This document shows positions 1-64,000 of a DNA stretch of 64,000 nt, in pieces. Both the position numbers and the translations under genes were made by a program. The notes under the pieces were generated by a model. It was given only the letters and a program-made list of their open reading frames with translations. It was not told the DNA's origin and ran no database searches. Source of the DNA: Faecalimonas sp. Lineage in GTDB: Bacteria; Bacillota; Clostridia; Lachnospirales; Lachnospiraceae. Where the stretch lies: the NCBI GenBank assembly GCA_045659705.1, contig JAZRCJ010000071.1, forward strand, positions 7,810-71,809, read 5' to 3'. Position 1 is the first letter of the stretch. Every line of letters starts with the position of its first letter.

Positions 1-475
1 CCACGCTATCCTCATGCATATCCAAAGCTACGGTAGTGTAAGGATTTCCAATATTACCCACCACGTATACGCTGTCTTTATAGGACTTCATAATCTCTCC
101 AAGAAGCGCCGTTGTGGTTGTCTTTCCATTGGTTCCCGTAATGGCAAGCACATCCCCTTTCCCATAGGTATATGCAAGCTCAATCTCTCCGGATATCAGG
201 ATGCCCTTCTCTCGCATCTTATTTACAACAGGCAGATCTGTCGGTACACCCGGACTCATCACAACCATATCTAATTCATCTATTATTTTTTCCGGGAAAT
301 CACCTACTACAATCTGTACTTTCGTGTCTTTTCCCAGCTGATCTTTCATCATCTCTATATCAAGGGCAGCATTTCCATCATAAAGAATCACTTCTGCACC
401 TATTTTTTCAAGCAACTGACTTGCCCCAATTCCGCTAATGCCGGAACCAAACACAAGTACCTTCTGACTTTTCAT
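1..475 (-). CDS. murD: UDP-N-acetylmuramoyl-L-alanine--D-glutamate ligase (partial; 3' end runs off the window)
   Basis: Not in the ORF track; translated by hand from ATG at 475: MKSQKVLVFGSGISGIGAS..., P-loop AITGTNGKTTT, VGNIG motif; AGGAGG RBS; directly follows mraY. Confidence 0.93.
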   Translation of the reverse strand, partial: MKSQKVLVFGSGISGIGASQLLEKIGAEVILYDGNAALDIEMMKDQLGKDTKVQIVVGDFPEKIIDELDMVVMSPGVPTDLPVVNKMREKGILISGEIELAYTYGKGDVLAITGTNGKTTTTALLGEIMKSYKDSVYVVGNIGNPYTTVALDMHEDSV

Positions 476-492
476 ATGCTCCTCCTTTATCT

Positions 493-1446
493 CTAAACAG
501 CTATAAGTGCAATGAGGCAAAGAATCGCAGTAATAATTGAGAACACTGCAACTACTCTTGTCTCTGACCATCCGCAAAGCTCAAAATGATGATGAATCGG
601 CGCCATTTTGAAAATACGTTTTCCGCCGGTCTTTTTAAAATATGTCACCTGCATGATAACAGACAATACTTCCACCAGATAAATAAGTCCCACAATAGCG
701 ATAAATATCGGCATCTGCATCATATAAGCCGTGGATGCCACAAATCCGCCCAAAGCCAAAGAACCTGTATCTCCCATAAACACGCTTGCCGGATATACAT
801 TAAAGAGCAAAAACCCAAGAAGTGCTCCCACTACCGCACAGGTAACCGGTTCTACACCGCTCTTCGTTCCGATGGCAACCACAGTAAAGAAGGTTGCAAC
901 AAGCACTGTCACACTGGAAGCCAACCCATCCAAACCATCTGTGAAATTTACACCATTTACCGTTCCTATGACAACGATAAATAATAATGGAATGGCAAAC
1001 CAACCAAAATCCAAATATTTCCCATCAGAAAACGGGATGATCCATGTCATCGGAACGTCTGTAAGCACCAAATACAATGCAAACACAGCCGTAACTAAAA
1101 TCTGAAGTCCCATCTTCTGTTTTGGATACAGTCCGTCAGAACGCTTCATCACGACCTTCAGATAATCATCTAAAAACCCAATCAAACCGAATCCCAAAGT
1201 CACAAACAGGATCGGTATGATACGCGGATAATCCTTAATATAAAACAAAGATGTAATCACAATACTACCTAAAATAATAACACCACCCATGGTCGGTGTT
1301 CCTGCTTTTTTCAAATGTGACTGCACACCATCCACACGTTCCGTCTGTCCCATCTTCATCTTTCTAAGAATTGGTATAATCACCGGTCCCATAATCACAC
1401 TTAACAAAAATGCCACAATCACCGGTATCGCAATTTTATAATCCAT
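493..1446 (-). CDS. mraY: Phospho-N-acetylmuramoyl-pentapeptide transferase
   Basis: KAGTPTMGG, GFLDDY, NFTDGLDGL, FMGDTGS and MAPIHHHFE motifs; polytopic membrane protein; dcw context. Confidence 0.97.
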   Translation of the reverse strand: MDYKIAIPVIVAFLLSVIMGPVIIPILRKMKMGQTERVDGVQSHLKKAGTPTMGGVIILGSIVITSLFYIKDYPRIIPILFVTLGFGLIGFLDDYLKVVMKRSDGLYPKQKMGLQILVTAVFALYLVLTDVPMTWIIPFSDGKYLDFGWFAIPLLFIVVIGTVNGVNFTDGLDGLASSVTVLVATFFTVVAIGTKSGVEPVTCAVVGALLGFLLFNVYPASVFMGDTGSLALGGFVASTAYMMQMPIFIAIVGLIYLVEVLSVIMQVTYFKKTGGKRIFKMAPIHHHFELCGWSETRVVAVFSIITAILCLIALIAV

Positions 1447-1500
1447 AATACACCTCTTTATCTCTTTTGTTATGTATTTAAAGTCCTATTTAGTATACAA

Positions 1501-3234
1501 CTATTCTGCCGCCTTTTCAATCCCAAGATACGGAAGAATGTTCTCAAACATATCCCGAACCACAGGCGCCGCAATGGTTCCACCATAGTAGATTCCTTTT
1601 GGATCATGAATCACCACCATAGCAAGTACCTGTGGGTGATCTGCAGGTGCAAATCCGATAAAAGACGAGATATAACGATTTGCACTTCTAGGTAACGTCT
1701 GTGAAGTCGCTGTCTTTCCTCCAATTCGATACCCTTCTATATAGGCTCTATTTCCAGAACCTTCTGAAACCACACTTTCTAGAATCTCACACATCAGTTT
1801 GGACGTTTTTTCTGACACAATGCGGTCGCCTTGTTTACCGGAAAATGTCTTTATGGTTTTTCCTTTCTTATCCATCACTTTCATTCCCAGATGTGGCGTA
1901 ATCTCTCTTCCGCCGTTAATGAGAGCACAGACTGTTGATGCCATACGCATGGGCGTGATTTGAAAAGACTGCCCAAAACTCATGGTGGCAAGTTCCACAA
2001 GTCCCACATCCTCCTTTTTATGGGTGATGGTTCCTGCCTCTCCTGGCAAATCCACGCCTGTTTTTTGCATCAGACCAAACTGTGTAAAATAGCCATAATA
2101 TTTATCCACACCTAGGCGTAATCCGATATCAATAAACACAGGATTGCAAGAGTTTTGCACGCCTTCCACAAAGGTTTCTGCCCCATGTCCTCCTACCTTA
2201 TGACAACGAATTTTTCGATCTTCCACCACGCGATATCCTGGACAGCTAAAAGTATCATTCACCTTTACCACTCCCTCTTCCAGACAGGCTGAGGATGTGA
2301 TGATTTTAAAAGTAGACCCCGGTTCATAGGTATCGTTAATGCAGCTGTTGCGCCACATTTGATTCAGTAATTCCTGCTTTTTTTCATCGCTGATTCCGTC
2401 TGTTTCTATATTTATGCTCTCTAAAGAAAAAGGTTCATTGAGATTGAATTCGGGTACATTGACCATGGCCATAATCTCACCATTTTGCGGATTCATAATT
2501 AAAATAGACACTTTATCTGCCTCTTTTTCTGCCATTACCTTCTCCGCCGCTTGCTGAGCATAAGTCTGAATATTATAATCCAAACTTAATTGTAGCGTGT
2601 GCCCTGGTATCGCTTCTTTTCGATCCTCCGCCACGCCGTCGAGTTCAATCCCTCTTGCATCAGTGGTAGTAAGAATTGTTCCATTCACACCTTTTAGATA
2701 TTCTTCATATTTTACTTCCAAGCCAATAATCCCCTGATTGTCTCCACCGGTGAAGCCAAGCACCTTTGACGCCAACTCATTATATGGATAATATCGTTTG
2801 AAATCCTCATCCACTTTCACACCGTCAAGATCATATTCTCGAATTCTGTCTCCTATTTTTTTCTCTACGTTAGTTTTTATTCTCTCCATAGAAGATACTT
2901 TTTCCACTTTTTTTCGTATGGTATCTGCTTCTATGCCAAGTTCTTTCGAAAGCACCTGGATTACTTTTTCGGCATCGGTAAGTTGACTGTGAATAACAGA
3001 AACGGTGCACACAGTTTTATTCGTGGCAAGGACCGTCCCTGTTCTATCTATAATTTCCCCTCGCGCAGCTTTGATTTCTCGTTCCCTTTCATGTAATGCC
3101 TTGGCTTTTTTCTGATAATATTCAGCATCATAAATCATAAGATATATAAGTCGCCCAATGAGCCCTATAATCATAATTAAAGCCGTCACAAATACAATCA
3201 GCATCTTTTTTCGATTATACGTCTTGTTTGTCAT
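1501..3234 (-). CDS. spoVD: Class B penicillin-binding protein, SpoVD-like
   Basis: N-terminal TM, RGEIIDR dimerisation domain, EPGSTFK (SxxK), SCN, KTAT; second PBP of the dcw cluster in a spore former. Confidence 0.8.
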   Translation of the reverse strand: MTNKTYNRKKMLIVFVTALIMIIGLIGRLIYLMIYDAEYYQKKAKALHEREREIKAARGEIIDRTGTVLATNKTVCTVSVIHSQLTDAEKVIQVLSKELGIEADTIRKKVEKVSSMERIKTNVEKKIGDRIREYDLDGVKVDEDFKRYYPYNELASKVLGFTGGDNQGIIGLEVKYEEYLKGVNGTILTTTDARGIELDGVAEDRKEAIPGHTLQLSLDYNIQTYAQQAAEKVMAEKEADKVSILIMNPQNGEIMAMVNVPEFNLNEPFSLESINIETDGISDEKKQELLNQMWRNSCINDTYEPGSTFKIITSSACLEEGVVKVNDTFSCPGYRVVEDRKIRCHKVGGHGAETFVEGVQNSCNPVFIDIGLRLGVDKYYGYFTQFGLMQKTGVDLPGEAGTITHKKEDVGLVELATMSFGQSFQITPMRMASTVCALINGGREITPHLGMKVMDKKGKTIKTFSGKQGDRIVSEKTSKLMCEILESVVSEGSGNRAYIEGYRIGGKTATSQTLPRSANRYISSFIGFAPADHPQVLAMVVIHDPKGIYYGGTIAAPVVRDMFENILPYLGIEKAAE

Positions 3235-3246
3235 AAAAAAACCTCA

Positions 3247-3280
3247 TAAAAGTGATTGATACAATGTATTATCACTTTTA
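3247..3280. promoter_or_regulatory. Inverted repeat between the two PBP genes (operator or attenuating hairpin)
   Basis: TAAAAGTGAT-N14-ATCACTTTTA fills most of the 51-bp gap. Confidence 0.4.
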
Positions 3281-3285
3281 CAAGG

Positions 3286-5160
3286 TTATTCTTCCGTAGT
3301 TTCTGTTGCTTTTGTAATATTTAAATATGGAAACGCTTCTTCCATAATGGCTCTTGCCAAATCGGTGCAATATTTTCCCGTCGCCTGAGCCTCTACATTC
3401 GGCTCATCGATGACTACATATACAAGCACTTCCGGATTCTTAACAGGTGCAAATCCCATATAGGAAAGCACATACTTTCCATTTCCACGAGGAAGTTTTT
3501 CCGCTGTCCCCGTTTTTCCACCCATATCATAGCCTTCTACTTGAGCATTGCGTCCGGTTCCGTCAGTCATCGTCTGATGCATATAGGATTTCATCAGCTC
3601 ACTGGTTTCCTTGGAAATAGTTTTTCGAAGAAGAACCGGTTCCTTTTCCTCAATGACATTTCCTTTTGCGTCCCGAATCTCTTTCACTACATGTGGTTTG
3701 TAATAATATCCCCCATTGATAATGGAACAATATGAAGCCATCATCTGTGTCATTGTGGTATTAAATCCTTGCCCAAATGAATTTGTGGCAAGTTCTACCG
3801 GTCCCATCTTATCTGCGGTGTAGAGAAGCCCTGCTGTCTCTGCCTCGCCCGGAAGATCGATTCCGGTCGTTTGACCTAGACCGAAAATACGCTGGTATTT
3901 ACAAAATTCCTTTTTTCCCATTGCCTGTGCTTCATACATCAATGCCACGTTGCAAGAATTTGCAATGGAATCCGAAAGGGTTTGCATCCCATGTCCGCTA
4001 CGATTATTACAGCGAATTCTGCTGCCCGCGATGGTTAAACTTCCACCACAATAATAGGATTCATTTCCTTTAAGCTTGCCACATTCCAAGCCGGCAGCAA
4101 CTGTAATTGCCTTTGCGGTAGAACCCGGCTCAAACGTATCACTAACACAGAAATTTTTCCAAATCTTATTGAGCGCCTCTAACTTTTCTTTCTCGGACAT
4201 CTTTTCCAATTCTTTCTCGGAATAATATGCCGACAAATCACGCGGATTATTTAAGTCATAATTTGGATAGGAAGCCTCTGCTAAAATAGCCCCTGTATTT
4301 GGATTGGCAATAATGACTGCCGTATTTTTACTTCCTTCTCCAGTACGAGCTTCGTTTTTGTGTTCCTCATTAAAAGCCAATATATGTTTTTCTACAATGC
4401 TTTGCAATGCCACATCGATGGTAGAAACAATGGTCGAACCATCCTGTGCTGGTTTTACCGTCCTTTCTAAGATGGCATCTTCTCCCTGGTAACCATAGGT
4501 TCTTCCATCAGTACCATTTAAAATACTGTTGTAACTAGCTTCAATCCCACCGTTACCTACGTTGCCTGCAACTGTAAATCCTATGACATCAGAAGCTAAA
4601 CGGTCATACGGGTAGACCCTTTGATAATCATCTTCCAACCATACTCCGTTTAGAAACTCATATTTCTCGTCATCCGCTTCCATTTCTTTGAACTTTTGAG
4701 CTTCTTTATAGCTTGCCTTCTTTTTCAGAACATTATAACGACTGTTTGAATTGTTAACTAAAACGCTGTCTATAGCAGATTCCTCTATTTCAAAACATTC
4801 TACCAAGACTTCTTTTACTTGACGAATTGCTTCATCTCTGTTTTTTTCTTTTGTACCTCCAAGCAACACTTTTGCATCCAACACCACGTTATACACGCGC
4901 TCGCTGGTTGCAATCTTCGTGCCGTTGCAGTCCACAATATCTCCGCGCTTAAACGGTATTGTTCTACTGTCATACTGTTGCTGATCTAATACAACCTTCT
5001 TATATTCTTCCCCTTCTGTGGCATTGATATAAGTAATCCTACCAATTAAGAAAACAAAAGCCAGTATAATTGCAATAAACAACATAACTAGCTTTCTTTT
5101 CATTCTTTCGGGAAATTTTTGTCTGATAAACCGTAATCCTTTTCGTTTCTTTCCTGACAT
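3286..5160 (-). CDS. ftsI: Class B penicillin-binding protein (FtsI/PBP2b-like)
   Basis: N-terminal TM, RGDIVD, EPGSTAK, SCN, KTGT motifs; follows the ftsL-like gene. Confidence 0.8.
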   Translation of the reverse strand: MSGKKRKGLRFIRQKFPERMKRKLVMLFIAIILAFVFLIGRITYINATEGEEYKKVVLDQQQYDSRTIPFKRGDIVDCNGTKIATSERVYNVVLDAKVLLGGTKEKNRDEAIRQVKEVLVECFEIEESAIDSVLVNNSNSRYNVLKKKASYKEAQKFKEMEADDEKYEFLNGVWLEDDYQRVYPYDRLASDVIGFTVAGNVGNGGIEASYNSILNGTDGRTYGYQGEDAILERTVKPAQDGSTIVSTIDVALQSIVEKHILAFNEEHKNEARTGEGSKNTAVIIANPNTGAILAEASYPNYDLNNPRDLSAYYSEKELEKMSEKEKLEALNKIWKNFCVSDTFEPGSTAKAITVAAGLECGKLKGNESYYCGGSLTIAGSRIRCNNRSGHGMQTLSDSIANSCNVALMYEAQAMGKKEFCKYQRIFGLGQTTGIDLPGEAETAGLLYTADKMGPVELATNSFGQGFNTTMTQMMASYCSIINGGYYYKPHVVKEIRDAKGNVIEEKEPVLLRKTISKETSELMKSYMHQTMTDGTGRNAQVEGYDMGGKTGTAEKLPRGNGKYVLSYMGFAPVKNPEVLVYVVIDEPNVEAQATGKYCTDLARAIMEEAFPYLNITKATETTEE

Positions 5161-5176
5161 TATTTTAATCCCTTAA

Positions 5177-5647
5177 TTAATTTACTTTTGCAGCACTTGC
5201 TAAAACTCCGCTTTCCGGAATCATGCTGTATTGTGTTACCTCATTTCCTACCGGATTTTTATAAAGAATAATCTGCTCCGAAGATGCATATACCATACCA
5301 AGTTCGTGAATTGCTGTCTCGCGAACATGATCCAAATTTACAGAATTCATAATGGAATCCTGCTTTGCAACATTATCCTCTTTCATTCCTGAAAGTTGCT
5401 GCTGCATAACAACAATATTCTTAGAGCGTTTTGTTACTTCAGACTGTAATTGCAAATATTTTACGCACACGCATAGTGCGACTACTGCTGCAATCGCCAA
5501 AAAAGCAACATAGCCTTTGCTGACATGTAACGCATTACTTCTGTTATTTTTCACCTGATGACTGACCGGTTTTTGCTGCCTTGACTGTTCCCCAATAGCC
5601 AAGGTAGCTTCTTTCCGGACTGTGTTTCCGTGAATGTATGTAGCCAT
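5177..5647 (-). CDS. ftsL: Cell division protein FtsL-like
   Basis: Single TM, coiled coil and AIHELGM motif; lies between rsmH and the PBP. Confidence 0.7.
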   Translation of the reverse strand: MATYIHGNTVRKEATLAIGEQSRQQKPVSHQVKNNRSNALHVSKGYVAFLAIAAVVALCVCVKYLQLQSEVTKRSKNIVVMQQQLSGMKEDNVAKQDSIMNSVNLDHVRETAIHELGMVYASSEQIILYKNPVGNEVTQYSMIPESGVLASAAKVN

Positions 5648-5682
5648 AACATTCTCCCCTTTTTATATACTTCCTCAAAAAG

Positions 5683-6618
5683 TTACCTGCGTTCAAATAT
5701 GCGAAGTTTTGCGCTCTTTGAACGACTATTTTCTTCCAATTCTTCTTCCCCAGGAAGAATTGGCTTTCTTGTAATCACTTTTCCTTTTGACTCATTTCCA
5801 CAGACACATACTGGGAAATGACTCGGACAGGTGCAAGGATTTTCATTCTTCTTAAACGACCCTTTTACAATTCTGTCCTCCAATGAATGGAAGGTAATAA
5901 TACAAAGCCTTCCATCTGTATTTAGCAATTCAATCATGCTATCCAAGCTATCTCTTAGTACTTCTAACTCGCGATTTAATTCTATGCGAATCGCTTGAAA
6001 TGTTCTCTTGGCAGGATGCCCTGCTGTCTTTTGAAACTTCATTGGTATTGCATGCTTGATTATTTCTGTTAATTGTGCGGTGGTTTCGATGGGAGCTTTT
6101 TCGCGTTCCATCACAATATGTTTTGCGATGTTCTTCGCGAACTTATCTTCCCCATAGTCGCGAATGATGCGAAAAAGTTCCATCTCACTGTAGTCATTGA
6201 CGATGTCTCTGGCCGTCCTCTCCTGACGTCTATCCATCCGCATATCCAGAGGTGCATCTGTCCGATAAGAGAATCCTCGCTCTGCCGTATCTAACTGATA
6301 AGACGATACGCCCAGATCGAGCACGATCCCATCTACCTTGTCAATGCCTAGTTCTTGAAGCTTCGACTTCATATCGCAATAGTTGCTTCGGACTATTGTG
6401 ACTCTCTCCCCGAAGTCGAGTAATCTGGCGCCCGCTGCCTCTATGGCTGCTTCGTCCTGATCTATACCTATAAATCTCCCCTTGTCACTTAACTGCCGAC
6501 ACACTTCATAAGCATGTCCGCCTCCACCAAGCGTTCCATCTACGTAAATGCCGTCTGGCTTGATGTTCAGACCATTTACTGTCTCTTCCAACAATACTGA
6601 CTTGTGATTGAACTCCAT
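5683..6618 (-). CDS. rsmH: 16S rRNA m4C1402 methyltransferase
   Basis: [44 protein letters not shown]; ATG at 6618 preceded by GGAGG. Confidence 0.97.
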
Positions 6619-6637
6619 AATTACCTCCAAACAGGAA

Positions 6638-7075
6638 TTAAATGCTTAATCCTAATTCTTCCATCTGGCTTGCAATATTATCCATGTCGTCTTCTACCAC
6701 AGCATTGTTTTCATCCCATTTTGCTTTGTCCCAAATTTCCACTCGATCTAGTACCCCTACTAAAACGACTTCTTTCTCTAAACCAGCAAAGCTTCTTAAG
6801 GCTGAAGAGATTAATACTCTACCTTGTTTGTCAAGGCCGCCGTCTACCGCACTTCCCAAAAAGAAACGTACGAAAGCTCTGGCATTTTTGTTAGTAAGTG
6901 GTAGGGTTCTTAGCTTTTCTTCGAAGATTTTCCATTCATTGTTCGGATACAAAAACAAACATCCATCCATACCTTTGGTTACTACGAAATCTTCACCAAG
7001 GATATCACGGAATTTAGAAGGGACGATTAATCTGCCCTTCGCGTCGATGCTGTGATTAAATTCTCCTGTCAACAA
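6638..7075 (-). CDS. mraZ: Transcriptional regulator MraZ
   Basis: [13 protein letters not shown] and DKQGRV (DxxGR) motifs; TTG start at 7075 after GAAGGTGA gives 145 aa. Confidence 0.95.
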
Positions 7076-7099
7076 TGTACTCACCTTCTTCCAAATGGT

Positions 7100-7150
7100 C
7101 CGCCACTTTCTTACCATTTGGCACCACCATTCACCACTTTCTCCCACTTA
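7100..7150 (-). promoter_or_regulatory. MraZ operator: GTGG-type direct repeats at ~10-bp spacing
   Basis: Minus strand reads AAGTGGGAGA AAGTGGTGAA TGGTGGTGCC AAATGGTAAG AAAGTGGCGG, matching known MraZ-binding repeats. Confidence 0.8.
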
Positions 7151-7157
7151 TGAAGTT

Positions 7158-7186
7158 ATTGTATACTACTTTTTTTGTGTTTTCAA
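7158..7186 (-). promoter_or_regulatory. Sigma-A promoter of the dcw cluster
   Basis: TTGAAA-17bp-TACAAT immediately upstream of the MraZ repeats. Confidence 0.65.
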
Positions 7187-7217
7187 GGGCTTTTTTAAAT
7201 TTTTTTTAATTTTTCGC

Positions 7218-7255
7218 AAAAAAATAGAGGGATTGCATCAATTTGCAATCCCTCC
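7218..7255 (-). terminator. Intrinsic terminator after the 82-aa gene
   Basis: GAGGGATTGCA/TGCAATCCCTC stem followed by a T-run on the minus strand. Confidence 0.75.
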
Positions 7256-7268
7256 GGATAATTTTTCA

Positions 7269-7517
7269 CTATTCTGCATCTTCTGCGCTTAATGTTTCAA
7301 GGTAAGAATTCACTGCTTTGTAATCCATAGTTACACTTTTGCGTGGCTGATTTTCAATCACTTTGATACCTGCCGAGTATCCTACCCAGCCTAATACTGC
7401 AATCACTACTACGCTTGTAGTAATGTTTCTAAGTACTGCTTTTCTTTTCGCCTTTTTCATCAACGCCTTACGATTTGCTTTTTCTTCTTTGTAACGTGTT
7501 ACTTTTTCCTGACTCAT
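7269..7517 (-). CDS. Small membrane protein of unknown function
   Basis: Basic N-terminus, one TM segment, GGAG RBS, downstream terminator. Confidence 0.7.
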   Translation of the reverse strand: MSQEKVTRYKEEKANRKALMKKAKRKAVLRNITTSVVVIAVLGWVGYSAGIKVIENQPRKSVTMDYKAVNSYLETLSAEDAE

Positions 7518-7540
7518 GTTTCGTCTACTCCTTTGTCTTT

Positions 7541-8380
7541 CTATGCCACGACTATAATGCCGCCATCATTTGCATACATGGAACTAATACCCCTTGTATC
7601 CAAAATAATAATTTTTTTCAAGCTAATTTTCTGCTCAATCATCATTTTAACATCATTTGCCCTATTTTGGCAATTACAATGTGAAATTGCTAGAATTTTT
7701 TCTTTTGGATTCTTTACATTGGCAACGACTTCATCCACCAACTTCGCCAAAGCTTTCTTAATTCCTCTGGCTTGCCCAATCTGTTTGATGGTTCCAATCT
7801 CTGTAGCTGCCATAATCGGTTTGATATTAAGAGCTGATGCCACAATCGCTTTCACTCCGGTTAATCTGCCGTTTTTGCGAAGTGTCTCCAAATTCTCCAA
7901 TACAAAGTGTGTATTCTGAGATTCAATATAAGCTTCCACAGTCTCCACTACTTTTTCAAAATCCATTCCCTCTTCTTCGCATTCCTGGATCTTAAGGGCA
8001 ATCAATGTCTCTCCTATAGATGCAGAGCGAGAATTAAATACGTAGATTTGTTTCTCCCCATATTCTTCTTCATATAAATTTTTACCTAAAACTGCACTAT
8101 TATAAGAACCACTAAGTTCTGCAGATAGTGTTACCACGTAAATACGTTCTGCTTCGCCCTCATAATATTTCATATAGGTTTCCGGTGATGGGCAGGAAGA
8201 CTTCGGACACTCTTTGCTTTGCGCTGCTCTTCTTAAAAAATCCACCTGATCAAAACTCTCATCATCCACGATCTGATATCCATCAATCTCTATACTTAAG
8301 GAAGCGGTTTCATATATTCCACTTTCCTTCATATCCTGTGTTAACTCGCCACAACTGTCTACGATAATCTTATAACTCAT
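7541..8380 (-). CDS. DegV family fatty-acid-binding protein
   Basis: IIVDSC, KSSCPSP, LSAELSGSYNSA, LRKNGRL, LNIKPI motifs. Confidence 0.92.
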   Translation of the reverse strand: MSYKIIVDSCGELTQDMKESGIYETASLSIEIDGYQIVDDESFDQVDFLRRAAQSKECPKSSCPSPETYMKYYEGEAERIYVVTLSAELSGSYNSAVLGKNLYEEEYGEKQIYVFNSRSASIGETLIALKIQECEEEGMDFEKVVETVEAYIESQNTHFVLENLETLRKNGRLTGVKAIVASALNIKPIMAATEIGTIKQIGQARGIKKALAKLVDEVVANVKNPKEKILAISHCNCQNRANDVKMMIEQKISLKKIIILDTRGISSMYANDGGIIVVA

Positions 8381-8478
8381 CTTTTTCCTCCCAATGCGAC
8401 TGTTTCAATTTCTATAATATGTAGTTTCCAAAACTACATCCATATATTACCACAATTTTCTGCAAAAGGAAAGATTTT

Positions 8479-9621
8479 TTATTCTTGAATTCGGATTCGT
8501 GATGACACATTAAGTGCAAGTCCCATCTCAGCCATCAAAAACAGAATCGAGGTTCCTCCATAACTAATAAACGGCAATGTTACACCCGTTGTCGGAATCA
8601 AGTTTAACACAACCGCAACATTGAGGATTACCTGCAACGCAATATGCGCAAAAATTCCGGTTACCATAAGCCCGCCAAATGCATCCGGAGCATTCTGTGC
8701 AATGAATAACAATCGGTATAAAAGCATTCCAAATAGTAACAATACTACTAGTGCACCAAAAACACCCAACTCTTCGCAGATAATAGATAATATCATATCG
8801 TTTTGTACTTCTGGAATAATCATCTTCTGTGCACTGTTTCCTAATCCTTTTCCGAAAAAGCCACCAGATCCAATGGCATATAGGCCTTGCATCACCTGGA
8901 ATCCACCTTCCGAAGCATATTGCTCTGGGTTTAACCACACAAGAATACGTCTCAATCGAAAATCTCCACTGGTGCTCATCATATTCCCCAACATCCTTGC
9001 ACCTATGTATGCCACTGACACAACGCCAACGCCTAACCACACCCAAAAGGCTGTTTTTTGATGCGCAACAAACACCATAACGCAACACATCCCAAACACA
9101 ATAACACCGGTACTTAGGTTGTCCGTCAATATAAATACGCCACCAGCAGCAACAAGACCCCAGAAAAGAATTTTCGCACACACATCATTTTTCTTAAAGT
9201 ATTTTCCTGCTTTACATATCAAATATGGAATAAAAAGTACAATCGCTATCTTCATCACTTCCGAAGGCTGCATCTGTCCGCCCGGTATGCGAATCCATCT
9301 TCTTGCACCAAACGCTTCAATTCCTAGCGGTGTCTGAACCAATGCCATCAGAAAAAAAGCTACTATATATGCAAGTATTGAAAAACGTGCATATAGACGA
9401 TAAGGCGGATACGCTACTATCAGCATTGCAATCACACTGATAATGCTGTATTTTAATTGTCTTTTGAAATACCACATGCTATCACCCATTTCCACTTGTG
9501 CACTGTATGAGCTTGTACTATAAAGCATGATAAGGCCAAAGCACATTAAAAATATAACCACAGCCAAGAGATTATAATCAAAATATCGAATTGTATTTTT
9601 CTGTTTTTTCTGTGTGCCCAC
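8479..9621 (-). CDS. SEDS family peptidoglycan glycosyltransferase (FtsW/RodA/SpoVE)
   Basis: GARRWI, QPSE, AIGSGGFFGKGLG, PEVQNDMI, PTTGVTLPFISYGGTS. Confidence 0.93.
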   Translation of the reverse strand: MGTQKKQKNTIRYFDYNLLAVVIFLMCFGLIMLYSTSSYSAQVEMGDSMWYFKRQLKYSIISVIAMLIVAYPPYRLYARFSILAYIVAFFLMALVQTPLGIEAFGARRWIRIPGGQMQPSEVMKIAIVLFIPYLICKAGKYFKKNDVCAKILFWGLVAAGGVFILTDNLSTGVIVFGMCCVMVFVAHQKTAFWVWLGVGVVSVAYIGARMLGNMMSTSGDFRLRRILVWLNPEQYASEGGFQVMQGLYAIGSGGFFGKGLGNSAQKMIIPEVQNDMILSIICEELGVFGALVVLLLFGMLLYRLLFIAQNAPDAFGGLMVTGIFAHIALQVILNVAVVLNLIPTTGVTLPFISYGGTSILFLMAEMGLALNVSSRIRIQE

Positions 9622-9751
9622 TGTTTACTCCCTCTTAAGAATCCCCATTAATTATACCCTTTCATTATACTCATATCACAGGAGAAAAACAACCTGTTTT
9701 GCAAATCAATTTTACATATGAATGTGGAGTTCATTTTAGAACCTTCGGAGA

Positions 9752-9778
9752 ACATTTTTTCAGAAATTACATACTGTA
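9752..9778 (+). promoter_or_regulatory. Mother-cell sporulation (sigma-K/sigma-E type) promoter of cotJABC
   Basis: AC-N16-CATACTGTA matches the AC-N16-CATAnnnTA consensus. Confidence 0.55.
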
Positions 9779-9811
9779 GTATTAGAACAGATATGAAAGG
9801 GGTATACACTT

Positions 9812-10009
9812 ATGCGAACTGATATGTCATGCAATTGTCGAATCAGCGATGGAAAAACCACATTTCCAGAGCATATGCCAATTGGTATGTCCTATGTACC
9901 TTGGCAGAAATGGCAATCCGTTTACGATGCTGAAAAAGCGCTCCACCATGGAACCATTTTTCAAGAACTTTACAAACCTTTCTTAGGAAAAGGAGGTTGC
10001 CGCTCATGA
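9812..10009 (+). CDS. cotJA: Spore coat protein CotJA
   Basis: MSYVPWQ...ALHHGTIFQELYKPF signature. Confidence 0.9.
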   Translation: MRTDMSCNCRISDGKTTFPEHMPIGMSYVPWQKWQSVYDAEKALHHGTIFQELYKPFLGKGGCRS

Positions 10010-10275
10010 CAAATAAGCCTTGCAGAAAAGAATTGTTACAATGGATTAATATTGTAAGTTTTGCCGTAGATGACGTGCAACTATTTTTAGATACACATCC
10101 TGACTGCCAGGAAGCATTGGAATATTTTTATAAATACAACCAATTGCGAAACGAGGCACTAAAAGAATATGCGAAATACTATGGACCTCTTACGGTTGAA
10201 ACAGCTACTGCTAGCTGCAGTGACAGATGGAATTGGATTAATGAGCCATGGCCTTGGCAGGAAGGAGGATGTTAA
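10006..10275 (+). CDS. cotJB: Spore coat protein CotJB
   Basis: LFLDTHP, YGPL, WNWINEPWPWQ; ATG at 10006 overlaps the cotJA stop. Confidence 0.92.
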   Translation: MTNKPCRKELLQWINIVSFAVDDVQLFLDTHPDCQEALEYFYKYNQLRNEALKEYAKYYGPLTVETATASCSDRWNWINEPWPWQEGGC

Positions 10276-10278
10276 TAT

Positions 10279-10896
10279 ATGTGGAATTATGAAAAACGTT
10301 TGCAATATCCTGTAAAAATTTCTCGCACCAACCCGAAACTGGCCCAAGTAATTATGAGTCAGTTTGGCGGACCTGACGGCGAGCTCGCTGCTTCTATGCG
10401 TTACTTGTCCCAACGGTACACCATGCCATACAAGGAAGTAACCGGAATCCTTACGGACATCGGCACGGAAGAACTTGCCCACATGGAAATCGTTTCTTCC
10501 ATCATCTATCAGCTGACAAAGGATTTAACGCCAGCCGAAATCGAAGCTTCCGGCTTTGACAAATACTACGTCGACCATACCTTAGGTTTGTGGCCACAGG
10601 CAGCCGGCGGTGTTCCTTTCACCTCCACCTTCTTCCAATCTAAAGGAGATCCTATCACAGATCTTCATGAAGATATGGCTGCAGAGCAAAAGGCGCGCAC
10701 CACATACGACAACATTTTGCGTCTTGTCAAAGACCCGGAAGTCGCTGACCCTATCCGCTTCTTAAGACAGCGTGAAATCAATCACTTCCAACGCTTTGGC
10801 GAAAGCCTTCGTATCGTCCAAGATCACTTGGATAGCAAAAACTTCTATGCATTCAACCCGGAATTTGATTTTCCACCAAAGAAAAACTGTAATTAA
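10279..10896 (+). CDS. cotJC: Spore coat protein CotJC (manganese catalase family)
   Basis: MWNYEKRLQYPV, GGPDGEL, TEELAHME, AAEQKAR, REINHFQRF. Confidence 0.95.
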   Translation: MWNYEKRLQYPVKISRTNPKLAQVIMSQFGGPDGELAASMRYLSQRYTMPYKEVTGILTDIGTEELAHMEIVSSIIYQLTKDLTPAEIEASGFDKYYVDHTLGLWPQAAGGVPFTSTFFQSKGDPITDLHEDMAAEQKARTTYDNILRLVKDPEVADPIRFLRQREINHFQRFGESLRIVQDHLDSKNFYAFNPEFDFPPKKNCN

Positions 10897-10902
10897 TAGA
10901 AT

Positions 10903-10921
10903 AGGGGACGTAATGTCCCCT
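10903..10921. terminator. Short hairpin between convergent cotJC and copZ
   Basis: AGGGGAC-GTAAT-GTCCCCT. Confidence 0.5.
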
Positions 10922-11117
10922 ACTCTTCTATCTCTCCTTCAAAGCCAAGATCATCCAATACTTCCAAGGCTAATTTCACGCAATGCTCGCACCCATCAAT
11001 GGTAACGGTTTTGTCTTCCAGACTCACCTCAAAATCAAGGTTTTCTTCCTCCATCAATTTTGTAATTCGCTCTACACATTTTTCGCAATGCATATCTTCT
11101 ACTTTAATTACTGTCAT
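10920..11117 (-). CDS. Heavy-metal-associated (CopZ-like) chaperone
   Basis: DMHCEKC HMA motif; directly downstream of the Cu ATPase. Confidence 0.8.
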   Translation of the reverse strand: MTVIKVEDMHCEKCVERITKLMEEENLDFEVSLEDKTVTIDGCEHCVKLALEVLDDLGFEGEIEE

Positions 11118-11136
11118 TTTTCTCTTCTCCTTATTT

Positions 11137-13362
11137 CTATAATTTTAATTTTCTCAACCGCAGCGCATTACTCACCACGCATACGGAGCTAAAGGACATG
11201 GCAAGTCCTCCGATAATTGGGCTTAAAAGCATCCCATTTATGGCATACAATGCTCCCGCCGCAAGTGGCAAGCCTAAAAGATTATAAAAGAACGCCCAAA
11301 ACAGATTCTGCTTAATATTGCGAATGGTGGCCTTACTAAGCTTAATTGTCTTATATACATCCTGTAAATCCGATTTCATCAATACCACATCAGCGGAATC
11401 CAAAGCAATGTCACTGCCGCTTCCTATTGCTACTCCCACATCTGCCTGTACCAGTGCCGGTGCATCATTGATGCCATCTCCAACCATCATTACAATCTTG
11501 CCACTTTCCTGAAGGGCTTCTATCACGGATGCCTTATCCTGTGGCAACACTTCTGCAATCACTTGGTTTACTCCCGCTTGACGTCCGATGTGTTCTGCCG
11601 CCAGCTTATTATCTCCCGTCAGCATGTATACGTCCATACCTAAATCTTTTATGTTTCCAATAGCCTTTTCGCTTGTCTCCTTGATGCTGTCTGCCACACT
11701 GATGACACCGATTACTTTTTCTTTTGTTGCAACAAACATCGGGGTCTGTCCCTTTTCCGCCATTTTAGAAACTTCTGTTTCATATGGCTCATAGGTAATT
11801 CCCTGTTCTACGCACAGTTTTCGATTACCTATAAAATAGTTCTCTCCTGCAACGGTAGCTTCCAATCCCTGACCTGGCAAACTTTGAAATTCCAGAGCCG
11901 CCTCTAATTGCAATCCTCTTTCCTGTGCCTCTTTTACAATTGCAAGGCCAAGGGGATGTTCGGATGTCTGTTCGCAGGATGCGGCAATCCGAAGCAACTC
12001 CTCCTCTGCCACATCATAACTAATCGCCTTAACAAATGCGGGTTGGCCCTTTGTAATTGTTCCCGTTTTATCTAAAACAACCACATCTGCTTTGTGTGCA
12101 ATCTCCAATGCTTCTCCACTTTTTATCAAAATGCCATTTTTCGCTCCCAATCCTGTGCCGACCATGATCGCTGTCGGCGTTGCAAGCCCCAATGCGCATG
12201 GACAGGCAATCACCAATACAGATACAAATATGGTCAAAACGAAGGCTATATCCTTTCCTAAAAGCAACCAAATAATGCTTGCAAGAACAGCGATAGCAAT
12301 TACCACAGGCACGAAATATCCTGCCACCGTATCTGCCATCTTAGAAATCGGGGCCTTTTTCCCTTGCGCATCTTCCATCATACGCACAATCTTCGCCAAT
12401 GTGGTATCGGTCCCCGTTCTCGTCACCTCTACCGTCACTGCACCTTGATAATTTACACTGCCACCGATTACTTCATCTCCAACTGTTTTGTCCACTGGAA
12501 TACTTTCGCCCGTCAGCATAGATTCATCTATGCTAGTGCTACCGGATAGAACAACACCATCCAACGGAACCCTACTCCCCGGTTTTATTAAAATCACTTC
12601 TTCTTTTTGCACTTCTTCCACAGGAAGCTCTATGTGCTTCGAATCTCGAATGACAATTGCCGTATCCGGCACTAATGCCATCAACTTTCGAATGGCTTCC
12701 GAAGTTTTATTTTTACTCCGACTTTCTGCGTATTTTCCCACCATCACAAGGGTCACCACAACAGCTGCCGACTCATAATATAGATTGTGAACCGCGGTCG
12801 CATCACCAGGAATGAAAACAGTCATCACCAAGCTATAAATAAATGCGCTTCCCGTACCGATTGCCACAAGGGAATCCATGTTGGGATTTCCGCAGAACAA
12901 ACTTTTAATCCCTACAATATAATATTTTCTTCCATTTATCAAAATAATGAGGGTCAAAAAAAGCTGCGCCAATGCAAAATTCATCGGGCTATGGTGCATA
13001 TCCAAAAATCTTGGAAGCGGCATAGGAACTGGAACCATATGCCCCATAGAAATATAAAGTAGCGGAATGGCAAGGAATACATTCATAAGCATACGACGTT
13101 TTCCCGTTCGATGTTCTTCTTGCTTTTTCTTTTCCTCGCTATCTTTTTCTGCAAAAACTTCTGCGCCAAATCCGGCTCTTTTTACTTTCGCAACAATGTC
13201 TTCTGGGCTTACTTTTTTCGCATCATAAGTAATTGTCATGATGCCGGTGGTCAAATTCACAAAACTCTCTTCCACCCCATCTATTTTTCTTGTTACACGT
13301 TCCACTGCGCTACTACAGGCAGCACACGTCATTCCCGTAATCTTATATTTTTGTGTCAGCAA
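11137..13362 (-). CDS. copA: Copper-translocating P1B-type ATPase
   Basis: GMTCAAC HMA domain, TGES, CPCALGLATP, DKTGT, HP, GDGINDAP, YN and MSFSS motifs. Confidence 0.93.
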   Translation of the reverse strand: MLTQKYKITGMTCAACSSAVERVTRKIDGVEESFVNLTTGIMTITYDAKKVSPEDIVAKVKRAGFGAEVFAEKDSEEKKKQEEHRTGKRRMLMNVFLAIPLLYISMGHMVPVPMPLPRFLDMHHSPMNFALAQLFLTLIILINGRKYYIVGIKSLFCGNPNMDSLVAIGTGSAFIYSLVMTVFIPGDATAVHNLYYESAAVVVTLVMVGKYAESRSKNKTSEAIRKLMALVPDTAIVIRDSKHIELPVEEVQKEEVILIKPGSRVPLDGVVLSGSTSIDESMLTGESIPVDKTVGDEVIGGSVNYQGAVTVEVTRTGTDTTLAKIVRMMEDAQGKKAPISKMADTVAGYFVPVVIAIAVLASIIWLLLGKDIAFVLTIFVSVLVIACPCALGLATPTAIMVGTGLGAKNGILIKSGEALEIAHKADVVVLDKTGTITKGQPAFVKAISYDVAEEELLRIAASCEQTSEHPLGLAIVKEAQERGLQLEAALEFQSLPGQGLEATVAGENYFIGNRKLCVEQGITYEPYETEVSKMAEKGQTPMFVATKEKVIGVISVADSIKETSEKAIGNIKDLGMDVYMLTGDNKLAAEHIGRQAGVNQVIAEVLPQDKASVIEALQESGKIVMMVGDGINDAPALVQADVGVAIGSGSDIALDSADVVLMKSDLQDVYKTIKLSKATIRNIKQNLFWAFFYNLLGLPLAAGALYAINGMLLSPIIGGLAMSFSSVCVVSNALRLRKLKL

Positions 13363-13387
13363 CCTCTCACCTCCTTATATACTTTAA

Positions 13388-13412
13388 AGCGATGCCCCTT
13401 ATAGGCATCGCT
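13388..13412. promoter_or_regulatory. GC-rich palindrome between glyA and copA (terminator or operator)
   Basis: AGCGATGCC-N7-GGCATCGCT with only a weak T tail. Confidence 0.4.
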
Positions 13413-13425
13413 CTATTTGTCTTTT

Positions 13426-14661
13426 CTAGCACAACGGATATTTTGCTGTCAATTCTGCAACAATTGCCTGTGCCTTTTCAATATTATCTTCGCTTTCCAT
13501 AACAAGCACAATTGCCTCTGCAATTTTGTCCATGTCTTCTTCTACCAGGCCTCTTGTTGTAACTGCCGGTGTACCAAGACGAACACCACTTGTGACAAAT
13601 GGAGAACGTGGGTCATTTGGAATAGTGTTTTTATTACATGTAATATGTGCCATATCCAAACGTTTTTCTAATTCTTTACCACTTAATTCCGTATCACTCA
13701 AATCTACCAACATCAAATGATTATCCGTACCGCCAGATACAATCTTCACGCCACGGCTCATAAGTGCTTCGCACAATGCTTTTGCGTTCTTTACTACCTG
13801 TGCTTGATATTCTTTAAATTCCGGTTGTAATGCTTCTTTAAAGGAAACTGCCTTCGCTGCAATCACATGTTCCAATGGACCGCCCTGGATTCCAGGGAAA
13901 ATAGCCTTGTTAAAATTAAATTTATCCGCCGCTTCCTGATTGCAAAGAATCATACCACCTCTTGGCCCACGAAGTGTCTTATGTGTCGTTGTTGTGACAA
14001 CATCTGCATACGGAATTGGTGATGGATGAAGCCCTGCTGCAACAAGGCCTGCAATATGTGCGATATCTACCATCAAATATGCGCCTACTTCATCTGCAAT
14101 CTCACGGAACTTCTTAAAGTCGATTGTTCTTGCATATGCACTTGCACCTGCAACAATGAGTTTTGGTTTTACTTCCAATGCAATTCTTCTAACTTCATCG
14201 TAATCGATAAATCCTTCCTCATTGACACCATAGAAGGTAACATCAAAATATTTTCCCGACATATTTACAGGTGAACCGTGCGACAAATGTCCGCCGTGGT
14301 CAAGATTCATGCCCATCACTTTGTCACCTGGATTTAAGATTGCAAAGAATACTGCCATGTTCGCCTGCGCACCAGAATGAGGCTGTACATTTGCATAATC
14401 ACAACCAAACAACTCTTTCGCTCTCTCAATAGCCAAATTTTCCACTACATCCACACACTGGCAACCGCCATAATAACGTTTTGCAGGGTATCCTTCTGCG
14501 TATTTATTTGTAAGCGGGCTTCCCATAGCTGCCATAACGGCATTGCTTACCCAGTTTTCTGAAGCAATTAATTCAATATGGGAATTCTGTCTTTTCATCT
14601 CAGACTGAATCGCCTCTGCGACTTCCGAATCTACCGATAAGATTTCTTCAAAATTATACAT
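13426..14661 (-). CDS. glyA: Serine hydroxymethyltransferase
   Basis: [34 protein letters not shown]; ATG at 14661 with GGAGG RBS. Confidence 0.98.
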
Positions 14662-14716
14662 TTTATGTGTACCTCCCAATTCTCATACTTGTCTATAGCC
14701 TAACATATTTTTTCTA

Positions 14717-15781
14717 TTACATCAACCACTTCCGGACAATCGGAATGTAGTCCATTATTGTTGCCACCGCTAAGCAGATCACAAAGATTCCGATTGCAAA
14801 AACTGGCACCGATAATAATGGATGAAACAATACTGTGGTAATATTATAATTAATTTCCAAATGTTCCAACACGAACACATGTAACAGATATACAACCAAT
14901 GTATATTTGGAAATCTTTGTGATAACACGTTGCATTTTTTCACTCAAATTCCTTTGTGGTATACGCATAAACAATAGAAATAAAATGACTGCCTCCAAAT
15001 ATGTCGGCAACAAGAAATACCCATACAAAATACCGTAAGGTCTTCCCAATGATACAGCATACCCTTCCCCTATAATTCCAGTCACACCTACAACAAACAC
15101 AAATCCCAAAAGCAACATCCACCATTTTACTTTTGCAAACTTATCCTTGTATTTGTCTAAGGTATATCCCAAAAGGAAATAACCACTGTACTTGCTTAAT
15201 TCCCAAACAAACTGTCCCAAAAAATTATGTATCTTCTTGTCTTCTACAAATGCCAAACCTGTATTTTTCACAATGACAAATAACAAGAACAGTCCACAAA
15301 CATATTTCAAATATTTCCCATTTTCATACTTTGCCACGCACCACAAAACTGGCAACAACGTATAAATTCCAATTAACGTGGGAAGATACCACAAATGATA
15401 TTTTGCACTTAATACACTTCCCCATATCAACGGTAAAGCATTGCCTGCTAATATCTTCGTCACCCCTACTGTGTCAATTGCATAAAAAAGTGCCCACGCC
15501 AAATACACAATTAAGAATTTAAAAATATTCTTTTTAAATAGTTGCGAAATAGAAGGCAACTGTTCTCTTGCCAAAAATAGTTTGCCACTCAACATAAAAA
15601 ATAACGGCACGCAACTTCTCACTGCTGTATCATAGTAATGAAATATTTTCCATTCCAAAGAATTGACATCCGTTTCCTGCCATTGGGAACCTGAGACATG
15701 CAAAAATACCACCATAAAACAAGCAAATATTCGCAGATAATCCATATTCCATTCTCTTTTTTTCGTCTGCATATCTTTCAT
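14717..15781 (-). CDS. Acyltransferase-3 family membrane O-acyltransferase
   Basis: DYLRIFACFMVVFLH, VPLFFMLSG, YHLWYL, VYLLH; about 10 TM segments. Confidence 0.88.
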   Translation of the reverse strand: MKDMQTKKREWNMDYLRIFACFMVVFLHVSGSQWQETDVNSLEWKIFHYYDTAVRSCVPLFFMLSGKLFLAREQLPSISQLFKKNIFKFLIVYLAWALFYAIDTVGVTKILAGNALPLIWGSVLSAKYHLWYLPTLIGIYTLLPVLWCVAKYENGKYLKYVCGLFLLFVIVKNTGLAFVEDKKIHNFLGQFVWELSKYSGYFLLGYTLDKYKDKFAKVKWWMLLLGFVFVVGVTGIIGEGYAVSLGRPYGILYGYFLLPTYLEAVILFLLFMRIPQRNLSEKMQRVITKISKYTLVVYLLHVFVLEHLEINYNITTVLFHPLLSVPVFAIGIFVICLAVATIMDYIPIVRKWLM

Positions 15782-15785
15782 TCCT

Positions 15786-16829
15786 CTATTCCAATAACTC
15801 TTTCATAAATAAATTTAATGCCGTATCATTCGTAACAAATTCATGTTCGCCTTCAAACACCTCAAATGTGACTTCATGTCCTTTTGGCAACAAAGCATTC
15901 AATTTTCTATATTCTTCTACTGCATCTTTTGCCTTAAACAATGGATCTTCGCTTCCGACTGCGATATGTAATCCTCTTGGATAAATCAGCATCGCCACCT
16001 CATTATCCGTAAATTGATGTGCTGCATTCTTGATTGCCCAGTCATAATTCACAAATTTTGTTCGGTTATTGTAAATTGCACAAGAAAGATTGGTTTTTAA
16101 CCGAGGATCTACAGCTGCCGTGTATAAAGTGTAAAAGCCACCATAAGACATTCCAATCATCCCCATCTTTCCGGCATCTACATAATCTTGCATCTGGAAA
16201 TAATCCAATGCTCTAGTGAGGCAATAGATTTCAAACGAAACCATAGAGCCACCCAACTGCTTAAATGCATGATCTAATATTCGTCTCTTATTTTCATACG
16301 TGTCCTCAAAATCAGTCTCTTCATCCTCGCTTAATATATGGCAAGGTTTTCTCCACAAAAATAGTTGTGGCGCAAACACATTTACATCATGCTCTAAAAT
16401 TCTGCGGGTCATATGATTATAATTGTCCGAACCGCCTTCCCAGAAATCACTAATAAGTTCAGGAACTCCAAGAGCGCCATGCTGTGAGATAACAAGGGGA
16501 CGCTTTTTCCCATCTTCTTTCACAAACAAAATTCCATAAAACGGAACGCCTAACACATCTATCTGCATACGATAGATGGCAAGTTCTCCGTCCTTTGCTA
16601 CAAAAGTGCGCTTCGCTTCCGGCGCAGAATTATCCTTTTCTAATGTCAATGGCCACCCAAGCATTTCTTTTAATTGTTGCCTATATACGCCCGGCTTACT
16701 AAGAATGTCTTTTGATAAAGCTTTTCTTTCTTCTTCCGCTTCTTTCAGTTGTTTTTGAATAAATTCTTGCAAACTGTCATAGTATGCACGACGATACACA
16801 TTTCCTGCCATGTAATTCTCAGTGTACAT
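15786..16829 (-). CDS. Alpha/beta hydrolase (dienelactone hydrolase / carbohydrate esterase-like)
   Basis: PLVISQHG, GMSYGG nucleophile elbow, GSEDPL Asp, GEHEF His. Confidence 0.8.
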   Translation of the reverse strand: MYTENYMAGNVYRRAYYDSLQEFIQKQLKEAEEERKALSKDILSKPGVYRQQLKEMLGWPLTLEKDNSAPEAKRTFVAKDGELAIYRMQIDVLGVPFYGILFVKEDGKKRPLVISQHGALGVPELISDFWEGGSDNYNHMTRRILEHDVNVFAPQLFLWRKPCHILSEDEETDFEDTYENKRRILDHAFKQLGGSMVSFEIYCLTRALDYFQMQDYVDAGKMGMIGMSYGGFYTLYTAAVDPRLKTNLSCAIYNNRTKFVNYDWAIKNAAHQFTDNEVAMLIYPRGLHIAVGSEDPLFKAKDAVEEYRKLNALLPKGHEVTFEVFEGEHEFVTNDTALNLFMKELLE

Positions 16830-16930
16830 GATTTTGATTTCCCTTCTTGTATTTTAGGTCATTTTTCCTTTTCTATAATATCACACTTTATGAATCTATA
16901 ACAACACAAAATGAAGGTTTGGTTTTTTCT

Positions 16931-16959
16931 TTGCATTTATCACCAGGTCATTATATAAT
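16931..16959 (+). promoter_or_regulatory. Sigma-A promoter of the AraC gene
   Basis: TTGCAT-17bp-TATAAT. Confidence 0.65.
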
Positions 16960-16982
16960 GCAATAAAGAAAGGAATTTTATT

Positions 16983-17819
16983 ATGCTAGAATTGGATTAT
17001 AACGAAAAAGTCACGCACGAAATGAAATATCTGCCACTCTCTTTTTACCATGTGGATGCGAAACACGCTCGCTATCATGCGCCTTTGCATTGGCATCGTC
17101 CTTCGGAAATGGTGCGTGTCATTAGTGGAACCTTAGAGCTCTCTCTTAATGACAAAAAAATATCTCTTTCTTCCGGTGACATCATCTATATTAATCGTGA
17201 AGTTATCCACGACTATGCCCCTACAACCTGCATATACGAGGTTATAAACTTTGATATCAAAGAACTGCTTCTTCGTACTTCCCTTTGTCAGGAAGGGCTA
17301 CAAATTTTTGCAAGCAAGCACATCCTTATTAATCCATTCTGCTTATGCGAGGACCCGAAGCTCCACGCTTTAGCAGACAATTTATTCGATGTGGCCTCTG
17401 TCCAAACTGGGGAACACGATTTGCTGATTCTTGGCACTTTATTCGAATTACTTGGATCCATTTGCCTAAAGAATCAGTATACCGAGAATGTCAAAACGCA
17501 CGCGCAAATCAAGGTATTTAAACCGCTTCTTGAGTTTATTGAGCATTCTTATATGAAACCAATTACCTTATCAGAGATGGCACAAATTGCAGGTATGTCA
17601 ACCAGTCATTTTTCTGTACTATTTCGCGACTTATTTAATCAGACACCAATAGACTACTTAAATTCTTATCGTATTGAACGTGCTTGTGTTTTCCTATTAA
17701 ACTCAGATCTTCCTGTTACGGAAATCGCCTATCAATGTGGCTTTAATGATAGCGCATATTTTGTGAAGGTATTTAAAAAATATAAAAATGTTACACCGAA
17801 GAAATATCGCACGAAATAA
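16983..17819 (+). CDS. AraC family transcriptional regulator with cupin sensor domain
   Basis: PLHWH cupin motif; C-terminal double HTH ending IAYQCGFNDSAYFVKVFKK. Confidence 0.93.
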   Translation: MLELDYNEKVTHEMKYLPLSFYHVDAKHARYHAPLHWHRPSEMVRVISGTLELSLNDKKISLSSGDIIYINREVIHDYAPTTCIYEVINFDIKELLLRTSLCQEGLQIFASKHILINPFCLCEDPKLHALADNLFDVASVQTGEHDLLILGTLFELLGSICLKNQYTENVKTHAQIKVFKPLLEFIEHSYMKPITLSEMAQIAGMSTSHFSVLFRDLFNQTPIDYLNSYRIERACVFLLNSDLPVTEIAYQCGFNDSAYFVKVFKKYKNVTPKKYRTK

Positions 17820-17836
17820 ATACATAAAGCAAAAAC

Positions 17837-17871
17837 AAAGCTGACATAACATTCTGGTTATGTCAGCTTTT
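17837..17871. terminator. Bidirectional intrinsic terminator
   Basis: AAAGCTGACATAAC-N6-GTTATGTCAGCTTTT between convergent genes. Confidence 0.8.
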
Positions 17872-17883
17872 CTTAATGATACT

Positions 17884-20055
17884 TTATTTACTTAACATTT
17901 CCTCACAGTATGCAAGGTTAATCATCTTTTCTTTCAAATCCTGCAATGTATAGAAATAATGGTTGCTTGATTCGAATCCAAATCTCGAATCTTGTAGACG
18001 AAGGCGAATCGCATCCTGTACGGTATCCATCTCCTCACGGACAACGCGAAGCATTTCCGCTTTCTTTCCTTCTGTTCTTCGATTCACAAACTGAATATGA
18101 TGATATGCACTTTCATATTGGCAGCACACCGCTTGTGCCATAAAGATCATCTCATCCAACTCTGCGTGCTTTCCTTGTAATGGCACTAATTGTTCCACGC
18201 CTTCTTTCCACAATTCGCAAAGCTTACGATACTGATTTTCATAAATATCCGTTGGATAAATACCACTCCATCGTTCCGCATGATCAAACGGGTAACCTAC
18301 CATAGTAGCATTCTGACCCGTTTCTTCTAGGAAAAATGGAGCCATCGGTCCAAAGTTCTGTGGTCCAAAGTAAAGGGTATCAATGTGGAATGGATAGCAA
18401 GAAAATGCATCACTCAGTTTTTTCTGCGCCGCATCTACAGTGTCTGCAAGTTCTTCACCTAACCAGTCTACCAAGAACTCTCGCACACTGCCCTTTTCTT
18501 CCATCAGCCATGCTGCAAGTAATAAATTCGGACTTGGACTTCCTCCTAGGGTCCAACTCATTTGCAAATGATCAATACCCTGTTCTTTTAATTGTTTCAC
18601 ATGGGTTGCCACTTTATCAAATACTGGAATAAAAGGAACTACTGACATCTCCCAAGTTACATTTAACTGCACCTTGGCGCACATTTCCTTCTGGTTCTGC
18701 CTTCCAACTTTCCACAATTTCTTCGCTTTTTCACCTGGTCCACAAAGAGACATGGTGTAATCAAGAACTCTTCCTTCTACACCGCCAATGTTAAATTCCA
18801 TGGCTTCTTCACTGGTGCACTGTACCACCTGACCTTCGGTCAATAGCGGAACCACTTTGTCTGCCCAATCATCTGCCCAGCCCCATGCCCAAGCAGTTGC
18901 TCTTGCATGTGGTGCCGATTCATGTGCCCCTTTTGCCATCAAGTTATTGACTTCTGCAATCACTTCCCACGGGTTTCTATCTTTACATCTCGGGCAAATC
19001 ATTTCTCCACGGGAATAACAATTGGTCAAGTTTTCAGACATGGTGATAGTGAAAAATCCACCTAGGTCTGGAACATTTGCAAATAACTGTTTCATGCCAT
19101 TATAAAGATACTCTTGCACCTCTGGCTGGGAAGTACATATTGCATAGAAATTGCCATCCTTACTTCCTCGAAGATGCGGATATTTCTCAAAAAATGCTTC
19201 CGGCATAGACCTCGGTTCATTCAAGTACAAATAGATTCGAATGCCGAATTTCTTTGCTTTTTTCGCCAACTTATTTAGTGAGCGAATGCGAATCTCCCAT
19301 CCTTCTGAAAGAGAAGGCTCAAAAGGAAATTCCACCAGCTGGTACAATACTCCTTGCATCCAGATACCGTTAATTCCTGCTTTTGCATACTCCCAAAGAA
19401 GTCTGTCTGGATATGGATCATGCTCTTCATCAATCAATGTATCTCCATACAAAGAAAAATACGGATATACCATACGAAGCCCTGCTGATTCTGAAGTTTT
19501 AAGATTTTCTACTTCTTTCCATTCTTTCTCTGTTAATGGCCGATAAAATTCTGTAAGGAAATCAAAGGCATTATCACTTTGCCCATTTCCCTCTAAAAAG
19601 CGTTCCTTAAAAAGTTTTGCTATTTTCTTGGTCTTTTCTTCTTGTTCTTCTGTCAGTGGTTCATACTTTGCAGGCTCTAAAGCAGGTTTGAAACAGCCCA
19701 ATTTTACCCACATGAAATCGTCTTCTTTTAGGGTAAATGCCAAGGATTCTTCTGTCAGATTAAGGAGCACCAACAGTTGTTCATAAGTACACAAATGCCA
19801 GTTATCTCTAATTAACGTTAAAAATCCACGCTTATCCCACATTTCAGATACCGGTTCTTCTGGATTTAAGCCAAGGCCCTTGGCTGCTTCCCGTATATTT
19901 TCACAGGAAGTGCCAAGGGTCTTCGCGATTCTCTCTACCGGTACATATCCCCAGTTACGCCAGACAATTGCCTGCCACACTGTAGGGAAATAATCATAAT
20001 GTATTGCTTTTATATCAGATACTTCCGGTAAAACACTCATTCTTTTTTCCTCCAA
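17884..20055 (-). CDS. Uncharacterised 723-aa cytoplasmic protein with a putative glycoside-hydrolase-like TIM barrel
   Basis: AGINGIWMQG, YLYLNEP and CTSQPEVQEYL...LFANVPDLGGFFTITMSE resemble GH barrels; no signal peptide; function uncertain. Confidence 0.5.
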   Translation of the reverse strand: MEEKRMSVLPEVSDIKAIHYDYFPTVWQAIVWRNWGYVPVERIAKTLGTSCENIREAAKGLGLNPEEPVSEMWDKRGFLTLIRDNWHLCTYEQLLVLLNLTEESLAFTLKEDDFMWVKLGCFKPALEPAKYEPLTEEQEEKTKKIAKLFKERFLEGNGQSDNAFDFLTEFYRPLTEKEWKEVENLKTSESAGLRMVYPYFSLYGDTLIDEEHDPYPDRLLWEYAKAGINGIWMQGVLYQLVEFPFEPSLSEGWEIRIRSLNKLAKKAKKFGIRIYLYLNEPRSMPEAFFEKYPHLRGSKDGNFYAICTSQPEVQEYLYNGMKQLFANVPDLGGFFTITMSENLTNCYSRGEMICPRCKDRNPWEVIAEVNNLMAKGAHESAPHARATAWAWGWADDWADKVVPLLTEGQVVQCTSEEAMEFNIGGVEGRVLDYTMSLCGPGEKAKKLWKVGRQNQKEMCAKVQLNVTWEMSVVPFIPVFDKVATHVKQLKEQGIDHLQMSWTLGGSPSPNLLLAAWLMEEKGSVREFLVDWLGEELADTVDAAQKKLSDAFSCYPFHIDTLYFGPQNFGPMAPFFLEETGQNATMVGYPFDHAERWSGIYPTDIYENQYRKLCELWKEGVEQLVPLQGKHAELDEMIFMAQAVCCQYESAYHHIQFVNRRTEGKKAEMLRVVREEMDTVQDAIRLRLQDSRFGFESSNHYFYTLQDLKEKMINLAYCEEMLSK

Positions 20056-20057
20056 GA

Positions 20058-20795
20058 TTATACAATAATCTTATCTAATGTTTCTAATGCACATTGTACC
20101 ATATGTTGTCCCAATTCCATAGAAGTTTCTACCGAATTGAGTGCAAACCACTCGGTATTTTCTTTTGTTCTTTCCAAATCCACATGGTTTGGATAAAGTG
20201 CATACATCAAGCTTGATTCATATTTTCCTGCATGGTCAAAGCCACCACACTTATGCTGTGCATCTGCACTAAGAAGCGGAATAACCTTGATGTATGAAAA
20301 TGGATCATCGCCCGAACCAAGGTTTTCGTAGTAGTCAGAGTAATCATTGCTACCCCACCAACCTTTTCCTCTGGTTTCTTCCATGTATTCCATAATGACT
20401 TTCTTTGCCGCTTTATGGCAAGCAATTGTCATCGGCATAAGACCCGCTTCTTCTGTCTGGTGATGTGCCACACAGTAAATGTTTTTCACTCCGCCTGCAA
20501 CCAAAGATTTCAAAATCTGATAGATGTACTGTTCGTACACATCCACATCTACGTGAATGGTTCCACTCTCCGGTCCTGCAACGGCATAACTTGCCACTCC
20601 ATACCAGATTGGTGGACAAACTACCATTTCCTTTGTCTTTTCAAGTTCACGCATCACGCCGTTAATCACCATCGTATCAGTTCCATAACTTGCGTGTTTT
20701 GCATGATATTCAATCGTTCCGATTGGAATGATAAAAGGTACTTTTCTTTTTTTCGCATCTTCTACTTCGTCGAAGAACATATCAATTAATTGCAT
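20058..20795 (-). CDS. Creatininase / amidohydrolase family protein
   Basis: IPIGTIEYHAKH...GTD and DHAGKYESS metal-binding motifs. Confidence 0.85.
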   Translation of the reverse strand: MQLIDMFFDEVEDAKKRKVPFIIPIGTIEYHAKHASYGTDTMVINGVMRELEKTKEMVVCPPIWYGVASYAVAGPESGTIHVDVDVYEQYIYQILKSLVAGGVKNIYCVAHHQTEEAGLMPMTIACHKAAKKVIMEYMEETRGKGWWGSNDYSDYYENLGSGDDPFSYIKVIPLLSADAQHKCGGFDHAGKYESSLMYALYPNHVDLERTKENTEWFALNSVETSMELGQHMVQCALETLDKIIV

Positions 20796-20797
20796 AA

Positions 20798-21976
20798 TTA
20801 AAACTCCAATTCATAAAGTGTTCCGATTTCTGGACAGATAAGGTCGCAACCTTCTTCTGTAACAGCGATACCTTTTTCCCATCTTACACCAAATGTGTCT
20901 GTTGAAATATATGTATCAATCTGGAATGTCATATTTGGCTGTAACAAGTAGTTAGAACTTGTTTCGCACCATGGTGCTTCTACTTCAATCATACCTGTTC
21001 CATGAAGTGGTCCGTATACGAAGTTGTCTTTGTATCCGTTTTCTACATAGTAATCATAGAAGCCTTGTGCAATCTGTGCAGCAGGAACACCAGCTTTAAT
21101 CTGAGCCTGTGACCATCTGTGTGCTTCCAAACCGAACATTACAACGTCTCTTCTCTTTCCTTCCAACTTACCAAGCACGATTGGATATCCGATTGCTGCT
21201 GAATAACCATCAATCTTTGCAGAAAGGTTAAGCTGTACAATATCGCCTTTTTCAAACTTACGATGGCTTGAACGAGAGATCGCATGTCTTGTTGATGCTT
21301 CAGAGAATACATACATTGGAAGTCCTTCGTATTCTGCTCCATGTTCGTAAATAACTCTCTGTGCCACACCTACCATCTGAAGTTCAGTCATACCTGGTTG
21401 GATTTCTTTAATAACTTGCTGTGTTGCAAGTTCTGCAATACGGTATCCTTCTCTCAAACAGTTAATTTCGTTCACTGACTTAATTGAACGAAGTGTTACC
21501 ATGATGTGATCTGCTCTTACGATTTCTGCTTCTGGGAATGCAGCTTTGATACCTTCCATAATAACAACAGATGTATCAAGATAGCTTGCAACACCGATAC
21601 GAAGTTTCTTTCCTGTTACTCCGATTGCATTAAATACATCCTGGAATGTATCTGGTACAAGTTCTGGATATGCAGGGTCTGCACTTTCTCTGTATTCTTT
21701 TAAGATGAAAATCTTTTCAATCTTAGAACGATCTGCTGCAAAATGTACACTTTCCGGTCCTGCCATAAGTGCTGCTTCTCCACTTGCTGCGATTGCTACA
21801 CCACAACGTTCAAAAAGTGGCCAAAAGCCTGAGAAATAACGTGCATTTGCATAATCTGCTTCATTTGAGTTAACGATTAATGCATCTAACCCTTCCTGCT
21901 GAATTAATCTTGCTGCTCTTTGAATTCTTTCTTTGTACTCGTAATCTGGAATACGAATTGATCCATGTTCTGCCAT
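20798..21976 (-). CDS. M24 (pita-bread fold) family protein, Xaa-Pro peptidase/creatinase-like
   Basis: Creatinase-type N-domain (RYFSGF), RSIKSVNEI, PGMTE, HGTG, GVRWE. Confidence 0.85.
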   Translation of the reverse strand: MAEHGSIRIPDYEYKERIQRAARLIQQEGLDALIVNSNEADYANARYFSGFWPLFERCGVAIAASGEAALMAGPESVHFAADRSKIEKIFILKEYRESADPAYPELVPDTFQDVFNAIGVTGKKLRIGVASYLDTSVVIMEGIKAAFPEAEIVRADHIMVTLRSIKSVNEINCLREGYRIAELATQQVIKEIQPGMTELQMVGVAQRVIYEHGAEYEGLPMYVFSEASTRHAISRSSHRKFEKGDIVQLNLSAKIDGYSAAIGYPIVLGKLEGKRRDVVMFGLEAHRWSQAQIKAGVPAAQIAQGFYDYYVENGYKDNFVYGPLHGTGMIEVEAPWCETSSNYLLQPNMTFQIDTYISTDTFGVRWEKGIAVTEEGCDLICPEIGTLYELEF

Positions 21977-22014
21977 AATACTAATCTCCTTTTTCTTTGA
22001 AATATTATTTTTTA

Positions 22015-22380
22015 TTATTCATTACACGCATATCCTGGTGTCGTGTAAAATGCTACCGTTCTTGGTTCCGCTCTTCCGTACTGTGCTACTACTGGAACGT
22101 CACTCTCCAACATAATTGCATACTGCTCTTCAAAGTTCGCTGTATACTTTCCAAAATCTTTTTCTTCATTTGTGCGAAGGCAACGAACTCTTTCTGCCCC
22201 TACCGTTACACAAATATCTTTTACAGGTGGCTTGTCTGCATAGAACAAAGTAATCTGAATATGTGCATCTTCTTTACCTGTATTCGTAATGATGATGGAC
22301 TCATGACCCGGAATCTCATTTTCCCCTACCGGTGGCAATTCTGCATCCGGAAAAATCCATACTTTTTTACCGTAACCCAT
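22015..22380 (-). CDS. Anabaena sensory rhodopsin transducer (ASRT) family protein
   Basis: GKKVWIFPDAELPP...HESIIITNTGKEDAHIQITLFYADKPP...ESDVPVVAQYGR closely follows the ASRT pattern as I recall it. Confidence 0.88.
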   Translation of the reverse strand: MGYGKKVWIFPDAELPPVGENEIPGHESIIITNTGKEDAHIQITLFYADKPPVKDICVTVGAERVRCLRTNEEKDFGKYTANFEEQYAIMLESDVPVVAQYGRAEPRTVAFYTTPGYACNE

Positions 22381-22517
22381 TCTCTTTTTCTCCTTTCAGA
22401 AATGTTTTCCGTTACTCCTAAGAGCATCATAACACTCCTTCTTGTTTTTGTCTTGTCTTTTTCATACTATTTTTACAAAAAAATAGTAAAATATTATGAT
22501 TTTTCTTCTTTTTCTAT

Positions 22518-22559
22518 AAAAAAAGGCTTTGAAATAGTATTTTTATACTATTTCAAAGC
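22518..22559 (-). terminator. Intrinsic terminator after the acetyltransferase gene
   Basis: Perfect 15-bp stem GCTTTGAAATAGTAT-TTTT-ATACTATTTCAAAGC plus T-run. Confidence 0.8.
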
Positions 22560-22566
22560 TCGTTTT

Positions 22567-23169
22567 CTATTCCCATCCAGGGAAACCTTTTTTGTATTTG
22601 TCGTCATCTTCCGGTTTGATTTCTCGAATCACTTTACACGGATTTCCCGCTGCAAGTACGTTCGCCGGAAGGCTCTTTGTTACGATACTGCCTGCTGCGA
22701 CAACTGTGTTATCACCAATGCTGACACCACCCATTATCTTAACACCACCGCCAATCCATACATTGTTGCCAATGCGAATCGGCCAACCATATTCCATGCC
22801 AGAAAGGCGCATCTTAACATCAAATGGATGACCCGCTGCATATAGACCACAATCCGGTGCAATCCATACATTGTCGCCAATCTCAATTTTATTTCCCGCA
22901 AGTGCAACAAAGTTATAGTTTGCAAAGAAATTGTCACCAACAGAAATTCTCTCCCAAAAATCACCGTAAAACGGTTGTTCTATGACACAATTTTTTCCGA
23001 CCTTCCCGAAATTTTCTCGTATCATCTTGTCTCGTTCTTCCAATTGGCACGGACGAAGTTGGTTATAATCATAATTTAGTTCTTGGCTTTTTCTTCTTCC
23101 TTTATCCACTTCCGGGTCTAAATGAGCCTGATACAAAAGTCCCGCCTCTGCTTTTTGATATTCTGTCAT
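22567..23169 (-). CDS. Sugar O-acetyltransferase (Maa/LacA hexapeptide family)
   Basis: N-terminal Mac domain, YAAGHP, PIRIGNNVWIGGGV, AGNPCKVIR. Confidence 0.9.
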   Translation of the reverse strand: MTEYQKAEAGLLYQAHLDPEVDKGRRKSQELNYDYNQLRPCQLEERDKMIRENFGKVGKNCVIEQPFYGDFWERISVGDNFFANYNFVALAGNKIEIGDNVWIAPDCGLYAAGHPFDVKMRLSGMEYGWPIRIGNNVWIGGGVKIMGGVSIGDNTVVAAGSIVTKSLPANVLAAGNPCKVIREIKPEDDDKYKKGFPGWE

Positions 23170-23189
23170 ACTCTCTATTCCTTTTATCT

Positions 23190-24497
23190 TTATGATTGCT
23201 TCTGCAATGTTACCTTCACTTCTTTTTCTTGATATTCACCGTCTACCTGCGGAATTAACACTTTCAGCGTCACTGTCTCTCCAATTGCATAATACGCTAA
23301 TTCTTCTTTTAATTCTTCAATAGAATCAACACTTGTTCCATCTACCTTTGTAATAACGGTTCCTTTATTAAGTCCTGCTTTTTCTGCCGCACTACCTTCC
23401 ATAACAGTTCGGATAAATACGCCTTCTGGAACATTGTATACTTCTGACATATCAGCATCTACCGTTGTTCCTTCAATTCCAAGATATCCACGTCTTGCTT
23501 CTGCTACTTTTGTTCTTGTCTGACGATTCATTAACTGATCTAAGATGTCACTTACATCTGAAATCGGAATAGCATATCCCATGCCTTCTACCGCATCAGC
23601 ACTCACCTTTACTGTGTTGATACCAATCACATCTCCGTTTGCATTTAAGAGTGCGCCACCGCTATTTCCTGGGTTAATGGCTGCATTTGTCTGAATTAAT
23701 TTTGTATCAAAGCCTTCGATTTCTCTGCCCAACGCACTTACAATACCATTTGTCACAGACTGTCCATATCCAAGCGCGTTACCAATTGCAATGGTCGGTT
23801 CCCCTACTCGAAGATTATCAGAATCACCTAATGTAGCCACCTTAATCTTTTCTTTTGTCTTTGCCGAAATGTCTTTCATTGGCACCGAGATAATCGCCAA
23901 ATCAATCTTAGAATCGGTTCCTTTAATCTGTGCTGTCACACTGGATTCATCAATAAACGTAACTGTTAATGTTTTACTATTTTCTACTACATGGTTATTG
24001 GTTACAATTAATAGCTCATTATTATTCTGTCCGATAATGATACCCGAACCACTGCTTTGCTGCTCTTGTTCATAAGTCCCAAAGAACCAATCCTGTACTT
24101 GTTGCACGCTCATATTTGTAATAGACACAACAGACGGCATCACTTTCTCAGACACATCAGCCACATCTGATACAACAGTGGATACATTCGTATTCGTCTT
24201 TATGTCAGAAGAAGATTCCACCTTTTCTCCTGTCACAATAGAATTTATTGCGTTGAGCCCTATCACTTCTTGCCATACATATGTGCTAACCTGATATACA
24301 GAACTTGCAACAATTCCAAAAACAATAGCCATAGAAATACATAAGAGCCACTTTCTTCCTGTATGTTTTTTTTCTTTTTTCGGTCTTCTCGGTTCCCCAT
24401 AATCTGGTTCTCTTTGCTCAGACCCTCCACCTTGGGATGGCTGATATTGCTCCGGGTTATATTCATAATTTGTATGATTGTAATATTCGTTATCCAT
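23190..24497 (-). CDS. htrA: HtrA/DegP-like membrane serine protease with PDZ domain
   Basis: TM, TNNHVV, DLA, IQTNAAINPGNSGG, C-terminal PDZ. Confidence 0.92.
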   Translation of the reverse strand: MDNEYYNHTNYEYNPEQYQPSQGGGSEQREPDYGEPRRPKKEKKHTGRKWLLCISMAIVFGIVASSVYQVSTYVWQEVIGLNAINSIVTGEKVESSSDIKTNTNVSTVVSDVADVSEKVMPSVVSITNMSVQQVQDWFFGTYEQEQQSSGSGIIIGQNNNELLIVTNNHVVENSKTLTVTFIDESSVTAQIKGTDSKIDLAIISVPMKDISAKTKEKIKVATLGDSDNLRVGEPTIAIGNALGYGQSVTNGIVSALGREIEGFDTKLIQTNAAINPGNSGGALLNANGDVIGINTVKVSADAVEGMGYAIPISDVSDILDQLMNRQTRTKVAEARRGYLGIEGTTVDADMSEVYNVPEGVFIRTVMEGSAAEKAGLNKGTVITKVDGTSVDSIEELKEELAYYAIGETVTLKVLIPQVDGEYQEKEVKVTLQKQS

Positions 24498-24646
24498 AAG
24501 ATATTCTCCCTTCTTGTCGTAAACTATGTTTTTAGTCTAACAAAGAAATGTGTTAAAATTGTGTTTTTGACAAAAAAAATAAATTTGCATCTTAGAGTTT
24601 CCATAAAGCAAAAAAGCTAGGCTCTAAAACAAATATTGGGGTGCTT

Positions 24647-24713
24647 AAGCCCATGCATAAAAAGATTTCAGATTGCTATGCAGTAGTCCGAAATCCTTTT
24701 CTTATGCTGGCTT
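24647..24713. repeat. Long imperfect intergenic palindrome (REP-like or structured RNA)
   Basis: AAGCC..GCATAA-AAAGATTTC-AGATTGCT-ATGC-AGTAGTCC-GAAATCCTTTT-CTTATGC..GGCTT. Confidence 0.5.
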
Positions 24714-24836
24714 CATCTTTTGCGTTTTCTAATATCTTGCTTTTCAAGAAGTCATTCCATTTGTCAAAAACAACTCGCAACCAAGATTTCAGCCCATATG
24801 ATACGTAAGAAACCATTGAAAGATTGCAGATGCATC

Positions 24837-24868
24837 AAAAAAGCTACCGCAAATAGCGATAGCTTTTT
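24837..24868 (-). terminator. Intrinsic terminator after the 494-aa gene
   Basis: AAAAAGCTACCGC-AAATA-GCGATAGCTTTTT. Confidence 0.75.
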
Positions 24869-24871
24869 CCA

Positions 24872-26356
24872 CTAGTCATCTAAATCAATTAAATCAAAAT
24901 CAAAGTCTTCAAAGAAAGAGTCATCTTTTTTCATCGTCGTACTTCTTTTTTCTTCTTCAAAAGATTCTTCCAATTTTTCTTGGAATTTCAAATCGAAATC
25001 ATCTTCTTCATCTTCTTCGTATGCAAGTTCGTCCAACGAGATTTCCTGTTCTTCGTCTTCTGTTTCTTTCACTTCTACTTCTTCTACTTCCTCTTCGTCT
25101 TCCACTGGCAATACGTCTTCTTCGTCTTCGTAATCAAAGTCTTCTAATTCAATTCCTTCGTCCTCGTCATCCTTGTAACTCGGTTTCTTTTCTTCACGAA
25201 CTGCCACTGGTTCTTCGTCCAAATCAATTCCGTATTCATCATACAAATCGTCTAATTCTAAATTACGATTGTTTAATTTTACCCCTAATACAATGACTAA
25301 AACAAGGAAGAACAATAACAAGAATGCTCCAATCAAAAGCACGTATGTAAAATGACTATCTACATATGCTTTGATTTTTCCTATTGTAGAATTGTCCACT
25401 TCTTCCTCTTTCACTTCCGGCATCTTAAATCTCTGATATGTATTTTCTTCCACATCATACTGGTAAAGAGATGCCTGACCGTTATTGTTCACAGCATACA
25501 AAATGTATTTTGACATTTCTTCCATATGTTGCCATGCAGGGAAATCATAATTGTTAACAGTAATGCTAACTTCTGCATATTCTTCCGGCATAACCACCTG
25601 TGATGCATCTGCCAACAATACAATCTTGGCTGACGAAGAAATCTCAATCTGTTCAAACGGTGTAAAATCACTTGTTTCCACATTTAAAACATAAAAATCG
25701 CCATTGCCATCAGCATCTACCAAGTAACCAAGATACATACCTGTCGTTGCTTGTTTTGCAAACTTTCTGTTGGCTCCTGCATACTCAATGGTTGTCTCTT
25801 CAAATCCCTCTGGAATATCTTCGGATTTAAATGCAGAAGACAATGTATATTCTACGGAATTCACTGTCACTACCACATCATCTGCTGACGGTTCCGGAGC
25901 CGGTGTCTGTACCACTTCTGTTCCTTTTGCAATCGTAATTGTAGATGTACCAGTTGTACACTGCAAAGTCTCACCTGTTGCCAATGCTGCTGTGTATTCT
26001 GAAACTTCAAGTTTTGTTGTACCTTCTTTTACTGCTGTAAATTGTATCTTAAAACGAAGTGCCGCCGCATCTCCCTTTCCTGAGTAAGAAAGATTACCCA
26101 TGGATACTTCCTGAACTCCATCGCCACTCTTAAATGCCATCATCGTTGTGTCATATTTAATATTTACTTTCACATCTCCTACTGCCACACCATTATCTGA
26201 CTTGACAGCACAGGTGACTTCCACTGTCTCTCCTGTTTTTGTGGATGGATCTGTAAACTGTATCTTTCCACTTGCTGCACGTGAAACAATTGAAATACAC
26301 GGTACGATTAAACAAACCGCTAACATCAATGTCACAATCTTTTTCATTGTCTTCAT
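24872..26356 (-). CDS. Membrane-anchored protein with cohesin-like N-terminal domain and very acidic cytoplasmic tail
   Basis: Signal peptide, cohesin-like pattern (GETVEVT, IKYDTT, IQFTAVKEGTTKL), TM near aa 340-360, D/E-rich tail. Confidence 0.6.
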   Translation of the reverse strand: MKTMKKIVTLMLAVCLIVPCISIVSRAASGKIQFTDPSTKTGETVEVTCAVKSDNGVAVGDVKVNIKYDTTMMAFKSGDGVQEVSMGNLSYSGKGDAAALRFKIQFTAVKEGTTKLEVSEYTAALATGETLQCTTGTSTITIAKGTEVVQTPAPEPSADDVVVTVNSVEYTLSSAFKSEDIPEGFEETTIEYAGANRKFAKQATTGMYLGYLVDADGNGDFYVLNVETSDFTPFEQIEISSSAKIVLLADASQVVMPEEYAEVSITVNNYDFPAWQHMEEMSKYILYAVNNNGQASLYQYDVEENTYQRFKMPEVKEEEVDNSTIGKIKAYVDSHFTYVLLIGAFLLLFFLVLVIVLGVKLNNRNLELDDLYDEYGIDLDEEPVAVREEKKPSYKDDEDEGIELEDFDYEDEEDVLPVEDEEEVEEVEVKETEDEEQEISLDELAYEEDEEDDFDLKFQEKLEESFEEEKRSTTMKKDDSFFEDFDFDLIDLDD

Positions 26357-26456
26357 ACTCTTTCCTCTTTTCCCGATTTCAAATTCGTTCTTCGTTATCT
26401 GTCAAAAATTGACATCTCCCATTTATATTACACTTTTTTTGCATAATTGTCTAGTG

Positions 26457-27536
26457 CTATGGCGTATAATCTGCCCTCGTATATCCGGTGCTTTGTTCAA
26501 CAGCTCCAGCTATGGTTTTTACTGTATCTGAAACAATATAATTTTCTTTCGCATACAAAAATGCATGTAATTCTTGCACATTTTCCACCACACCTAACGG
26601 AACTATAACACTACCTGCGGATGCTGTCCTTCCGTCTATCTTTTCAAATGGAAAACCTTTTGACTCGCCTATATGATATCTTGTAGCACCGGAAGCCATC
26701 TTCACAAAATCCGCCATAGATAAGCTAGTTGATATCTTAGGAAATACTTCATTTATAATCTTATTCAATGTAGAAAATCCTGCTTTTTTTGCTTTTTTAG
26801 CTACTTGTTCAAGTACTTCTCTTTGCCTGTCAACTCGCTTGTAATCGCCACCTACATTCTTTCTGATTCTTGAATAGGTTACCGCCTGTACGCCATCTAA
26901 CACACTAGTTCCTGCCGCAATCTGGTTGCCCGGTTTTCCAACTACCTTGGCCGTTTCCTTTATATATTTGTTCATCTGCACAGCCTCTGCATCCGAAACT
27001 TCTACCTCAATACCACCGAGCAAGTCTACCACATCTGCCAATGCCGAAAAATTCACAGTCACATATCCTTGAATATTTAAATCAAAATTTTTATTTAGCA
27101 TATTTACGGCGTTTTTCGGACCACCTACAAAATATGCGTTGTTCGCTTTTTTTAGGTTGCCGTCCGTCTGTTGTGTCAACGTATCACGATAAACCGAAAC
27201 CATCTTTACCTCTTTTGTTTTATCATTGATAGACACTACAATGATGGTATCCGAATGGGTTCCTTCCTCCAGCACACCCTGTCTTGAATCACCGCCAAAC
27301 AACGCTAATGTTGTATATCCCTTGGTATCCACGCCTTCGTTTACCTGTATCTCCCCATCTGCAAATGCCTGGAACTGCATTTTGTTATACTTAAGCGTCA
27401 TATAAGTAGCGCCTAAAAGAATGACAAAAACAAGAATTTCAAAAATCAAAAAAGCTGCTCTTCTTGCTTTTCTCTTTTTCCTTTTTCGCTCTATTTTGCG
27501 TTCCTTAATGTCGCGTATTCCTCGATTTTTTGCCAC
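26457..27536 (-). CDS. LCP (LytR-CpsA-Psr) family protein
   Basis: LFGGDSR, HSDTII, VSVYRDT, LDGVQAVTYSRIR, DYKRVDRQR; probable GTG start at 27536. Confidence 0.92.
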   Translation of the reverse strand: MAKNRGIRDIKERKIERKRKKRKARRAAFLIFEILVFVILLGATYMTLKYNKMQFQAFADGEIQVNEGVDTKGYTTLALFGGDSRQGVLEEGTHSDTIIVVSINDKTKEVKMVSVYRDTLTQQTDGNLKKANNAYFVGGPKNAVNMLNKNFDLNIQGYVTVNFSALADVVDLLGGIEVEVSDAEAVQMNKYIKETAKVVGKPGNQIAAGTSVLDGVQAVTYSRIRKNVGGDYKRVDRQREVLEQVAKKAKKAGFSTLNKIINEVFPKISTSLSMADFVKMASGATRYHIGESKGFPFEKIDGRTASAGSVIVPLGVVENVQELHAFLYAKENYIVSDTVKTIAGAVEQSTGYTRADYTP

Positions 27537-27599
27537 TTGCTTTTCTCCCCTCTCTAACGTCAAATCGGAGTAAGATACTCTCACTCCGATTTTGTTTTC

Positions 27600-29258
27600 T
27601 TATGACTCTGTTTTGGTTCCACTTTCACCAGATCCACCAGTATTACCACCTGGATTATTTCCGCTTTCCGTATCTTCTCCGGTATTGCCACCTGGGTTCT
27701 GACCTTCGCCTTCACTGTCTTCTGGCGGAGTCGTTGCCGGAATTTCGTGACCTATTTCAACTTTTACACCGCAGTCTTTACAATACTTATCTCCTGTATA
27801 TCCTGCTGCCGTTGTAGTTGGTTCCTTTGCGTCTCTTATTTCTATATTATTACCATGAATATTCGCATCTTTTTGTCCATAAACAATGCCGCATGTGGTA
27901 CAGATTGCACCGGAACTACACGTCGCCTGTCCGCCACCGTGTGCTCCATATCCATTCTTCAATGTGTTATCCGTTACATCGCAGTCTGTCACCGTACATT
28001 CATGCCAATGATGTGTATCACTTCCCGCCCAAGATGTTGACCATTTATGGGTATGCTTAGTTGTCGGTTTTTTTACATCTTCCTCAGGCTCATCGTCCTT
28101 CTTTGGCGTTTCCTTTTCCACATCGTCTACCGTATATTTATTCGGATCATACTTTGTCTCTGGGTCCGGCGTTCTCTGTCCAACCAAGTACTGAATATTG
28201 CCGCTGATTGTATTTACCTTGCTAGAAGGTTTGTAATCTGTTGTTGCAAACAAGAATTCATGAAGCTTAGTCACATTTGATGCCAACGTAATCGGAATAA
28301 CGCAACTTCCCTTTCCAGAAATAGTTCCGCTGGATTTATCAAATGGAAATCCTTTTGTCTCACCGATTTTGTATTTTGCCAATCCTGCACCGTAAGACAA
28401 GATTTCCTTTTTAGTAAAGTTCGTATATATCTTCGGCAATACTTTATCTACAATTTTATTCAACGTGGTTAAGTTTGACTTGAGTGCCTTTTCTATCGCC
28501 TTTTGAATAATTAGTCTTTGGCGCTCTGTTCTCGCATAGTCGTCACCCACACCTTTACGGATTCGTCCGTAAGTAGTTGCCTGTACACCATCCAAAGTAA
28601 GAAGTCCACCACCATTTAAATAGTTAGCCTTCTTTTTTGCCACTCTCGCAGTCTCTCCGACAAACTTATTGACCGCTCTTGCTTCCGCATCAGAAACTTG
28701 CACCTGAATACCGCCAAGTAAATCTATCACATCAGATACTGCTGTAAAGTCAACTGTTACAAACTTCTGTATGTTAAGGTCTAAATTCATATTCAGCATA
28801 CTGACTGCTTGTTTTGCACCGCCATAACTATATGCCGAATTACATTTTTGAAGTTTTCCATCCGTCAAGTCAAGTAGCGTATCTCGATACACAGATACCA
28901 TCTTCACTTCGCCAGTTTCATTATTCAAACTTACAATAATGATACCGTCTGAACGAACACCTTTATCCAACTGTCCCGTTCTAGAATCACCGGCAAACAA
29001 AGCGAAAGTTGTATACCCCTCTCCCAACGAAGCATCCAATTCTTCATTGACGATAATGTCATTCTCATCAAAATCTGCCGTCTGAATTTTATTGAATTTA
29101 CTTATCACGAAAATTCCTACTATAAGAAGTAATAGCAATACTGCTCCCCCAACATATATTGCGATTTTTTTCTTTTTACTCAGTCCTTTAAACCATGTCA
29201 CAAAGCGATTCGGTTTTCTACGTCCACGATGAACTTTTCGTTTTCTTCTGTCTTTCAT
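27600..29258 (-). CDS. LCP family protein with C-terminal His/Cys-rich extension
   Basis: GDSR, RSDGII, SVYRDT, DDYARTERQR; tail with HxH, HWHEC and CxxCG motifs. Confidence 0.9.
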   Translation of the reverse strand: MKDRRKRKVHRGRRKPNRFVTWFKGLSKKKKIAIYVGGAVLLLLLIVGIFVISKFNKIQTADFDENDIIVNEELDASLGEGYTTFALFAGDSRTGQLDKGVRSDGIIIVSLNNETGEVKMVSVYRDTLLDLTDGKLQKCNSAYSYGGAKQAVSMLNMNLDLNIQKFVTVDFTAVSDVIDLLGGIQVQVSDAEARAVNKFVGETARVAKKKANYLNGGGLLTLDGVQATTYGRIRKGVGDDYARTERQRLIIQKAIEKALKSNLTTLNKIVDKVLPKIYTNFTKKEILSYGAGLAKYKIGETKGFPFDKSSGTISGKGSCVIPITLASNVTKLHEFLFATTDYKPSSKVNTISGNIQYLVGQRTPDPETKYDPNKYTVDDVEKETPKKDDEPEEDVKKPTTKHTHKWSTSWAGSDTHHWHECTVTDCDVTDNTLKNGYGAHGGGQATCSSGAICTTCGIVYGQKDANIHGNNIEIRDAKEPTTTAAGYTGDKYCKDCGVKVEIGHEIPATTPPEDSEGEGQNPGGNTGEDTESGNNPGGNTGGSGESGTKTES

Positions 29259-29324
29259 AATTTACCCCTTTTTAATGGTTCTGTTTTCGCTACAATCATA
29301 CACCATATGATGGATTTCTTCAAG

Positions 29325-31304
29325 TTATAGTTTTACGTATTTTTTGGAAACATACGCAGTTTTCTTCTTTCCCTTTACCGTAACAGAGAGTCGATACCAA
29401 CTACCCCTACTTCCTGTCACTGTCACTTTTGCGCCTTTTTTCACTGTTTTCACGACCGCGTACCTTGTGCTTGTACCTTTTCGCAAGTTGACTTTTGAGG
29501 CCGTTATTTTGCCGCTTTTTGCCGCACTTGTTTTTGCAGAAATCGTTGTGGAATACGAGCCATACACCTTGGTCTTACCAATTTTGTTATATGCTCTCAC
29601 TCTGTATTTATAAGTGGTAGATGCATTTAAACTGCCATTTGTGTAAGATAATGTACTTCCTTTTGTAATGGTCTTTTGTGTCTCATATGCTTTTTTCGAA
29701 GAATTGTATCGTTGTACCACATACCCGTCTGCGCCAGACACTTTACTCCAAGATAATTTAATCTTATCAAAGCTTGCTGATTTTTTCTTCACGGTTGGCT
29801 TTGCCACTTTTACTATCTCAACATAGGCCTTGCTGACATAGGCTGTTTTCTTTTTCCCTTTTATTGTGACAGATGTTTTATACCAATCGCCACTAATCCC
29901 CGTTAACGTCAACACGGTATCCTTTTTAAGGGTTGTCAGTTTTTTACTGGAAGTTGTAGCAGAAGCTCTCACATTTAAACTTTCTGCCATCACTCTTCCT
30001 TTTTCACTGGAAACTGTCTTTACTTTTATGGATTTGGAATACGGTCCATATAGTATGCTCTTTCCCTCTGTTCGATATGCTCGAACTTTGTAGGTATATG
30101 TGGTTCCCGCCGTCAACTTCTCATTCGTGTAAGTAACACTGTTTTTCCCTATGAGAGTTGCTTCTTTCACATATGCCTTTTCCCCAGAACTATATTTCCA
30201 GACTTCATAGCCCTCTGCCACATCAACTGCATTCCACTTTAAGGAAATCGTATCAAGCGTAGTATTTTCTTTAGAAACCGTCGTCTTTTTTGTAATCGCA
30301 GAATAGGCTGTTACAACTCTAGACGGCTCACTGTAACGTTCTTCTACATATGCTGCGCGAACCTGGTAAAAATACTTTTCATTTGCACTTGTCTTAGCAT
30401 CCGTATATCCAGTTCCAACACTGGCTTCTATGGTATCATACAGTTCAAACTCTGTATCTTCTGTCCTTCTGTAAATCTCATAAGAAATCGCATTCGTAAC
30501 GCTTTCCCATGTTAAATGAATCCCCGCAGAATCCACGCTATTAACTGCAAGTTCATTGACCTTGTTCTCGTTTGCCACATAGCGCACATTCATATCCACG
30601 TTTCCAGAAATGCCATCGACTTTACCACTGGAAGTATACTGCCAATATTGATATTCCCCTTCATAATTCGTCTTCTTTGTATAATGTGCTAACCAAATCG
30701 GATAAAACTGGCTGATAGCCGCTGCATTCAAGTCATCGTTTAACATACTTTTATTTGCATAAACCATCGGCTCGTATCCTGCATTTTTTATCCATTTACA
30801 AAACTCCAAACAGATATTTGTTCGCTGCACATCTGTTAACTTTGCTTTTTCTAGACGACCATTTGGATAATATTCAAAATCAAATACCACCGGAAGCTCC
30901 ACATCATATCCGTCTATTTTTTCTAGGATATACTCTGCCTCTGCTTTCGCTTCTTTTTCCGTAATCGCTTGAGAAAAAATATATACTCCAAATGGTATGC
31001 CCGCTTCTTTCGCCCCCTGCATATTTTCATATGCTTTTGTGTCTGTACCAAGTTTCCCACTTTCAGCAAAACGGTTTGCCACGCGAATAAAGGCAAACTG
31101 AATTCCGTCTGCCTTTACTTTTTTCCAATCAATTTTCCCTTGATGATAGGACACATCTATTCCGTGTTCCACAATTGCATCATCAAATTTGGGATTGTGC
31201 TTGATATCTGCCTTTACCGCTGCCACTGTAGGATACATTGGAAATACGGAAAATATCAGGCTGATAATCCATATCGCTATGATTGCTCTATATATTTTTT
31301 TCAT
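29325..31304 (-). CDS. GH25 muramidase (autolysin) with FN3 and SH3b domains
   Basis: GIDVSYHQG, DFE, WQYTSSG, VDMN; FN3 YxYRVRAY repeats; SH3b LNVR...WY. Confidence 0.9.
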   Translation of the reverse strand: MKKIYRAIIAIWIISLIFSVFPMYPTVAAVKADIKHNPKFDDAIVEHGIDVSYHQGKIDWKKVKADGIQFAFIRVANRFAESGKLGTDTKAYENMQGAKEAGIPFGVYIFSQAITEKEAKAEAEYILEKIDGYDVELPVVFDFEYYPNGRLEKAKLTDVQRTNICLEFCKWIKNAGYEPMVYANKSMLNDDLNAAAISQFYPIWLAHYTKKTNYEGEYQYWQYTSSGKVDGISGNVDMNVRYVANENKVNELAVNSVDSAGIHLTWESVTNAISYEIYRRTEDTEFELYDTIEASVGTGYTDAKTSANEKYFYQVRAAYVEERYSEPSRVVTAYSAITKKTTVSKENTTLDTISLKWNAVDVAEGYEVWKYSSGEKAYVKEATLIGKNSVTYTNEKLTAGTTYTYKVRAYRTEGKSILYGPYSKSIKVKTVSSEKGRVMAESLNVRASATTSSKKLTTLKKDTVLTLTGISGDWYKTSVTIKGKKKTAYVSKAYVEIVKVAKPTVKKKSASFDKIKLSWSKVSGADGYVVQRYNSSKKAYETQKTITKGSTLSYTNGSLNASTTYKYRVRAYNKIGKTKVYGSYSTTISAKTSAAKSGKITASKVNLRKGTSTRYAVVKTVKKGAKVTVTGSRGSWYRLSVTVKGKKKTAYVSKKYVKL

Positions 31305-31319
31305 TATCTAATCTCCCCA

Positions 31320-32693
31320 CTAATCGCGGAACTCCTTAAACACATATTTCTTATGAGAAGCACCGCCAAAACCTTCTGTACTATCTTTCTTCAACAACAC
31401 AATCACCGTCTGGAAGATAAGCTGAATATCTTTCAAAATGCTAAACTGTTCAATATACATCATATCCATAATCAGCTTGTCTTTCGGAGTCGTGTTATAC
31501 TTCCCTGCTATCTGCGCATACCCGGTAAGTCCCGCTTTCATACGAAGGCGATATTTGAATTCCGGGATGTCTTTCGTATACTCCATTACATTTTTCATCA
31601 TTTCCGGTCTTGGTCCCACAAAGCTCATGTCCCCCTTTAACACATTTAAGAGCTGTGGTATCTCGTCAATTCTTGTCTTTCTCAAGAACTTGCCCGGTTT
31701 TGTGATTCTGTCATCATCTTTTGTAGCAGAACGAATCTCTGCATCCACTTCCATTGTACGAAGCTTGTACACCTGAAACTTTTTCCCATTAATGGTGGCA
31801 CGTTCCTGTTTAAATAACACCGGACCGCCATCATATAATTTGATAGCCAACATTGCAATAAGCCATATCGGAGAAGTGAGAATTCCCAAAACCAATGGAA
31901 TAAAAATGTCCATCAATCGTTTTACAATTCTCTGTTCCATAGTCATTGCTTTTACATTCTTATTGATGAGGTAAAGATCATCCAGAACGTATTTTTCCGC
32001 ATTCATTCCCATTACGTCTTCTACATCCGGATTATAATATACATTCACTTTATATTTATAACACATGCGAAGGATTTCTGTTCTTCTCTCCACCGGCACA
32101 TCATAAGCAAATACTGTATCAGCGTGTTTGATATATTCCTTCAAATCGCTTCTTCGATAATCCAAGATTTCCTGAATGTTGTATTGTTTTTTAAATTTTC
32201 GAATTGCATATGCAATCTCATCCAAACTCTTTTGCGAGCTAGTTATGACGCAACATTTCTCCGGCTCATGAATCTTAAAAAACAACCAATTGCCTCCATA
32301 TGCGAAAACAACGATAAAAATCATCTGTGCCACATACGCCATAACCAAAAGTCCCACATTCTCAAAGCGAAACGTACGCACACTGGTGTTAACTCTCATG
32401 ATCATCAACTGCAAATACGTAATGACATCCGTACACAAAACAGCCAATGCCAAAGAATAAATAATCGGTTTACTCTTTCTTCGTCCTACATCGTATTTCC
32501 CATACACAGACAAGAATAATAACCCCACAATAACAAACGTGGATAAGGTAATACCAAATGTTCTGGAAAGTCTTGTAAGACCGATGCTGTTTTTTCCCAA
32601 AATCAACATAAAAATGAGCATTAGAGAAACATATAAAATTACTTTTATTGCAAGCCATAATGTCGTTTCAAACTTGTGTAAATGCTTTTTCAT
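31320..32693 (-). CDS. Polyprenyl-phosphate glycosylphosphotransferase (priming glycosyltransferase)
   Basis: N-terminal TMs; KRLMDI, YKLRTM, DDRIT, RKTRIDEIPQL, SFVGPRPE, GLTGYAQ. Confidence 0.92.
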   Translation of the reverse strand: MKKHLHKFETTLWLAIKVILYVSLMLIFMLILGKNSIGLTRLSRTFGITLSTFVIVGLLFLSVYGKYDVGRRKSKPIIYSLALAVLCTDVITYLQLMIMRVNTSVRTFRFENVGLLVMAYVAQMIFIVVFAYGGNWLFFKIHEPEKCCVITSSQKSLDEIAYAIRKFKKQYNIQEILDYRRSDLKEYIKHADTVFAYDVPVERRTEILRMCYKYKVNVYYNPDVEDVMGMNAEKYVLDDLYLINKNVKAMTMEQRIVKRLMDIFIPLVLGILTSPIWLIAMLAIKLYDGGPVLFKQERATINGKKFQVYKLRTMEVDAEIRSATKDDDRITKPGKFLRKTRIDEIPQLLNVLKGDMSFVGPRPEMMKNVMEYTKDIPEFKYRLRMKAGLTGYAQIAGKYNTTPKDKLIMDMMYIEQFSILKDIQLIFQTVIVLLKKDSTEGFGGASHKKYVFKEFRD

Positions 32694-32717
32694 CTATCTA
32701 CCCCATATCAATATCCG

Positions 32718-33635
32718 TTAAAACAATTTTCCCGGATATACTCCCTCATCTACCAATGCTCTGATAGATGCTACTACTGACTCTTTATCTTCTTTGTATG
32801 TAACGCCGAACCACTTGTCGTGTGACTGAAGCACTTTCACTTCTGCCTTTCCATCATGCAACAAGTCTCCTACGATTGTTGGAAGCAAATATTCTGCTTT
32901 CATACTATTATCTCCAACATTTTCTAGAAAACTACAAAATCCAGATTCTAATATTTCAAAAAACTCTGTACCAAGTGCCCACATATTCATAGAAACCGGT
33001 GATTTTACATCGATTTCCACGATTTCTTCTTCTGTACGCACAATAGCGCCATTTTCTGTTTTCTCAATGCCTTTTGTCTCCACGATATCTGTCAGCATAT
33101 GATGATCATCCACTTTGCAGATACCTCTGGTTACCGCGCCGTTTTCGCTCAAGGTATTTTCTAGCACAAAACCTACCATTCCGATTGGGCATTTGTCTTC
33201 ATTTTTTCCTTGTTCCTGCAAATATTTGAATGCTTCGACATAGGCCTGCTTTCCATAATAATCATCTGCGTTAATCACCAAGAATGGCTCTTTCACTACA
33301 TCCTTACAACAGAGAATAGCCTGTCCTGTTCCCCACGGTTTTGTTCTCTGTCCATACAAGGTATCGTATGGGCTTGGAATATCTGAAATTTCCTGGTAGG
33401 CATATGCCACCTCTACAACCTTTTCAATTCGTTCTCCGATAACTTCCTTAAAATCTTTTTCCAAATCTTTTCGGATTACAAAGACTACTTTATCAAACCC
33501 AGCTTCCATAGCATCATAAATAGAATAATCCATGATAATCTCACCATTTGGTCCCACTGGTTCTAACTGCTTGATACCGCCTCCAAAACGACTCCCAATA
33601 CCTGCCGCCATGATTACAAGTGTTGCTTTTGCCAT
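32718..33635 (-). CDS. Sugar-phosphate nucleotidyltransferase
   Basis: LVIMAAGIGSRFGG..KQL, KPWGTG, INADDYYG, WFGVTY. Confidence 0.85.
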   Translation of the reverse strand: MAKATLVIMAAGIGSRFGGGIKQLEPVGPNGEIIMDYSIYDAMEAGFDKVVFVIRKDLEKDFKEVIGERIEKVVEVAYAYQEISDIPSPYDTLYGQRTKPWGTGQAILCCKDVVKEPFLVINADDYYGKQAYVEAFKYLQEQGKNEDKCPIGMVGFVLENTLSENGAVTRGICKVDDHHMLTDIVETKGIEKTENGAIVRTEEEIVEIDVKSPVSMNMWALGTEFFEILESGFCSFLENVGDNSMKAEYLLPTIVGDLLHDGKAEVKVLQSHDKWFGVTYKEDKESVVASIRALVDEGVYPGKLF

Positions 33636-33653
33636 AATGTACTTCCTCCTATC

Positions 33654-35309
33654 TTATCTACACAATCTGTTCAATGCACTGAAAAATGCTCGAATTCCGG
33701 CTCTTGTGATGTTCGAACTTACTCCCACGCCATAAGTTTCTTTCCCTGTATTCTTATCTTCCATACAGATATAAGCTGCTGCTTTTGCGTTGGAGCCTTC
33801 TCCCAAGGAGTGCTGCGTATAATCCAAAATCTTCACATTTACATTTGTTGCTTCTTCTACTGCAATTCTTACTGCGTCCAACGGACCATTTCCAATTGCA
33901 TGTACAACCATATCTTTACCCTCGTGAGCAAAAGATAATTCTACTTTCGTATCTTTTTCTCCCGCATCTTCCGCCTTTGCTCGTATGAATTCATACGGCG
34001 TACGTAAGGTCAAATATTCTTTTTCAAACTCTTGCAAAATGGTCGCCGGGGCAACTTCTCCCTGGCGCTCAGCAATCGCCTGAATGACATCAGCAAATTC
34101 TTTATGCATCGCTTTTGGAAGTTTGAAGCCAAACTCGCTATCCATAATAAATGCCACGCCACCTTTTCCTGACTGACTGTTAATTCTGACAATCGGCTCA
34201 TATTCACGTCCTACGTCTGACGGGTCAATTGGAAGATATGGTACCTCCCACCAATCCTGATGACGTTCACGCATAGCTTTTACACCTTTGTTAATAGCAT
34301 CCTGATGGGAACCGGAAAATGCAGTGAATACTAACTTTCCTGCATATGGATGTCTCATCGGAACTTCCATCTTGCAACATCTTTCATATACTTCCTGAAT
34401 TTCCACAATATTGGTTAAATCCAGCTCCGGATTAATGCCCTGCGAGAACATATTATATGCCACTGTCAAAACATCTAAGTTACCGGTTCTTTCCCCATTT
34501 CCAAACAACGTTCCTTCCACACGGTCAGCTCCTGCCAAGAGTGCAAGCTCTGTCGCAGCAACTCCGGTTCCTCTGTCGTTGTGTGGGTGAATACTTAAAA
34601 TAATGGACTCTCTGTCTTTAAAATGCGTATGCATCCACTCGATTTGATCCGCATAGACATTTGGTGTCGTCATTTCCACTGTTGCCGGAAGGTTAATAAT
34701 CATCGGATGTTCCTTTGTAGGTTGCCATACTTCCTGCACAGCTTCACACACTTCCAACGCATAATCGAGTTCCGTTCCTGTGAAACTTTCTGGAGAATAC
34801 TCTAGCGTAACTTCTCCCGGGAACTGCGCCACACGCTCTTTTACCATCTTAGTACCTGCTATGGCAATCTCTTTAATCTCCTCTTTGCTCTTATGGAATA
34901 CCACATCTCTTTGCAAGGTAGATGTAGAGTTATAGATATGTACAACTGCCTTTTTCACGCCTTCCAACGCTTCAAAAGTACGGTCAATCAAATGCTCTCT
35001 ACACTGCACTAACACCTGAATTTTCACATCATCCGGAATTAATTTTCTATTTACTAATTCACGCAAAAAATCAAATTCAATCTGAGAGGCAGACGGAAAT
35101 CCCACTTCAATTTCACGGAAGCCTAATTTTACGAGAAGATTAAACATTTCAATTTTTTCTTCCACTACCATCGGCTCAATCAATGCTTGATTTCCATCTC
35201 GCAAATCTACGCTACACCAAATCGGTGCCTTTTCTATTTGCTTGTTCGGCCACTGTCTTTCCTTATAATCCATAACTGGAACTCTTCTATATTTCTCAAA
35301 ATTCAACAT
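33654..35309 (-). CDS. leuA: 2-isopropylmalate synthase
   Basis: WCSVDLRDGNQAL, HPHNDRG, GNGERTGN, AFSGSHQDAI, regulatory GNGPLDA. Confidence 0.95.
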   Translation of the reverse strand: MLNFEKYRRVPVMDYKERQWPNKQIEKAPIWCSVDLRDGNQALIEPMVVEEKIEMFNLLVKLGFREIEVGFPSASQIEFDFLRELVNRKLIPDDVKIQVLVQCREHLIDRTFEALEGVKKAVVHIYNSTSTLQRDVVFHKSKEEIKEIAIAGTKMVKERVAQFPGEVTLEYSPESFTGTELDYALEVCEAVQEVWQPTKEHPMIINLPATVEMTTPNVYADQIEWMHTHFKDRESIILSIHPHNDRGTGVAATELALLAGADRVEGTLFGNGERTGNLDVLTVAYNMFSQGINPELDLTNIVEIQEVYERCCKMEVPMRHPYAGKLVFTAFSGSHQDAINKGVKAMRERHQDWWEVPYLPIDPSDVGREYEPIVRINSQSGKGGVAFIMDSEFGFKLPKAMHKEFADVIQAIAERQGEVAPATILQEFEKEYLTLRTPYEFIRAKAEDAGEKDTKVELSFAHEGKDMVVHAIGNGPLDAVRIAVEEATNVNVKILDYTQHSLGEGSNAKAAAYICMEDKNTGKETYGVGVSSNITRAGIRAFFSALNRLCR

Positions 35310-35310
35310 G

Positions 35311-35574
35311 TTATTCACCCAAGCCTTCTTCTATGATTTTAAGCATTCCTTTCAACGCTTCTTCTTCATCACTGCCCTCACAGACCAATTCAATCTCATC
35401 ACCATTTTTTATACCGGAACCAAGTACTCCTAAAATACTCTTTGCATTGGTACTTCCATTCTCGAAATAAATACTAATCTTGCTTTGAAACTGAACTGCC
35501 GCATCACAAAGAATTCCCACTGGACGTAAATCTAGCCCTGTCAAATTCTTTAAAACCACTTTTTGTTTTACCAT
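35311..35574 (-). CDS. HPr-family phosphocarrier-like protein (Asp at the His15 position)
   Basis: GLDLRP and NAKSILGVL (Ser46) motifs, CEGSDEEEAL. Confidence 0.85.
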   Translation of the reverse strand: MVKQKVVLKNLTGLDLRPVGILCDAAVQFQSKISIYFENGSTNAKSILGVLGSGIKNGDEIELVCEGSDEEEALKGMLKIIEEGLGE

Positions 35575-35575
35575 C

Positions 35576-36844
35576 TTACTCTCCATTCACTGCTTCTTCT
35601 TGCTGCTCACTCAAGATAATCTCCACAGAAGCTCCTCCTGTATAGGTGCACCCATCAGGACAATCGATAATCTGTATTGCAACATCATAGCTACCCGCTT
35701 CTTTATATGTAGCCAAATCAATTGCTGTAATAACATTTTCCAATGTAAGTTTCTCTAAGTTTTCCGCGGACCCTTGGAAACGCAGTTCTACTTCCTGCTC
35801 AGGCCCATATGTGAGCAACAGATTCTCAGGCGCATTATTCACCTGCACAGAACGCACCGGCAATAAAAGCGTCTTCGTTCCACTCTTTTCCACAGAAATA
35901 TTCACAACAATACTACTGCTGTTTTCATCTGCTAATTGCACACCTTCCGGAAGGTATGGCGTAATATCAACTACCACTTCTTTGTTCTTCTTGAGTTTTT
36001 TCTGCTTTAATGCTTCCCCGCCAATCTCGAGCGTACGAAGCCCTTTCAATACATCTGGTGCACCATACACCGTAATCCGCTCCGGTTCAATCGTAATTCC
36101 TTTGAAAATGTAACCTGAAGCCATCTCTATCTCACTGGTGTCAAATTCCACCGAAAGCTCTTTTGTATCCAAAAGCTCAACTTGGACGCTAACACCTTTT
36201 TTATCACAGTTGCTTGACAACTGACTTTGGTCAATAATGTTTTCTGCAGAATCATAATAAATGACCTGTGCCTTTATATCTGTACTTTCTGAAAGTTCTG
36301 AAACATCAACTTTTGCCACAACTTTATGAATGCGCCCAATTAATGACTTTGGTCCGCTGATATCGATAGACTGTGGTTTTGCTGTTATCTCCCCAAGTAC
36401 ATAACCTTCTCTAACATTGCCTGTCGTAACCGGCACAATCGGGAAAGTCTTTTTCTGCGTATCTTCTGTTATCACTTGGATATTTTGTGGATTTGCACTT
36501 GCCTCCACATATAAACCTTCATATCCGTTAATCACAATTCGAACCGGAATGGAAGAATCCTGCATCTCGCGAAAATCTGCCGTAGCCTGAATATCAGAAA
36601 CACGAATTTGCTCTGCAATGGAACGTCTCGCCTTAATGGTAATCATTACATTCTGTGTATCATCTACAATATGATAACTCTTCCCGATATTTGTAATTAC
36701 TTCCGGGTGCGTAACGGTCACTGATGCACGGTACTTTTTGGTAACTACCGGATCATCCACGTTTGCAACTATCCACCATAAGAAAACCGCAAAAAGGACA
36801 GCCACAATTTTCAGACCAATATTATTTTTCCATCTGTCCTTCAT
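35576..36844 (-). CDS. cdaR: CdaR/YbbR diadenylate cyclase regulator
   Basis: N-terminal KIVAVLFAVFLW TM, YbbR-like repeats; overlaps cdaA. Confidence 0.88.
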   Translation of the reverse strand: MKDRWKNNIGLKIVAVLFAVFLWWIVANVDDPVVTKKYRASVTVTHPEVITNIGKSYHIVDDTQNVMITIKARRSIAEQIRVSDIQATADFREMQDSSIPVRIVINGYEGLYVEASANPQNIQVITEDTQKKTFPIVPVTTGNVREGYVLGEITAKPQSIDISGPKSLIGRIHKVVAKVDVSELSESTDIKAQVIYYDSAENIIDQSQLSSNCDKKGVSVQVELLDTKELSVEFDTSEIEMASGYIFKGITIEPERITVYGAPDVLKGLRTLEIGGEALKQKKLKKNKEVVVDITPYLPEGVQLADENSSSIVVNISVEKSGTKTLLLPVRSVQVNNAPENLLLTYGPEQEVELRFQGSAENLEKLTLENVITAIDLATYKEAGSYDVAIQIIDCPDGCTYTGGASVEIILSEQQEEAVNGE

Positions 36845-37703
36845 CTTTGCGTCTTCCTTTCTTGAATATGAACTTCTTGGTTTCCTCTGACTTATTTTGA
36901 ACAGAAAGTAGCTGCTCGCGCAACACTTCCGGCGTTATCTTTCTTGTTATCTTTCCTCCCAATGCATAGGACACATTTCCTGTCTCCTCTGAAACGACAA
37001 TTACCAACGCATCGCTCACTTCGCTCATACCTATGGCTGCACGATGTCTTGTTCCCAAATCTTTACTGATATCTATGTTGTCTGATAACGGCAAATAACA
37101 AGTCGCAGAGACGATGCGGTCACCTCTTATAATGACTGCACCATCATGTAATGGAGTATTATGTTCAAATATATTAATCAAAACCTGGCTTGACACAACA
37201 CAATCAAGGTGAATACCTGTACTTTGATATTCTGTCAGCATAATTTCACGTTCTACAACGATGAGTGCCCCTGTCTTTTCTCTGCTCATCTCATAACATG
37301 CTTTTACAATTCCTTCAATAGTAGTTTCCTGAAAACGGGCATTCTCTCCACTTCTATCAAATGGAACAACTATGCTAAGCAAATCCTTTTGTCCCAATTT
37401 TTCAAGGGCTCTTCTAAGCTCCGGCTGAAATACAACGACTGCAACCGTAGCAAGTACGCTAATGGAATTTTTAGCAATCCATAAAATTGTATTCATATTA
37501 AAAAGTGCCGCAATCAGAATGAACACAGCTAGTACCAAGATACCCTTTAAGAGCATCCATGCCTTTGTATTTTTTATCCAAATAATAATGTGATACGCCA
37601 ATATGGCAATAATAATAATCTCCAAAATATCTGTAATCTGTATATCCGGCAAATACCACTCGCCCATTAACATACGAGTAATTTCCCTTATTTTCTGGCC
37701 CAT
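36822..37703 (-). CDS. cdaA: Diadenylate cyclase CdaA/DacA
   Basis: Three TMs, FQPELRRALE, PLHDGA, LGTRHRAA. Confidence 0.95.
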   Translation of the reverse strand: MGQKIREITRMLMGEWYLPDIQITDILEIIIIAILAYHIIIWIKNTKAWMLLKGILVLAVFILIAALFNMNTILWIAKNSISVLATVAVVVFQPELRRALEKLGQKDLLSIVVPFDRSGENARFQETTIEGIVKACYEMSREKTGALIVVEREIMLTEYQSTGIHLDCVVSSQVLINIFEHNTPLHDGAVIIRGDRIVSATCYLPLSDNIDISKDLGTRHRAAIGMSEVSDALVIVVSEETGNVSYALGGKITRKITPEVLREQLLSVQNKSEETKKFIFKKGRRKDEGQMEK

Positions 37704-37733
37704 TCTGTCACCTCCACTCTTTATTCTTCACTA

Positions 37734-38780
37734 CTATTTGTTCAATTCTTCTTCTAAAATCTTCTGCAAATCAAATTCATCCGGGAAAGCATCATCAAAT
37801 GAAATACTTCCTGTTGTCTCTTTCACGGCTTCCGGCTTTAGCGAACGTGTTTCCTGACGTTCATTAATCTTTTTCACAGTCTTTTTCGGTGCAGCCACCG
37901 TAAGCTTCGGCACTGCTTTTACGTAATAGTAATATTCATCATCCTCAAACTGCAAGTATTCCGTACGGGAATAATCCACTGGGAATGCAAAAAACTCAAT
38001 CAAAAATGCCAACAACGCGGAAATCACTGTTCCTATAATCACCCATACCGGTGACAAATTTACATTTGCATCGATACTGATAAACAATAATACAATCATA
38101 TTCACAATGGAACCGGTAATAACTGCTATTTTCCATGCATTGTCACCGGACGTCTTACGAATGTTATATACAACCAACAAGCACACTGCAAAGGAAAGCA
38201 ACATAAACCACATCTCTTTATTGCCCAAAAGCTGCCCTGCATATGTAGTAAGCTGTCCCATGATTCCTAATTCTGTGGCATTTTCCAAAATCGCAGTGTA
38301 AGACTCTACATAGGATATGATGTAGTAAAATATCACTCCAAAACTCATAGCCAAAAGACAGGTCGGTGTATATAATAAACCGCAGGCAATCGGCACCAGC
38401 ATTGGTATTTTGAGCATAAACGCAATTGGCATCAAAAGAAGTAATATAGACTTCTTCGGGTCAAAACGAAAACAAAAAATAAACATAACCAAGAATACCA
38501 CTGCCACTACTGCGGCTATCCCTGGCGCTAAAACATACAATTGAACCAACGTATAAATGCACACCATAACAACTGTAATATTCATAGAAAGGAATGCACA
38601 AATCACCGATAGTGCAATTGCGACAAACGGATTTGCCGTCACTTTCAAAAACCCGATATTGGTATGGATAAACATAAAAACACAAAAAGCCACAACAAAG
38701 CGTACTGCTTTATCAATATAACTAGAATACTTTGTATAGAACCGCTGAATATTTTCTCTTTTTTCTACCAATCCATTCAT
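37734..38780 (-). CDS. Polytopic membrane protein of unknown function
   Basis: Many TM segments; C-terminal QFEDDEYYYYVKAVPK motif. Confidence 0.7.
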   Translation of the reverse strand: MNGLVEKRENIQRFYTKYSSYIDKAVRFVVAFCVFMFIHTNIGFLKVTANPFVAIALSVICAFLSMNITVVMVCIYTLVQLYVLAPGIAAVVAVVFLVMFIFCFRFDPKKSILLLLMPIAFMLKIPMLVPIACGLLYTPTCLLAMSFGVIFYYIISYVESYTAILENATELGIMGQLTTYAGQLLGNKEMWFMLLSFAVCLLVVYNIRKTSGDNAWKIAVITGSIVNMIVLLFISIDANVNLSPVWVIIGTVISALLAFLIEFFAFPVDYSRTEYLQFEDDEYYYYVKAVPKLTVAAPKKTVKKINERQETRSLKPEAVKETTGSISFDDAFPDEFDLQKILEEELNK

Positions 38781-39184
38781 TACAAGTTCTCCTTTTCGTA
38801 CAACTTTTCCAACATCAATAAATTATGGCAATATCTCTTTACCCTTTCTCTTGCCTCATCATGTTTTCTGCGATAAAATTTCTTCGTCCAAATGCTATAC
38901 AAAATCATAAAGGCAATATACAAAACTAGAACAATTGACACAATTACTATCAATTTTCCGATACTAAAATTCTCCATGAGTACTTCCAAAAATGTGATCC
39001 CCACCAGTGCCACAATCAAGCCATAACCGATTGTAATCCACAACAAAGATTTGATATGATTAAGTCCAATATAATCTTTTTTAAAGTACATACTGATTTC
39101 AATATCTTCTTTTCCTTCTTTTGTCTCATAAGATGCAAGCCTTGTCATGCGTCTTACTCGTCTTTCATCTAACATAAACGCCAC
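38780..39184 (-). CDS. Small membrane protein of unknown function
   Basis: Two TMs; stop codon overlaps the next start. Confidence 0.7.
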   Translation of the reverse strand: MAFMLDERRVRRMTRLASYETKEGKEDIEISMYFKKDYIGLNHIKSLLWITIGYGLIVALVGITFLEVLMENFSIGKLIVIVSIVLVLYIAFMILYSIWTKKFYRRKHDEARERVKRYCHNLLMLEKLYEKENL

Positions 39185-39235
39185 CTCTGTACTCGTTTTC
39201 TGTCATTTAAACATCATTTTCAGTATAACATATAT

Positions 39236-39943
39236 TTAGAAACCTTGTCCAATACTTATAGTCAAAAACCATACTTTTTCAGCACCTTTCTCCCTTAATT
39301 TGCCTGCAAGGGCATCAATTGTGCTACCTGTCGTATAAATATCGTCCACAATCAGTACATTTTTTTGCTTTTTCCAATGTTTTGTGACAAGAAATGCATC
39401 TTTTAAATTTCTTTTTCGACCACTCCTACCTAGCACCTTTTGCGGTGTGGTTTCTCCTACCCTTATAACTGCTTTTTTGTCAACCGAAATGTTGCATCTT
39501 CTCGACAACTCTTTTGCCAAAACCTCTGCCTGATTATATCCTCTTCTCCTTCTTCGCTTCTTGTGCAGCGGGACCGGAATGATGACATCTATCTTGCACC
39601 TTTCCATCCAATCCCCATACAAACGATAAAGCTCCTGTGCATAATAGGCGGCAAACCATCTTTTGTTGTGATACTTGAATTGATAAACAGATGTACTTAC
39701 AGGTTCCTTATGTAACCATACACTCTTCCCTTGCTCATAAGCAAACACTTGCCTACGACAATCATGGCAGTACTCATCTTCTTGAAACCGAATTGGTTTC
39801 CCGCACTTCTTACACCTTGGCTCCTCCACAAAAACAACCTTTTCCCTACATGTTTCACAGAGTGCTTCCCTACTAACCTTCCCACAAAAACAACATCTTT
39901 TGGGATATAAAAGATTTAGAATTGCAGTTCCTATTCTTCTCAT
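39236..39943 (-). CDS. comF: ComF family protein (zinc ribbons plus PRTase domain)
   Basis: Four CxxC pairs, PVPLH..RGYNQA, VDDIYTTGST. Confidence 0.9.
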   Translation of the reverse strand: MRRIGTAILNLLYPKRCCFCGKVSREALCETCREKVVFVEEPRCKKCGKPIRFQEDEYCHDCRRQVFAYEQGKSVWLHKEPVSTSVYQFKYHNKRWFAAYYAQELYRLYGDWMERCKIDVIIPVPLHKKRRRRRGYNQAEVLAKELSRRCNISVDKKAVIRVGETTPQKVLGRSGRKRNLKDAFLVTKHWKKQKNVLIVDDIYTTGSTIDALAGKLREKGAEKVWFLTISIGQGF

Positions 39944-39959
39944 CTACATCATGGACTCT

Positions 39960-42176
39960 TTACATCATCTCGCAAATACGCTCTTTCAAACTGGTATACC
40001 GTCTCTGGCTGTTTTCATTAAGAATCATCTCCTGCAAGGCTATATCATCCCCCACAATGGTTACACATTTTTTCGCTCTCGTAACCGCCGTGTAAATCAG
40101 ATTGCGATGATACAATTGCTTTGGTCCTTGCAAAAGCGGAATCACAACCGCAGGGTACTCACTTCCCTGTGACTTGTGTACAGTGACAGCATATGCCAAT
40201 TCCAGCTCGTCTAATGACGAAAATGGATATTTCACCCGTTTCTTTTCTTCATACTCTACTTCCACTATCTCACTATAATGGTCGATTTCCACAACGCGTC
40301 CCATATCCCCGTTAAATACGCCCACGCCTTTATCTACGACCAGACCGTATTTCGTAGCAATCTCCCATTCCAATTGATAATTATTCTTTATCTGCATGAC
40401 TTTATCTCCCACACGAAACAGACCATCACCATACTCTTTTTCTGCCTTTTTCTTGTCCGGTGGGTTTAAATATTGTTGTAAAATCACGTTTAGCCGTTCT
40501 ACGCCCAACGCGCCTTTTCTCATAGGTGCAAGCACCTGGATATCAAAGCTTTCTGCTCCCACATATTTCGGTAGTTTTTCTTGAACAAGCGCAAGTATGA
40601 CGCGCATAATGATATTAGAATCATCACGTTTCAAAAAGAAAAAGTCTTTGCTCTTATTATCTAACTCCAAACATTTCCCCTGATTAATCTTGTGGGCATT
40701 TAATACAATGTCACTTTGCTGTGCCTGTCTAAAAATTTTTGTCAGGGTTATGACCGAAAACGCCTTCGATTCAATCAAATCCTTTAAGACACTGCCTGCT
40801 CCCACCGATGGAAGTTGATCTTTATCCCCCACCAAAATCAGTCTGGTTCCCGGGACAATGGCATGTAGCAACGTGTGCATTAATTGCAAATCCACCATAG
40901 ACATCTCATCAATAATCAACACGTCTATATCCAGCGGATTTTCTTCATTTCGCCCAAAATGCATTTTCCCGTCCGTTTCCTCCGGCATATAAGAAAGTTC
41001 CAAAAGTCGATGTATGGTTTTTGCCTCATATCCTGTGGCCTCCGTCATTCGTTTTGCCGCCCTTCCTGTCGGCGCAGCCAAGGCTATACTAAGCCCCTCA
41101 CGCTCAAAAAAAGCTATCATCGCATGGATAGTCGTCGTTTTTCCTGTCCCAGGCCCTCCGGTCAAAATGGTAATACCATTTGCAGCAGCTGTCTTTACCG
41201 CTGTTTTTTGCATCTCATCAAGAGAAATCTCCGTTTCCCGTTCTATCTCACCAATCTTCTTCTCTAGCTTTTCTTCTTGCGGCGCACTGGTTAAATTGAG
41301 GTCATGTAACATCTTCGCCGTGCGAAGTTCCATATAGTAGTACTGGGAAGCATAGACTCTGTCATCTTCTGCCTCCTCCTCTTTCAGTACAACCTTTTTT
41401 TCCATTGCCAAATCAAGCAGATACGGCGTGATATCTGCAATCTCCACTTCTAACAATTGCGTCGCCTTCGTAAGCAAAACCTGCTTTGGAAGATAAATGT
41501 GTCCATCGGTCACACTCTGCAAAAGCACATAAAAAATCCCACTCCGGATACGAAAATCAGAATTCGTATGAATGCCAATTCTAGATGCAATTTCATCTGC
41601 TGTTTTAAAGCCTACTCCCGGAACGTGATCTGCTATCTGATATGGATTTTCTTCCATTACTCGATATACATTTTGTCCATAGTGTTCGTATATTTTCACT
41701 GCAAGAGACAGGCTAATTCCGTATTGCTGCAAGTAAATCATGGCCTTTCGCATATCTTTCTTTTCTTCTACCTGAATCGCAATCTCTCTTGCTTTTCGCT
41801 CACTAATCCCTTTAATTTCTGCCAACCTCTCTGGTTCTTCTTCAATAATGCGGAAGGTTTCGCCTTTAAACTTTCTTACAATTTTCGTCGCAAGAACAGC
41901 GCCCACGCCTTTGATAGCTCCCGAGCCCAAATACCGTTCAATGGAAAGCAAATCCTCTGGTTCTATCTCCTCATAAGAAGACACCTGTAGCTGCAAGCCA
42001 TATACGTTGTGGTGTACATATTCGCCAGTCAGTTCCAACATCTCTCCTTCACCGATGTACGGAAAGGTCCCTACGCATGTCAATTCGCCATCTTCATTTG
42101 TCAATTGAAAAACGGTATACCCATTGTCATCGTTTCGAAACACAATGTGATCTACGTACCCTTTTATTACTTCCAT
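39960..42176 (-). CDS. recD2: ATP-dependent RecD2 DNA helicase
   Basis: N-terminal OB/HhH region, GGPGTGKT, APTGRAA, DEMSM, GDKDQL, HKSQGSE. Confidence 0.93.
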   Translation of the reverse strand: MEVIKGYVDHIVFRNDDNGYTVFQLTNEDGELTCVGTFPYIGEGEMLELTGEYVHHNVYGLQLQVSSYEEIEPEDLLSIERYLGSGAIKGVGAVLATKIVRKFKGETFRIIEEEPERLAEIKGISERKAREIAIQVEEKKDMRKAMIYLQQYGISLSLAVKIYEHYGQNVYRVMEENPYQIADHVPGVGFKTADEIASRIGIHTNSDFRIRSGIFYVLLQSVTDGHIYLPKQVLLTKATQLLEVEIADITPYLLDLAMEKKVVLKEEEAEDDRVYASQYYYMELRTAKMLHDLNLTSAPQEEKLEKKIGEIERETEISLDEMQKTAVKTAAANGITILTGGPGTGKTTTIHAMIAFFEREGLSIALAAPTGRAAKRMTEATGYEAKTIHRLLELSYMPEETDGKMHFGRNEENPLDIDVLIIDEMSMVDLQLMHTLLHAIVPGTRLILVGDKDQLPSVGAGSVLKDLIESKAFSVITLTKIFRQAQQSDIVLNAHKINQGKCLELDNKSKDFFFLKRDDSNIIMRVILALVQEKLPKYVGAESFDIQVLAPMRKGALGVERLNVILQQYLNPPDKKKAEKEYGDGLFRVGDKVMQIKNNYQLEWEIATKYGLVVDKGVGVFNGDMGRVVEIDHYSEIVEVEYEEKKRVKYPFSSLDELELAYAVTVHKSQGSEYPAVVIPLLQGPKQLYHRNLIYTAVTRAKKCVTIVGDDIALQEMILNENSQRRYTSLKERICEMM

Positions 42177-42218
42177 TTCCTTTCCTCCATCTTGTATCTA
42201 TTATCATATCTTACCACA

Positions 42219-42250
42219 CAAAAGGCTGTCTCAAAAACGAGACAGCCTTT
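42219..42250 (-). terminator. Terminator after mreB
   Basis: AAAGGCTGTCTC-N6-GAGACAGCCTTT. Confidence 0.75.
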
Positions 42251-42253
42251 ATA

Positions 42254-43243
42254 TTATTTTTCTCTTCTATCACTCATAAACTCTACATATTGACCGGTTC
42301 CGATAGCAACTACTTTCATCGGATCTTCCGCTGTCATTGTATTAATTCCTGTTTTTTCTTCAATGAGTTCTTCCAAACCACGAAGCAATGCACCACCACC
42401 TGTAAGAACAATACCTCTGTCCAGAATATCAGCTGATAATTCCGGTGGAGTTCTCTCTAATACTGCGATAACAGCTTCTACAATCTGTCCTGTAGTTTCA
42501 CGAAGTGCTTCTTCTGTTTCTGAAGAAGTTACTGTCACAGTCTTTGGAAGGCCTGTCACCAAGTTACGTCCGCGAACTTCCATCGTCTCGTCTTCCACAA
42601 GCGGATAAGTAGTTCCAATCTTAATCTTAATATCCTCCGCTGTACGCTCACCGATAAGAAGATTATGTTTTTTACGCATAAAGCGAACAATTGCCTCATC
42701 AAAATCATCTCCGGCAATCTTAATCGATGTATTTACTACTGTTCCACCAAGAGAAATAACTGCAATATCTGATGTACCACCACCGATATCTACGATCATA
42801 TTTCCGCATGGTTTTGCAATATCGATGCCTGCTCCAATCGCTGCAGCAACCGGTTCTTCAATCAAATACACGTCTCTCGCACCTGCTGCATACGTAGCTT
42901 CTTTTACCGCTTTCTTTTCTACTTCCGTCACACCACTAGGCACACACACACTGATGCGTGGTTTTTTCAAGGTTCTCTTACCCATTGCCTTTTGTACGAA
43001 GTACTTAATCATCTTTTCTGTCACTGTATAATCTGAGATAACACCTTGTCTTAATGGTCTTACCGCAATGATATTCCCCGGTGTTCTTCCAAGCATTAAT
43101 CTTGCTTCTTCCCCAATCGCTTTAATCGCATTCGTGTCTCTATCAAATGCAACTACTGATGGTTCTTTTAATACAACGCCCTTTCCTTTTACATACACAA
43201 GGACACTGGCCGTCCCCAAATCGATTCCGATATCTACTGACAT
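42254..43243 (-). CDS. mreB: Rod shape-determining protein (MreB/Mbl family)
   Basis: GIDLGT, EPSVVA, DIGGGT, LTGGGAL; no adjacent mreCD, so possibly an Mbl-type paralogue. Confidence 0.9.
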   Translation of the reverse strand: MSVDIGIDLGTASVLVYVKGKGVVLKEPSVVAFDRDTNAIKAIGEEARLMLGRTPGNIIAVRPLRQGVISDYTVTEKMIKYFVQKAMGKRTLKKPRISVCVPSGVTEVEKKAVKEATYAAGARDVYLIEEPVAAAIGAGIDIAKPCGNMIVDIGGGTSDIAVISLGGTVVNTSIKIAGDDFDEAIVRFMRKKHNLLIGERTAEDIKIKIGTTYPLVEDETMEVRGRNLVTGLPKTVTVTSSETEEALRETTGQIVEAVIAVLERTPPELSADILDRGIVLTGGGALLRGLEELIEEKTGINTMTAEDPMKVVAIGTGQYVEFMSDRREK

Positions 43244-43346
43244 CTGTATTCTCCTTTCAAAACTCGTATCTATTCTGATGTTTCCGATTCATTCATATAT
43301 CTTCACTATTATAATAAAAAATTGACAAAAAGCAAATAGTTTTTTG

Positions 43347-46178
43347 CTATTTTTCATTTTTCTTAAGGATAAAATCAATATATTTCCCTGTGTGAGATTT
43401 TGGATTCTTTGAAATCGCTTCCGGCGTACCAGTTGCGATGATGGTGCCACCTCTATCACCACCCTCCGGACCAATATCAATAATATAGTCCGCCGTCTTA
43501 ATCACATCCAAATTATGCTCGATAACCAAGACCGTATTGCCATCCTCAGATAACCTTCTTAAAATCTCTGTCAATTTGTGCACATCGGCAAAATGAAGAC
43601 CGGTTGTAGGTTCATCCAAAATATAAATTGTCTTTCCTGTACTTCTCTTGCTAAGCTCTGTAGCCAACTTGATACGCTGCGCTTCTCCTCCAGAAAGCGT
43701 CGTAGATGGTTGTCCAAGTTTGATATAAGAAAGACCCACATCATACAGTGTCTGTATTTTTCTTCGAATACTCGGAACATGTTCAAAAAACGTAAGTGCT
43801 TCTTCCACCGTCATATCTAATACATCAAAAATACTTTTTCCTTTGTATTTTACTTCCAGTGTTTCTCTATTGTAGCGCTTTCCACCACACACTTCACACG
43901 GAACATATACATCCGGCAAAAAGTGCATCTCGATTTTTAAGATACCATCTCCCGAACATGCCTCACATCTTCCGCCCTTCACATTAAAACTAAATCGACC
44001 TTTTTTGTAACCTCTCTCCTTTGCATCCTGAGTTGCCGCAAATAAATCTCGAATCATGTCAAACACCCCGGTATAAGTAGCCGGATTTGAGCGAGGTGTG
44101 CGACCAATTGGGGATTGGTCGATATTTATAATCTTGTCTAAATTCTCCACTCCCTCAATCTTCTTATGTTTGCCCGGTATGGTTCTTGCTCGATTTAATT
44201 TTTTTGCTAAAGTTTTATAAACAATCTCATTTACAAGAGAACTTTTCCCGGAACCTGAAACTCCGGTTACACAAGTCATCACTCCAAGCGGAATCTCCAC
44301 ATCTATGTTTTTCAAATTGTTCTCAGCTGCGCCTATGACCTTCAACCAACCTTTTGGCTCTTTTCTCTCTTTTGGAACCGGAATCTTTTCACGCCCACTT
44401 AGATATGCACCGGTAACAGACTGTGGACAATCCATAATCTCCTTAGCGGTTCCCGTTGCAACCACTTCACCACCGTGTTCACCTGCACCCGGCCCAATGT
44501 CCACAATATAATCAGCTTCCATCATGGTATCTTCATCATGTTCTACCACAATCAAAGTATTTCCCAAATCACGCAAATTTTTCAATGCTCCAAGTAACCT
44601 GTCATTGTCTCTTTGATGCAACCCGATACTCGGCTCATCCAATATATAGGCAACGCCAACTAAGCCTGAACCAATCTGTGTGGCAAGTCGTATACGCTGT
44701 GCTTCGCCGCCCGAGAGACTTCCTGTTGCACGGGATAAGGTCAAATAATCCAAACCTACATTTACAAGAAAACCTATGCGCGCCTTAATCTCTTTTAAAA
44801 TCTGACCACCAATCAATTCCTGGGTTTTTGTGAGTGTCAACTCATCTAAAACTACTTGTAGCTTTTCAATAGACAGGGCTGTCATCTCGGAGATATTCAT
44901 TCCTCCTACTGTAACTGCCAGGGCACTTTCTTTTAATCTCTGTCCTTTACATTCTGGACATGGGGTAATTCTCATAAAACTCTCGTACTCGGCACGCATC
45001 ATCTCGGAACCTGTTTCCCGATAACGACGCTCCACGTTTTTAATGAGTCCTTCAAAGGCAACTCCATAAACACCTTCTCCACGCTGTCCCACATAATGAA
45101 CCTTTACTTCTTTCCCCTTGGTTCCATAAATCAAAATTTCCTTCACTTCATCGGAATATTTCTCAAAAGGAGTGCTTAGGGAGAAATTATATTCTTTACA
45201 AAGAGCGTCTAAAATTGCTCTTGTAAAACTTCCCTTATCGGCACACGATTGCCATCCTAATACGGTTATGGCCCCTTCATCAATGCTAAGGCTCTGATCA
45301 GGTATCATTAAATCAATATCAAACTCCATCTTATACCCAAGTCCAAAACAATCCGGACATGCACCAAATGGATTGTTAAATGAAAAGCTTCGCGGTTCGA
45401 TTTCTTCGATACTGATATCGCAATCCGGGCAAGAAAAACTTTGACTAAAGTTCAACACTTCTCCACCTATCACTTCCACTTCCAACAACCCCTCTGCCAA
45501 AGCAAGGACTGTCTCCACAGAATCCGTCAATCTCTTTTCTATTCCCGGTTTTACAATCAAACGGTCTACTACAATTTCAATATTGTGTTTGATGTTCTTA
45601 TCTAACGTAATTTCTTCCGAAAGTTCATACATATTACCGTCAATACGTACACGTACATAGCCATTCTTCTTTGCTCTTTCCAAAAGTTTCTCGTGACGGC
45701 CCTTCTTCCCTCTTACCACAGGTGCAAGCACTTGAATCTTGCTTCCTTCCGGCAATTCCATCACCTTGTCCACCATCTGGTCCACCGTTTGTTTTTGAAT
45801 CTCTTTCCCACATTTTGGACAATGTGGAATTCCAATTCTCGCATATAACAAACGCAGGTAATCGTATATTTCCGTTACTGTCCCCACAGTGGAACGTGGA
45901 TTTTTATTGGTAGACTTTTGATCAATAGAAATGGCCGGTGAAAGCCCTTCAATGCTTTCTACATTCGGTTTTTCCATCTGTCCAAGGAACTGTCTTGCAT
46001 AGGAGGACAAAGATTCCATATATCTTCTCTGTCCTTCTGCATAAATGGTATCAAAAGCAAGAGACGATTTCCCCGAACCACTAAGACCGGTCAAAACCAC
46101 CAACTGGTTTCGAGGAATATCGATATCTATATTTTTTAAATTATGCTCATTAGCTCCTCTGATTTTAATGTAATCCAT
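43347..46178 (-). CDS. uvrA: Excinuclease ABC subunit A
   Basis: Two Walker A motifs ([16 protein letters not shown]), two LSGGEAQR motifs, zinc fingers. Confidence 0.98.
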
Positions 46179-48150
46179 TATGATACCTCTTTAATTCTAT
46201 CTGTTTATCACGAAGCTGAGCTGCCAACTCAAAGTTCAGTTCTGCCGCCGCTTTCTTCATCTGTTTTTCTATCTTCTGAATCAATTTTTCCAATTCCGCC
46301 TTGCTCATGGATTCCGGATCTTTTTCCATTACCAGTTCTTCCTGGGCAACTTTCTTGGAGATACTGATCAAATCACGCACCGATTTTTGAATGCTCTTTG
46401 GCGTGATGCCGTGTTCCTCATTGTACTGCATTTGCACCTTTCTTCTACGCTCCGTCTCCTCCATGGCACGGCGCATAGAGTCAGTAATGGTATCTGCGTA
46501 CATGATAACATGCCCCTCCACATTTCTAGCCGCACGTCCGATGGTCTGAATAAGGGATGTTTCTGAACGAAGGAACCCTTCTTTATCCGCATCCAAGATT
46601 GCAATGAGGGTAATCTCCGGTATGTCAAGTCCTTCTCTCAAAAGATTAATTCCCACCAATACATCAAACACATCAAGACGCATATCTCGAATGAGTTCCG
46701 TACGTTCTAGGGTGTCAATATCCGAGTGCAGGTAACGTACACGAATGCCAAGTTCCCGCATATAGTCCGTCAAATCTTCCGCCATACGTTTGGTGAGAGT
46801 GGTTATAAGGACTTTGTGTCCTGCCTTTACTTCTTTATCTACTTCTGCCGTCAAGTCGTCAATCTGACCATCTACCGGTCTTACCTCTACTATCGGGTCT
46901 AAAAGACCAGTTGGTCTGATAATCTGTTCTGTCCTAAGAAGTTCATTTTGTTCTTCGTATTTTCCAGGTGTGGCAGATACAAAAAGCATCTGATTAACTT
47001 TTCCTTCAAACTCTCCAAAGTTTAACGGCCTGTTATCCTTTGCCGACGGCAAACGAAATCCATAATCCACCAACGTGGATTTTCTTGACTGGTCCCCGGA
47101 ATACATGGCGCCCAACTGTGGAATCGTCATATGGGACTCATCAATCATAATCAGAAAATCATCCGGAAAATAATCAATCAGCGTATGTGGTGGCTGTCCC
47201 GGCTGTAAGCCCGTCAAATGTCTGGAGTAATTTTCTATACCGGAGCAAAAACCGGTTTCTCTCATCATCTCAATATCAAAATTCGTCCGCTCAGCGATAC
47301 GCTGTGCTTCCAACAATTTATCTTCGCTCTTAAAATAGCGCACTCTCTCTTCCAGTTCTTCTTCAATCGCCTTCGTCGCCCTGTCCATAGAATCTTTTGA
47401 TACTACATAATGGGATGCCGGGAAAATAGCCACGTGCTCCAACACATTCTTAATCTCTCCCGTCAACAAGTCAATCTCTGTAATTCTGTCCACTTCGTCT
47501 CCAAAAAATTCAATGCGATATGCGTACTTTTCAGAGTAGGCAGGGAATATCTCAAGCACATCTCCTCTCACACGAAAAGTTCCGCGTCTAAAATCCATGT
47601 CATTTCTATCATACTGAATGTCAATCAGCTTGCGAATCACTTCATCCCTATCCTTTATCATACCCGGACGTAGAGATATCACCATCTCCTTATAATCAAT
47701 CGGTGAACCAAGTCCGTAAATACAGGACACACTCGCAACAATAATCACATCTCGGCGCTCGGAAAGGGCCGCCGTAGCTGAGTGACGTAGTTTATCAATC
47801 TCATCATTGATGGAAGAATCTTTTGCAATATAAGTATCCGAAGACGGTACATAAGCCTCCGGTTGATAATAGTCATAATAAGATACAAAATACTCCACTG
47901 CATTCTCCGGAAAGAACTCTTTAAACTCCCCGTATAACTGTGCAGCCAAGGTCTTATTATGTGCAATGACTAAGGTTGGTCTATTCAGTTTTTCAATCAC
48001 GTTGGCCATGGTAAATGTCTTGCCGGAACCCGTAACACCAAGAAGCGTCTGGCACTGATTGCCCTCTTCAAAGCCTTTCACAATGGCTTCAATAGCTTGC
48101 GGTTGGTCGCCGGTTGGCTTATATTCTGATTTTAAAACGAATTTATCCAT
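46165..48150 (-). CDS. uvrB: Excinuclease ABC subunit B
   Basis: [18 protein letters not shown] beta-hairpin, DESH, C-terminal UVR domain. Confidence 0.98.
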
Positions 48151-48177
48151 CTTAATTCTCCCGCTTTTAATCTCTTT

Positions 48178-49611
48178 TTAACCAAATGTCTTCTCCATTT
48201 TCTTATGTAACACTTCCGCCTTCTTTGCAAAGTTTTCGTAATCCGTCACCTTTTCCACATTCCACGTATTTTGCGCCAACATCGGAAGTCTCTCCAACAG
48301 ATTGATGCGTTCTCCACGCACTCCTTCTGCAATGCTCGGACTGTGTGTCGGTATATGATCTCCCCAAGCAAGGAGCTGTCCACCTATAATCTGCTCATTT
48401 GGCTCAGTCTCATATCCCGTCTCTATAATTGGGGACTCTCTATGCACAGCTTTCCACTTATAAATAGACCAATCGTAGACTTCTTCCGGTGTCCACATCG
48501 TAAGTGGTGCTACCACATACATCGGATTCCAAGAACAGTTGATAACCTTAAACCCTTCATCCAACAATTCCGAAGTAAGCTGATAATAATTTTCCCAGGA
48601 CATTACGAGAATATCCTTTGAAATCTTATCATTTACAGATTTTGCAAAACCTTCCCATACAATCGGCTGTTTTCCTTTTTGGAAGCACACCTCTGCCATT
48701 TCCGATATAAAATGTGCATACATCTGTTCTGCAAGCATATTCTTATCTTCCATATCAGAATCAATTCCCACACTTTTCGCATATTCTCCACACTTTGGAC
48801 ATCTTGTCCATTCTGCCATGGCATAGGCCTCATCGCCACCTATATGTACATATTTGGAATACGGAAACATATCACAAAGTTCTCGAAAAAGATTTCTCAT
48901 AGCCTCCATGGAATCTGCATGCTGACATATGATACCCATAGTGCCAAATATTTCTCCATAGGCTTCCCCAAAACTCTTGCAATGCCCCGGCACATCAATT
49001 TCCGGCGAAACTTCTACCCCTCTGGCGTTGGCGTATTCTACAAGTTCTTTTATCTGGTCTTTCGTATAAAAACGTTCTTTTGTAGACAGTGCCGGATATA
49101 TATCACTTGGCAGTGTATAACTCTGGTCATCTGTAAAATGCAGCTGTAACACTGCTACTTTATAGAAATAACACATATCCACATAGGACAAAAGATAAGA
49201 AAATGGATGCCAATTTCTCGCAAGGTCTACCATCATGCCGCGATAGCTACAATCCGGTTTATCCTCGATTACCATTTCCGAAAGTATGATGTTGCCATCT
49301 TCTTCCTGCATAGCCTGTAGCAACGTGGCAAATCCATGATTGATACCCACTGAATCTTTGGCATAAATAACGATAGTATCCTCGCTCACTTCTATTCTAT
49401 ATTCCTCAAATGTCATTTTCTCGTCCCGCACAACTTGAATATGACCTTCCTCTTTTATGGCAACCTTTATGCCATATAATCGGTCTGCATAAGCCACAAA
49501 AGCCTCCTGTGCGGCAGAAAACTCTGGATTTTGTTTCATAGATGGTGCATAGGTCTTAAGCGCATCTTTTTGTTCTTTTTTTATCACTTTTGGTGTTGGT
49601 ATTATGTTCAT
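48178..49611 (-). CDS. GH20 beta-N-acetylhexosaminidase (no signal peptide)
   Basis: RGMMVDLAR, LHFTDDQ, PEIDVPGH, HIGGDE catalytic pair. Confidence 0.9.
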   Translation of the reverse strand: MNIIPTPKVIKKEQKDALKTYAPSMKQNPEFSAAQEAFVAYADRLYGIKVAIKEEGHIQVVRDEKMTFEEYRIEVSEDTIVIYAKDSVGINHGFATLLQAMQEEDGNIILSEMVIEDKPDCSYRGMMVDLARNWHPFSYLLSYVDMCYFYKVAVLQLHFTDDQSYTLPSDIYPALSTKERFYTKDQIKELVEYANARGVEVSPEIDVPGHCKSFGEAYGEIFGTMGIICQHADSMEAMRNLFRELCDMFPYSKYVHIGGDEAYAMAEWTRCPKCGEYAKSVGIDSDMEDKNMLAEQMYAHFISEMAEVCFQKGKQPIVWEGFAKSVNDKISKDILVMSWENYYQLTSELLDEGFKVINCSWNPMYVVAPLTMWTPEEVYDWSIYKWKAVHRESPIIETGYETEPNEQIIGGQLLAWGDHIPTHSPSIAEGVRGERINLLERLPMLAQNTWNVEKVTDYENFAKKAEVLHKKMEKTFG

Positions 49612-49616
49612 ATTTT

Positions 49617-49979
49617 TTATTCCCTTTTCAATGCATCATTCATAGATAGTAAATATACGCAGTATTGGTTCATGCTAACCCCTTCTGCTTTTGACTGTTC
49701 TGCCAATTGTCGGTGCAAAGTTTTTGGAAGGCGAAGTTTGAATTGTCCGGAATATTTTTTCAACTCCTCTGGTTCAGGTATGGCATTCCCCGACTGCAAC
49801 TCCGCTTCTATCCATGCGCGTTTTGCATCGATAATATTTTGAATGACTTCTTCCATTGTTTCCCCGATGGTAATACATCCCGGCAAATCCGGAAATATTG
49901 CAACAAATCCTCCCTCTTCATTATCTGGGATGATTTCCATCTTATAAGGCAAACTCATATAATATTCAACTGTCTTCAA
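49617..49979 (-). CDS. hicB: HicB antitoxin (RNase H-like plus RHH DNA-binding domain)
   Basis: FPDLPGCITIGET, IPEP, YSGQFKLRLPKTLH..A..EGVSMNQ; probable TTG start at 49979. Confidence 0.92.
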   Translation of the reverse strand: MKTVEYYMSLPYKMEIIPDNEEGGFVAIFPDLPGCITIGETMEEVIQNIIDAKRAWIEAELQSGNAIPEPEELKKYSGQFKLRLPKTLHRQLAEQSKAEGVSMNQYCVYLLSMNDALKRE

Positions 49980-50220
49980 CCTCTTTTTCCTCGCTTTCAA
50001 CAATATTTTTGACCATTTCTACATACACTTTCTTAATCGTATTATGTTTAGGAATCGTTATAGACCTACAACCTGGTTTTCTAAATGTACAATGGCTACT
50101 GCCACTTTTCGGTGAATTCATTATGTAGCCATATGACTCCAATACTTTTCTCAATTCATCAAAGCGTAAATCTGCAGACAATGTGCTAATTCGCCATAAT
50201 AATTTATCCCACTTGGACAT
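49966..50220 (-). CDS. hicA: HicA toxin (mRNA interferase)
   Basis: FDELRKVLESYGY, GSSH, ITIPKH, KKVYV; overlaps hicB. Confidence 0.9.
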   Translation of the reverse strand: MSKWDKLLWRISTLSADLRFDELRKVLESYGYIMNSPKSGSSHCTFRKPGCRSITIPKHNTIKKVYVEMVKNIVESEEKEVEDS

Positions 50221-50239
50221 TAATTATTCTCCTTTCATC

Positions 50240-50269
50240 ATTATATTACGGTGTCATATGTGGTGTCAA
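50240..50269 (-). promoter_or_regulatory. hicAB promoter with overlapping TGACACC direct repeats
   Basis: TTGACA-18bp-TATAAT; minus strand reads TTGACACCACATATGACACCGTAATATAAT. Confidence 0.75.
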
Positions 50270-50480
50270 TCATTTTTATATAAATAGACTTCTTTACCGT
50301 AATCTTTTACCATTTCACTGTTTGTAAATTGATTTATAAGAGTGTTTCAAGCAGGAAATCTTATAGATTTGAAATTTGATTTTTGATAAAGCTTGGGATT
50401 TAGAATATAGAATTACTGCTTGTTTGAATAAGATAACATATGGCACAAAAAGCGTCAACAATCTTTCCCAAAGCTCCAAC

Positions 50481-50515
50481 AAAAAAACTACCAGAGACAA
50501 TGCTCTGGTAGCTTT
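50481..50515 (-). terminator. Terminator at the end of the glycan-utilization locus
   Basis: CTACCAGAG-N6-CTCTGGTAG with a T-run on the minus strand. Confidence 0.75.
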
Positions 50516-50522
50516 CATTGTT

Positions 50523-53500
50523 TTATTCTAAGTTAGTAATAATCGAATGGTTGACATCAAATTCATTTCCATTCAATGTTATGACTGTACCTCCAGTTTG
50601 TTTTGGGCTTTCATCATATCGCCCTGTCTTCAATCCATATGTAAAACGAATACCTTCCCATTCCACACTGATGGAATTTACATGTTGGTGTCCGAAGAAC
50701 GTACCGTCTGTTCCTGCTGCTTTTAAATATGGCAAAATAAATTCTGACATTGCAGACGAACCAACTGTTCTTGCTTGTTTAAACCCGAGATTGGTTTCAT
50801 AATTGTGACTGACACTTTCGGTATCTGCTTTCGCCTGATATCCAGCATTAACAAGCGCCGTCGTCACTTCTGCAAGTGGCACATGCACACATAAGAAGGA
50901 TGGCACTTCTGCACCCATATAGGCATTTACTTTTGCCGCTGTAGAGCGATACCAGTTAATCTGCTCATCATGGAAGATAAATTTTGTAGTAATTGCATCT
51001 TTATCTTCTTGATTTGCCACTCCGGAAATATTTGCACATCCATTCGTATCCATCATGAAAATGGTTCTCTGAATCTTGCCTTGCACCGCAATACCAATCG
51101 AATAATTACCATTACCGCCAATCTCATTTCTGCGATTAAAAACACAGTAATCGGATTCCATAAACTGCTGGCACTGCCAACTCACGCCCAATGCAGTTTC
51201 ATTGTCATGATTTCCGAAAATAGGAGCCCATAGAATCTTATATGAATCCATCTTCTCAACCAATTTCTGTAAAGCTGTTCCGTCATCATCAAATTCGCCG
51301 TATACATTATCTCCGGTCATTAAGATTAAGTCCGGCTTTTCCTTTGCAATCAATGCATCAAGCTCATTGTAAACCAGATTATTCATCTGATCAGTTGCAT
51401 ATTTGATAACCGAGCTTGCAGACAAACGATTCGCCGTCCTTTGTTGTGCACTGTCAATAATCTGTGTGTCCGTAATTTGCAACACTTTAATCTCTCTGTC
51501 CGTGTCAAAATCAAGTACAAAATCCAATCCACAACCACTGAGTGCTGCTGTATTTGTTGTATAAACTCTGCTCGCTTCATCTGCAATATCCGAGATGCTA
51601 ATTACAGAAGTTCCTTCTTCTGTGGTAGTTAAATCTGTAATGTGAGTCTCTGTTCCGTTTTGAGTTTGGCTACCTGTTTCTCCCAAAATATTGCGAGACA
51701 TGGCTTTGGCTTGAAGTGTATTAATATCTCCAAGTAATTGTGTGTGCATACTATCCAACACTGTTGCAGAATACCATTCGCTTCCTTCCACATAGCCAAC
51801 AGCTTTCTTACCTGCATTGGATGTATCGGCTCTTTCCCCTGCTGCCAGTTTCTTCAAAGCTACTAGATCAACCGTCTTAACAAATCCATCTGCAGTAACA
51901 TCATTTGTCTTGTATACAAGTACATTTTCCTTAAAGGTACTTGTTCCCATGGTTGTTTCATTCGTATAAACGACTTCATATTCACCTGGTTTTGTTGTAT
52001 TCCAAGATGATCCTTGCACCTTGCCATTAACCGTCACTGCCACTCCATCTGCAAAGTAAGCATAATCATCTGCACAATGTGTAATCTCTGTAGCCATTTG
52101 CTGTGTATAATTACCAAGTACAATATGACCATTTGACTTTTCTGAGTATACCGCGATGTTTGGGTTCAATTCACTTGTTACGCTATCTACATAGAAATAG
52201 GTGTTGTTATATAACACATCATTAAACCAAACACCAACTTCCAAGTCATCAAACAAATCATCACCGTCGCTATCCACATATTTTGTAGAAATGCTTAACT
52301 TATAGGTATTCTCAAATAATTTTACGCCTGCAACACCTGCATGAAGGGTTGCCAAAGTTTTGTCTGCATAACCCACGCTAAAAGTTTCTGCCGCATTTCC
52401 ATCAGAACCGATTCGTATACAGTGCCATCCCATCAACTTTTCTGACGGACAACCATAGAATAATTTCACGCCTTCTTTACTAAATCTTACATTTGTAGAA
52501 AATATTGCGCCATCTAAACTTCCCGTTTTCTCCGCTGTGGTCTTCGGATGCATAAGGGTTTCTTCCGGATTGCCACTGCCATATCCATAAACACCTGCTG
52601 CCGCGCCAGATGCATTGACATCAGAAAGGCCTAGTTGCTTAGCAAACTGACTTTTTTCTTCCTTTACATCCGTTATACTTACAGTATTTGCATACGCCTC
52701 TTCCGCTGTTAAGTAGGAAAATACAGACATTCCTGTTCCCACTTCATCAATTTTGTCTACATAATAATAATTGCGAAGTAACTTGCCATCGATCCATACG
52801 CCCAAACGAGCATCATCACTTTTACCGTCTCCGTGAAAATCCATCTTTTCGAGGCTAAGTCCTAATTTGAATGAATCGCCAAAGAATGTTGTTCTATCGA
52901 CTTCGGAGGCAGCAATTGTTCCTCCTATAATAGAATTATCTGTATTCGCCACTGTAATGGTGGCATTTAAAATATTAAATTTCGTTCCATACCAACCACC
53001 TTTATCCAGCGGTACCGCATAATGAATCTGTGAACCTGCTGTAGACTCCTCCACACTAAGATTCACTTCCATCAAAGTATTAAGGAGTGTGGTTGGTCCT
53101 ACAGAATTATGTACCTGTTTAATGCACTCACCATTTGCAAGTCCAAAGTCCTCCAGCTCCACTTTACGCAACCGACTGACATCCTGTACTTCAGATTCAA
53201 TTGCAATTGCCGTAGTACCTGTGGTGAAGTTTCCAGCTGCAAGCATCGAGAATCGATTCACCAGCGAAACGGATTCGGAGCACATATCTTTGATAATCAC
53301 ATAATGATTCTGCAAAAGTTTATCATTAATACGAATTTCAATCTTTCCATCGGTTGCGGCTCCATCACCATCCCAATCCCAAGGAATGGTATTAAAACTG
53401 ATGTCGAATTCTTTTCCTATCGGCATACCACTCGCATAAGATTGACTATTATCCCCTGAGGCGTCTGGTTCGTTCAGATAACTACCTCCCAACCTGGTTC

Positions 53501-54515
53501 CCGGTATAAACCAAAATTGTCCAGAAGATTTGATTTGAATGCGCAATCCACTAATATACCATTCTCTATCTCCCTCTTTCACAGTAGCGGTACTACCATA
53601 ATTAAGCATATATGTTCCGCTACCGCTTAGCATCATTCGTCCTTTCAATTGAGTAGATATCATGGACCCCACAAAGGTACCCGTTCTATAAGTGGCTTGC
53701 GTTGAAAAAGTTTGATCCGACAAACCATAATCCGCAAACGTAGCTGTATTATTATACGGTAATTCGCAGGATTCAACGGTGACTGAATCACAAATCCCAT
53801 CTGTTGAACCAAAATTACGTCCACTCACTTCACCAGCAAACCATTTTTCTGCCGTGTTCAAAATATAACAATTCCCATTGGCACCATATTTTGCCGGATC
53901 TCCAATCCCTTTCGTACTACTGTCAACACACAGAACATCATTTATGTATAGTTTAATTAGTACATCATTATTAAGTTCTCCACTTGTAGTATCTGCCACA
54001 CTATCCAAATTTGTCATTTCCACAGAAAAAGTGAGTTTAAATTTATTATTAAAAAAGGAAGCTAATCCAGCTGGCTTTGCAAACACAAATTTATTCACAT
54101 TATTACAAATTGCATCTGTATGCAAATACATATTATTGGCATCAAATGACAATTTAATACCTGCCCAAGTACGCGTAGCGTGAGATGGATCTCCTCCAAA
54201 TACCAAAAACGGATTGTTTGCTGCCGCAATAGTATCCCCCTCATTGTTTAGCGTAATATAACCACTAAATTGACTCTCAATTAATGAAGTCCCAGATCCA
54301 GCCGCACTAGAAATATAGCTCTTCGGAGTCAATCTCTCAGCTATCGTACTGTCAGCTAGCCCAAAATCTGCGAATGTAATTGGTCGTAATGTAGTTGTCT
54401 TGGTTGTTGCTGTTTGTGTCGTGTCATCTGCCTGCACTTCTTGGGTACCGACATTACTAAACGCAATGCCGGCAACCATACATAGCACCAACAAATATGA
54501 TAATATTTTTTTCAT
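50523..54515 (-). CDS. Secreted multidomain protein: four unassigned beta-rich modules, a dockerin-like segment and a C-terminal calcineurin-like metallophosphoesterase
   Basis: Signal peptide; repeated TFADFGL...DxDGDG..D...xxxND modules; VLQITDTQ, MTGDNV, FGNHD, HVP, GHQH. Confidence 0.75.
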   Translation of the reverse strand: MKKILSYLLVLCMVAGIAFSNVGTQEVQADDTTQTATTKTTTLRPITFADFGLADSTIAERLTPKSYISSAAGSGTSLIESQFSGYITLNNEGDTIAAANNPFLVFGGDPSHATRTWAGIKLSFDANNMYLHTDAICNNVNKFVFAKPAGLASFFNNKFKLTFSVEMTNLDSVADTTSGELNNDVLIKLYINDVLCVDSSTKGIGDPAKYGANGNCYILNTAEKWFAGEVSGRNFGSTDGICDSVTVESCELPYNNTATFADYGLSDQTFSTQATYRTGTFVGSMISTQLKGRMMLSGSGTYMLNYGSTATVKEGDREWYISGLRIQIKSSGQFWFIPGTRLGGSYLNEPDASGDNSQSYASGMPIGKEFDISFNTIPWDWDGDGAATDGKIEIRINDKLLQNHYVIIKDMCSESVSLVNRFSMLAAGNFTTGTTAIAIESEVQDVSRLRKVELEDFGLANGECIKQVHNSVGPTTLLNTLMEVNLSVEESTAGSQIHYAVPLDKGGWYGTKFNILNATITVANTDNSIIGGTIAASEVDRTTFFGDSFKLGLSLEKMDFHGDGKSDDARLGVWIDGKLLRNYYYVDKIDEVGTGMSVFSYLTAEEAYANTVSITDVKEEKSQFAKQLGLSDVNASGAAAGVYGYGSGNPEETLMHPKTTAEKTGSLDGAIFSTNVRFSKEGVKLFYGCPSEKLMGWHCIRIGSDGNAAETFSVGYADKTLATLHAGVAGVKLFENTYKLSISTKYVDSDGDDLFDDLEVGVWFNDVLYNNTYFYVDSVTSELNPNIAVYSEKSNGHIVLGNYTQQMATEITHCADDYAYFADGVAVTVNGKVQGSSWNTTKPGEYEVVYTNETTMGTSTFKENVLVYKTNDVTADGFVKTVDLVALKKLAAGERADTSNAGKKAVGYVEGSEWYSATVLDSMHTQLLGDINTLQAKAMSRNILGETGSQTQNGTETHITDLTTTEEGTSVISISDIADEASRVYTTNTAALSGCGLDFVLDFDTDREIKVLQITDTQIIDSAQQRTANRLSASSVIKYATDQMNNLVYNELDALIAKEKPDLILMTGDNVYGEFDDDGTALQKLVEKMDSYKILWAPIFGNHDNETALGVSWQCQQFMESDYCVFNRRNEIGGNGNYSIGIAVQGKIQRTIFMMDTNGCANISGVANQEDKDAITTKFIFHDEQINWYRSTAAKVNAYMGAEVPSFLCVHVPLAEVTTALVNAGYQAKADTESVSHNYETNLGFKQARTVGSSAMSEFILPYLKAAGTDGTFFGHQHVNSISVEWEGIRFTYGLKTGRYDESPKQTGGTVITLNGNEFDVNHSIITNLE

Positions 54516-54535
54516 ATGACTGTCCCCCTTATCTC

Positions 54536-57500
54536 TTATTTTCTAAGGCCCAATTCATATGCCCATCTTCTTGTAAATCCCCAGATTGTATACTCAATTG
54601 GCTTATGATAGGTGTAAATCTTTAAACTTGCATCCTTATTTGCACAATAAATACCAAGATGTCCTCCTAGCACATCTGCAATGTCCTGCAGATAGAACCA
54701 GCGATCCCCGTATGCTTTTCCATTAAACCATACGCCTAGTTTTACATCATCCTTTTTGCCATCCCCATCAGCATCCACATATTCGAAGCTCAGTTGCAAT
54801 TTTACATCTTCTCCAACCAGTGCAGTTCCTGCTGTTGCTGGATCAAAGTAGATATTTGCCATCTTTCCTTCCGCTTCGTTTAAGACCAACTTACCATCTT
54901 CTGTATTGGAAAGAATCAATCCATGCCATGCACTTGGCTTTCCGCCGATACGGAGCTGTGCTCCTGCATCCTTCGAAAACTGTACTGTATCGGAAAATAC
55001 AACTTTATTTAAACTTTCCAAACCACAATGTCCGCTGGCAGCCAATCCTAATTTATCAAAACTATAGGTGTCGCTTTTGATACCATAAGAATCAAATGTT
55101 AACTGTTTGAAGTTTTTATCCACTATAGGCGTCGGTTCCGGAATTCCGATTTTGATACTTCCTTTTTTGTTTTCCACATAGAAACCTACATAGTTTCCAA
55201 AAGCATCCGCTGCATTACTCAAATGGAAATAAGAACCGTCGTATAGTTCTCCATTAATATAAAACCCTAATTTTGCATGCTTGCCGTTCTTGAACAACTC
55301 AATCTTTAGGTCTATTTCTTCACCAACTAAGGCTGTGCCTGCAACTTCCGGCATCAGATAATAAACTTCTGGGAATTCTCCCGCACTTGCCTGTATCTGA
55401 ATGGCTCCATTGTCCTGCGTGGTAAAGTTTACACCATGCCATGCACTTGGTTTTCCACCATAACGGATACTATTTCCCTTATGTTTACTGAATGTAATCT
55501 TCGTGGAAAATGTGGAATTCATAAATCCACTTTTGTATGTTCCCGACACAACCAAATCATTGTTGTTATATTTGTAAAGTGCCTCGGTAATTCCCAATTG
55601 TCCTAGTGTCACTTTATGAAGCGCTGGTTTTTCAATCACTTCTTTCCCTTTGCCGTCCAGCGACTCTAGTATGACGTCCGAACACAAGCCTTCTACACCA
55701 ATATTTTGTATTGTGAAATACCCTTGCAAATTGTCAGTCTTCGCATTGAGAATATAGTAGGAACCATTTTCTCCATAAAGTTCTGCATTTCCTGTGTCAT
55801 TTGCAATCCAAAGAGTATCATTAATATACATTTTTACAAGTACATCGTCTTTTTCCGCACCACCATCTAAATTGGCCGATTCAAAAGCGACTGTCAGTCT
55901 AAACTTCTCACCCGCAAATGTTGTCAAGCCTTCATTGTTATCCGCACTGAAGGTATATGGATACGGATTGGTATCTGTTACAGAACCCTGATTTAACACT
56001 ACCGTTTTTCCATCTGGTTTAAACTGAAGTTGTACGCCATCCCAACCGGAGCTTTCTACCCCATTCGTTCCGCCAAGTACCACATAAGTTTCTGCACTTG
56101 CACTTGTCAAATCTTCATTTAATGTGAGATAACCGCTCACTTCTGTTCCTACAAGAGATGCCCCCTCGTTATAGGTTCCTCTCACACTTGTATATCTATT
56201 ATCTGCAAGTTCAAAATCGATAAATGTAAGTCCTGTCAATTCTACAGGTTCTTCCGGTTCTGGCTCTGGTTCCGGCTCTGGCTCTGGTTCCGGCTCCGGA
56301 TCAGGTTCTGGATCAGGTACAACACTGACATCTCCAAAAGTAATGTCTGAACAAAGTCCTGCAACACCCATCTGTTGCACGGCCAAATACCCTAACATAT
56401 TCTCTGTCTTTGCATTTAGAATGTAGTAAGAACCATCCGCTCCATAAAGCGCTGCATTTCCTGTATCATTTGCCACCCACAAATTATCGTTGATATACAA
56501 TTTTACAAGAATATCATTCTTTTCTGTTCCACCATCTAAATTAGCCGGTTCAAAAGATACAGTAAGTTTAAACTTTTCACCTGCAAATGTGGTTAGTCCT
56601 TCGTTGCTGTCTGCGCTAAATGTATATCCATACGGATTGGTTCCTGTCACAGAACCTTGATTTAATTTAACTGTTTTTCCATCTGGCTCAAACTGAATTT
56701 GAACACCATCCCATCCGGAACTTGCTAATCCTGTAGTTCCGCCAAGCACTAACCATGTTCCGGCACTTGCATTTGTCAAATCCTCATTTAATGTGATATA
56801 ACCACTGAGTTTTGTTCCTATCAAAGAAGCGCCTTCGTTGTATGTTCCTCTTACAAAGGTGTAAGTTCCGTCTGCAAGACCAAAACTTGTAAAATCAAGA
56901 TCCGTCAACACTACCGGTTCTTCCGGTTCTGGCTCAGGCTCAGGCTCTGGTTCTGGCTCCTGGGTTTCGATGCTGATAGATTCTAATGTAACATCTGAGC
57001 AAAGACCTGCCGCGCCAATCTGTTGCGCTGCAAAATAGCCCAAGAAATTCTCCGTTTTAGCATTTAAGATATAATAAGAACCATCTTTACCATAAGTTGC
57101 TGCATCGCTGACATTGTGTGCCACCCAAAGGTTGTCATTAATATAGAGTTTGAACAGAATATCATTTGCTTCTGCTCCACCGTCTAGATTTGCAGTCTCT
57201 AAACTAATAGAAAGTTTGAATTTCTCACCTGCAAATGTGGTTAAGCCAAGATTGTTATCTACACTGAAAGCAAATGGATATCCATTGGTGCCTACAGAGC
57301 CTTGATTTACCGTTACACTCTTTCCGCTTGGATCAAACTGTATCTGAATCCCATCCCATCCGGAACTTGCTAATCCCGTAGTTCCGCCAAGCACTAGCCA
57401 TGCTCCGGCACTTGCATTTTTCAAATCCTCGTTTAAAGTCACATAACCACTCAGTTTTGTTCCCACTAAAGACGCACCTTCTTTGTAAGTCCCTCTTACA

Positions 57501-58258
57501 AAGTTGTATGTGTTATTCTCAAGGCCAAAATCCGTAAAACTAATTGGAGTCAATTCTTCCGTATAAGACTCCAATGCTATATCCGAACAAAGACCTGCTG
57601 CACCTATCTGCTGTGCTGCAAGATAGCCTAACAGATTCTCTGTCTTTGCATTTAAGATATAGTAAGAACCGTCTTTGCCATAAGTCGCCGCGTCGCTGAC
57701 ATTATTTGCTACCCAAAGATGGTCATTAATATACAACTTAAACAGAACATCATTAGCTTCTGCACCACCATCCAAGTTTGCACTTTCCAAACTGATTGCC
57801 AGTTTAAATTTCTCACCCGCAAATGTTGTCAATCCTCTATTACTATCCACACTATAGGTAAATGGATACCCATTGCTTCCTACAGAACCTTGATTTACTG
57901 TTACGCTTTTTCCGCTTGGGTCAAACTGAATTTGAATACCGTCCCAACCGGAACTTGGAAGTCCTGTTGTTCCACCAAGAACCAGCCATGCTCCTGCGCT
58001 TGCACTTGTTAAATCCTCGTTTAAAGTGATGTAGCCACTTAATTTCGTTCCTATCAAGGACGCACCTTCATTATATGTTCCTCTTACAAAGGTGTATGTT
58101 TGATTTGCAAGACCGAAATTGGAAAATGTCAGTTCTGTCAACGAATCCGTTGATGTGTTTGTTCCGGCAAAAGACTGGATTCCAATAGCATTTAACACCA
58201 ATACCATCGCACAAACAACGGCCATTATTCTTTTCCTATATAATCGTTTTTCTTTCAT
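54536..58258 (-). CDS. Secreted protein built from six copies of an unassigned ~170-196 aa module with Pro-Glu linkers
   Basis: Signal peptide; four highly similar and two divergent modules; (PE)n linkers; probable ATG at 58258. Confidence 0.8.
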   Translation of the reverse strand: MKEKRLYRKRIMAVVCAMVLVLNAIGIQSFAGTNTSTDSLTELTFSNFGLANQTYTFVRGTYNEGASLIGTKLSGYITLNEDLTSASAGAWLVLGGTTGLPSSGWDGIQIQFDPSGKSVTVNQGSVGSNGYPFTYSVDSNRGLTTFAGEKFKLAISLESANLDGGAEANDVLFKLYINDHLWVANNVSDAATYGKDGSYYILNAKTENLLGYLAAQQIGAAGLCSDIALESYTEELTPISFTDFGLENNTYNFVRGTYKEGASLVGTKLSGYVTLNEDLKNASAGAWLVLGGTTGLASSGWDGIQIQFDPSGKSVTVNQGSVGTNGYPFAFSVDNNLGLTTFAGEKFKLSISLETANLDGGAEANDILFKLYINDNLWVAHNVSDAATYGKDGSYYILNAKTENFLGYFAAQQIGAAGLCSDVTLESISIETQEPEPEPEPEPEPEEPVVLTDLDFTSFGLADGTYTFVRGTYNEGASLIGTKLSGYITLNEDLTNASAGTWLVLGGTTGLASSGWDGVQIQFEPDGKTVKLNQGSVTGTNPYGYTFSADSNEGLTTFAGEKFKLTVSFEPANLDGGTEKNDILVKLYINDNLWVANDTGNAALYGADGSYYILNAKTENMLGYLAVQQMGVAGLCSDITFGDVSVVPDPEPDPEPEPEPEPEPEPEPEEPVELTGLTFIDFELADNRYTSVRGTYNEGASLVGTEVSGYLTLNEDLTSASAETYVVLGGTNGVESSGWDGVQLQFKPDGKTVVLNQGSVTDTNPYPYTFSADNNEGLTTFAGEKFRLTVAFESANLDGGAEKDDVLVKMYINDTLWIANDTGNAELYGENGSYYILNAKTDNLQGYFTIQNIGVEGLCSDVILESLDGKGKEVIEKPALHKVTLGQLGITEALYKYNNNDLVVSGTYKSGFMNSTFSTKITFSKHKGNSIRYGGKPSAWHGVNFTTQDNGAIQIQASAGEFPEVYYLMPEVAGTALVGEEIDLKIELFKNGKHAKLGFYINGELYDGSYFHLSNAADAFGNYVGFYVENKKGSIKIGIPEPTPIVDKNFKQLTFDSYGIKSDTYSFDKLGLAASGHCGLESLNKVVFSDTVQFSKDAGAQLRIGGKPSAWHGLILSNTEDGKLVLNEAEGKMANIYFDPATAGTALVGEDVKLQLSFEYVDADGDGKKDDVKLGVWFNGKAYGDRWFYLQDIADVLGGHLGIYCANKDASLKIYTYHKPIEYTIWGFTRRWAYELGLRK
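55640..58141 (-). repeat. Four intragenic tandem repeats of ~590 bp
   Basis: Units start at about 58141, 57553, 56908 and 56239 (minus strand); first period 588 nt; PE-coding hexamer repeats at ~56250-56320 and ~56915-56960. Confidence 0.9.
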
Positions 58259-58271
58259 TTTGTTTCCACCT

Positions 58272-59681
58272 TTATTCAAATACTACCAACACACCTTCTC
58301 CTGCTTTCAAGTCCAGTGTCATTTTATTGGTATCTACATAAGAAACTTTTGCCTGCTGCGTTACAGTTGCTTTATAAGAATCTTTTAAATCAAGTGTAAC
58401 TTTTTGCGCCTTTTCTGCCTCATAATTCACGACATAAAGTGCACTTTTCCCTTTAAAATTAAAGCAACCAATTAGTGCATTACCCTGCACACCTTCTACT
58501 TCTCGCCATGAAGTGCCTTCCAAAAGGTAATTCATACCCTTCATATCTTGCATTGCTTCCTCTCCGGATGCAATCACGCCTTTGTTTACCGCGTTCATCA
58601 AAACACTGTCCACTGCTGCAATCTGCTCATTAATGCTTTTTGCATAATGCCACCACTGTGTTTTATTACCTGCGGCACCGATAATTCCATTTCTTTGGAA
58701 ATCCCATGGGGTAGATTCTGCCAATGCAAAATAAGTCGGCTGAATCAGTGGGAAATACTGAATCCCCTTGGCGCCATAAGCAAGTGCTGTATTGACATTC
58801 CATCGAAATTGGCCTTCTGTCGGATAATATCCATTTGTATCGAATTTTTCTGCTGCATCATTCCATTGACTTCCTGCCTGCACATATACCCAGAACGGAA
58901 TCTCCTGTTCCTCTGCATACTTACGTATCACGTCTACGTTATAAAAATATCCTGCCTTTGTTCTTCCTTCGTCCCACACATAGTAGTCAAAAGACAGATA
59001 ACTAGGATTGCAGGTCGTACAATACTCTTCGATCATCTGATTATACTTTTCGTAATCCGCTTCTTCCCATACCGGGAATAAATTTCCGCCACCAACCATA
59101 TTCAGTGATGCCAAGTCCGTAAATAACGGTGCAAATGCTGAAATATCATGGGCTTGATCTTTTGACGGATAATAATACGGTGTTCCCGGTTCATCTACTA
59201 CATACACACCACAAAATGCAGGATAATCACTATATTCTGTAATGCGTTCGCTGACCTTTAACAGATTGGTTCCATCCCCTGTGGCTAATGTCTGTAACAT
59301 AGTATCCTGGACAAAAAGGCCCAATCCATATTTCTCTCCGAGTTCCAGTAACTTCCTTGTATCTTCCGGCGAAGTCTTATAGTCTGTACGCGTGTAGTGC
59401 GTCATATTCACGCCACATTCTGTAATACTCTCGAAAATCTCATCGGTGATGTAATTCGGAAAAGACTCACCATCCACGCTAGAATCTACCATGTATGGTC
59501 CATAGTATCCGGAAATTGGCATTACATCTGAGCCACCAATAAAATCAAAACTTACCGCCTGTACCTCTTCTATTTCCATAGGTTCCAGACTTGCTTTCTG
59601 CGTGCCACAGGCTGTCAATGATGCTAACATACCTGCCAAAAGCAATGCGCTGATGCCTCGCTTTAAAATTTTATGCTTCAT
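58272..59681 (-). CDS. Lipoprotein, putative glycoside hydrolase (TIM-barrel-like)
   Basis: Lipobox LTAC; GVYVVDEP, YLSFDYY, PFWVYVQ, ALAYGAKGIQYF. Confidence 0.6.
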   Translation of the reverse strand: MKHKILKRGISALLLAGMLASLTACGTQKASLEPMEIEEVQAVSFDFIGGSDVMPISGYYGPYMVDSSVDGESFPNYITDEIFESITECGVNMTHYTRTDYKTSPEDTRKLLELGEKYGLGLFVQDTMLQTLATGDGTNLLKVSERITEYSDYPAFCGVYVVDEPGTPYYYPSKDQAHDISAFAPLFTDLASLNMVGGGNLFPVWEEADYEKYNQMIEEYCTTCNPSYLSFDYYVWDEGRTKAGYFYNVDVIRKYAEEQEIPFWVYVQAGSQWNDAAEKFDTNGYYPTEGQFRWNVNTALAYGAKGIQYFPLIQPTYFALAESTPWDFQRNGIIGAAGNKTQWWHYAKSINEQIAAVDSVLMNAVNKGVIASGEEAMQDMKGMNYLLEGTSWREVEGVQGNALIGCFNFKGKSALYVVNYEAEKAQKVTLDLKDSYKATVTQQAKVSYVDTNKMTLDLKAGEGVLVVFE

Positions 59682-61242
59682 CTGCTTTTACCTCCTTTTT
59701 CTTCGGAGTTTTCTTGCCTTTTGCAACAAGCAGACAAGTACCGAATACGATTACGCCTGCGATTGCCGCATATGCCATTAACATACCCCAGTTAAAGCCG
59801 GACTCCTCATCCGATTCCAGATAGACATCTTCTGCCGGTTCATACGCATAATCTTCTGTTCCTGTCATTTTTCCTGACGCGTAATCTACATCAATGGTAT
59901 TTCCTTTTTGATCTTTGTTTACAATTTTAAAATTATCAATTGCAAAATTTGCCTGTCCCTTAGACCAGATATGTACATACCCTGTCGGTGTTGCATTTCC
60001 AATCTTATAAGAATAAATTTTCTGATACTTGGTATCTTTTAGTGCTTTCATCTCAATTGTCACAATCGTATCAATCACGGAAAGTTTTACCGAATAACCT
60101 TCATTTTTTTCTTTGTCTGAAAAATGTTTATCTGCAAAACTCACCGGCACCTGTGTACCTTTTAAGTTATAGAGACTATCTGCCCCAAACACGATTGCAT
60201 CTGCCGCCGTTGTATATCCGGCTTCCTTATAATCCGACGATTCATCTGCTATTGCAACTACCAATCCCGTACTTGCAGGCTTCTGAATAGTCCCTTCTTC
60301 TCTTAACTCATTCTTGTAGAGAATATATGGCACATCAAAGGTAACCTCAAAATTCGAATACTGATATACCGTTCCAAAATACCCAGCACCTGCATTGCTA
60401 AACATCAGCACTTGACTTCCGTTATATTTTTCCACCTGGATGGCTGCCGGATAAAATCCACAGGAATTAAGCATTTGTGATGTCAAAGTATTCACATTGA
60501 TGGTTCCTTGCTCAAAATCTTCAGAAACATTTACATTCTCCGGTGCTTCATAAGAATGTGACACAATCTGTACAGCACTGATTTCTGCCGCACAATTTCC
60601 AGTCTGCAAAAATCCCACACGGCCTTCCAAATTCATTGGTGCTTTTTTATCATAAATTCTCTTGTTGTTCACCTGGATATTTACCTTCATATCTGCTGTA
60701 ACAGATGCTTGAATGGTAATGTTTTGTCCGAGAGAAGCTCCCACACTCTGAGCGGCTACCAGTTTCTTTTCAGCTCCGTCTTCATCATAAGCAATGAGCC
60801 CAACCTTTAAACCACCATTATTTTCAAATACCAATTCCAGATTTCCTGCTTCTCCGTAATAGGATTCCAATGTGGTAAGCCCAAATGCCACTATGAATTT
60901 TTCGCCCTTTGGCAAGGTTTTTAGTTTCATGCTGTACTCTGCTTTTAAAAATTCTTCATGGTATTCACTGACTTTAATCGGATTTGCTGTAATCAGTCTT
61001 GTTTCTCCGGTGCTATCTTCCGGAAATAAGATTTTTCCATCTTTTACTGTCAGTTCTGCACTTGGATTATTCCATATGGTTGCATCCAGTTCTTCTGCAA
61101 AGGAAGTGCTATCAATAATAATATCACTGCTACCTGCAAACACGTGCATTGTATAAACACCACTGCCTGCGATAGCTATTGCCATCGCAAGCCCTAGTGC
61201 ACTGACTTTTTTCAATATATTTTGTATATTTCTTTTTTTCAT
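59671..61242 (-). CDS. Surface protein with beta-sandwich-like domains and C-terminal membrane anchor
   Basis: Signal peptide, two beta-rich segments (GRVGFLQ..; GYVHIW..FAIDNFKI), C-terminal TM plus Lys-rich tail. Confidence 0.6.
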   Translation of the reverse strand: MKKRNIQNILKKVSALGLAMAIAIAGSGVYTMHVFAGSSDIIIDSTSFAEELDATIWNNPSAELTVKDGKILFPEDSTGETRLITANPIKVSEYHEEFLKAEYSMKLKTLPKGEKFIVAFGLTTLESYYGEAGNLELVFENNGGLKVGLIAYDEDGAEKKLVAAQSVGASLGQNITIQASVTADMKVNIQVNNKRIYDKKAPMNLEGRVGFLQTGNCAAEISAVQIVSHSYEAPENVNVSEDFEQGTINVNTLTSQMLNSCGFYPAAIQVEKYNGSQVLMFSNAGAGYFGTVYQYSNFEVTFDVPYILYKNELREEGTIQKPASTGLVVAIADESSDYKEAGYTTAADAIVFGADSLYNLKGTQVPVSFADKHFSDKEKNEGYSVKLSVIDTIVTIEMKALKDTKYQKIYSYKIGNATPTGYVHIWSKGQANFAIDNFKIVNKDQKGNTIDVDYASGKMTGTEDYAYEPAEDVYLESDEESGFNWGMLMAYAAIAGVIVFGTCLLVAKGKKTPKKKEVKADEA

Positions 61243-61253
61243 ATACCCGTCAC

Positions 61254-62768
61254 CTACTTAATATTCAATAACCAGTTCTTGTCATAGTTATCATTAATCA
61301 GTGCCACAATACTATCCCATGCTTCTGTCGCGCTAATACGATCTGCTTCACTGTGTGAACAGAACAAGTTTACAAATTCCTTATTTGCAAATGCATGACC
61401 CCCACCATCAGTAAAGAGTCTGTGTTTGCTGATAATGTTGTTGTTAATGCCAGACTCTGTTTTTGCAAACAATTCTGCCTGGTTTAATTCAAATTGATTC
61501 CATCCGGTTGTATCAATATCTCCGGTGCTCAAATTCATTGGCATCTTTACATGCAAAGTATCCAAATACATCTGATATCCTTCATCTGAATACATAAATT
61601 TAAGGAACTCTTTCGCACCTTCCTGTGCGTTACTGTATGTCGGAATATATGCCGTTTCACCAGCATAGTTTGTCGGCATCATATTACGAGCTGTTTTTAC
61701 AGTATCCCAATCCGCTGCTGAAATTTTTTTCCCTTCCACAACATAATTATCACCTTTTTTATAGGTGTCGATATTTTCCACACCATCTGTTACATTATCA
61801 ATTGCCGCAATCACTTTACGAAGTTCCGGTTCTGTCTTAACCGTTTTCAAATGGTCAATAATGGATGAGATAACCGGTGTTTTCATCATGACAAAATTAT
61901 CAACCTTATCGCTGTTACTCATTTCACTTGCAAGCCATGAACCGGTGAACATCATTCCACATTCCCCTTCTAAGAACTTTGTCTGCATAGTCACATGGTC
62001 GTCTGAATTGGAACCTTGCAATACATATTCCGGTTTGATAATCTTTTCCATTGCCTGTACTGCTTTATATCTGCCATCTTCTGTTGTCATCTTTTCCTTA
62101 GAAGGATCTGTGTAGAAATCATAGTAATATTCCGTGCCATTATACTGTGCGAACCAAGCATCACAGAGATACCAATAATACTGGCTGCCTTTAAAATGAC
62201 AAAGCGGTGTAATGGCATTATCGGAAAGTGTAGCACACACAACTGCTAATTCATCGGTTGTTCTTGGAAGCTGTGTGATTCCCGCTTTTTCAAACAACGA
62301 TTTGCTGTATACAAATCCCATAATTCCACCGCCATATGTAAGATTGTAATAGTTGCCGTCTAATGCTTCTTGTTCCAAATAACTTGCGTCAAATTTTTCT
62401 TTGATGCTTACGGATTCTCCTTCCACTGTGGTATCCAACACATCATTCAGTGGTTCTAAGTATGTAGTATCGTATTCCTTTGCTGCCAAATACAAATCGA
62501 CCGTATCCACATCTTCTAATCCAAATGCAGCATTAGCCGCTTCAAAGTCTGCTGTCCCTTTAAAATACACCTTGTATTCTGATTGTTTTTCATTAAATGC
62601 CTTCACCAGCACATTTAACCACTCATCACCAAGACCGGCGTGCCAATAACTGATTTCCACGTCTTTAGCACTATTGCCACCTTTACTGCCGCCCTTCTTT
62701 CCACAGCCTGCCATAAGGCCAAGTGCAAGTACCCCTACAAGTACCATTGCCAATAATCTCTTTTTCAT
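61254..62768 (-). CDS. Carbohydrate ABC transporter solute-binding lipoprotein
   Basis: Lipobox MAGC; YSKSLFEKAGI..PRTTDEL, FLEGECGM..TGSW, AKEFLKFM; next to permeases. Confidence 0.88.
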   Translation of the reverse strand: MKKRLLAMVLVGVLALGLMAGCGKKGGSKGGNSAKDVEISYWHAGLGDEWLNVLVKAFNEKQSEYKVYFKGTADFEAANAAFGLEDVDTVDLYLAAKEYDTTYLEPLNDVLDTTVEGESVSIKEKFDASYLEQEALDGNYYNLTYGGGIMGFVYSKSLFEKAGITQLPRTTDELAVVCATLSDNAITPLCHFKGSQYYWYLCDAWFAQYNGTEYYYDFYTDPSKEKMTTEDGRYKAVQAMEKIIKPEYVLQGSNSDDHVTMQTKFLEGECGMMFTGSWLASEMSNSDKVDNFVMMKTPVISSIIDHLKTVKTEPELRKVIAAIDNVTDGVENIDTYKKGDNYVVEGKKISAADWDTVKTARNMMPTNYAGETAYIPTYSNAQEGAKEFLKFMYSDEGYQMYLDTLHVKMPMNLSTGDIDTTGWNQFELNQAELFAKTESGINNNIISKHRLFTDGGGHAFANKEFVNLFCSHSEADRISATEAWDSIVALINDNYDKNWLLNIK

Positions 62769-62787
62769 AACTACCATTTCCTCCTTT

Positions 62788-63654
62788 TTATCCTTTAATT
62801 CCACCAACAGAAACATTTGTTGTAATCATTTTGTTAAATACAATAAACAGAACAATCGCCGGAATGGATATAATCACACAAGCGGCGAATAAGATATCCA
62901 ATCGCGCCCGGTAAATCATCTCTGTATTAAACTGGTAAATACCTACCGGAAGTGTCGGCAACTGTGGTAAATAAATCAGTGCACTTTCATAAGTATTCCA
63001 GTTCATAATCCAGTTTGTTAAAAACAAAGCTCCGAAAATCGGTTTTGTCTGCGGAAACATCACCTTAAAATAAATCTGGAAATCGTCCGCTCCGTCTATC
63101 ATTGCGGCCTCCGCATAGGTCCACGACAGATTTTTAAAGTATGCCGTAAAATATAAAAACATCATATTAAAACCGCTTGCCGATGCAATAACCTGTGCGT
63201 AATTATCAATCAATCCTAAAGAATGATAGAGCTTATATACCGCCCCACCGTTTCCGTAAATCGGAAGCGTAATCATAATCAGAACAATCACATATGGCCA
63301 CGAGGAACCGCGAAACTTATATTTGCTGCATGTATAAGCAAATGTGACTGTTGTAAACACCTGAATGAATACCCCGACAACAGAAAACCAAACACTGTTA
63401 AACAACATATTGAAAAATGTATTATCATTTACTTCCAGTAATCGGAACACATCCAAATAGTTTTCCCAGTGCCATGTAGTCGGCAATCCAAACGGATTCA
63501 TAACAATCTCCGTATTGGTTCGAAGCCCTGCCAATATGGCCCACACTAAAATGTAGAGATAACTAAGCGCCACCACCATAAAAATGACAGATACAACAAT
63601 ATGTAATACTACTTCGGCTGGTGATTTTCGTTTAAAATTTTTAAATAATCTCAT
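62788..63654 (-). CDS. Carbohydrate ABC transporter permease (MalG-like)
   Basis: WENY, EAAMIDGA, WNTY, TLPVG. Confidence 0.92.
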   Translation of the reverse strand: MRLFKNFKRKSPAEVVLHIVVSVIFMVVALSYLYILVWAILAGLRTNTEIVMNPFGLPTTWHWENYLDVFRLLEVNDNTFFNMLFNSVWFSVVGVFIQVFTTVTFAYTCSKYKFRGSSWPYVIVLIMITLPIYGNGGAVYKLYHSLGLIDNYAQVIASASGFNMMFLYFTAYFKNLSWTYAEAAMIDGADDFQIYFKVMFPQTKPIFGALFLTNWIMNWNTYESALIYLPQLPTLPVGIYQFNTEMIYRARLDILFAACVIISIPAIVLFIVFNKMITTNVSVGGIKG

Positions 63655-63666
63655 CTCTCACCCTCC

Positions 63667-64000
63667 TTAGTACTCTACTTCGTCAAACAATTTATCCGTA
63701 AGTTTTCTGATAGAGAGTGAAATGATAATCGCCACTATCGTAATCAGCAAACCAACTGCAGACATAAAGTTATATACATTCGATGTGTACACAGAGCCTG
63801 CATTGTTATACAAGGTCGTGTACATCCATGCGCTGAGCGTCATGGTTTCGTATTGTCCTCCTGTCAGAAGGAAAACATTACCGGTTGCACCGAAGATACC
63901 GCAGAAAAGCAATACCATTTGAAGCGCCACTGTCGGCCATACCATTGGCACAACAATCTTGGTAAATTCTGTCCACCATGTCACACCGTCTATCTTGCCA
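63667..64000 (-). CDS. Carbohydrate ABC transporter permease (MalF-like), partial; 5' end beyond the window
   Basis: Frame open to the window edge: ..KIDGVTWWTEFTKIVVP (EAA loop), LLTGG, C-terminal TM. Confidence 0.88.
   Translation of the reverse strand, partial: GKIDGVTWWTEFTKIVVPMVWPTVALQMVLLFCGIFGATGNVFLLTGGQYETMTLSAWMYTTLYNNAGSVYTSNVYNFMSAVGLLITIVAIIISLSIRKLTDKLFDEVEY

Follow-up and report, generated by a model that had tools for sequence, protein, structure and literature searches.

The 64,000-nucleotide stretch of DNA analyzed here (the window) ends in a tight run of genes for a sugar importer and several large surface proteins, which raises the question of which of these genes form a unit, how that unit works, and on which glycan it acts. 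The original prediction described seven co-oriented genes with small gaps or overlaps, ending at a terminator, and read them as a Sus-like surface capture-and-degradation system for an unknown, possibly phosphorylated glycan. All seven genes were found on the minus strand at the place it had given, and the gaps ranged from −11 to 20 nt (5′ to 3′: G-F, 12; F-E, 19; E-D, 11; D-C, −11; C-B, 13; B-A, 20). An intrinsic terminator-like hairpin at positions 50488..50511, with a T-run after it on the minus strand, closes the operon; a 55-nt stretch of this region folds with −22.4 kcal/mol. The run is thus as described, but it does not begin with the first permease. G, a MalF-type permease of 306 aa (63667..64000, minus strand; BPD_transp_1, with a MalF-like match below the cut-off), starts beyond the window at extended position 64587 (G000:C71:72396). 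Two further genes lie wholly beyond the window: H (585 aa; G000:C71:72374-74131), which overlaps the neighboring gene by 23 nt, and I (G000:C71:74145-76082), a GH78 rhamnosidase-like gene with four Bac_rhamnosid domains (best E 4.9e-73). I is the first gene of the run and is truncated by the contig end. The upstream reading that had been proposed as a way to find more enzymes therefore yielded I together with the anchored protein H. Judged from the gene layout, the operon is real and contains at least nine genes, two of them upstream of the window. F (62788..63654, minus strand; BPD_transp_1) is a MalG-type permease of 288 aa, and E (61254..62768, minus strand; SBP_bac_1) is a family-1 solute-binding lipoprotein of 504 aa. 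These three genes represent the transport system of a gpPUL, in agreement with the predicted ABC-centered locus, and a GH78 gene in the same run matches a feature of the gpPUL definition in PMC13543919.

We examined 79 loci seeded with D from 50 MAGs; many of these loci come from one genus and are hence non-independent. E preceded D in 73 of the 74 assessable loci, and C directly followed D in 68 of 74, was the second gene after D in two more, and was absent after D in four. Both permeases were present in 63/66 assessable loci, and H was present in 56/62 and absent in six. In the reciprocal search across 47 genomes of the genus, 35 of 37 strong E matches directly preceded a D match. The conserved unit is H-G-F-E-D-C, that is, H, two permeases, the solute-binding protein, the anchored protein D, and the lipoprotein C, as the original prediction would require of genes kept together. 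The six genes travel together and are duplicated as a block, while the flanking enzymes vary. In this genome, which is 63% complete, four whole copies and one partial copy were found; with three complete recurrences of the core and one incomplete one besides the window copy, the gene run is far beyond chance. Up to eight copies per genome occur in uncultured gut Clostridia. A reordered cassette, C-E-G-D′-F-C, retains the same parts (D′ hhalign, 98.1%), and D and C accompany the transporter in several families, even where the gene order has changed. These results indicate that H-G-F-E-D-C is very probably a functional unit. The core genes also co-diverge (r 0.89–0.96, all pairs), which we did not count as support because linkage explains it. 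The paralogous solute-binding proteins share a median identity of 44%, which suggests a shared type of product.

The six-module protein B and the phosphoesterase A are variable cargo outside this core. B (54536..58258, minus strand; 1240 aa, secreted) contains six modules of 170–200 aa each, here called R, and ends in a conserved tag of about 18 aa; neither a catalytic domain nor a transmembrane anchor was found in it, and its Pfam matches are weak or low-complexity. A (50523..54515, minus strand; 1330 aa, secreted) contains four R modules, an Ig-like and dockerin-like segment (the dockerin likeness was judged by eye), and a metallophosphoesterase domain at residues 1010-1279 that has all five motif blocks (Metallophos, E 2.7e-9). 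The predicted repeat counts and the phosphoesterase assignment hold. A sequence search of solved structures with the R module found nothing, and the likeness of R to D is weak and unstable (48.6% in one comparison and 3.5% in another). Since a phosphoesterase occurs in only 5 of the 79 loci, the suggestion that the glycan is phosphorylated may hold for this copy alone.

In regards to the core surface proteins, neither C nor D matched any Pfam family at E ≤0.1. The surface proteins belong to no curated family, in line with the original prediction, which could not assign them to a standard CAZy family. D (59671..61242, minus strand; 523 aa; fold model pLDDT 87.9) has a signal peptide, two predicted β-sandwiches (a legume-lectin/ConA-like one at residues 37-231 and a second at about 232-445), an extended and conserved linker (457-475), and a C-terminal transmembrane helix. 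The best structural match of the first domain gave Z 16.8 (rmsd 2.9, 186 residues aligned), and the predicted lectin-like fold bears on the surface glycan-binding protein expected of a Sus-like PUL. The DUF1080 (3-keto-disaccharide hydrolase) profile PF06439 gave four weak matches among 71 copies of D (best E 0.00055), and the DUF1080 chain 3hbk (Z 15.6) was one of many ConA-like folds. The Foldseek matches to D were for the most part neurotoxin receptor-binding domains (TM 0.22–0.25, rmsd >20), a relationship that was rejected because these are generic ConA-like matches. H has a signal peptide, two internal repeats, a conserved membrane-proximal region, an InlB B-repeat, which alone found a match in a sequence search of solved structures, and a C-terminal transmembrane helix.

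The D-C complex was predicted with a score of 0.90 in three runs, against 0.28 for the best of three controls; 116 of 157 solved complexes attain the mark used for this score, compared with 2 of 215 mismatched pairs. The runs share at least 88% of their contacts, with partner pLDDT ≥90. D thus probably binds C according to these models. Interface positions conserved in the core were retained less in fused forms of C than other positions (0.55 vs 0.79; 12 vs 143 positions), and this contrast was gone in distant forms (0.49 vs 0.55, p 0.56), by a statistic that ignores kinship and surface exposure. A dedicated search found no longer, fused forms of D, which is weak evidence. P0394, a 980-aa D-C read-through, was rejected as evidence of fusion; both membrane segments are still present in it, an unfused twin (P0391) exists, and it is therefore likely an assembly or frameshift variant.

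C (58272..59681, minus strand; 469 aa) was described from a fold model and alignments. The model is a (β/α)8 barrel with a C-terminal β-sandwich, and its best matches are GH42 and GH164 of clan GH-A, at Z about 22–26 (23.8–25.8 for the GH42-like barrel; best Z 25.8, rmsd 3.7, 352 residues aligned). A sequence search of solved structures with C found nothing. The GH42 profile PF02449 did not match the window copy, matched 3 of 71 core copies weakly (best E 0.0012), and gave 35.8 bits with partial coverage for one distant relative. Among 30 ESM Atlas matches to a C homologue, 21 fell in clusters without a common family, and the clusters of the other 9 carried GH42 on 11% of their members. The C family, which is large and unassigned, comprises 2562 representatives at 50% identity (E ≤1e-10).

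The catalytic positions of C were derived from alignments and the predicted strand order rather than coordinates. C shares with GH42/GH164 an aligned strand-4 Glu, a strand-6 D-x-Y motif, and a strand-8 Q-Y-F motif; in contrast to GH42, it is a lipoprotein of 469 rather than about 680 aa, has Asp-Glu in place of Asn-Glu, and lacks the strand-7 Glu. D163 is kept in 110/111 sequences and E164 in 111/111, and both are kept in 230/232 members of a second set. The nucleophile Glu of GH42 aligns to V267 in an hhalign comparison that is itself weak (probability 2%); Glu does not occur at 267, and position 268, near the putative nucleophile site, is Gln in 207/232, including the window copy, and Glu in 4/232. 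An invariant Asp-Glu with no nucleophile Glu is, at the level of these alignments, the pattern of substrate-assisted N-acetylhexosaminidases. GH123 and related β-N-acetylgalactosaminidases and GH20 likewise carry a consecutive Asp-Glu on a TIM barrel and no conserved enzyme nucleophile, and a DE motif is characteristic of GH123-type enzymes that use substrate assistance (PMC11087588). In contrast to these families, the scaffold of C is nearest GH42: the DUF4091/GH123 profile matched none of the 71 core copies at E ≤0.05 and none of the further C-family proteins at E ≤1, and the GH20 Pfam family matched neither group. Among the 50 fold matches listed, there were no GH123 or GH20 chains. The exo-β-d-glucosaminidase GlmA (GH35; 5gsm, Z 19.2) also has Asp-Glu for Asn-Glu on a GH35/GH42-like scaffold, where the pair reads the C2 nitrogen (PMC6566704). 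GlmA, however, keeps its nucleophile Glu347, which in C is Gln or a non-acidic residue, and rejects GlcNAc, its Asp clashing with the acetamido group; the same study warns that catalytic predictions of this kind may mislead (PMC6566704). C is a candidate new glycoside hydrolase family. Fusion to R modules in 49 of the 61 long proteins in the set and the occurrence of signal-less paralogues are as expected of a catalytic domain, and we consider the chances about even that C is an active HexNAc-cleaving enzyme.

The nearest solved chain to E is Blon_0883 (BiGFL-BP; 9h0n), a binder of LNB/GNB (E 4.9e-13, 52 bits), although overall similarity is low, a maltose-type protein scores nearly as high, and E has an insertion of about 65 residues. 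The HexNAc contacts G47, W290, E294, and E327 of Blon_0883 align to G45, W278, E282, and E371 of E. W278 and E282 are conserved in 95/95 homologues and G45 in 85/95, and Glu occurs at position 371 in only 18/95. The aromatic platform of E is Y197, and the position-1 Tyr of Blon_0883 also aligns with E. Against the HexNAc-type solute-binding families, E scores far under the cut-offs (96 vs 299 and 88 vs 400 bits). Aligned in this way, E retains the HexNAc-subsite residues of the solved lacto-N-biose binding protein. Two independent core proteins, C and E, thus point to N-acetylhexosamine, which gives a first indication of what the glycan contains.

Taken together, the data suggest, with a probability of roughly 0.5, that the cassette is a unit for the surface capture, cutting, and import of HexNAc glycans in which D and C are predicted to form a complex. 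The glycan would be bound by D, H, and the R modules, and the linker and second sandwich of D are predicted to dock on C beside the barrel loops. C would cleave after β-HexNAc by substrate-assisted catalysis, with E164 as the acid/base and D163 steering the 2-acetamido group as a substitute for the missing nucleophile. E would capture the products via their HexNAc and pass them to G/F, with the energy supplied by an ATPase whose gene lies elsewhere, and cargo enzymes, here the phosphoesterase and the rhamnosidase, may remove the decorations of each glycan. The proposed capture-degradation system therefore gains a predicted surface complex, but its unit is H-G-F-E-D-C rather than the run including B and A.

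That C is constant whatever the cargo also fits a non-catalytic adaptor. A pseudo-enzyme lipoprotein, predicted to be seated on D and lacking the clan-A nucleophile, could bind glycan as a functional analogue of SusD and feed E while cargo enzymes cut. We regard this as quite unlikely; E already supplies a binding protein, and Asp-Glu is invariant even in relatives that are R-fused, that lack a signal, or that are stand-alone environmental proteins, as would be expected of catalysis more than of docking. Alternatively, C may be another active glycosidase for which HexNAc is not required, either a free-amino-sugar enzyme or an α-retaining one with D163 as the nucleophile and D232 or E164 as the acid/base, an arrangement found in GH27, GH29, and GH151. 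Position 232, where strand 6 ends, is Asp in 207/232, folds of GH27, GH151-type, and BT_0435 match at Z 17.5–17.6, and the cargo across loci is rich in α-rhamnosidases, α-mannosidases, and α-galactosidases. However, Thr replaces D232 in 18 of 66 core copies with D163-E164 retained, the best folds are β-acting, and E independently suggests HexNAc, so that this alternative seems distinctly doubtful. The permeases and solute-binding protein belong to standard families, and linked genes co-diverge by descent alone, as in an ordinary gpPUL whose importer has merely linked neighbors and no complex or special architecture; the persistence of D and C beside the transporter through changes of family and gene order, and a D-C model that passes its controls, make this very unlikely.

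The best reading of the target of the capture, cutting, and import unit, from sequence and models, is HexNAc-containing, often rhamnosylated, non-plant glycans. At least five GH78-like genes were found in 9 of 13 cassette-bearing genomes and in 1 of 34 other genomes of the genus, and four of the five cassette-rich genomes have rhamnose isomerase. Plant polysaccharide is disfavored: of the 13 cassette genomes, three have GH28 (with no match above 81 bits), and among the cassette-rich genomes GH5 occurs in 1/5 and weak GH10 in 2/5, a case tempered by GH43 in 4/5 and by the incompleteness of most genomes. We tentatively propose microbial surface glycans as the main food. The same mechanism could serve host mucin or N-glycans, which is compatible with the best reading and somewhat doubtful as the main source: GH29 (5/5), GH20 (5/5), and GH112 (2/5) in the cassette-rich genomes, GH38, GH95, and GH2 among the cargo, and the closeness of E to an LNB/GNB binder argue for it. 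On the other hand, rhamnose is not among the sugars of mammalian glycans, the counts of GH78-like and isomerase genes given above speak against it, the cargo includes GH106, DUF2961, GH65, phosphoesterases, and a de-N-acetylase, and the Gal-specifying Asp210 of Blon_0883 is Trp in the window E and Asp in 20/95 homologues. To our knowledge, recyclers of microbial surface glycans in the gut are little studied.

Searches of open-access literature listings found no description of the cassette or of such a fixed design in Gram-positive bacteria; it is a gpPUL variant with a candidate new glycosidase family. In descriptions of Gram-positive glycan loci, susC/susD are absent, as are binding proteins that stand alone. 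Like Bacteroidota Sus/PUL loci, the cassette pairs a core that stays the same across many paralogous loci with enzymes and binding proteins that vary, and a surface assembly is predicted. Unlike them, it imports through a cytoplasmic-membrane ABC system, and no gene of the run matched the SusC TonB-dependent transporter or SusD in Pfam or NCBIfam; "Sus-like" therefore stands as an analogy only. A wider picture, which we consider unlikely, is that of a Gram-positive equivalent to the SusCD utilisome: H, D, and C would surround a dedicated ABC importer, C would found a new family of substrate-assisted endo-N-acetylhexosaminidases with a GH42 scaffold, multi-module proteins would be secreted and dock by the short C-terminal tag, and the chassis would be copied and re-armed to let uncultured gut Clostridia feed on the surface glycans of other microbes. 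A core reused like susC/susD would provide a marker by which to detect these loci and would account for how some uncultured Lachnospiraceae and other Clostridia feed, and the cassette supplies proteins for expression and assay without culturing the host. Substrate-assisted catalysis by C would, if true, mean that this mechanism had been reached in a new way, from a clan GH-A-like scaffold.

According to PMC10318527, gpPULs have CBMs on enzymes instead of stand-alone surface glycan-binding proteins. The Blautia producta mixed-linkage glucan locus described there resembles the cassette in its ABC importer and solute-binding protein, glycosidases, AraC regulators, and a surface enzyme with appended binding modules; the cassette differs in its fixed core, formed by a GH-like lipoprotein and two anchored proteins that stand alone, and in the duplication of that core up to 8 times per genome. 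Two TOBE-bearing ORFs of ATPase size occur elsewhere in the same genome, and an AraC cluster accompanies 24 of the 79 related loci.

The locus is real and conserved. We conclude that it is a new gpPUL variant (searches of the open-access literature gave no description of the cassette), with a predicted surface complex and a candidate new glycosidase family. The original prediction of seven co-oriented, closely spaced or overlapping genes ending at a terminator held: all seven are located as predicted on the minus strand, the measured gaps were −11 to 20 nt, and a terminator-type hairpin lies at 50488–50511. The run is longer, however, with at least nine genes. The suggested upstream reading added H, an anchored protein of 585 aa, and I, a GH78 rhamnosidase-like gene truncated by the contig end, giving the order I-H-G-F-E-D-C-B-A, where G and F are permeases, E the solute-binding protein (SBP), D an anchored lectin-like protein, C a GH-like lipoprotein, and B and A a secreted protein and a secreted phosphoesterase. 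The source assembly (window G000:C71:7810-71809) comprises 1.36 Mb and is 63% complete. Hydropathy and inspection by eye were the basis for calling signal peptides, lipoboxes, and TM helices. Within the run, Pfam assigned only the permeases, the SBP, the phosphoesterase domain of A, the B-repeat of H, and GH78, and the NCBIfam search gave zero matches above cut-off.

The gpPUL definition comprises three criteria (PMC13543919); two of these apply to the locus, and the third concerns a regulator, the contig ending inside the first gene of the run. Described gpPULs are said (PMC10318527) to be without stand-alone binding proteins, and the locus differs from them in this respect. The predicted likeness to Sus systems stands for the logic of the locus, which is not itself a Sus locus.

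Whole copies of the core, H-G-F-E-D-C, were also found on three other contigs of the same genome (C20, C43, and C38) and a partial copy on C63, with identities of 32–71%. Scanning species genomes with a D alignment gave 79 loci, from the best 80 of 92 stretches, spanning 50 accession prefixes; the records are MAGs, bins, or uncultured. The closest were Faecalimonas MAGs; others were Oscillospiraceae and further Clostridia, from the gut of herbivores and humans. Where the flank was long enough to judge, E stood before D in 73/74, C followed D directly in 68/74 (as second gene in 2, missing in 4), both permeases were upstream in 63/66, and H was upstream in 56/62. These counts bear out, for the core, the expectation that the genes are conserved together. 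Across 47 genomes of the genus, D was present in 13, E in 14, and the C family in 14, with up to 8 copies of D per genome; 35 of 37 strong E matches were immediately followed by a D match, as none of 3 weak E matches was. The cassette was patchy beyond the genus, with at least 1 carrier among 400 further genomes of the family and at least 1 among 398 further scored genomes of the class. Seven C-seeded metagenome loci had the order C-E-G-D′-F-C, where D′ is a D homologue of 873–938 aa; in this reordered cassette (L136, L139–L145), D′ terminates in an fn3-like domain and a TM anchor. P0394 is a 980-aa D–C read-through whose close relative P0391 is a normal D; a frameshift or an assembly error where the two genes overlap is the probable cause.

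The model of C (pLDDT 94.2) comprised a TIM barrel and a C-terminal sandwich, with GH42 and GH164 as the closest folds (Z 25.8, rmsd 3.7, 352 aligned; Z 23.8 in the wide search). D163-E164 lie at the end of strand 4 and were retained in 110/111 and 111/111 sequences, respectively; in a second, partly redundant set the pair was present in 230/232, and the two exceptions, which were gaps, are most likely degenerate paralogues on contig C69. The GH42 nucleophile aligned to V267 in a weak profile alignment with three GH42 proteins. Position 267 is hydrophobic and position 268 is Gln in 207/232 and Glu in 4/232; the clan-A nucleophile is therefore absent from C, whichever register is used. PMC6566704 describes GlmA, in which Asp-Glu in place of Asn-Glu reads the C2 nitrogen, the nucleophile is kept, and GlcNAc is rejected. 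In GH123-type enzymes, a DE motif underlies substrate-assisted catalysis, according to PMC11087588. C would similarly cut β-HexNAc bonds, the acetamido group serving as nucleophile. A binding-only role is less favored than catalysis, because the Asp-Glu pair was nearly always kept across R-fused forms (R being the repeat modules of B and A), signal-peptide-less forms, and forms standing alone in environmental contigs. Judged on what defines each family, C is a member of neither GH42 nor GH123. It is a candidate new glycosidase family; at E≤0.001 it counts 4370 representatives, and at 1e-10 it counts 2562.

Some contigs that lack the cassette (L147–L153) also have C-family genes standing alone, and these share the Asp-Glu pair and the Gln. 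In G000:C69:1770-25345 (L159, L160), three proteins of 2233–2386 aa around a GH78-like gene carry C-family domains, two apparently degenerate, and metallophosphoesterase or dockerin-like parts. The C-family proteins P0269, P0314, and P0379 have either a cohesin domain (E 6.6e-9) or a dockerin domain (E 1.6e-9), hinting at a cellulosome-like assembly in some hosts.

D was modelled as two β-sandwiches and an extended linker leading to a TM helix; the first sandwich matched legume-lectin/ConA folds (Z 16.8). The D–C complex prediction scored 0.90 in three runs, against 0.28 for the best control; the score mark was reached by 116/157 solved and 2/215 mismatched pairs, counts that apply only roughly with the alignments used here. 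The runs shared at least 88% of contacts, with partner pLDDT of at least 90. The nearest contacts in the model were D461–465 against C337–345, and D464 was Asp in 66/71. Conservation at N339 and position 345 of C was 0.87 and 0.89 in core copies and 0.19 and 0.12 in large fused forms, and 12 interface positions were retained at 0.55 in fused forms versus 0.79 elsewhere; distant C forms gave no such contrast. The model supports the predicted binding of D to C.

In regards to E (61254–62768), the nearest solved chain was 9h0n (E 4.9e-13), from a paper on the LNB/GNB binder Blon_0883 (bioRxiv 2025.02.07.637197), which gives G47, W290, E294, and E327 as HexNAc contacts and Y208 as the platform. 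Counted along the alignment, these correspond to G45, W278, E282, E371, and Y197 of E. Among 95 distinct homologues, W278 and E282 were invariant, Y197 was kept in 94 and G45 in 85, and position 371 was His in 28, Gln in 27, and Glu in 18; the position specifying galactose in Blon_0883 was variable. The Trp was retained in the next two structure matches; at the site of the Glu, the chitin-oligomer binder NagB2 had Ala. The top NCBIfam matches, TIGR03850 and NgcE, were both far under cut-off. These residues give moderate, independent support to the idea that the product contains HexNAc, next to a variable neighbor sugar. An insertion of ~65 residues relative to 9h0n (residues ~300–365), conserved in the E family, is a candidate site at which D or H would dock.

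The flanking cargo varied. Domain scans, the main one covering 74 of 122 cluster representatives, gave GH78, GH106, GH38, GH36, GH2, GH20, GH13, GH127, GH95, GH4, GH39, GH30, and GH65, together with DUF2961, DUF4838, esterases, peptidases, and a de-N-acetylase. A phosphoesterase was present in 5/79 D loci. The predicted counts of six modules in B and four in A proved correct. R had no convincing Pfam match and no PDB match, and resembled the first domain of D weakly; its fusion to catalytic domains suggests a glycan-binding role. A C-terminal tag of ~18 residues (D-F/L-x-x-aromatic-G-aromatic-x3-4-W-K-x-x-L; 54536–54600 at the end of B, also L015, L024, L025, L029, and others) was conserved in 20/33 complete R-only proteins, from which the pattern was itself derived, and in 0/29 R+C fusions and 0/999 other locus ORFs; it may serve in docking or in attachment to the membrane. 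Weak matches to the pattern occurred immediately before TM anchors in three proteins. In a distant clostridial lineage (L071–L090, L124–L132), a ~605-aa GH67N+DUF4838 protein nearly always followed C, and a secreted family, K0 (39 members), without assigned family, stood in place of R proteins.

Cassette-bearing genomes of the genus had a median of 7 GH78-like genes versus 0 in the others, the genomes being kin and not independent. GH20 and GH29 were each found in 5/5 cassette genomes tested, rhamnose isomerase and GH43 in 4/5, GH112 in 2/5, GH5 in 1/5, and GH28 in 3/13; GH10 matches, in 2/5, were weak. The gene content fits a diet of HexNAc-, rhamnose-, and fucose-bearing non-plant glycans, for which polymers of microbial surfaces are slightly likelier than glycoproteins of the host.

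Directly past the operon terminator on the minus strand (49617–50220 and 48178–49611) lie a HicA-HicB toxin-antitoxin pair, then a gene for a GH20 hexosaminidase and genes resembling uvrB and uvrA, these two called by eye; the promoter of the pair (50269–50240) is a perfect sigma-70 consensus. The minus-strand genes at 27600–33635, encoding LytR/CpsA/Psr, a GH25 lysozyme with SH3/fn3, a sugar transferase, and a nucleotidyltransferase, are the beginning of the host's own surface-polysaccharide genes.

What the first reader, a model, noticed from the sequence alone, without database searches (positions are those of the whole stretch)
54536..58258. Unrecognised ~170-200 aa module present about ten times across two neighbouring secreted proteins
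Seen in sequence: a shared pattern LTx(L/I)TFxxFGL...SL...S(G/T)xxx(L/F)...GG...WxG(I/V)...GExFKLxxSxExxx(L/A)DG...D(V/I)xxxxxxN...Y(I/L)xN...G. It occurs six times in the 1247-aa ORF (four near-identical copies, two divergent) and about four times in the 1330-aa protein. Several copies carry a DxDGDG..DD loop typical of Ca2+ binding, and the WxG tryptophan is conserved. The larger repeat protein has no recognisable catalytic domain and uses rigid (PE)n spacers. Inference: a new lectin/CBM-like beta-sandwich family providing multivalent glycan binding.
Basis: partly seen in the sequence, partly recalled or inferred. Interest (0 to 1): 0.75.

Follow-up and report, generated by a model that had tools for sequence, protein, structure and literature searches.

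The report
Docked lectin-like arrays of gut bacteria
Two neighbouring secreted proteins of an uncultured gut bacterium are built from ten copies of an unnamed domain predicted to fold like a galectin, which likely grabs sugars beside a sugar importer, and the larger protein is predicted to clip onto a membrane-anchored neighbour through a short conserved tail.

Summary
The repeat is real: six copies in the 1247-aa ORF and four in the 1330-aa ORF. Each scores 29-91 bits on a leave-out profile; shuffles reach at most 9.

It is no local oddity. This 63%-complete genome has 55 copies in 13 ORFs, and 562 of 1.84 billion representative proteins match. No Pfam family matches above cut-off, and no solved structure matches by sequence.

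A confident model (pLDDT 96.7) folds as a ConA-like/galectin beta-sandwich (Z 11.3, rmsd 2.8, 131 aligned). Galectin and GH16 motifs are absent. The inferred concave face keeps one Trp, is hypervariable and rich in aromatics and Arg, and has no conserved acid: a likely diversified, non-catalytic sugar-binding face.

The genes end a repeated ABC-importer/glycosidase cassette.

New here: module-only proteins end in a conserved 20-residue tail (64 of 89, against 0 of 53 enzyme-type proteins). A complex model docks it on a membrane-anchored cassette protein (0.70; controls 0.00) that co-occurs with the module in 13 of 47 genus genomes (32 have neither). One control that kept both partners also scored zero, so docking is tentative. 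Neither sugar nor calcium binding is shown.

The parts
54536..58279 (-). Module-only secreted protein P0001 (1247 aa from TTG; likely start ATG 58258): signal peptide, 6 modules, two (PE)n linkers, C-terminal tail, no transmembrane or sortase anchor seen
57560..58144 (-). Module A1 (aa 46-240)
56966..57556 (-). Module A2 (aa 242-438), 84% identical to A1
56912..56959 (-). (PE)n linker 1
56324..56911 (-). Module A3 (aa 457-652)
56243..56317 (-). (PD/PE)n linker 2
55655..56242 (-). Module A4 (aa 680-875)
55136..55621 (-). Module A5 (aa 887-1048), no acidic loop
54602..55114 (-). Module A6 (aa 1056-1226), conserved 'base' subtype with a DxDxDG loop; modelled, ConA/galectin-like fold
54539..54601 (-). 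C-terminal tail (aa 1227-1247), family pattern (V/I)-D-(F/Y)-x-x-(F/Y/W)-G-(F/Y/L)-x3-W-x3-L; predicted docking peptide
50523..54515 (-). Enzyme-type secreted protein P0002 (1330 aa): 4 modules, Ig-like stub, degenerate dockerin-like segment, metallophosphoesterase; no tail
53760..54392 (-). Module B1 (aa 42-252), same subtype as A1-A4
53184..53759 (-). Module B2 (aa 253-444)
52659..53171 (-). Module B3 (aa 449-619)
52098..52652 (-). Module B4 (aa 622-806)
51711..52088 (-). Ig-like stub plus dockerin-like segment (recognised by motif and by a self-built HMM seeded partly on it; no Pfam hit at E 0.001)
50526..51488 (-). Calcineurin-like metallophosphoesterase domain (PF00149)
58272..59681 (-). 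469-aa lipoprotein, GH-type (beta/alpha)8 barrel predicted at low confidence; invariant D163-E164, Y234, near-invariant W273; overlaps the TTG of P0001
59671..61242 (-). 523-aa cassette protein with a C-terminal hydrophobic segment ('T520'), no Pfam hit
61254..62816 (-). Carbohydrate ABC solute-binding lipoprotein (SBP_bac_1)
62788..63654 (-). ABC permease (BPD_transp_1, just under cut-off)
63667..64000 (-). 3' end of the second ABC permease. Beyond the window edge on the same contig (L007:12375-14132) lies the 585-aa membrane-anchored protein 'T580', the predicted partner of the tail, then a GH78 rhamnosidase
50488..50511 (.). 9-bp hairpin just after the P0002 stop, possible operon terminator (consensus match only, called on the + strand)

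Best explanation
The repeat is an unnamed family of domains predicted to fold as ConA/galectin-like beta-sandwiches that likely act as non-catalytic sugar-binding modules, and the 1247-aa protein is likely a multivalent surface capture protein of an ABC sugar-uptake cassette, predicted to be tethered to the cell by its 20-residue tail docking on a membrane-anchored cassette protein (T580). Shown in sequence or by search: the modules, the repeated cassette, two architectures (module array plus tail; module array plus dockerin-like segment plus GH-like or phosphoesterase domain), a conserved last module with shuffled distal modules, and co-occurrence with T580. Predicted: the fold and the tail-T580 interface. 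Inferred: each module binds glycan in its concave face through a fixed Trp and variable Tyr/Arg/His, so shuffled arrays give different specificities; bound polymer is cut by the neighbouring secreted GH-like and phosphoesterase domains and imported by the ABC system. The substrate is least certain: rhamnose/HexNAc/phosphodiester-containing glycans such as other bacteria's wall or capsule polymers are suggested by the neighbouring enzymes.
For: Fold: pLDDT 96.7; best matches galectin-8N (Z 11.3, rmsd 2.8, 131 aligned) and CBM66 (Z 10.5, rmsd 3.2, 137 aligned). Faces (699 modules at <60% identity): nine inferred concave-face positions have mean entropy 3.78 bits, 36% W/Y/F/H/R and no acid above 5%; nine convex-face positions have 2.93 bits and 10%; Trp in 421 of 699 and Gly in 642 of 699. 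Context: SBP, permeases and GH78/GH20 in the window's cassette; the cassette occurs 4-5 times in this genome; 12 of 32 unassigned neighbours in module-bearing loci are glycoside hydrolases; 48 of 150 top homologues carry the GH-like domain. Gradient: last modules 32% mean identity with Trp in 93%, first modules 21% and 56% (84 tailed proteins); orthologues keep A5-A6 and swap distal modules. Tail: 64 of 89 module-only proteins against 0 of 53 with GH-like, phosphoesterase or dockerin-like domains. Docking: score 0.70, best of 3 controls 0.00; this mark was reached by 116 of 157 solved complexes and 2 of 215 mismatched pairs (counts hold only roughly for this 3-chain job with my alignments); runs agree in at least 59% of contacts, partner pLDDT at least 87; the interface is tail against T580 domain 1. 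Pocket residues 67 and 123 are both hydrophobic in 21 of 21 anchored domain-1 copies and 0 of 14 free copies of the same domain. T580 and module co-occur in 13 of 47 genus genomes, one alone in 2, neither in 32; full T580 lies in 16 of 76 loci, all module-bearing.
Against: No binding was measured, and a shared fold shows no function: the same fold list includes LamG, GH16, PL7 and pilin domains at Z 9-10. The face assignment rests on DSSP strand order, hydrophobic alternation and galectin topology, not on coordinates. The Trp is absent from about 40% of modules. The complex control that kept both the tail and T580 and replaced only the lipoprotein also scored 0.00 (partner pLDDT fell to 75), which a pure two-body docking does not predict. 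T580 domain 2 also has hydrophobic 67/123 (19 of 21). By a crude regex 21 of 64 tailed proteins also carry a sortase-like anchor, so the tail is not simply an anchor substitute. The tail HMM was seeded on 42 of the same hits. Co-occurring genomes are kin and the genes are co-inherited in one cassette. How the tail-less enzyme-type protein P0002 is retained is unexplained.
Confidence: 0.52

Rival explanations
1. The modules bind glycan as proposed, but the tail does not dock on T580; it caps the last module, lies on the membrane as an amphipathic helix, or binds another cassette protein such as the lipoprotein or T520.
For: The control that kept tail and T580 but replaced the lipoprotein scored 0.00. 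The tail starts like a module's own N-terminal T-F-x-D-F-G motif. The tail coexists with sortase-like anchors in 21 of 64. T520 was not in the complex job.
Against: All three runs scored 0.70-0.72, and every confident contact of the best run is tail to T580 domain 1. The pocket residues are specific to anchored copies, and T580 and module distributions match in 45 of 47 genomes.
Confidence: 0.18
2. The modules are adhesin domains that bind host or microbial proteins or cell surfaces, LamG-like, rather than capturing a food polysaccharide.
For: The fold also matches LamG domains of CELSR1, SHBG and Gas6 and the pilin PilC (Z 8.8-10.1). There is a weak profile match to Laminin_G_3-type domains (probability 19%, E 0.0012, 89 columns). 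Conserved base plus variable distal modules is a typical adhesin layout (own knowledge).
Against: Tight association with ABC sugar importers and glycosidases, and fusion of the modules to GH-like and phosphoesterase domains.
Confidence: 0.11
3. Most copies are inert stalk units that only project the tip or a catalytic domain away from the wall; few or none bind anything.
For: Recent tandem duplications (18% of 377 adjacent pairs >60% identical) and variable copy number. The Trp is lost in 44% of first modules.
Against: P0001 has nothing to project except modules. The concave face is enriched in aromatics and Arg against the convex face (36% versus 10%), which a pure spacer does not need.
Confidence: 0.1
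4. The module arrays are scaffoldins: the modules act as cohesin analogues that capture the dockerin-like domains of the enzyme-type proteins.
For: Scaffoldin-like layout (signal peptide, tandem modules, Pro-rich linkers, sometimes a sortase motif). Dockerin-like segments occur in 31 of 61 mixed proteins and 1 of 89 module-only ones.
Against: The enzyme-type proteins carry the same modules themselves. The modules do not hit Pfam Cohesin, whereas three other ORFs of the genome do. The predicted fold matches galectin/ConA.
Confidence: 0.06
5. The modules are catalytic jelly-roll enzymes related to GH16, PL7 or 3-keto-disaccharide hydrolases.
For: GH16 and PL7 structures match at Z 9-10.3.
Against: E-x-D-x-(x)-E is found in 0 of 971 modules; no acid exceeds 5% at any of nine concave-face positions; no profile match to 6 GH16 domains (probability 0.6%). 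4-11 tandem divergent copies are atypical of enzymes (own knowledge).
Confidence: 0.03

Closest known systems
Galectin carbohydrate-recognition domain (e.g. galectin-8N, PDB 9fxz/3vkn)
   Same: Predicted beta-sandwich of the same size and strand order (Z 11.3-11.4, rmsd 2.8-2.9, 131 aligned); tandem repeats; site inferred on the concave sheet
   Different: 14% identity; the His-x-Asn-x-Arg motif is absent (0 of 971 in register); the conserved Trp sits before the S4-equivalent strand; extra N-terminal T-F-x-D-F-G-x4-Y motif and optional acidic loop
CBM66 of Bacillus subtilis (PDB 4b1m)
   Same: ConA-like non-catalytic module of a Firmicute secreted protein (Z 10.5, rmsd 3.2, 137 aligned)
   Different: 9% identity, no sequence-profile match; occurs in arrays of up to 11; no GH32 among the 45 neighbours scanned
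Laminin_G_3 / ConA-like lectin-glucanase superfamily (PF13385)
   Same: Same superfold; weak in-register profile alignment over 89 columns (E 0.0012)
   Different: None of the module copies is hit by the Pfam model; lacks the W-x-H motif seen in that alignment
Bacteroides SusE/SusF-type surface glycan-binding proteins and Gram-positive PULs (gpPULs)
   Same: Non-catalytic, likely multivalent binder encoded with importer and glycosidases
   Different: Gram-positive, ABC-based, with a fixed cassette of unannotated surface proteins; not a lipoprotein; predicted peptide-in-pocket tether
Cellulosome/amylosome cohesin-dockerin assembly
   Same: Predicted non-covalent display of secreted multimodular proteins on a cell-anchored partner; dockerin-like segments in the enzyme-type proteins
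   Different: The predicted tether is a ~20-residue tail on a non-cohesin beta-sandwich; the modules are not cohesins by Pfam

Membership tests
ConA-like lectin/glucanase superfold | Two-sheet antiparallel jelly-roll beta-sandwich | tested here: met
   Model pLDDT 96.7, pTM 0.91; Z 11.3, rmsd 2.8, 131 aligned; 74 Foldseek matches at E<=0.001. Met on a predicted model of one copy (A6).
Galectin | Conserved His-x-Asn-x-Arg, Asn, Trp, Glu site (His63, Asn65, Arg67, Asn77, Trp84, Glu87 in galectin-4N; PMC4734333, passages read) | tested here: not met
   H-x-N-x-R in 0 of 971 modules in register and 2 of 971 anywhere
Galectin | Beta-galactoside binding | not testable with these tools
   needs a binding assay
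CBM66 | Sequence similarity to the family | tested here: not met
   The profile of 53 modules finds no CBM among PDB sequences up to E 10 (8 hits, best E 0.47, nanobodies/TCR); no CBM Pfam family among 53 members at E 0.1
CBM (general) | Non-catalytic module appended to carbohydrate-active enzymes | tested here: inconclusive
   48 of 150 top homologues carry a GH-like barrel domain, but that domain is itself uncharacterised
CBM (general) | Demonstrated carbohydrate binding | not testable with these tools
   needs glycan array or ITC
GH16 | Catalytic E-x-D-x-(x)-E motif | tested here: not met
   0 of 971; hhalign against 6 GH16 domains gives probability 0.6%
Laminin_G_3 (PF13385) | Score above the Pfam gathering cut-off | tested here: not met
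   Its 2 matches in this genome are both on contig C73, none in the module ORFs; 0 of 53 members; distant profile similarity only
Cohesin/scaffoldin | Pfam Cohesin (PF00963) match | tested here: not met
   3 matches in the genome, none in module ORFs
Cohesin/scaffoldin | Dockerin binding | not tested
DxDxDG Ca2+-binding loop | D-x-[DN]-x-D-G motif | tested here: inconclusive
   Strict in 2 of the window's 10 copies and 207 of 787 overall; Ca2+ binding itself not testable
gpPUL (PMC13543919, passage read) | Glycoside-degrading enzyme plus transport system in one locus | tested here: met
   SBP_bac_1, two permeases, GH78 upstream and GH20 downstream
gpPUL (PMC13543919, passage read) | Transcriptional regulator in the locus | tested here: inconclusive
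   The contig ends within the upstream GH78; an AraC regulator is in related locus L083

The most novel reading that the evidence does not exclude
Uncultured gut Clostridia run a previously undescribed Gram-positive surface 'utilisome'. Shuffled arrays of a new lectin-like module, with a hypervariable binding face, are clipped by a short C-terminal peptide onto a dedicated membrane anchor (a cohesin-dockerin-independent docking pair), next to an ABC importer and a new substrate-assisted hexosaminidase-like family, to harvest the wall and capsule polysaccharides of other bacteria.
Probability: 0.25. Interest if true: 0.85.

Novelty: new variant of a known kind. Interest (0 to 1): 0.64.

Why it matters
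How Gram-positive gut bacteria capture complex glycans at their surface is far less understood than the Bacteroides Sus system. This gives a defined, repeated cassette with three directly testable unknowns: a large new family of likely glycan-binding modules (about 1000 sequence variants in hand, a possible source of probes for unusual glycans), a predicted 20-residue peptide/anchor docking pair that could serve as an orthogonal display tag, and an unannotated GH-like lipoprotein family. The 13 ORFs take 4.1% of this assembly, so they likely define the organism's niche, and standard Pfam-based annotation misses them.

Tried and rejected
Pfam, NCBIfam and PDB sequence searches of P0001 gave only low-complexity (PE)n hits or scores under cut-off; the module profile against PDB gave a best E of 0.47. 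A GH16 register for the conserved Trp (recalled lichenase W-x-E-x-D-x-E) was not supported by hhalign against six laminarinase-type domains and is dropped. No profile similarity was found between the module and the T580-type domain (probability 1.6%). Cohesin is not among the top 50 fold matches, which is inconclusive. The lipoprotein model used only 4 sequences and is poor (pLDDT 49.7), so its fold matches (Z 7.4-9.7) are only suggestive. The ESM Atlas gave no result. No RNA holder was listed. The module profile was too divergent to seed a contig scan, so loci were collected through the lipoprotein (best 80 of 95 matches, 76 loci), which biases them toward cassette-bearing loci. My first anchored/free classification of T580-type domains mislabelled five true T580 proteins and was redone by full-length score. 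Promoter scan: 47 sites against 42.8 expected by chance, uninformative. Earlier scan findings: three look-ups returned nothing. Literature: nine full-text searches showed no description of this module, tail or cassette in their listings; subscription papers and supplements were not covered.
Full report
OBSERVATION. Two minus-strand ORFs, 54536-58279 (P0001, 1247 aa; likelier start ATG 58258) and 50523-54515 (P0002, 1330 aa), lie 20 bases apart. I delimited six modules in P0001 (A1-A6) and four in P0002 (B1-B4). Each scores 29-91 bits on an HMM built without it, against at most 9.0 bits for shuffles. A1-A4 are 65-84% identical, B1 is 35-39% identical to them, and the rest are 16-35% identical. 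The Trp is in all ten, strict W-x-G in eight, and a strict DxD/NxDG loop in two. A homologue at 85% identity has the same six-module layout.

EXTENT OF THE FAMILY. Iterating the HMM over all 6819 stop-to-stop frames of the genome (1.36 Mb, 63% complete) gave 55 copies in 13 ORFs; the reversed-sequence control had a best E of 0.51. These frames cover 4.1% of the assembly. Against 1.84 billion representative proteins the 53-sequence profile found 562 at E<=0.001 and 480 at 1e-10, a compact family. It was found in 13 of 46 other genomes of the genus, 0 of 16 genomes of other families in the order, and 0 of 398 scored genomes drawn across the class (2 more unscored). The best cassette relatives are gut MAGs whose record titles say Faecalimonas sp., with some titled Faecousia, Ruminococcaceae, Oscillospiraceae or Tyzzerella. 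I infer an uncultured gut Lachnospiraceae-type organism. No Pfam family passes its cut-off on any of 53 modules, and the profile finds nothing in PDB sequences below E 0.47.

FOLD. AlphaFold2 on A6 with 53 sequences gave pLDDT 96.7 and an almost all-beta structure. Foldseek ranks fungal and human galectins first (E 5e-5 upward), with CBM66 at E 4.6e-4. The wide structural search gives galectin-8N Z 11.3 (rmsd 2.8, 131 aligned), CBM66 Z 10.5 (3.2, 137), and GH16, LamG and PL7 at Z 9-10.3. The superfold is therefore clear; the nearest family is not. A weak in-register profile match to Laminin_G_3-type domains (E 0.0012) agrees. In galectins the concave S1-S6 sheet holds the sugar site, built from His, Asn, Arg, Asn, Trp and Glu (PMC4734333, passages read). 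I mapped the module's DSSP strands onto that strand order using hydrophobic alternation. No coordinates were available, so this step is an inference. In 699 modules under 60% identity, nine outward positions of the concave sheet average 3.78 bits of entropy with 36% W/Y/F/H/R, and no Asp or Glu exceeds 5%; nine outward positions of the convex sheet average 2.93 bits with 10%. The Trp (421 of 699) and the Gly two residues on (642 of 699) sit at the start of the S4-equivalent strand. The galectin and GH16 motifs occur in 0 of 971 modules in register. This is what a non-catalytic, diversified binding face would look like; it does not prove binding.

CONTEXT. The genes close a minus-strand run: GH78, a 585-aa membrane-anchored protein (T580, just outside the window), two ABC permeases, a carbohydrate SBP, a 523-aa protein (T520), a 469-aa lipoprotein, P0001 and P0002; then come hicB and a GH20. 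The same order recurs on contigs C20, C43 and C38, and T580 also on C63. Among 76 loci collected through the lipoprotein, 68 have the SBP, 69 T520 and 21 the module. Of 32 unassigned neighbours in module-bearing loci, 12 are glycoside hydrolases (GH2, 3, 13, 20, 35, 36, 38, 106, 123); eight hand-picked ORFs of this genome add GH78 (3), GH106, GH3, a PIG-L deacetylase and a GDSL esterase. Five more hand-picked neighbours gave two glycerophosphodiesterases, GH106, GH78 and GH20. Rhamnosidases, hexosaminidases, deacetylases and phosphodiesterases together suggest decorated bacterial wall or capsule polymers (inference from own knowledge); plant rhamnogalacturonans or host glycans are not excluded. 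The locus meets the enzyme and transporter parts of the gpPUL definition (PMC13543919, passages read).

TWO ARCHITECTURES AND A TAIL. Of the 150 best homologues, 89 are module-only (at least 75% covered) and 61 mixed; 53 of the mixed carry a GH-like barrel, a metallophosphoesterase or a dockerin-like segment, as P0002 does. A C-terminal motif, (V/I)-D-(F/Y)-x-x-(F/Y/W)-G-(F/Y/L)-x3-W-x3-L, is found in 64 of the 89 and 0 of the 53; the HMM was seeded on 42 of these hits, and several of the 25 misses show variants by eye. In this genome a regex version hits 4 of 6819 frames, all module-only proteins. In 84 tailed proteins the last module is the most conserved (32% mean identity, Trp 93%, acidic loop 77%) and the first the least (21%, 56%, 13%). 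Orthologues keep A5/A6-like ends and exchange the distal modules. The acidic loop is thus mainly a feature of the base module.

PREDICTED DOCKING. P0001 has no hydrophobic segment after its signal peptide. Full-length T580 occurs in 16 of the 76 loci, all module-bearing; four of the five module loci without it are cut short upstream. Across 47 genus genomes both occur in 13, T580 alone in 1, module alone in 1, and neither in 32; these are kin and the genes are co-inherited, so this is not independent evidence. One three-chain prediction (lipoprotein, T580 residues 33-388, A6 plus tail as partner) scored 0.70 with a best control of 0.00. That mark was reached by 116 of 157 solved complexes and 2 of 215 mismatched pairs, counts that hold only roughly here. 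The runs agree in at least 59% of contacts, and partner pLDDT is at least 87. Confident contacts join tail residues (I1228, Y1230, I1232, W1233, F1235, W1239, L1243) to T580 domain 1 (Y67, T121, F123, K125, S140, Y149), with none to the lipoprotein. No solved structure resembles either partner by sequence. Against this, the control that kept T580 and the tail and replaced only the lipoprotein also scored 0.00, so the prediction depends on context. As an independent check, the T580-type domain also occurs free in secreted arrays, sometimes interleaved with this module. Pocket positions 67 and 123 are both hydrophobic in 21 of 21 anchored domain-1 copies and 0 of 14 free copies, but also in 19 of 21 anchored domain-2 copies, which instead carry Glu69 (20 of 21) and never a small residue at 138. 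By a crude regex 21 of 64 tailed proteins also have a sortase-like end, so the tail may position the protein at the importer rather than merely anchor it.

THE LIPOPROTEIN. Its model is poor (pLDDT 49.7) but matches GH (beta/alpha)8 barrels; 16 of 86 members weakly hit GH42. D163-E164 and Y234 are invariant in 86 of 86 and W273 is present in 84 of 86. The segment where I expect the GH-A nucleophile (recalled GH42 register) has Gln in 83 of 86. GH123-type enzymes use a DE motif with a Tyr and a Trp (D327, E328, Y392, W431) for substrate-assisted catalysis (PMC11087588, passages read); the Tyr-Trp spacing is 39 in both. It may work like such a hexosaminidase; membership is not shown.

MECHANISM AND VERDICT. 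Most likely, P0001 is exported, clips by its tail onto T580, and presents six binding modules of three subtypes. P0002 and the lipoprotein cut the captured polymer, and the ABC system imports the products. The modules, cassette, architectures and distributions are shown; the fold and docking are predicted; glycan binding, Ca2+ binding and substrate are inferred. I put glycan binding at about 0.7, docking on T580 at about 0.6-0.65, and the joint reading near 0.5. The module is a new family within a known superfold. The cassette with a predicted peptide tether is a new variant of surface glycan-capture systems. Nine literature searches (listings and abstract starts only, apart from the three papers above) showed no description of it. 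CAZy/dbCAN and InterPro could not be searched, and supplements were not read.

Noticed in passing
window 58272-59681 (-): Unannotated lipoprotein family with an invariant D-E pair, Tyr and near-invariant Trp spaced as in GH123 and no Glu where a GH-A nucleophile is expected; found in 76 loci of gut Clostridia/Bacilli MAGs; candidate new substrate-assisted hexosaminidase family.
   Followed up: partly
L007:12375-14132 (-), just beyond the window's right edge: T580: two beta-rich repeats of a second unannotated type, an InlB B-repeat and a C-terminal TM helix. The same domain occurs free in secreted arrays (P0182 has five copies followed by modules and the tail; L126, L128), so it is a second shuffled module family.
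   Followed up: partly
window 59671-61242 (-): T520: conserved in 69 of 76 cassette loci, no Pfam hit; 4 of 61 members weakly hit 3-keto-disaccharide hydrolase (ConA-like). Fold and role not examined.
   Followed up: partly
window 51711-52088 (-): Ig-like stub and degenerate dockerin-like segment between the modules and the phosphoesterase of P0002; its partner is unknown. Three weak cohesin matches exist elsewhere in the genome.
   Followed up: partly
window 24872-26356 (-): 494-aa ORF with a weak N-terminal Cohesin match (23.2 bits against cut-off 24.1), next to two LytR-CpsA-Psr genes, a GH25/SH3 protein and a sugar transferase.
   Followed up: no
L004:9006-16163, L005:2636-9343, L004:1758-8714 (contig C69): Three 2200-2400-aa secreted proteins combine modules, dockerin-like segments and the GH-like barrel; two also have a Pfam metallophosphoesterase.
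   Followed up: no
L003:1383-7007 (-): 1875-aa protein with an FG-GAP repeat region followed by four modules, directly after a cassette lipoprotein.
   Followed up: no
window 49617-50269 (-): HicB-type antitoxin gene with a perfect sigma-70 consensus promoter at 50269-50240, sitting between the cassette and the GH20 gene; a small hicA ORF was not looked for.
   Followed up: no
window 17884-20055 (-) and 37734-38780 (-): 723-aa and 348-aa ORFs with no Pfam hit; the first lies downstream of an M24 peptidase and a creatininase-like gene.
   Followed up: no
L039, L041, L046, L053-L056, L061, L066: Module-free versions of the cassette carry a different ~480-530-aa InlB-repeat protein in T580's place and an unassigned ~610-aa ORF after the lipoprotein, possibly an analogous anchor/cargo pair.
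   Followed up: no
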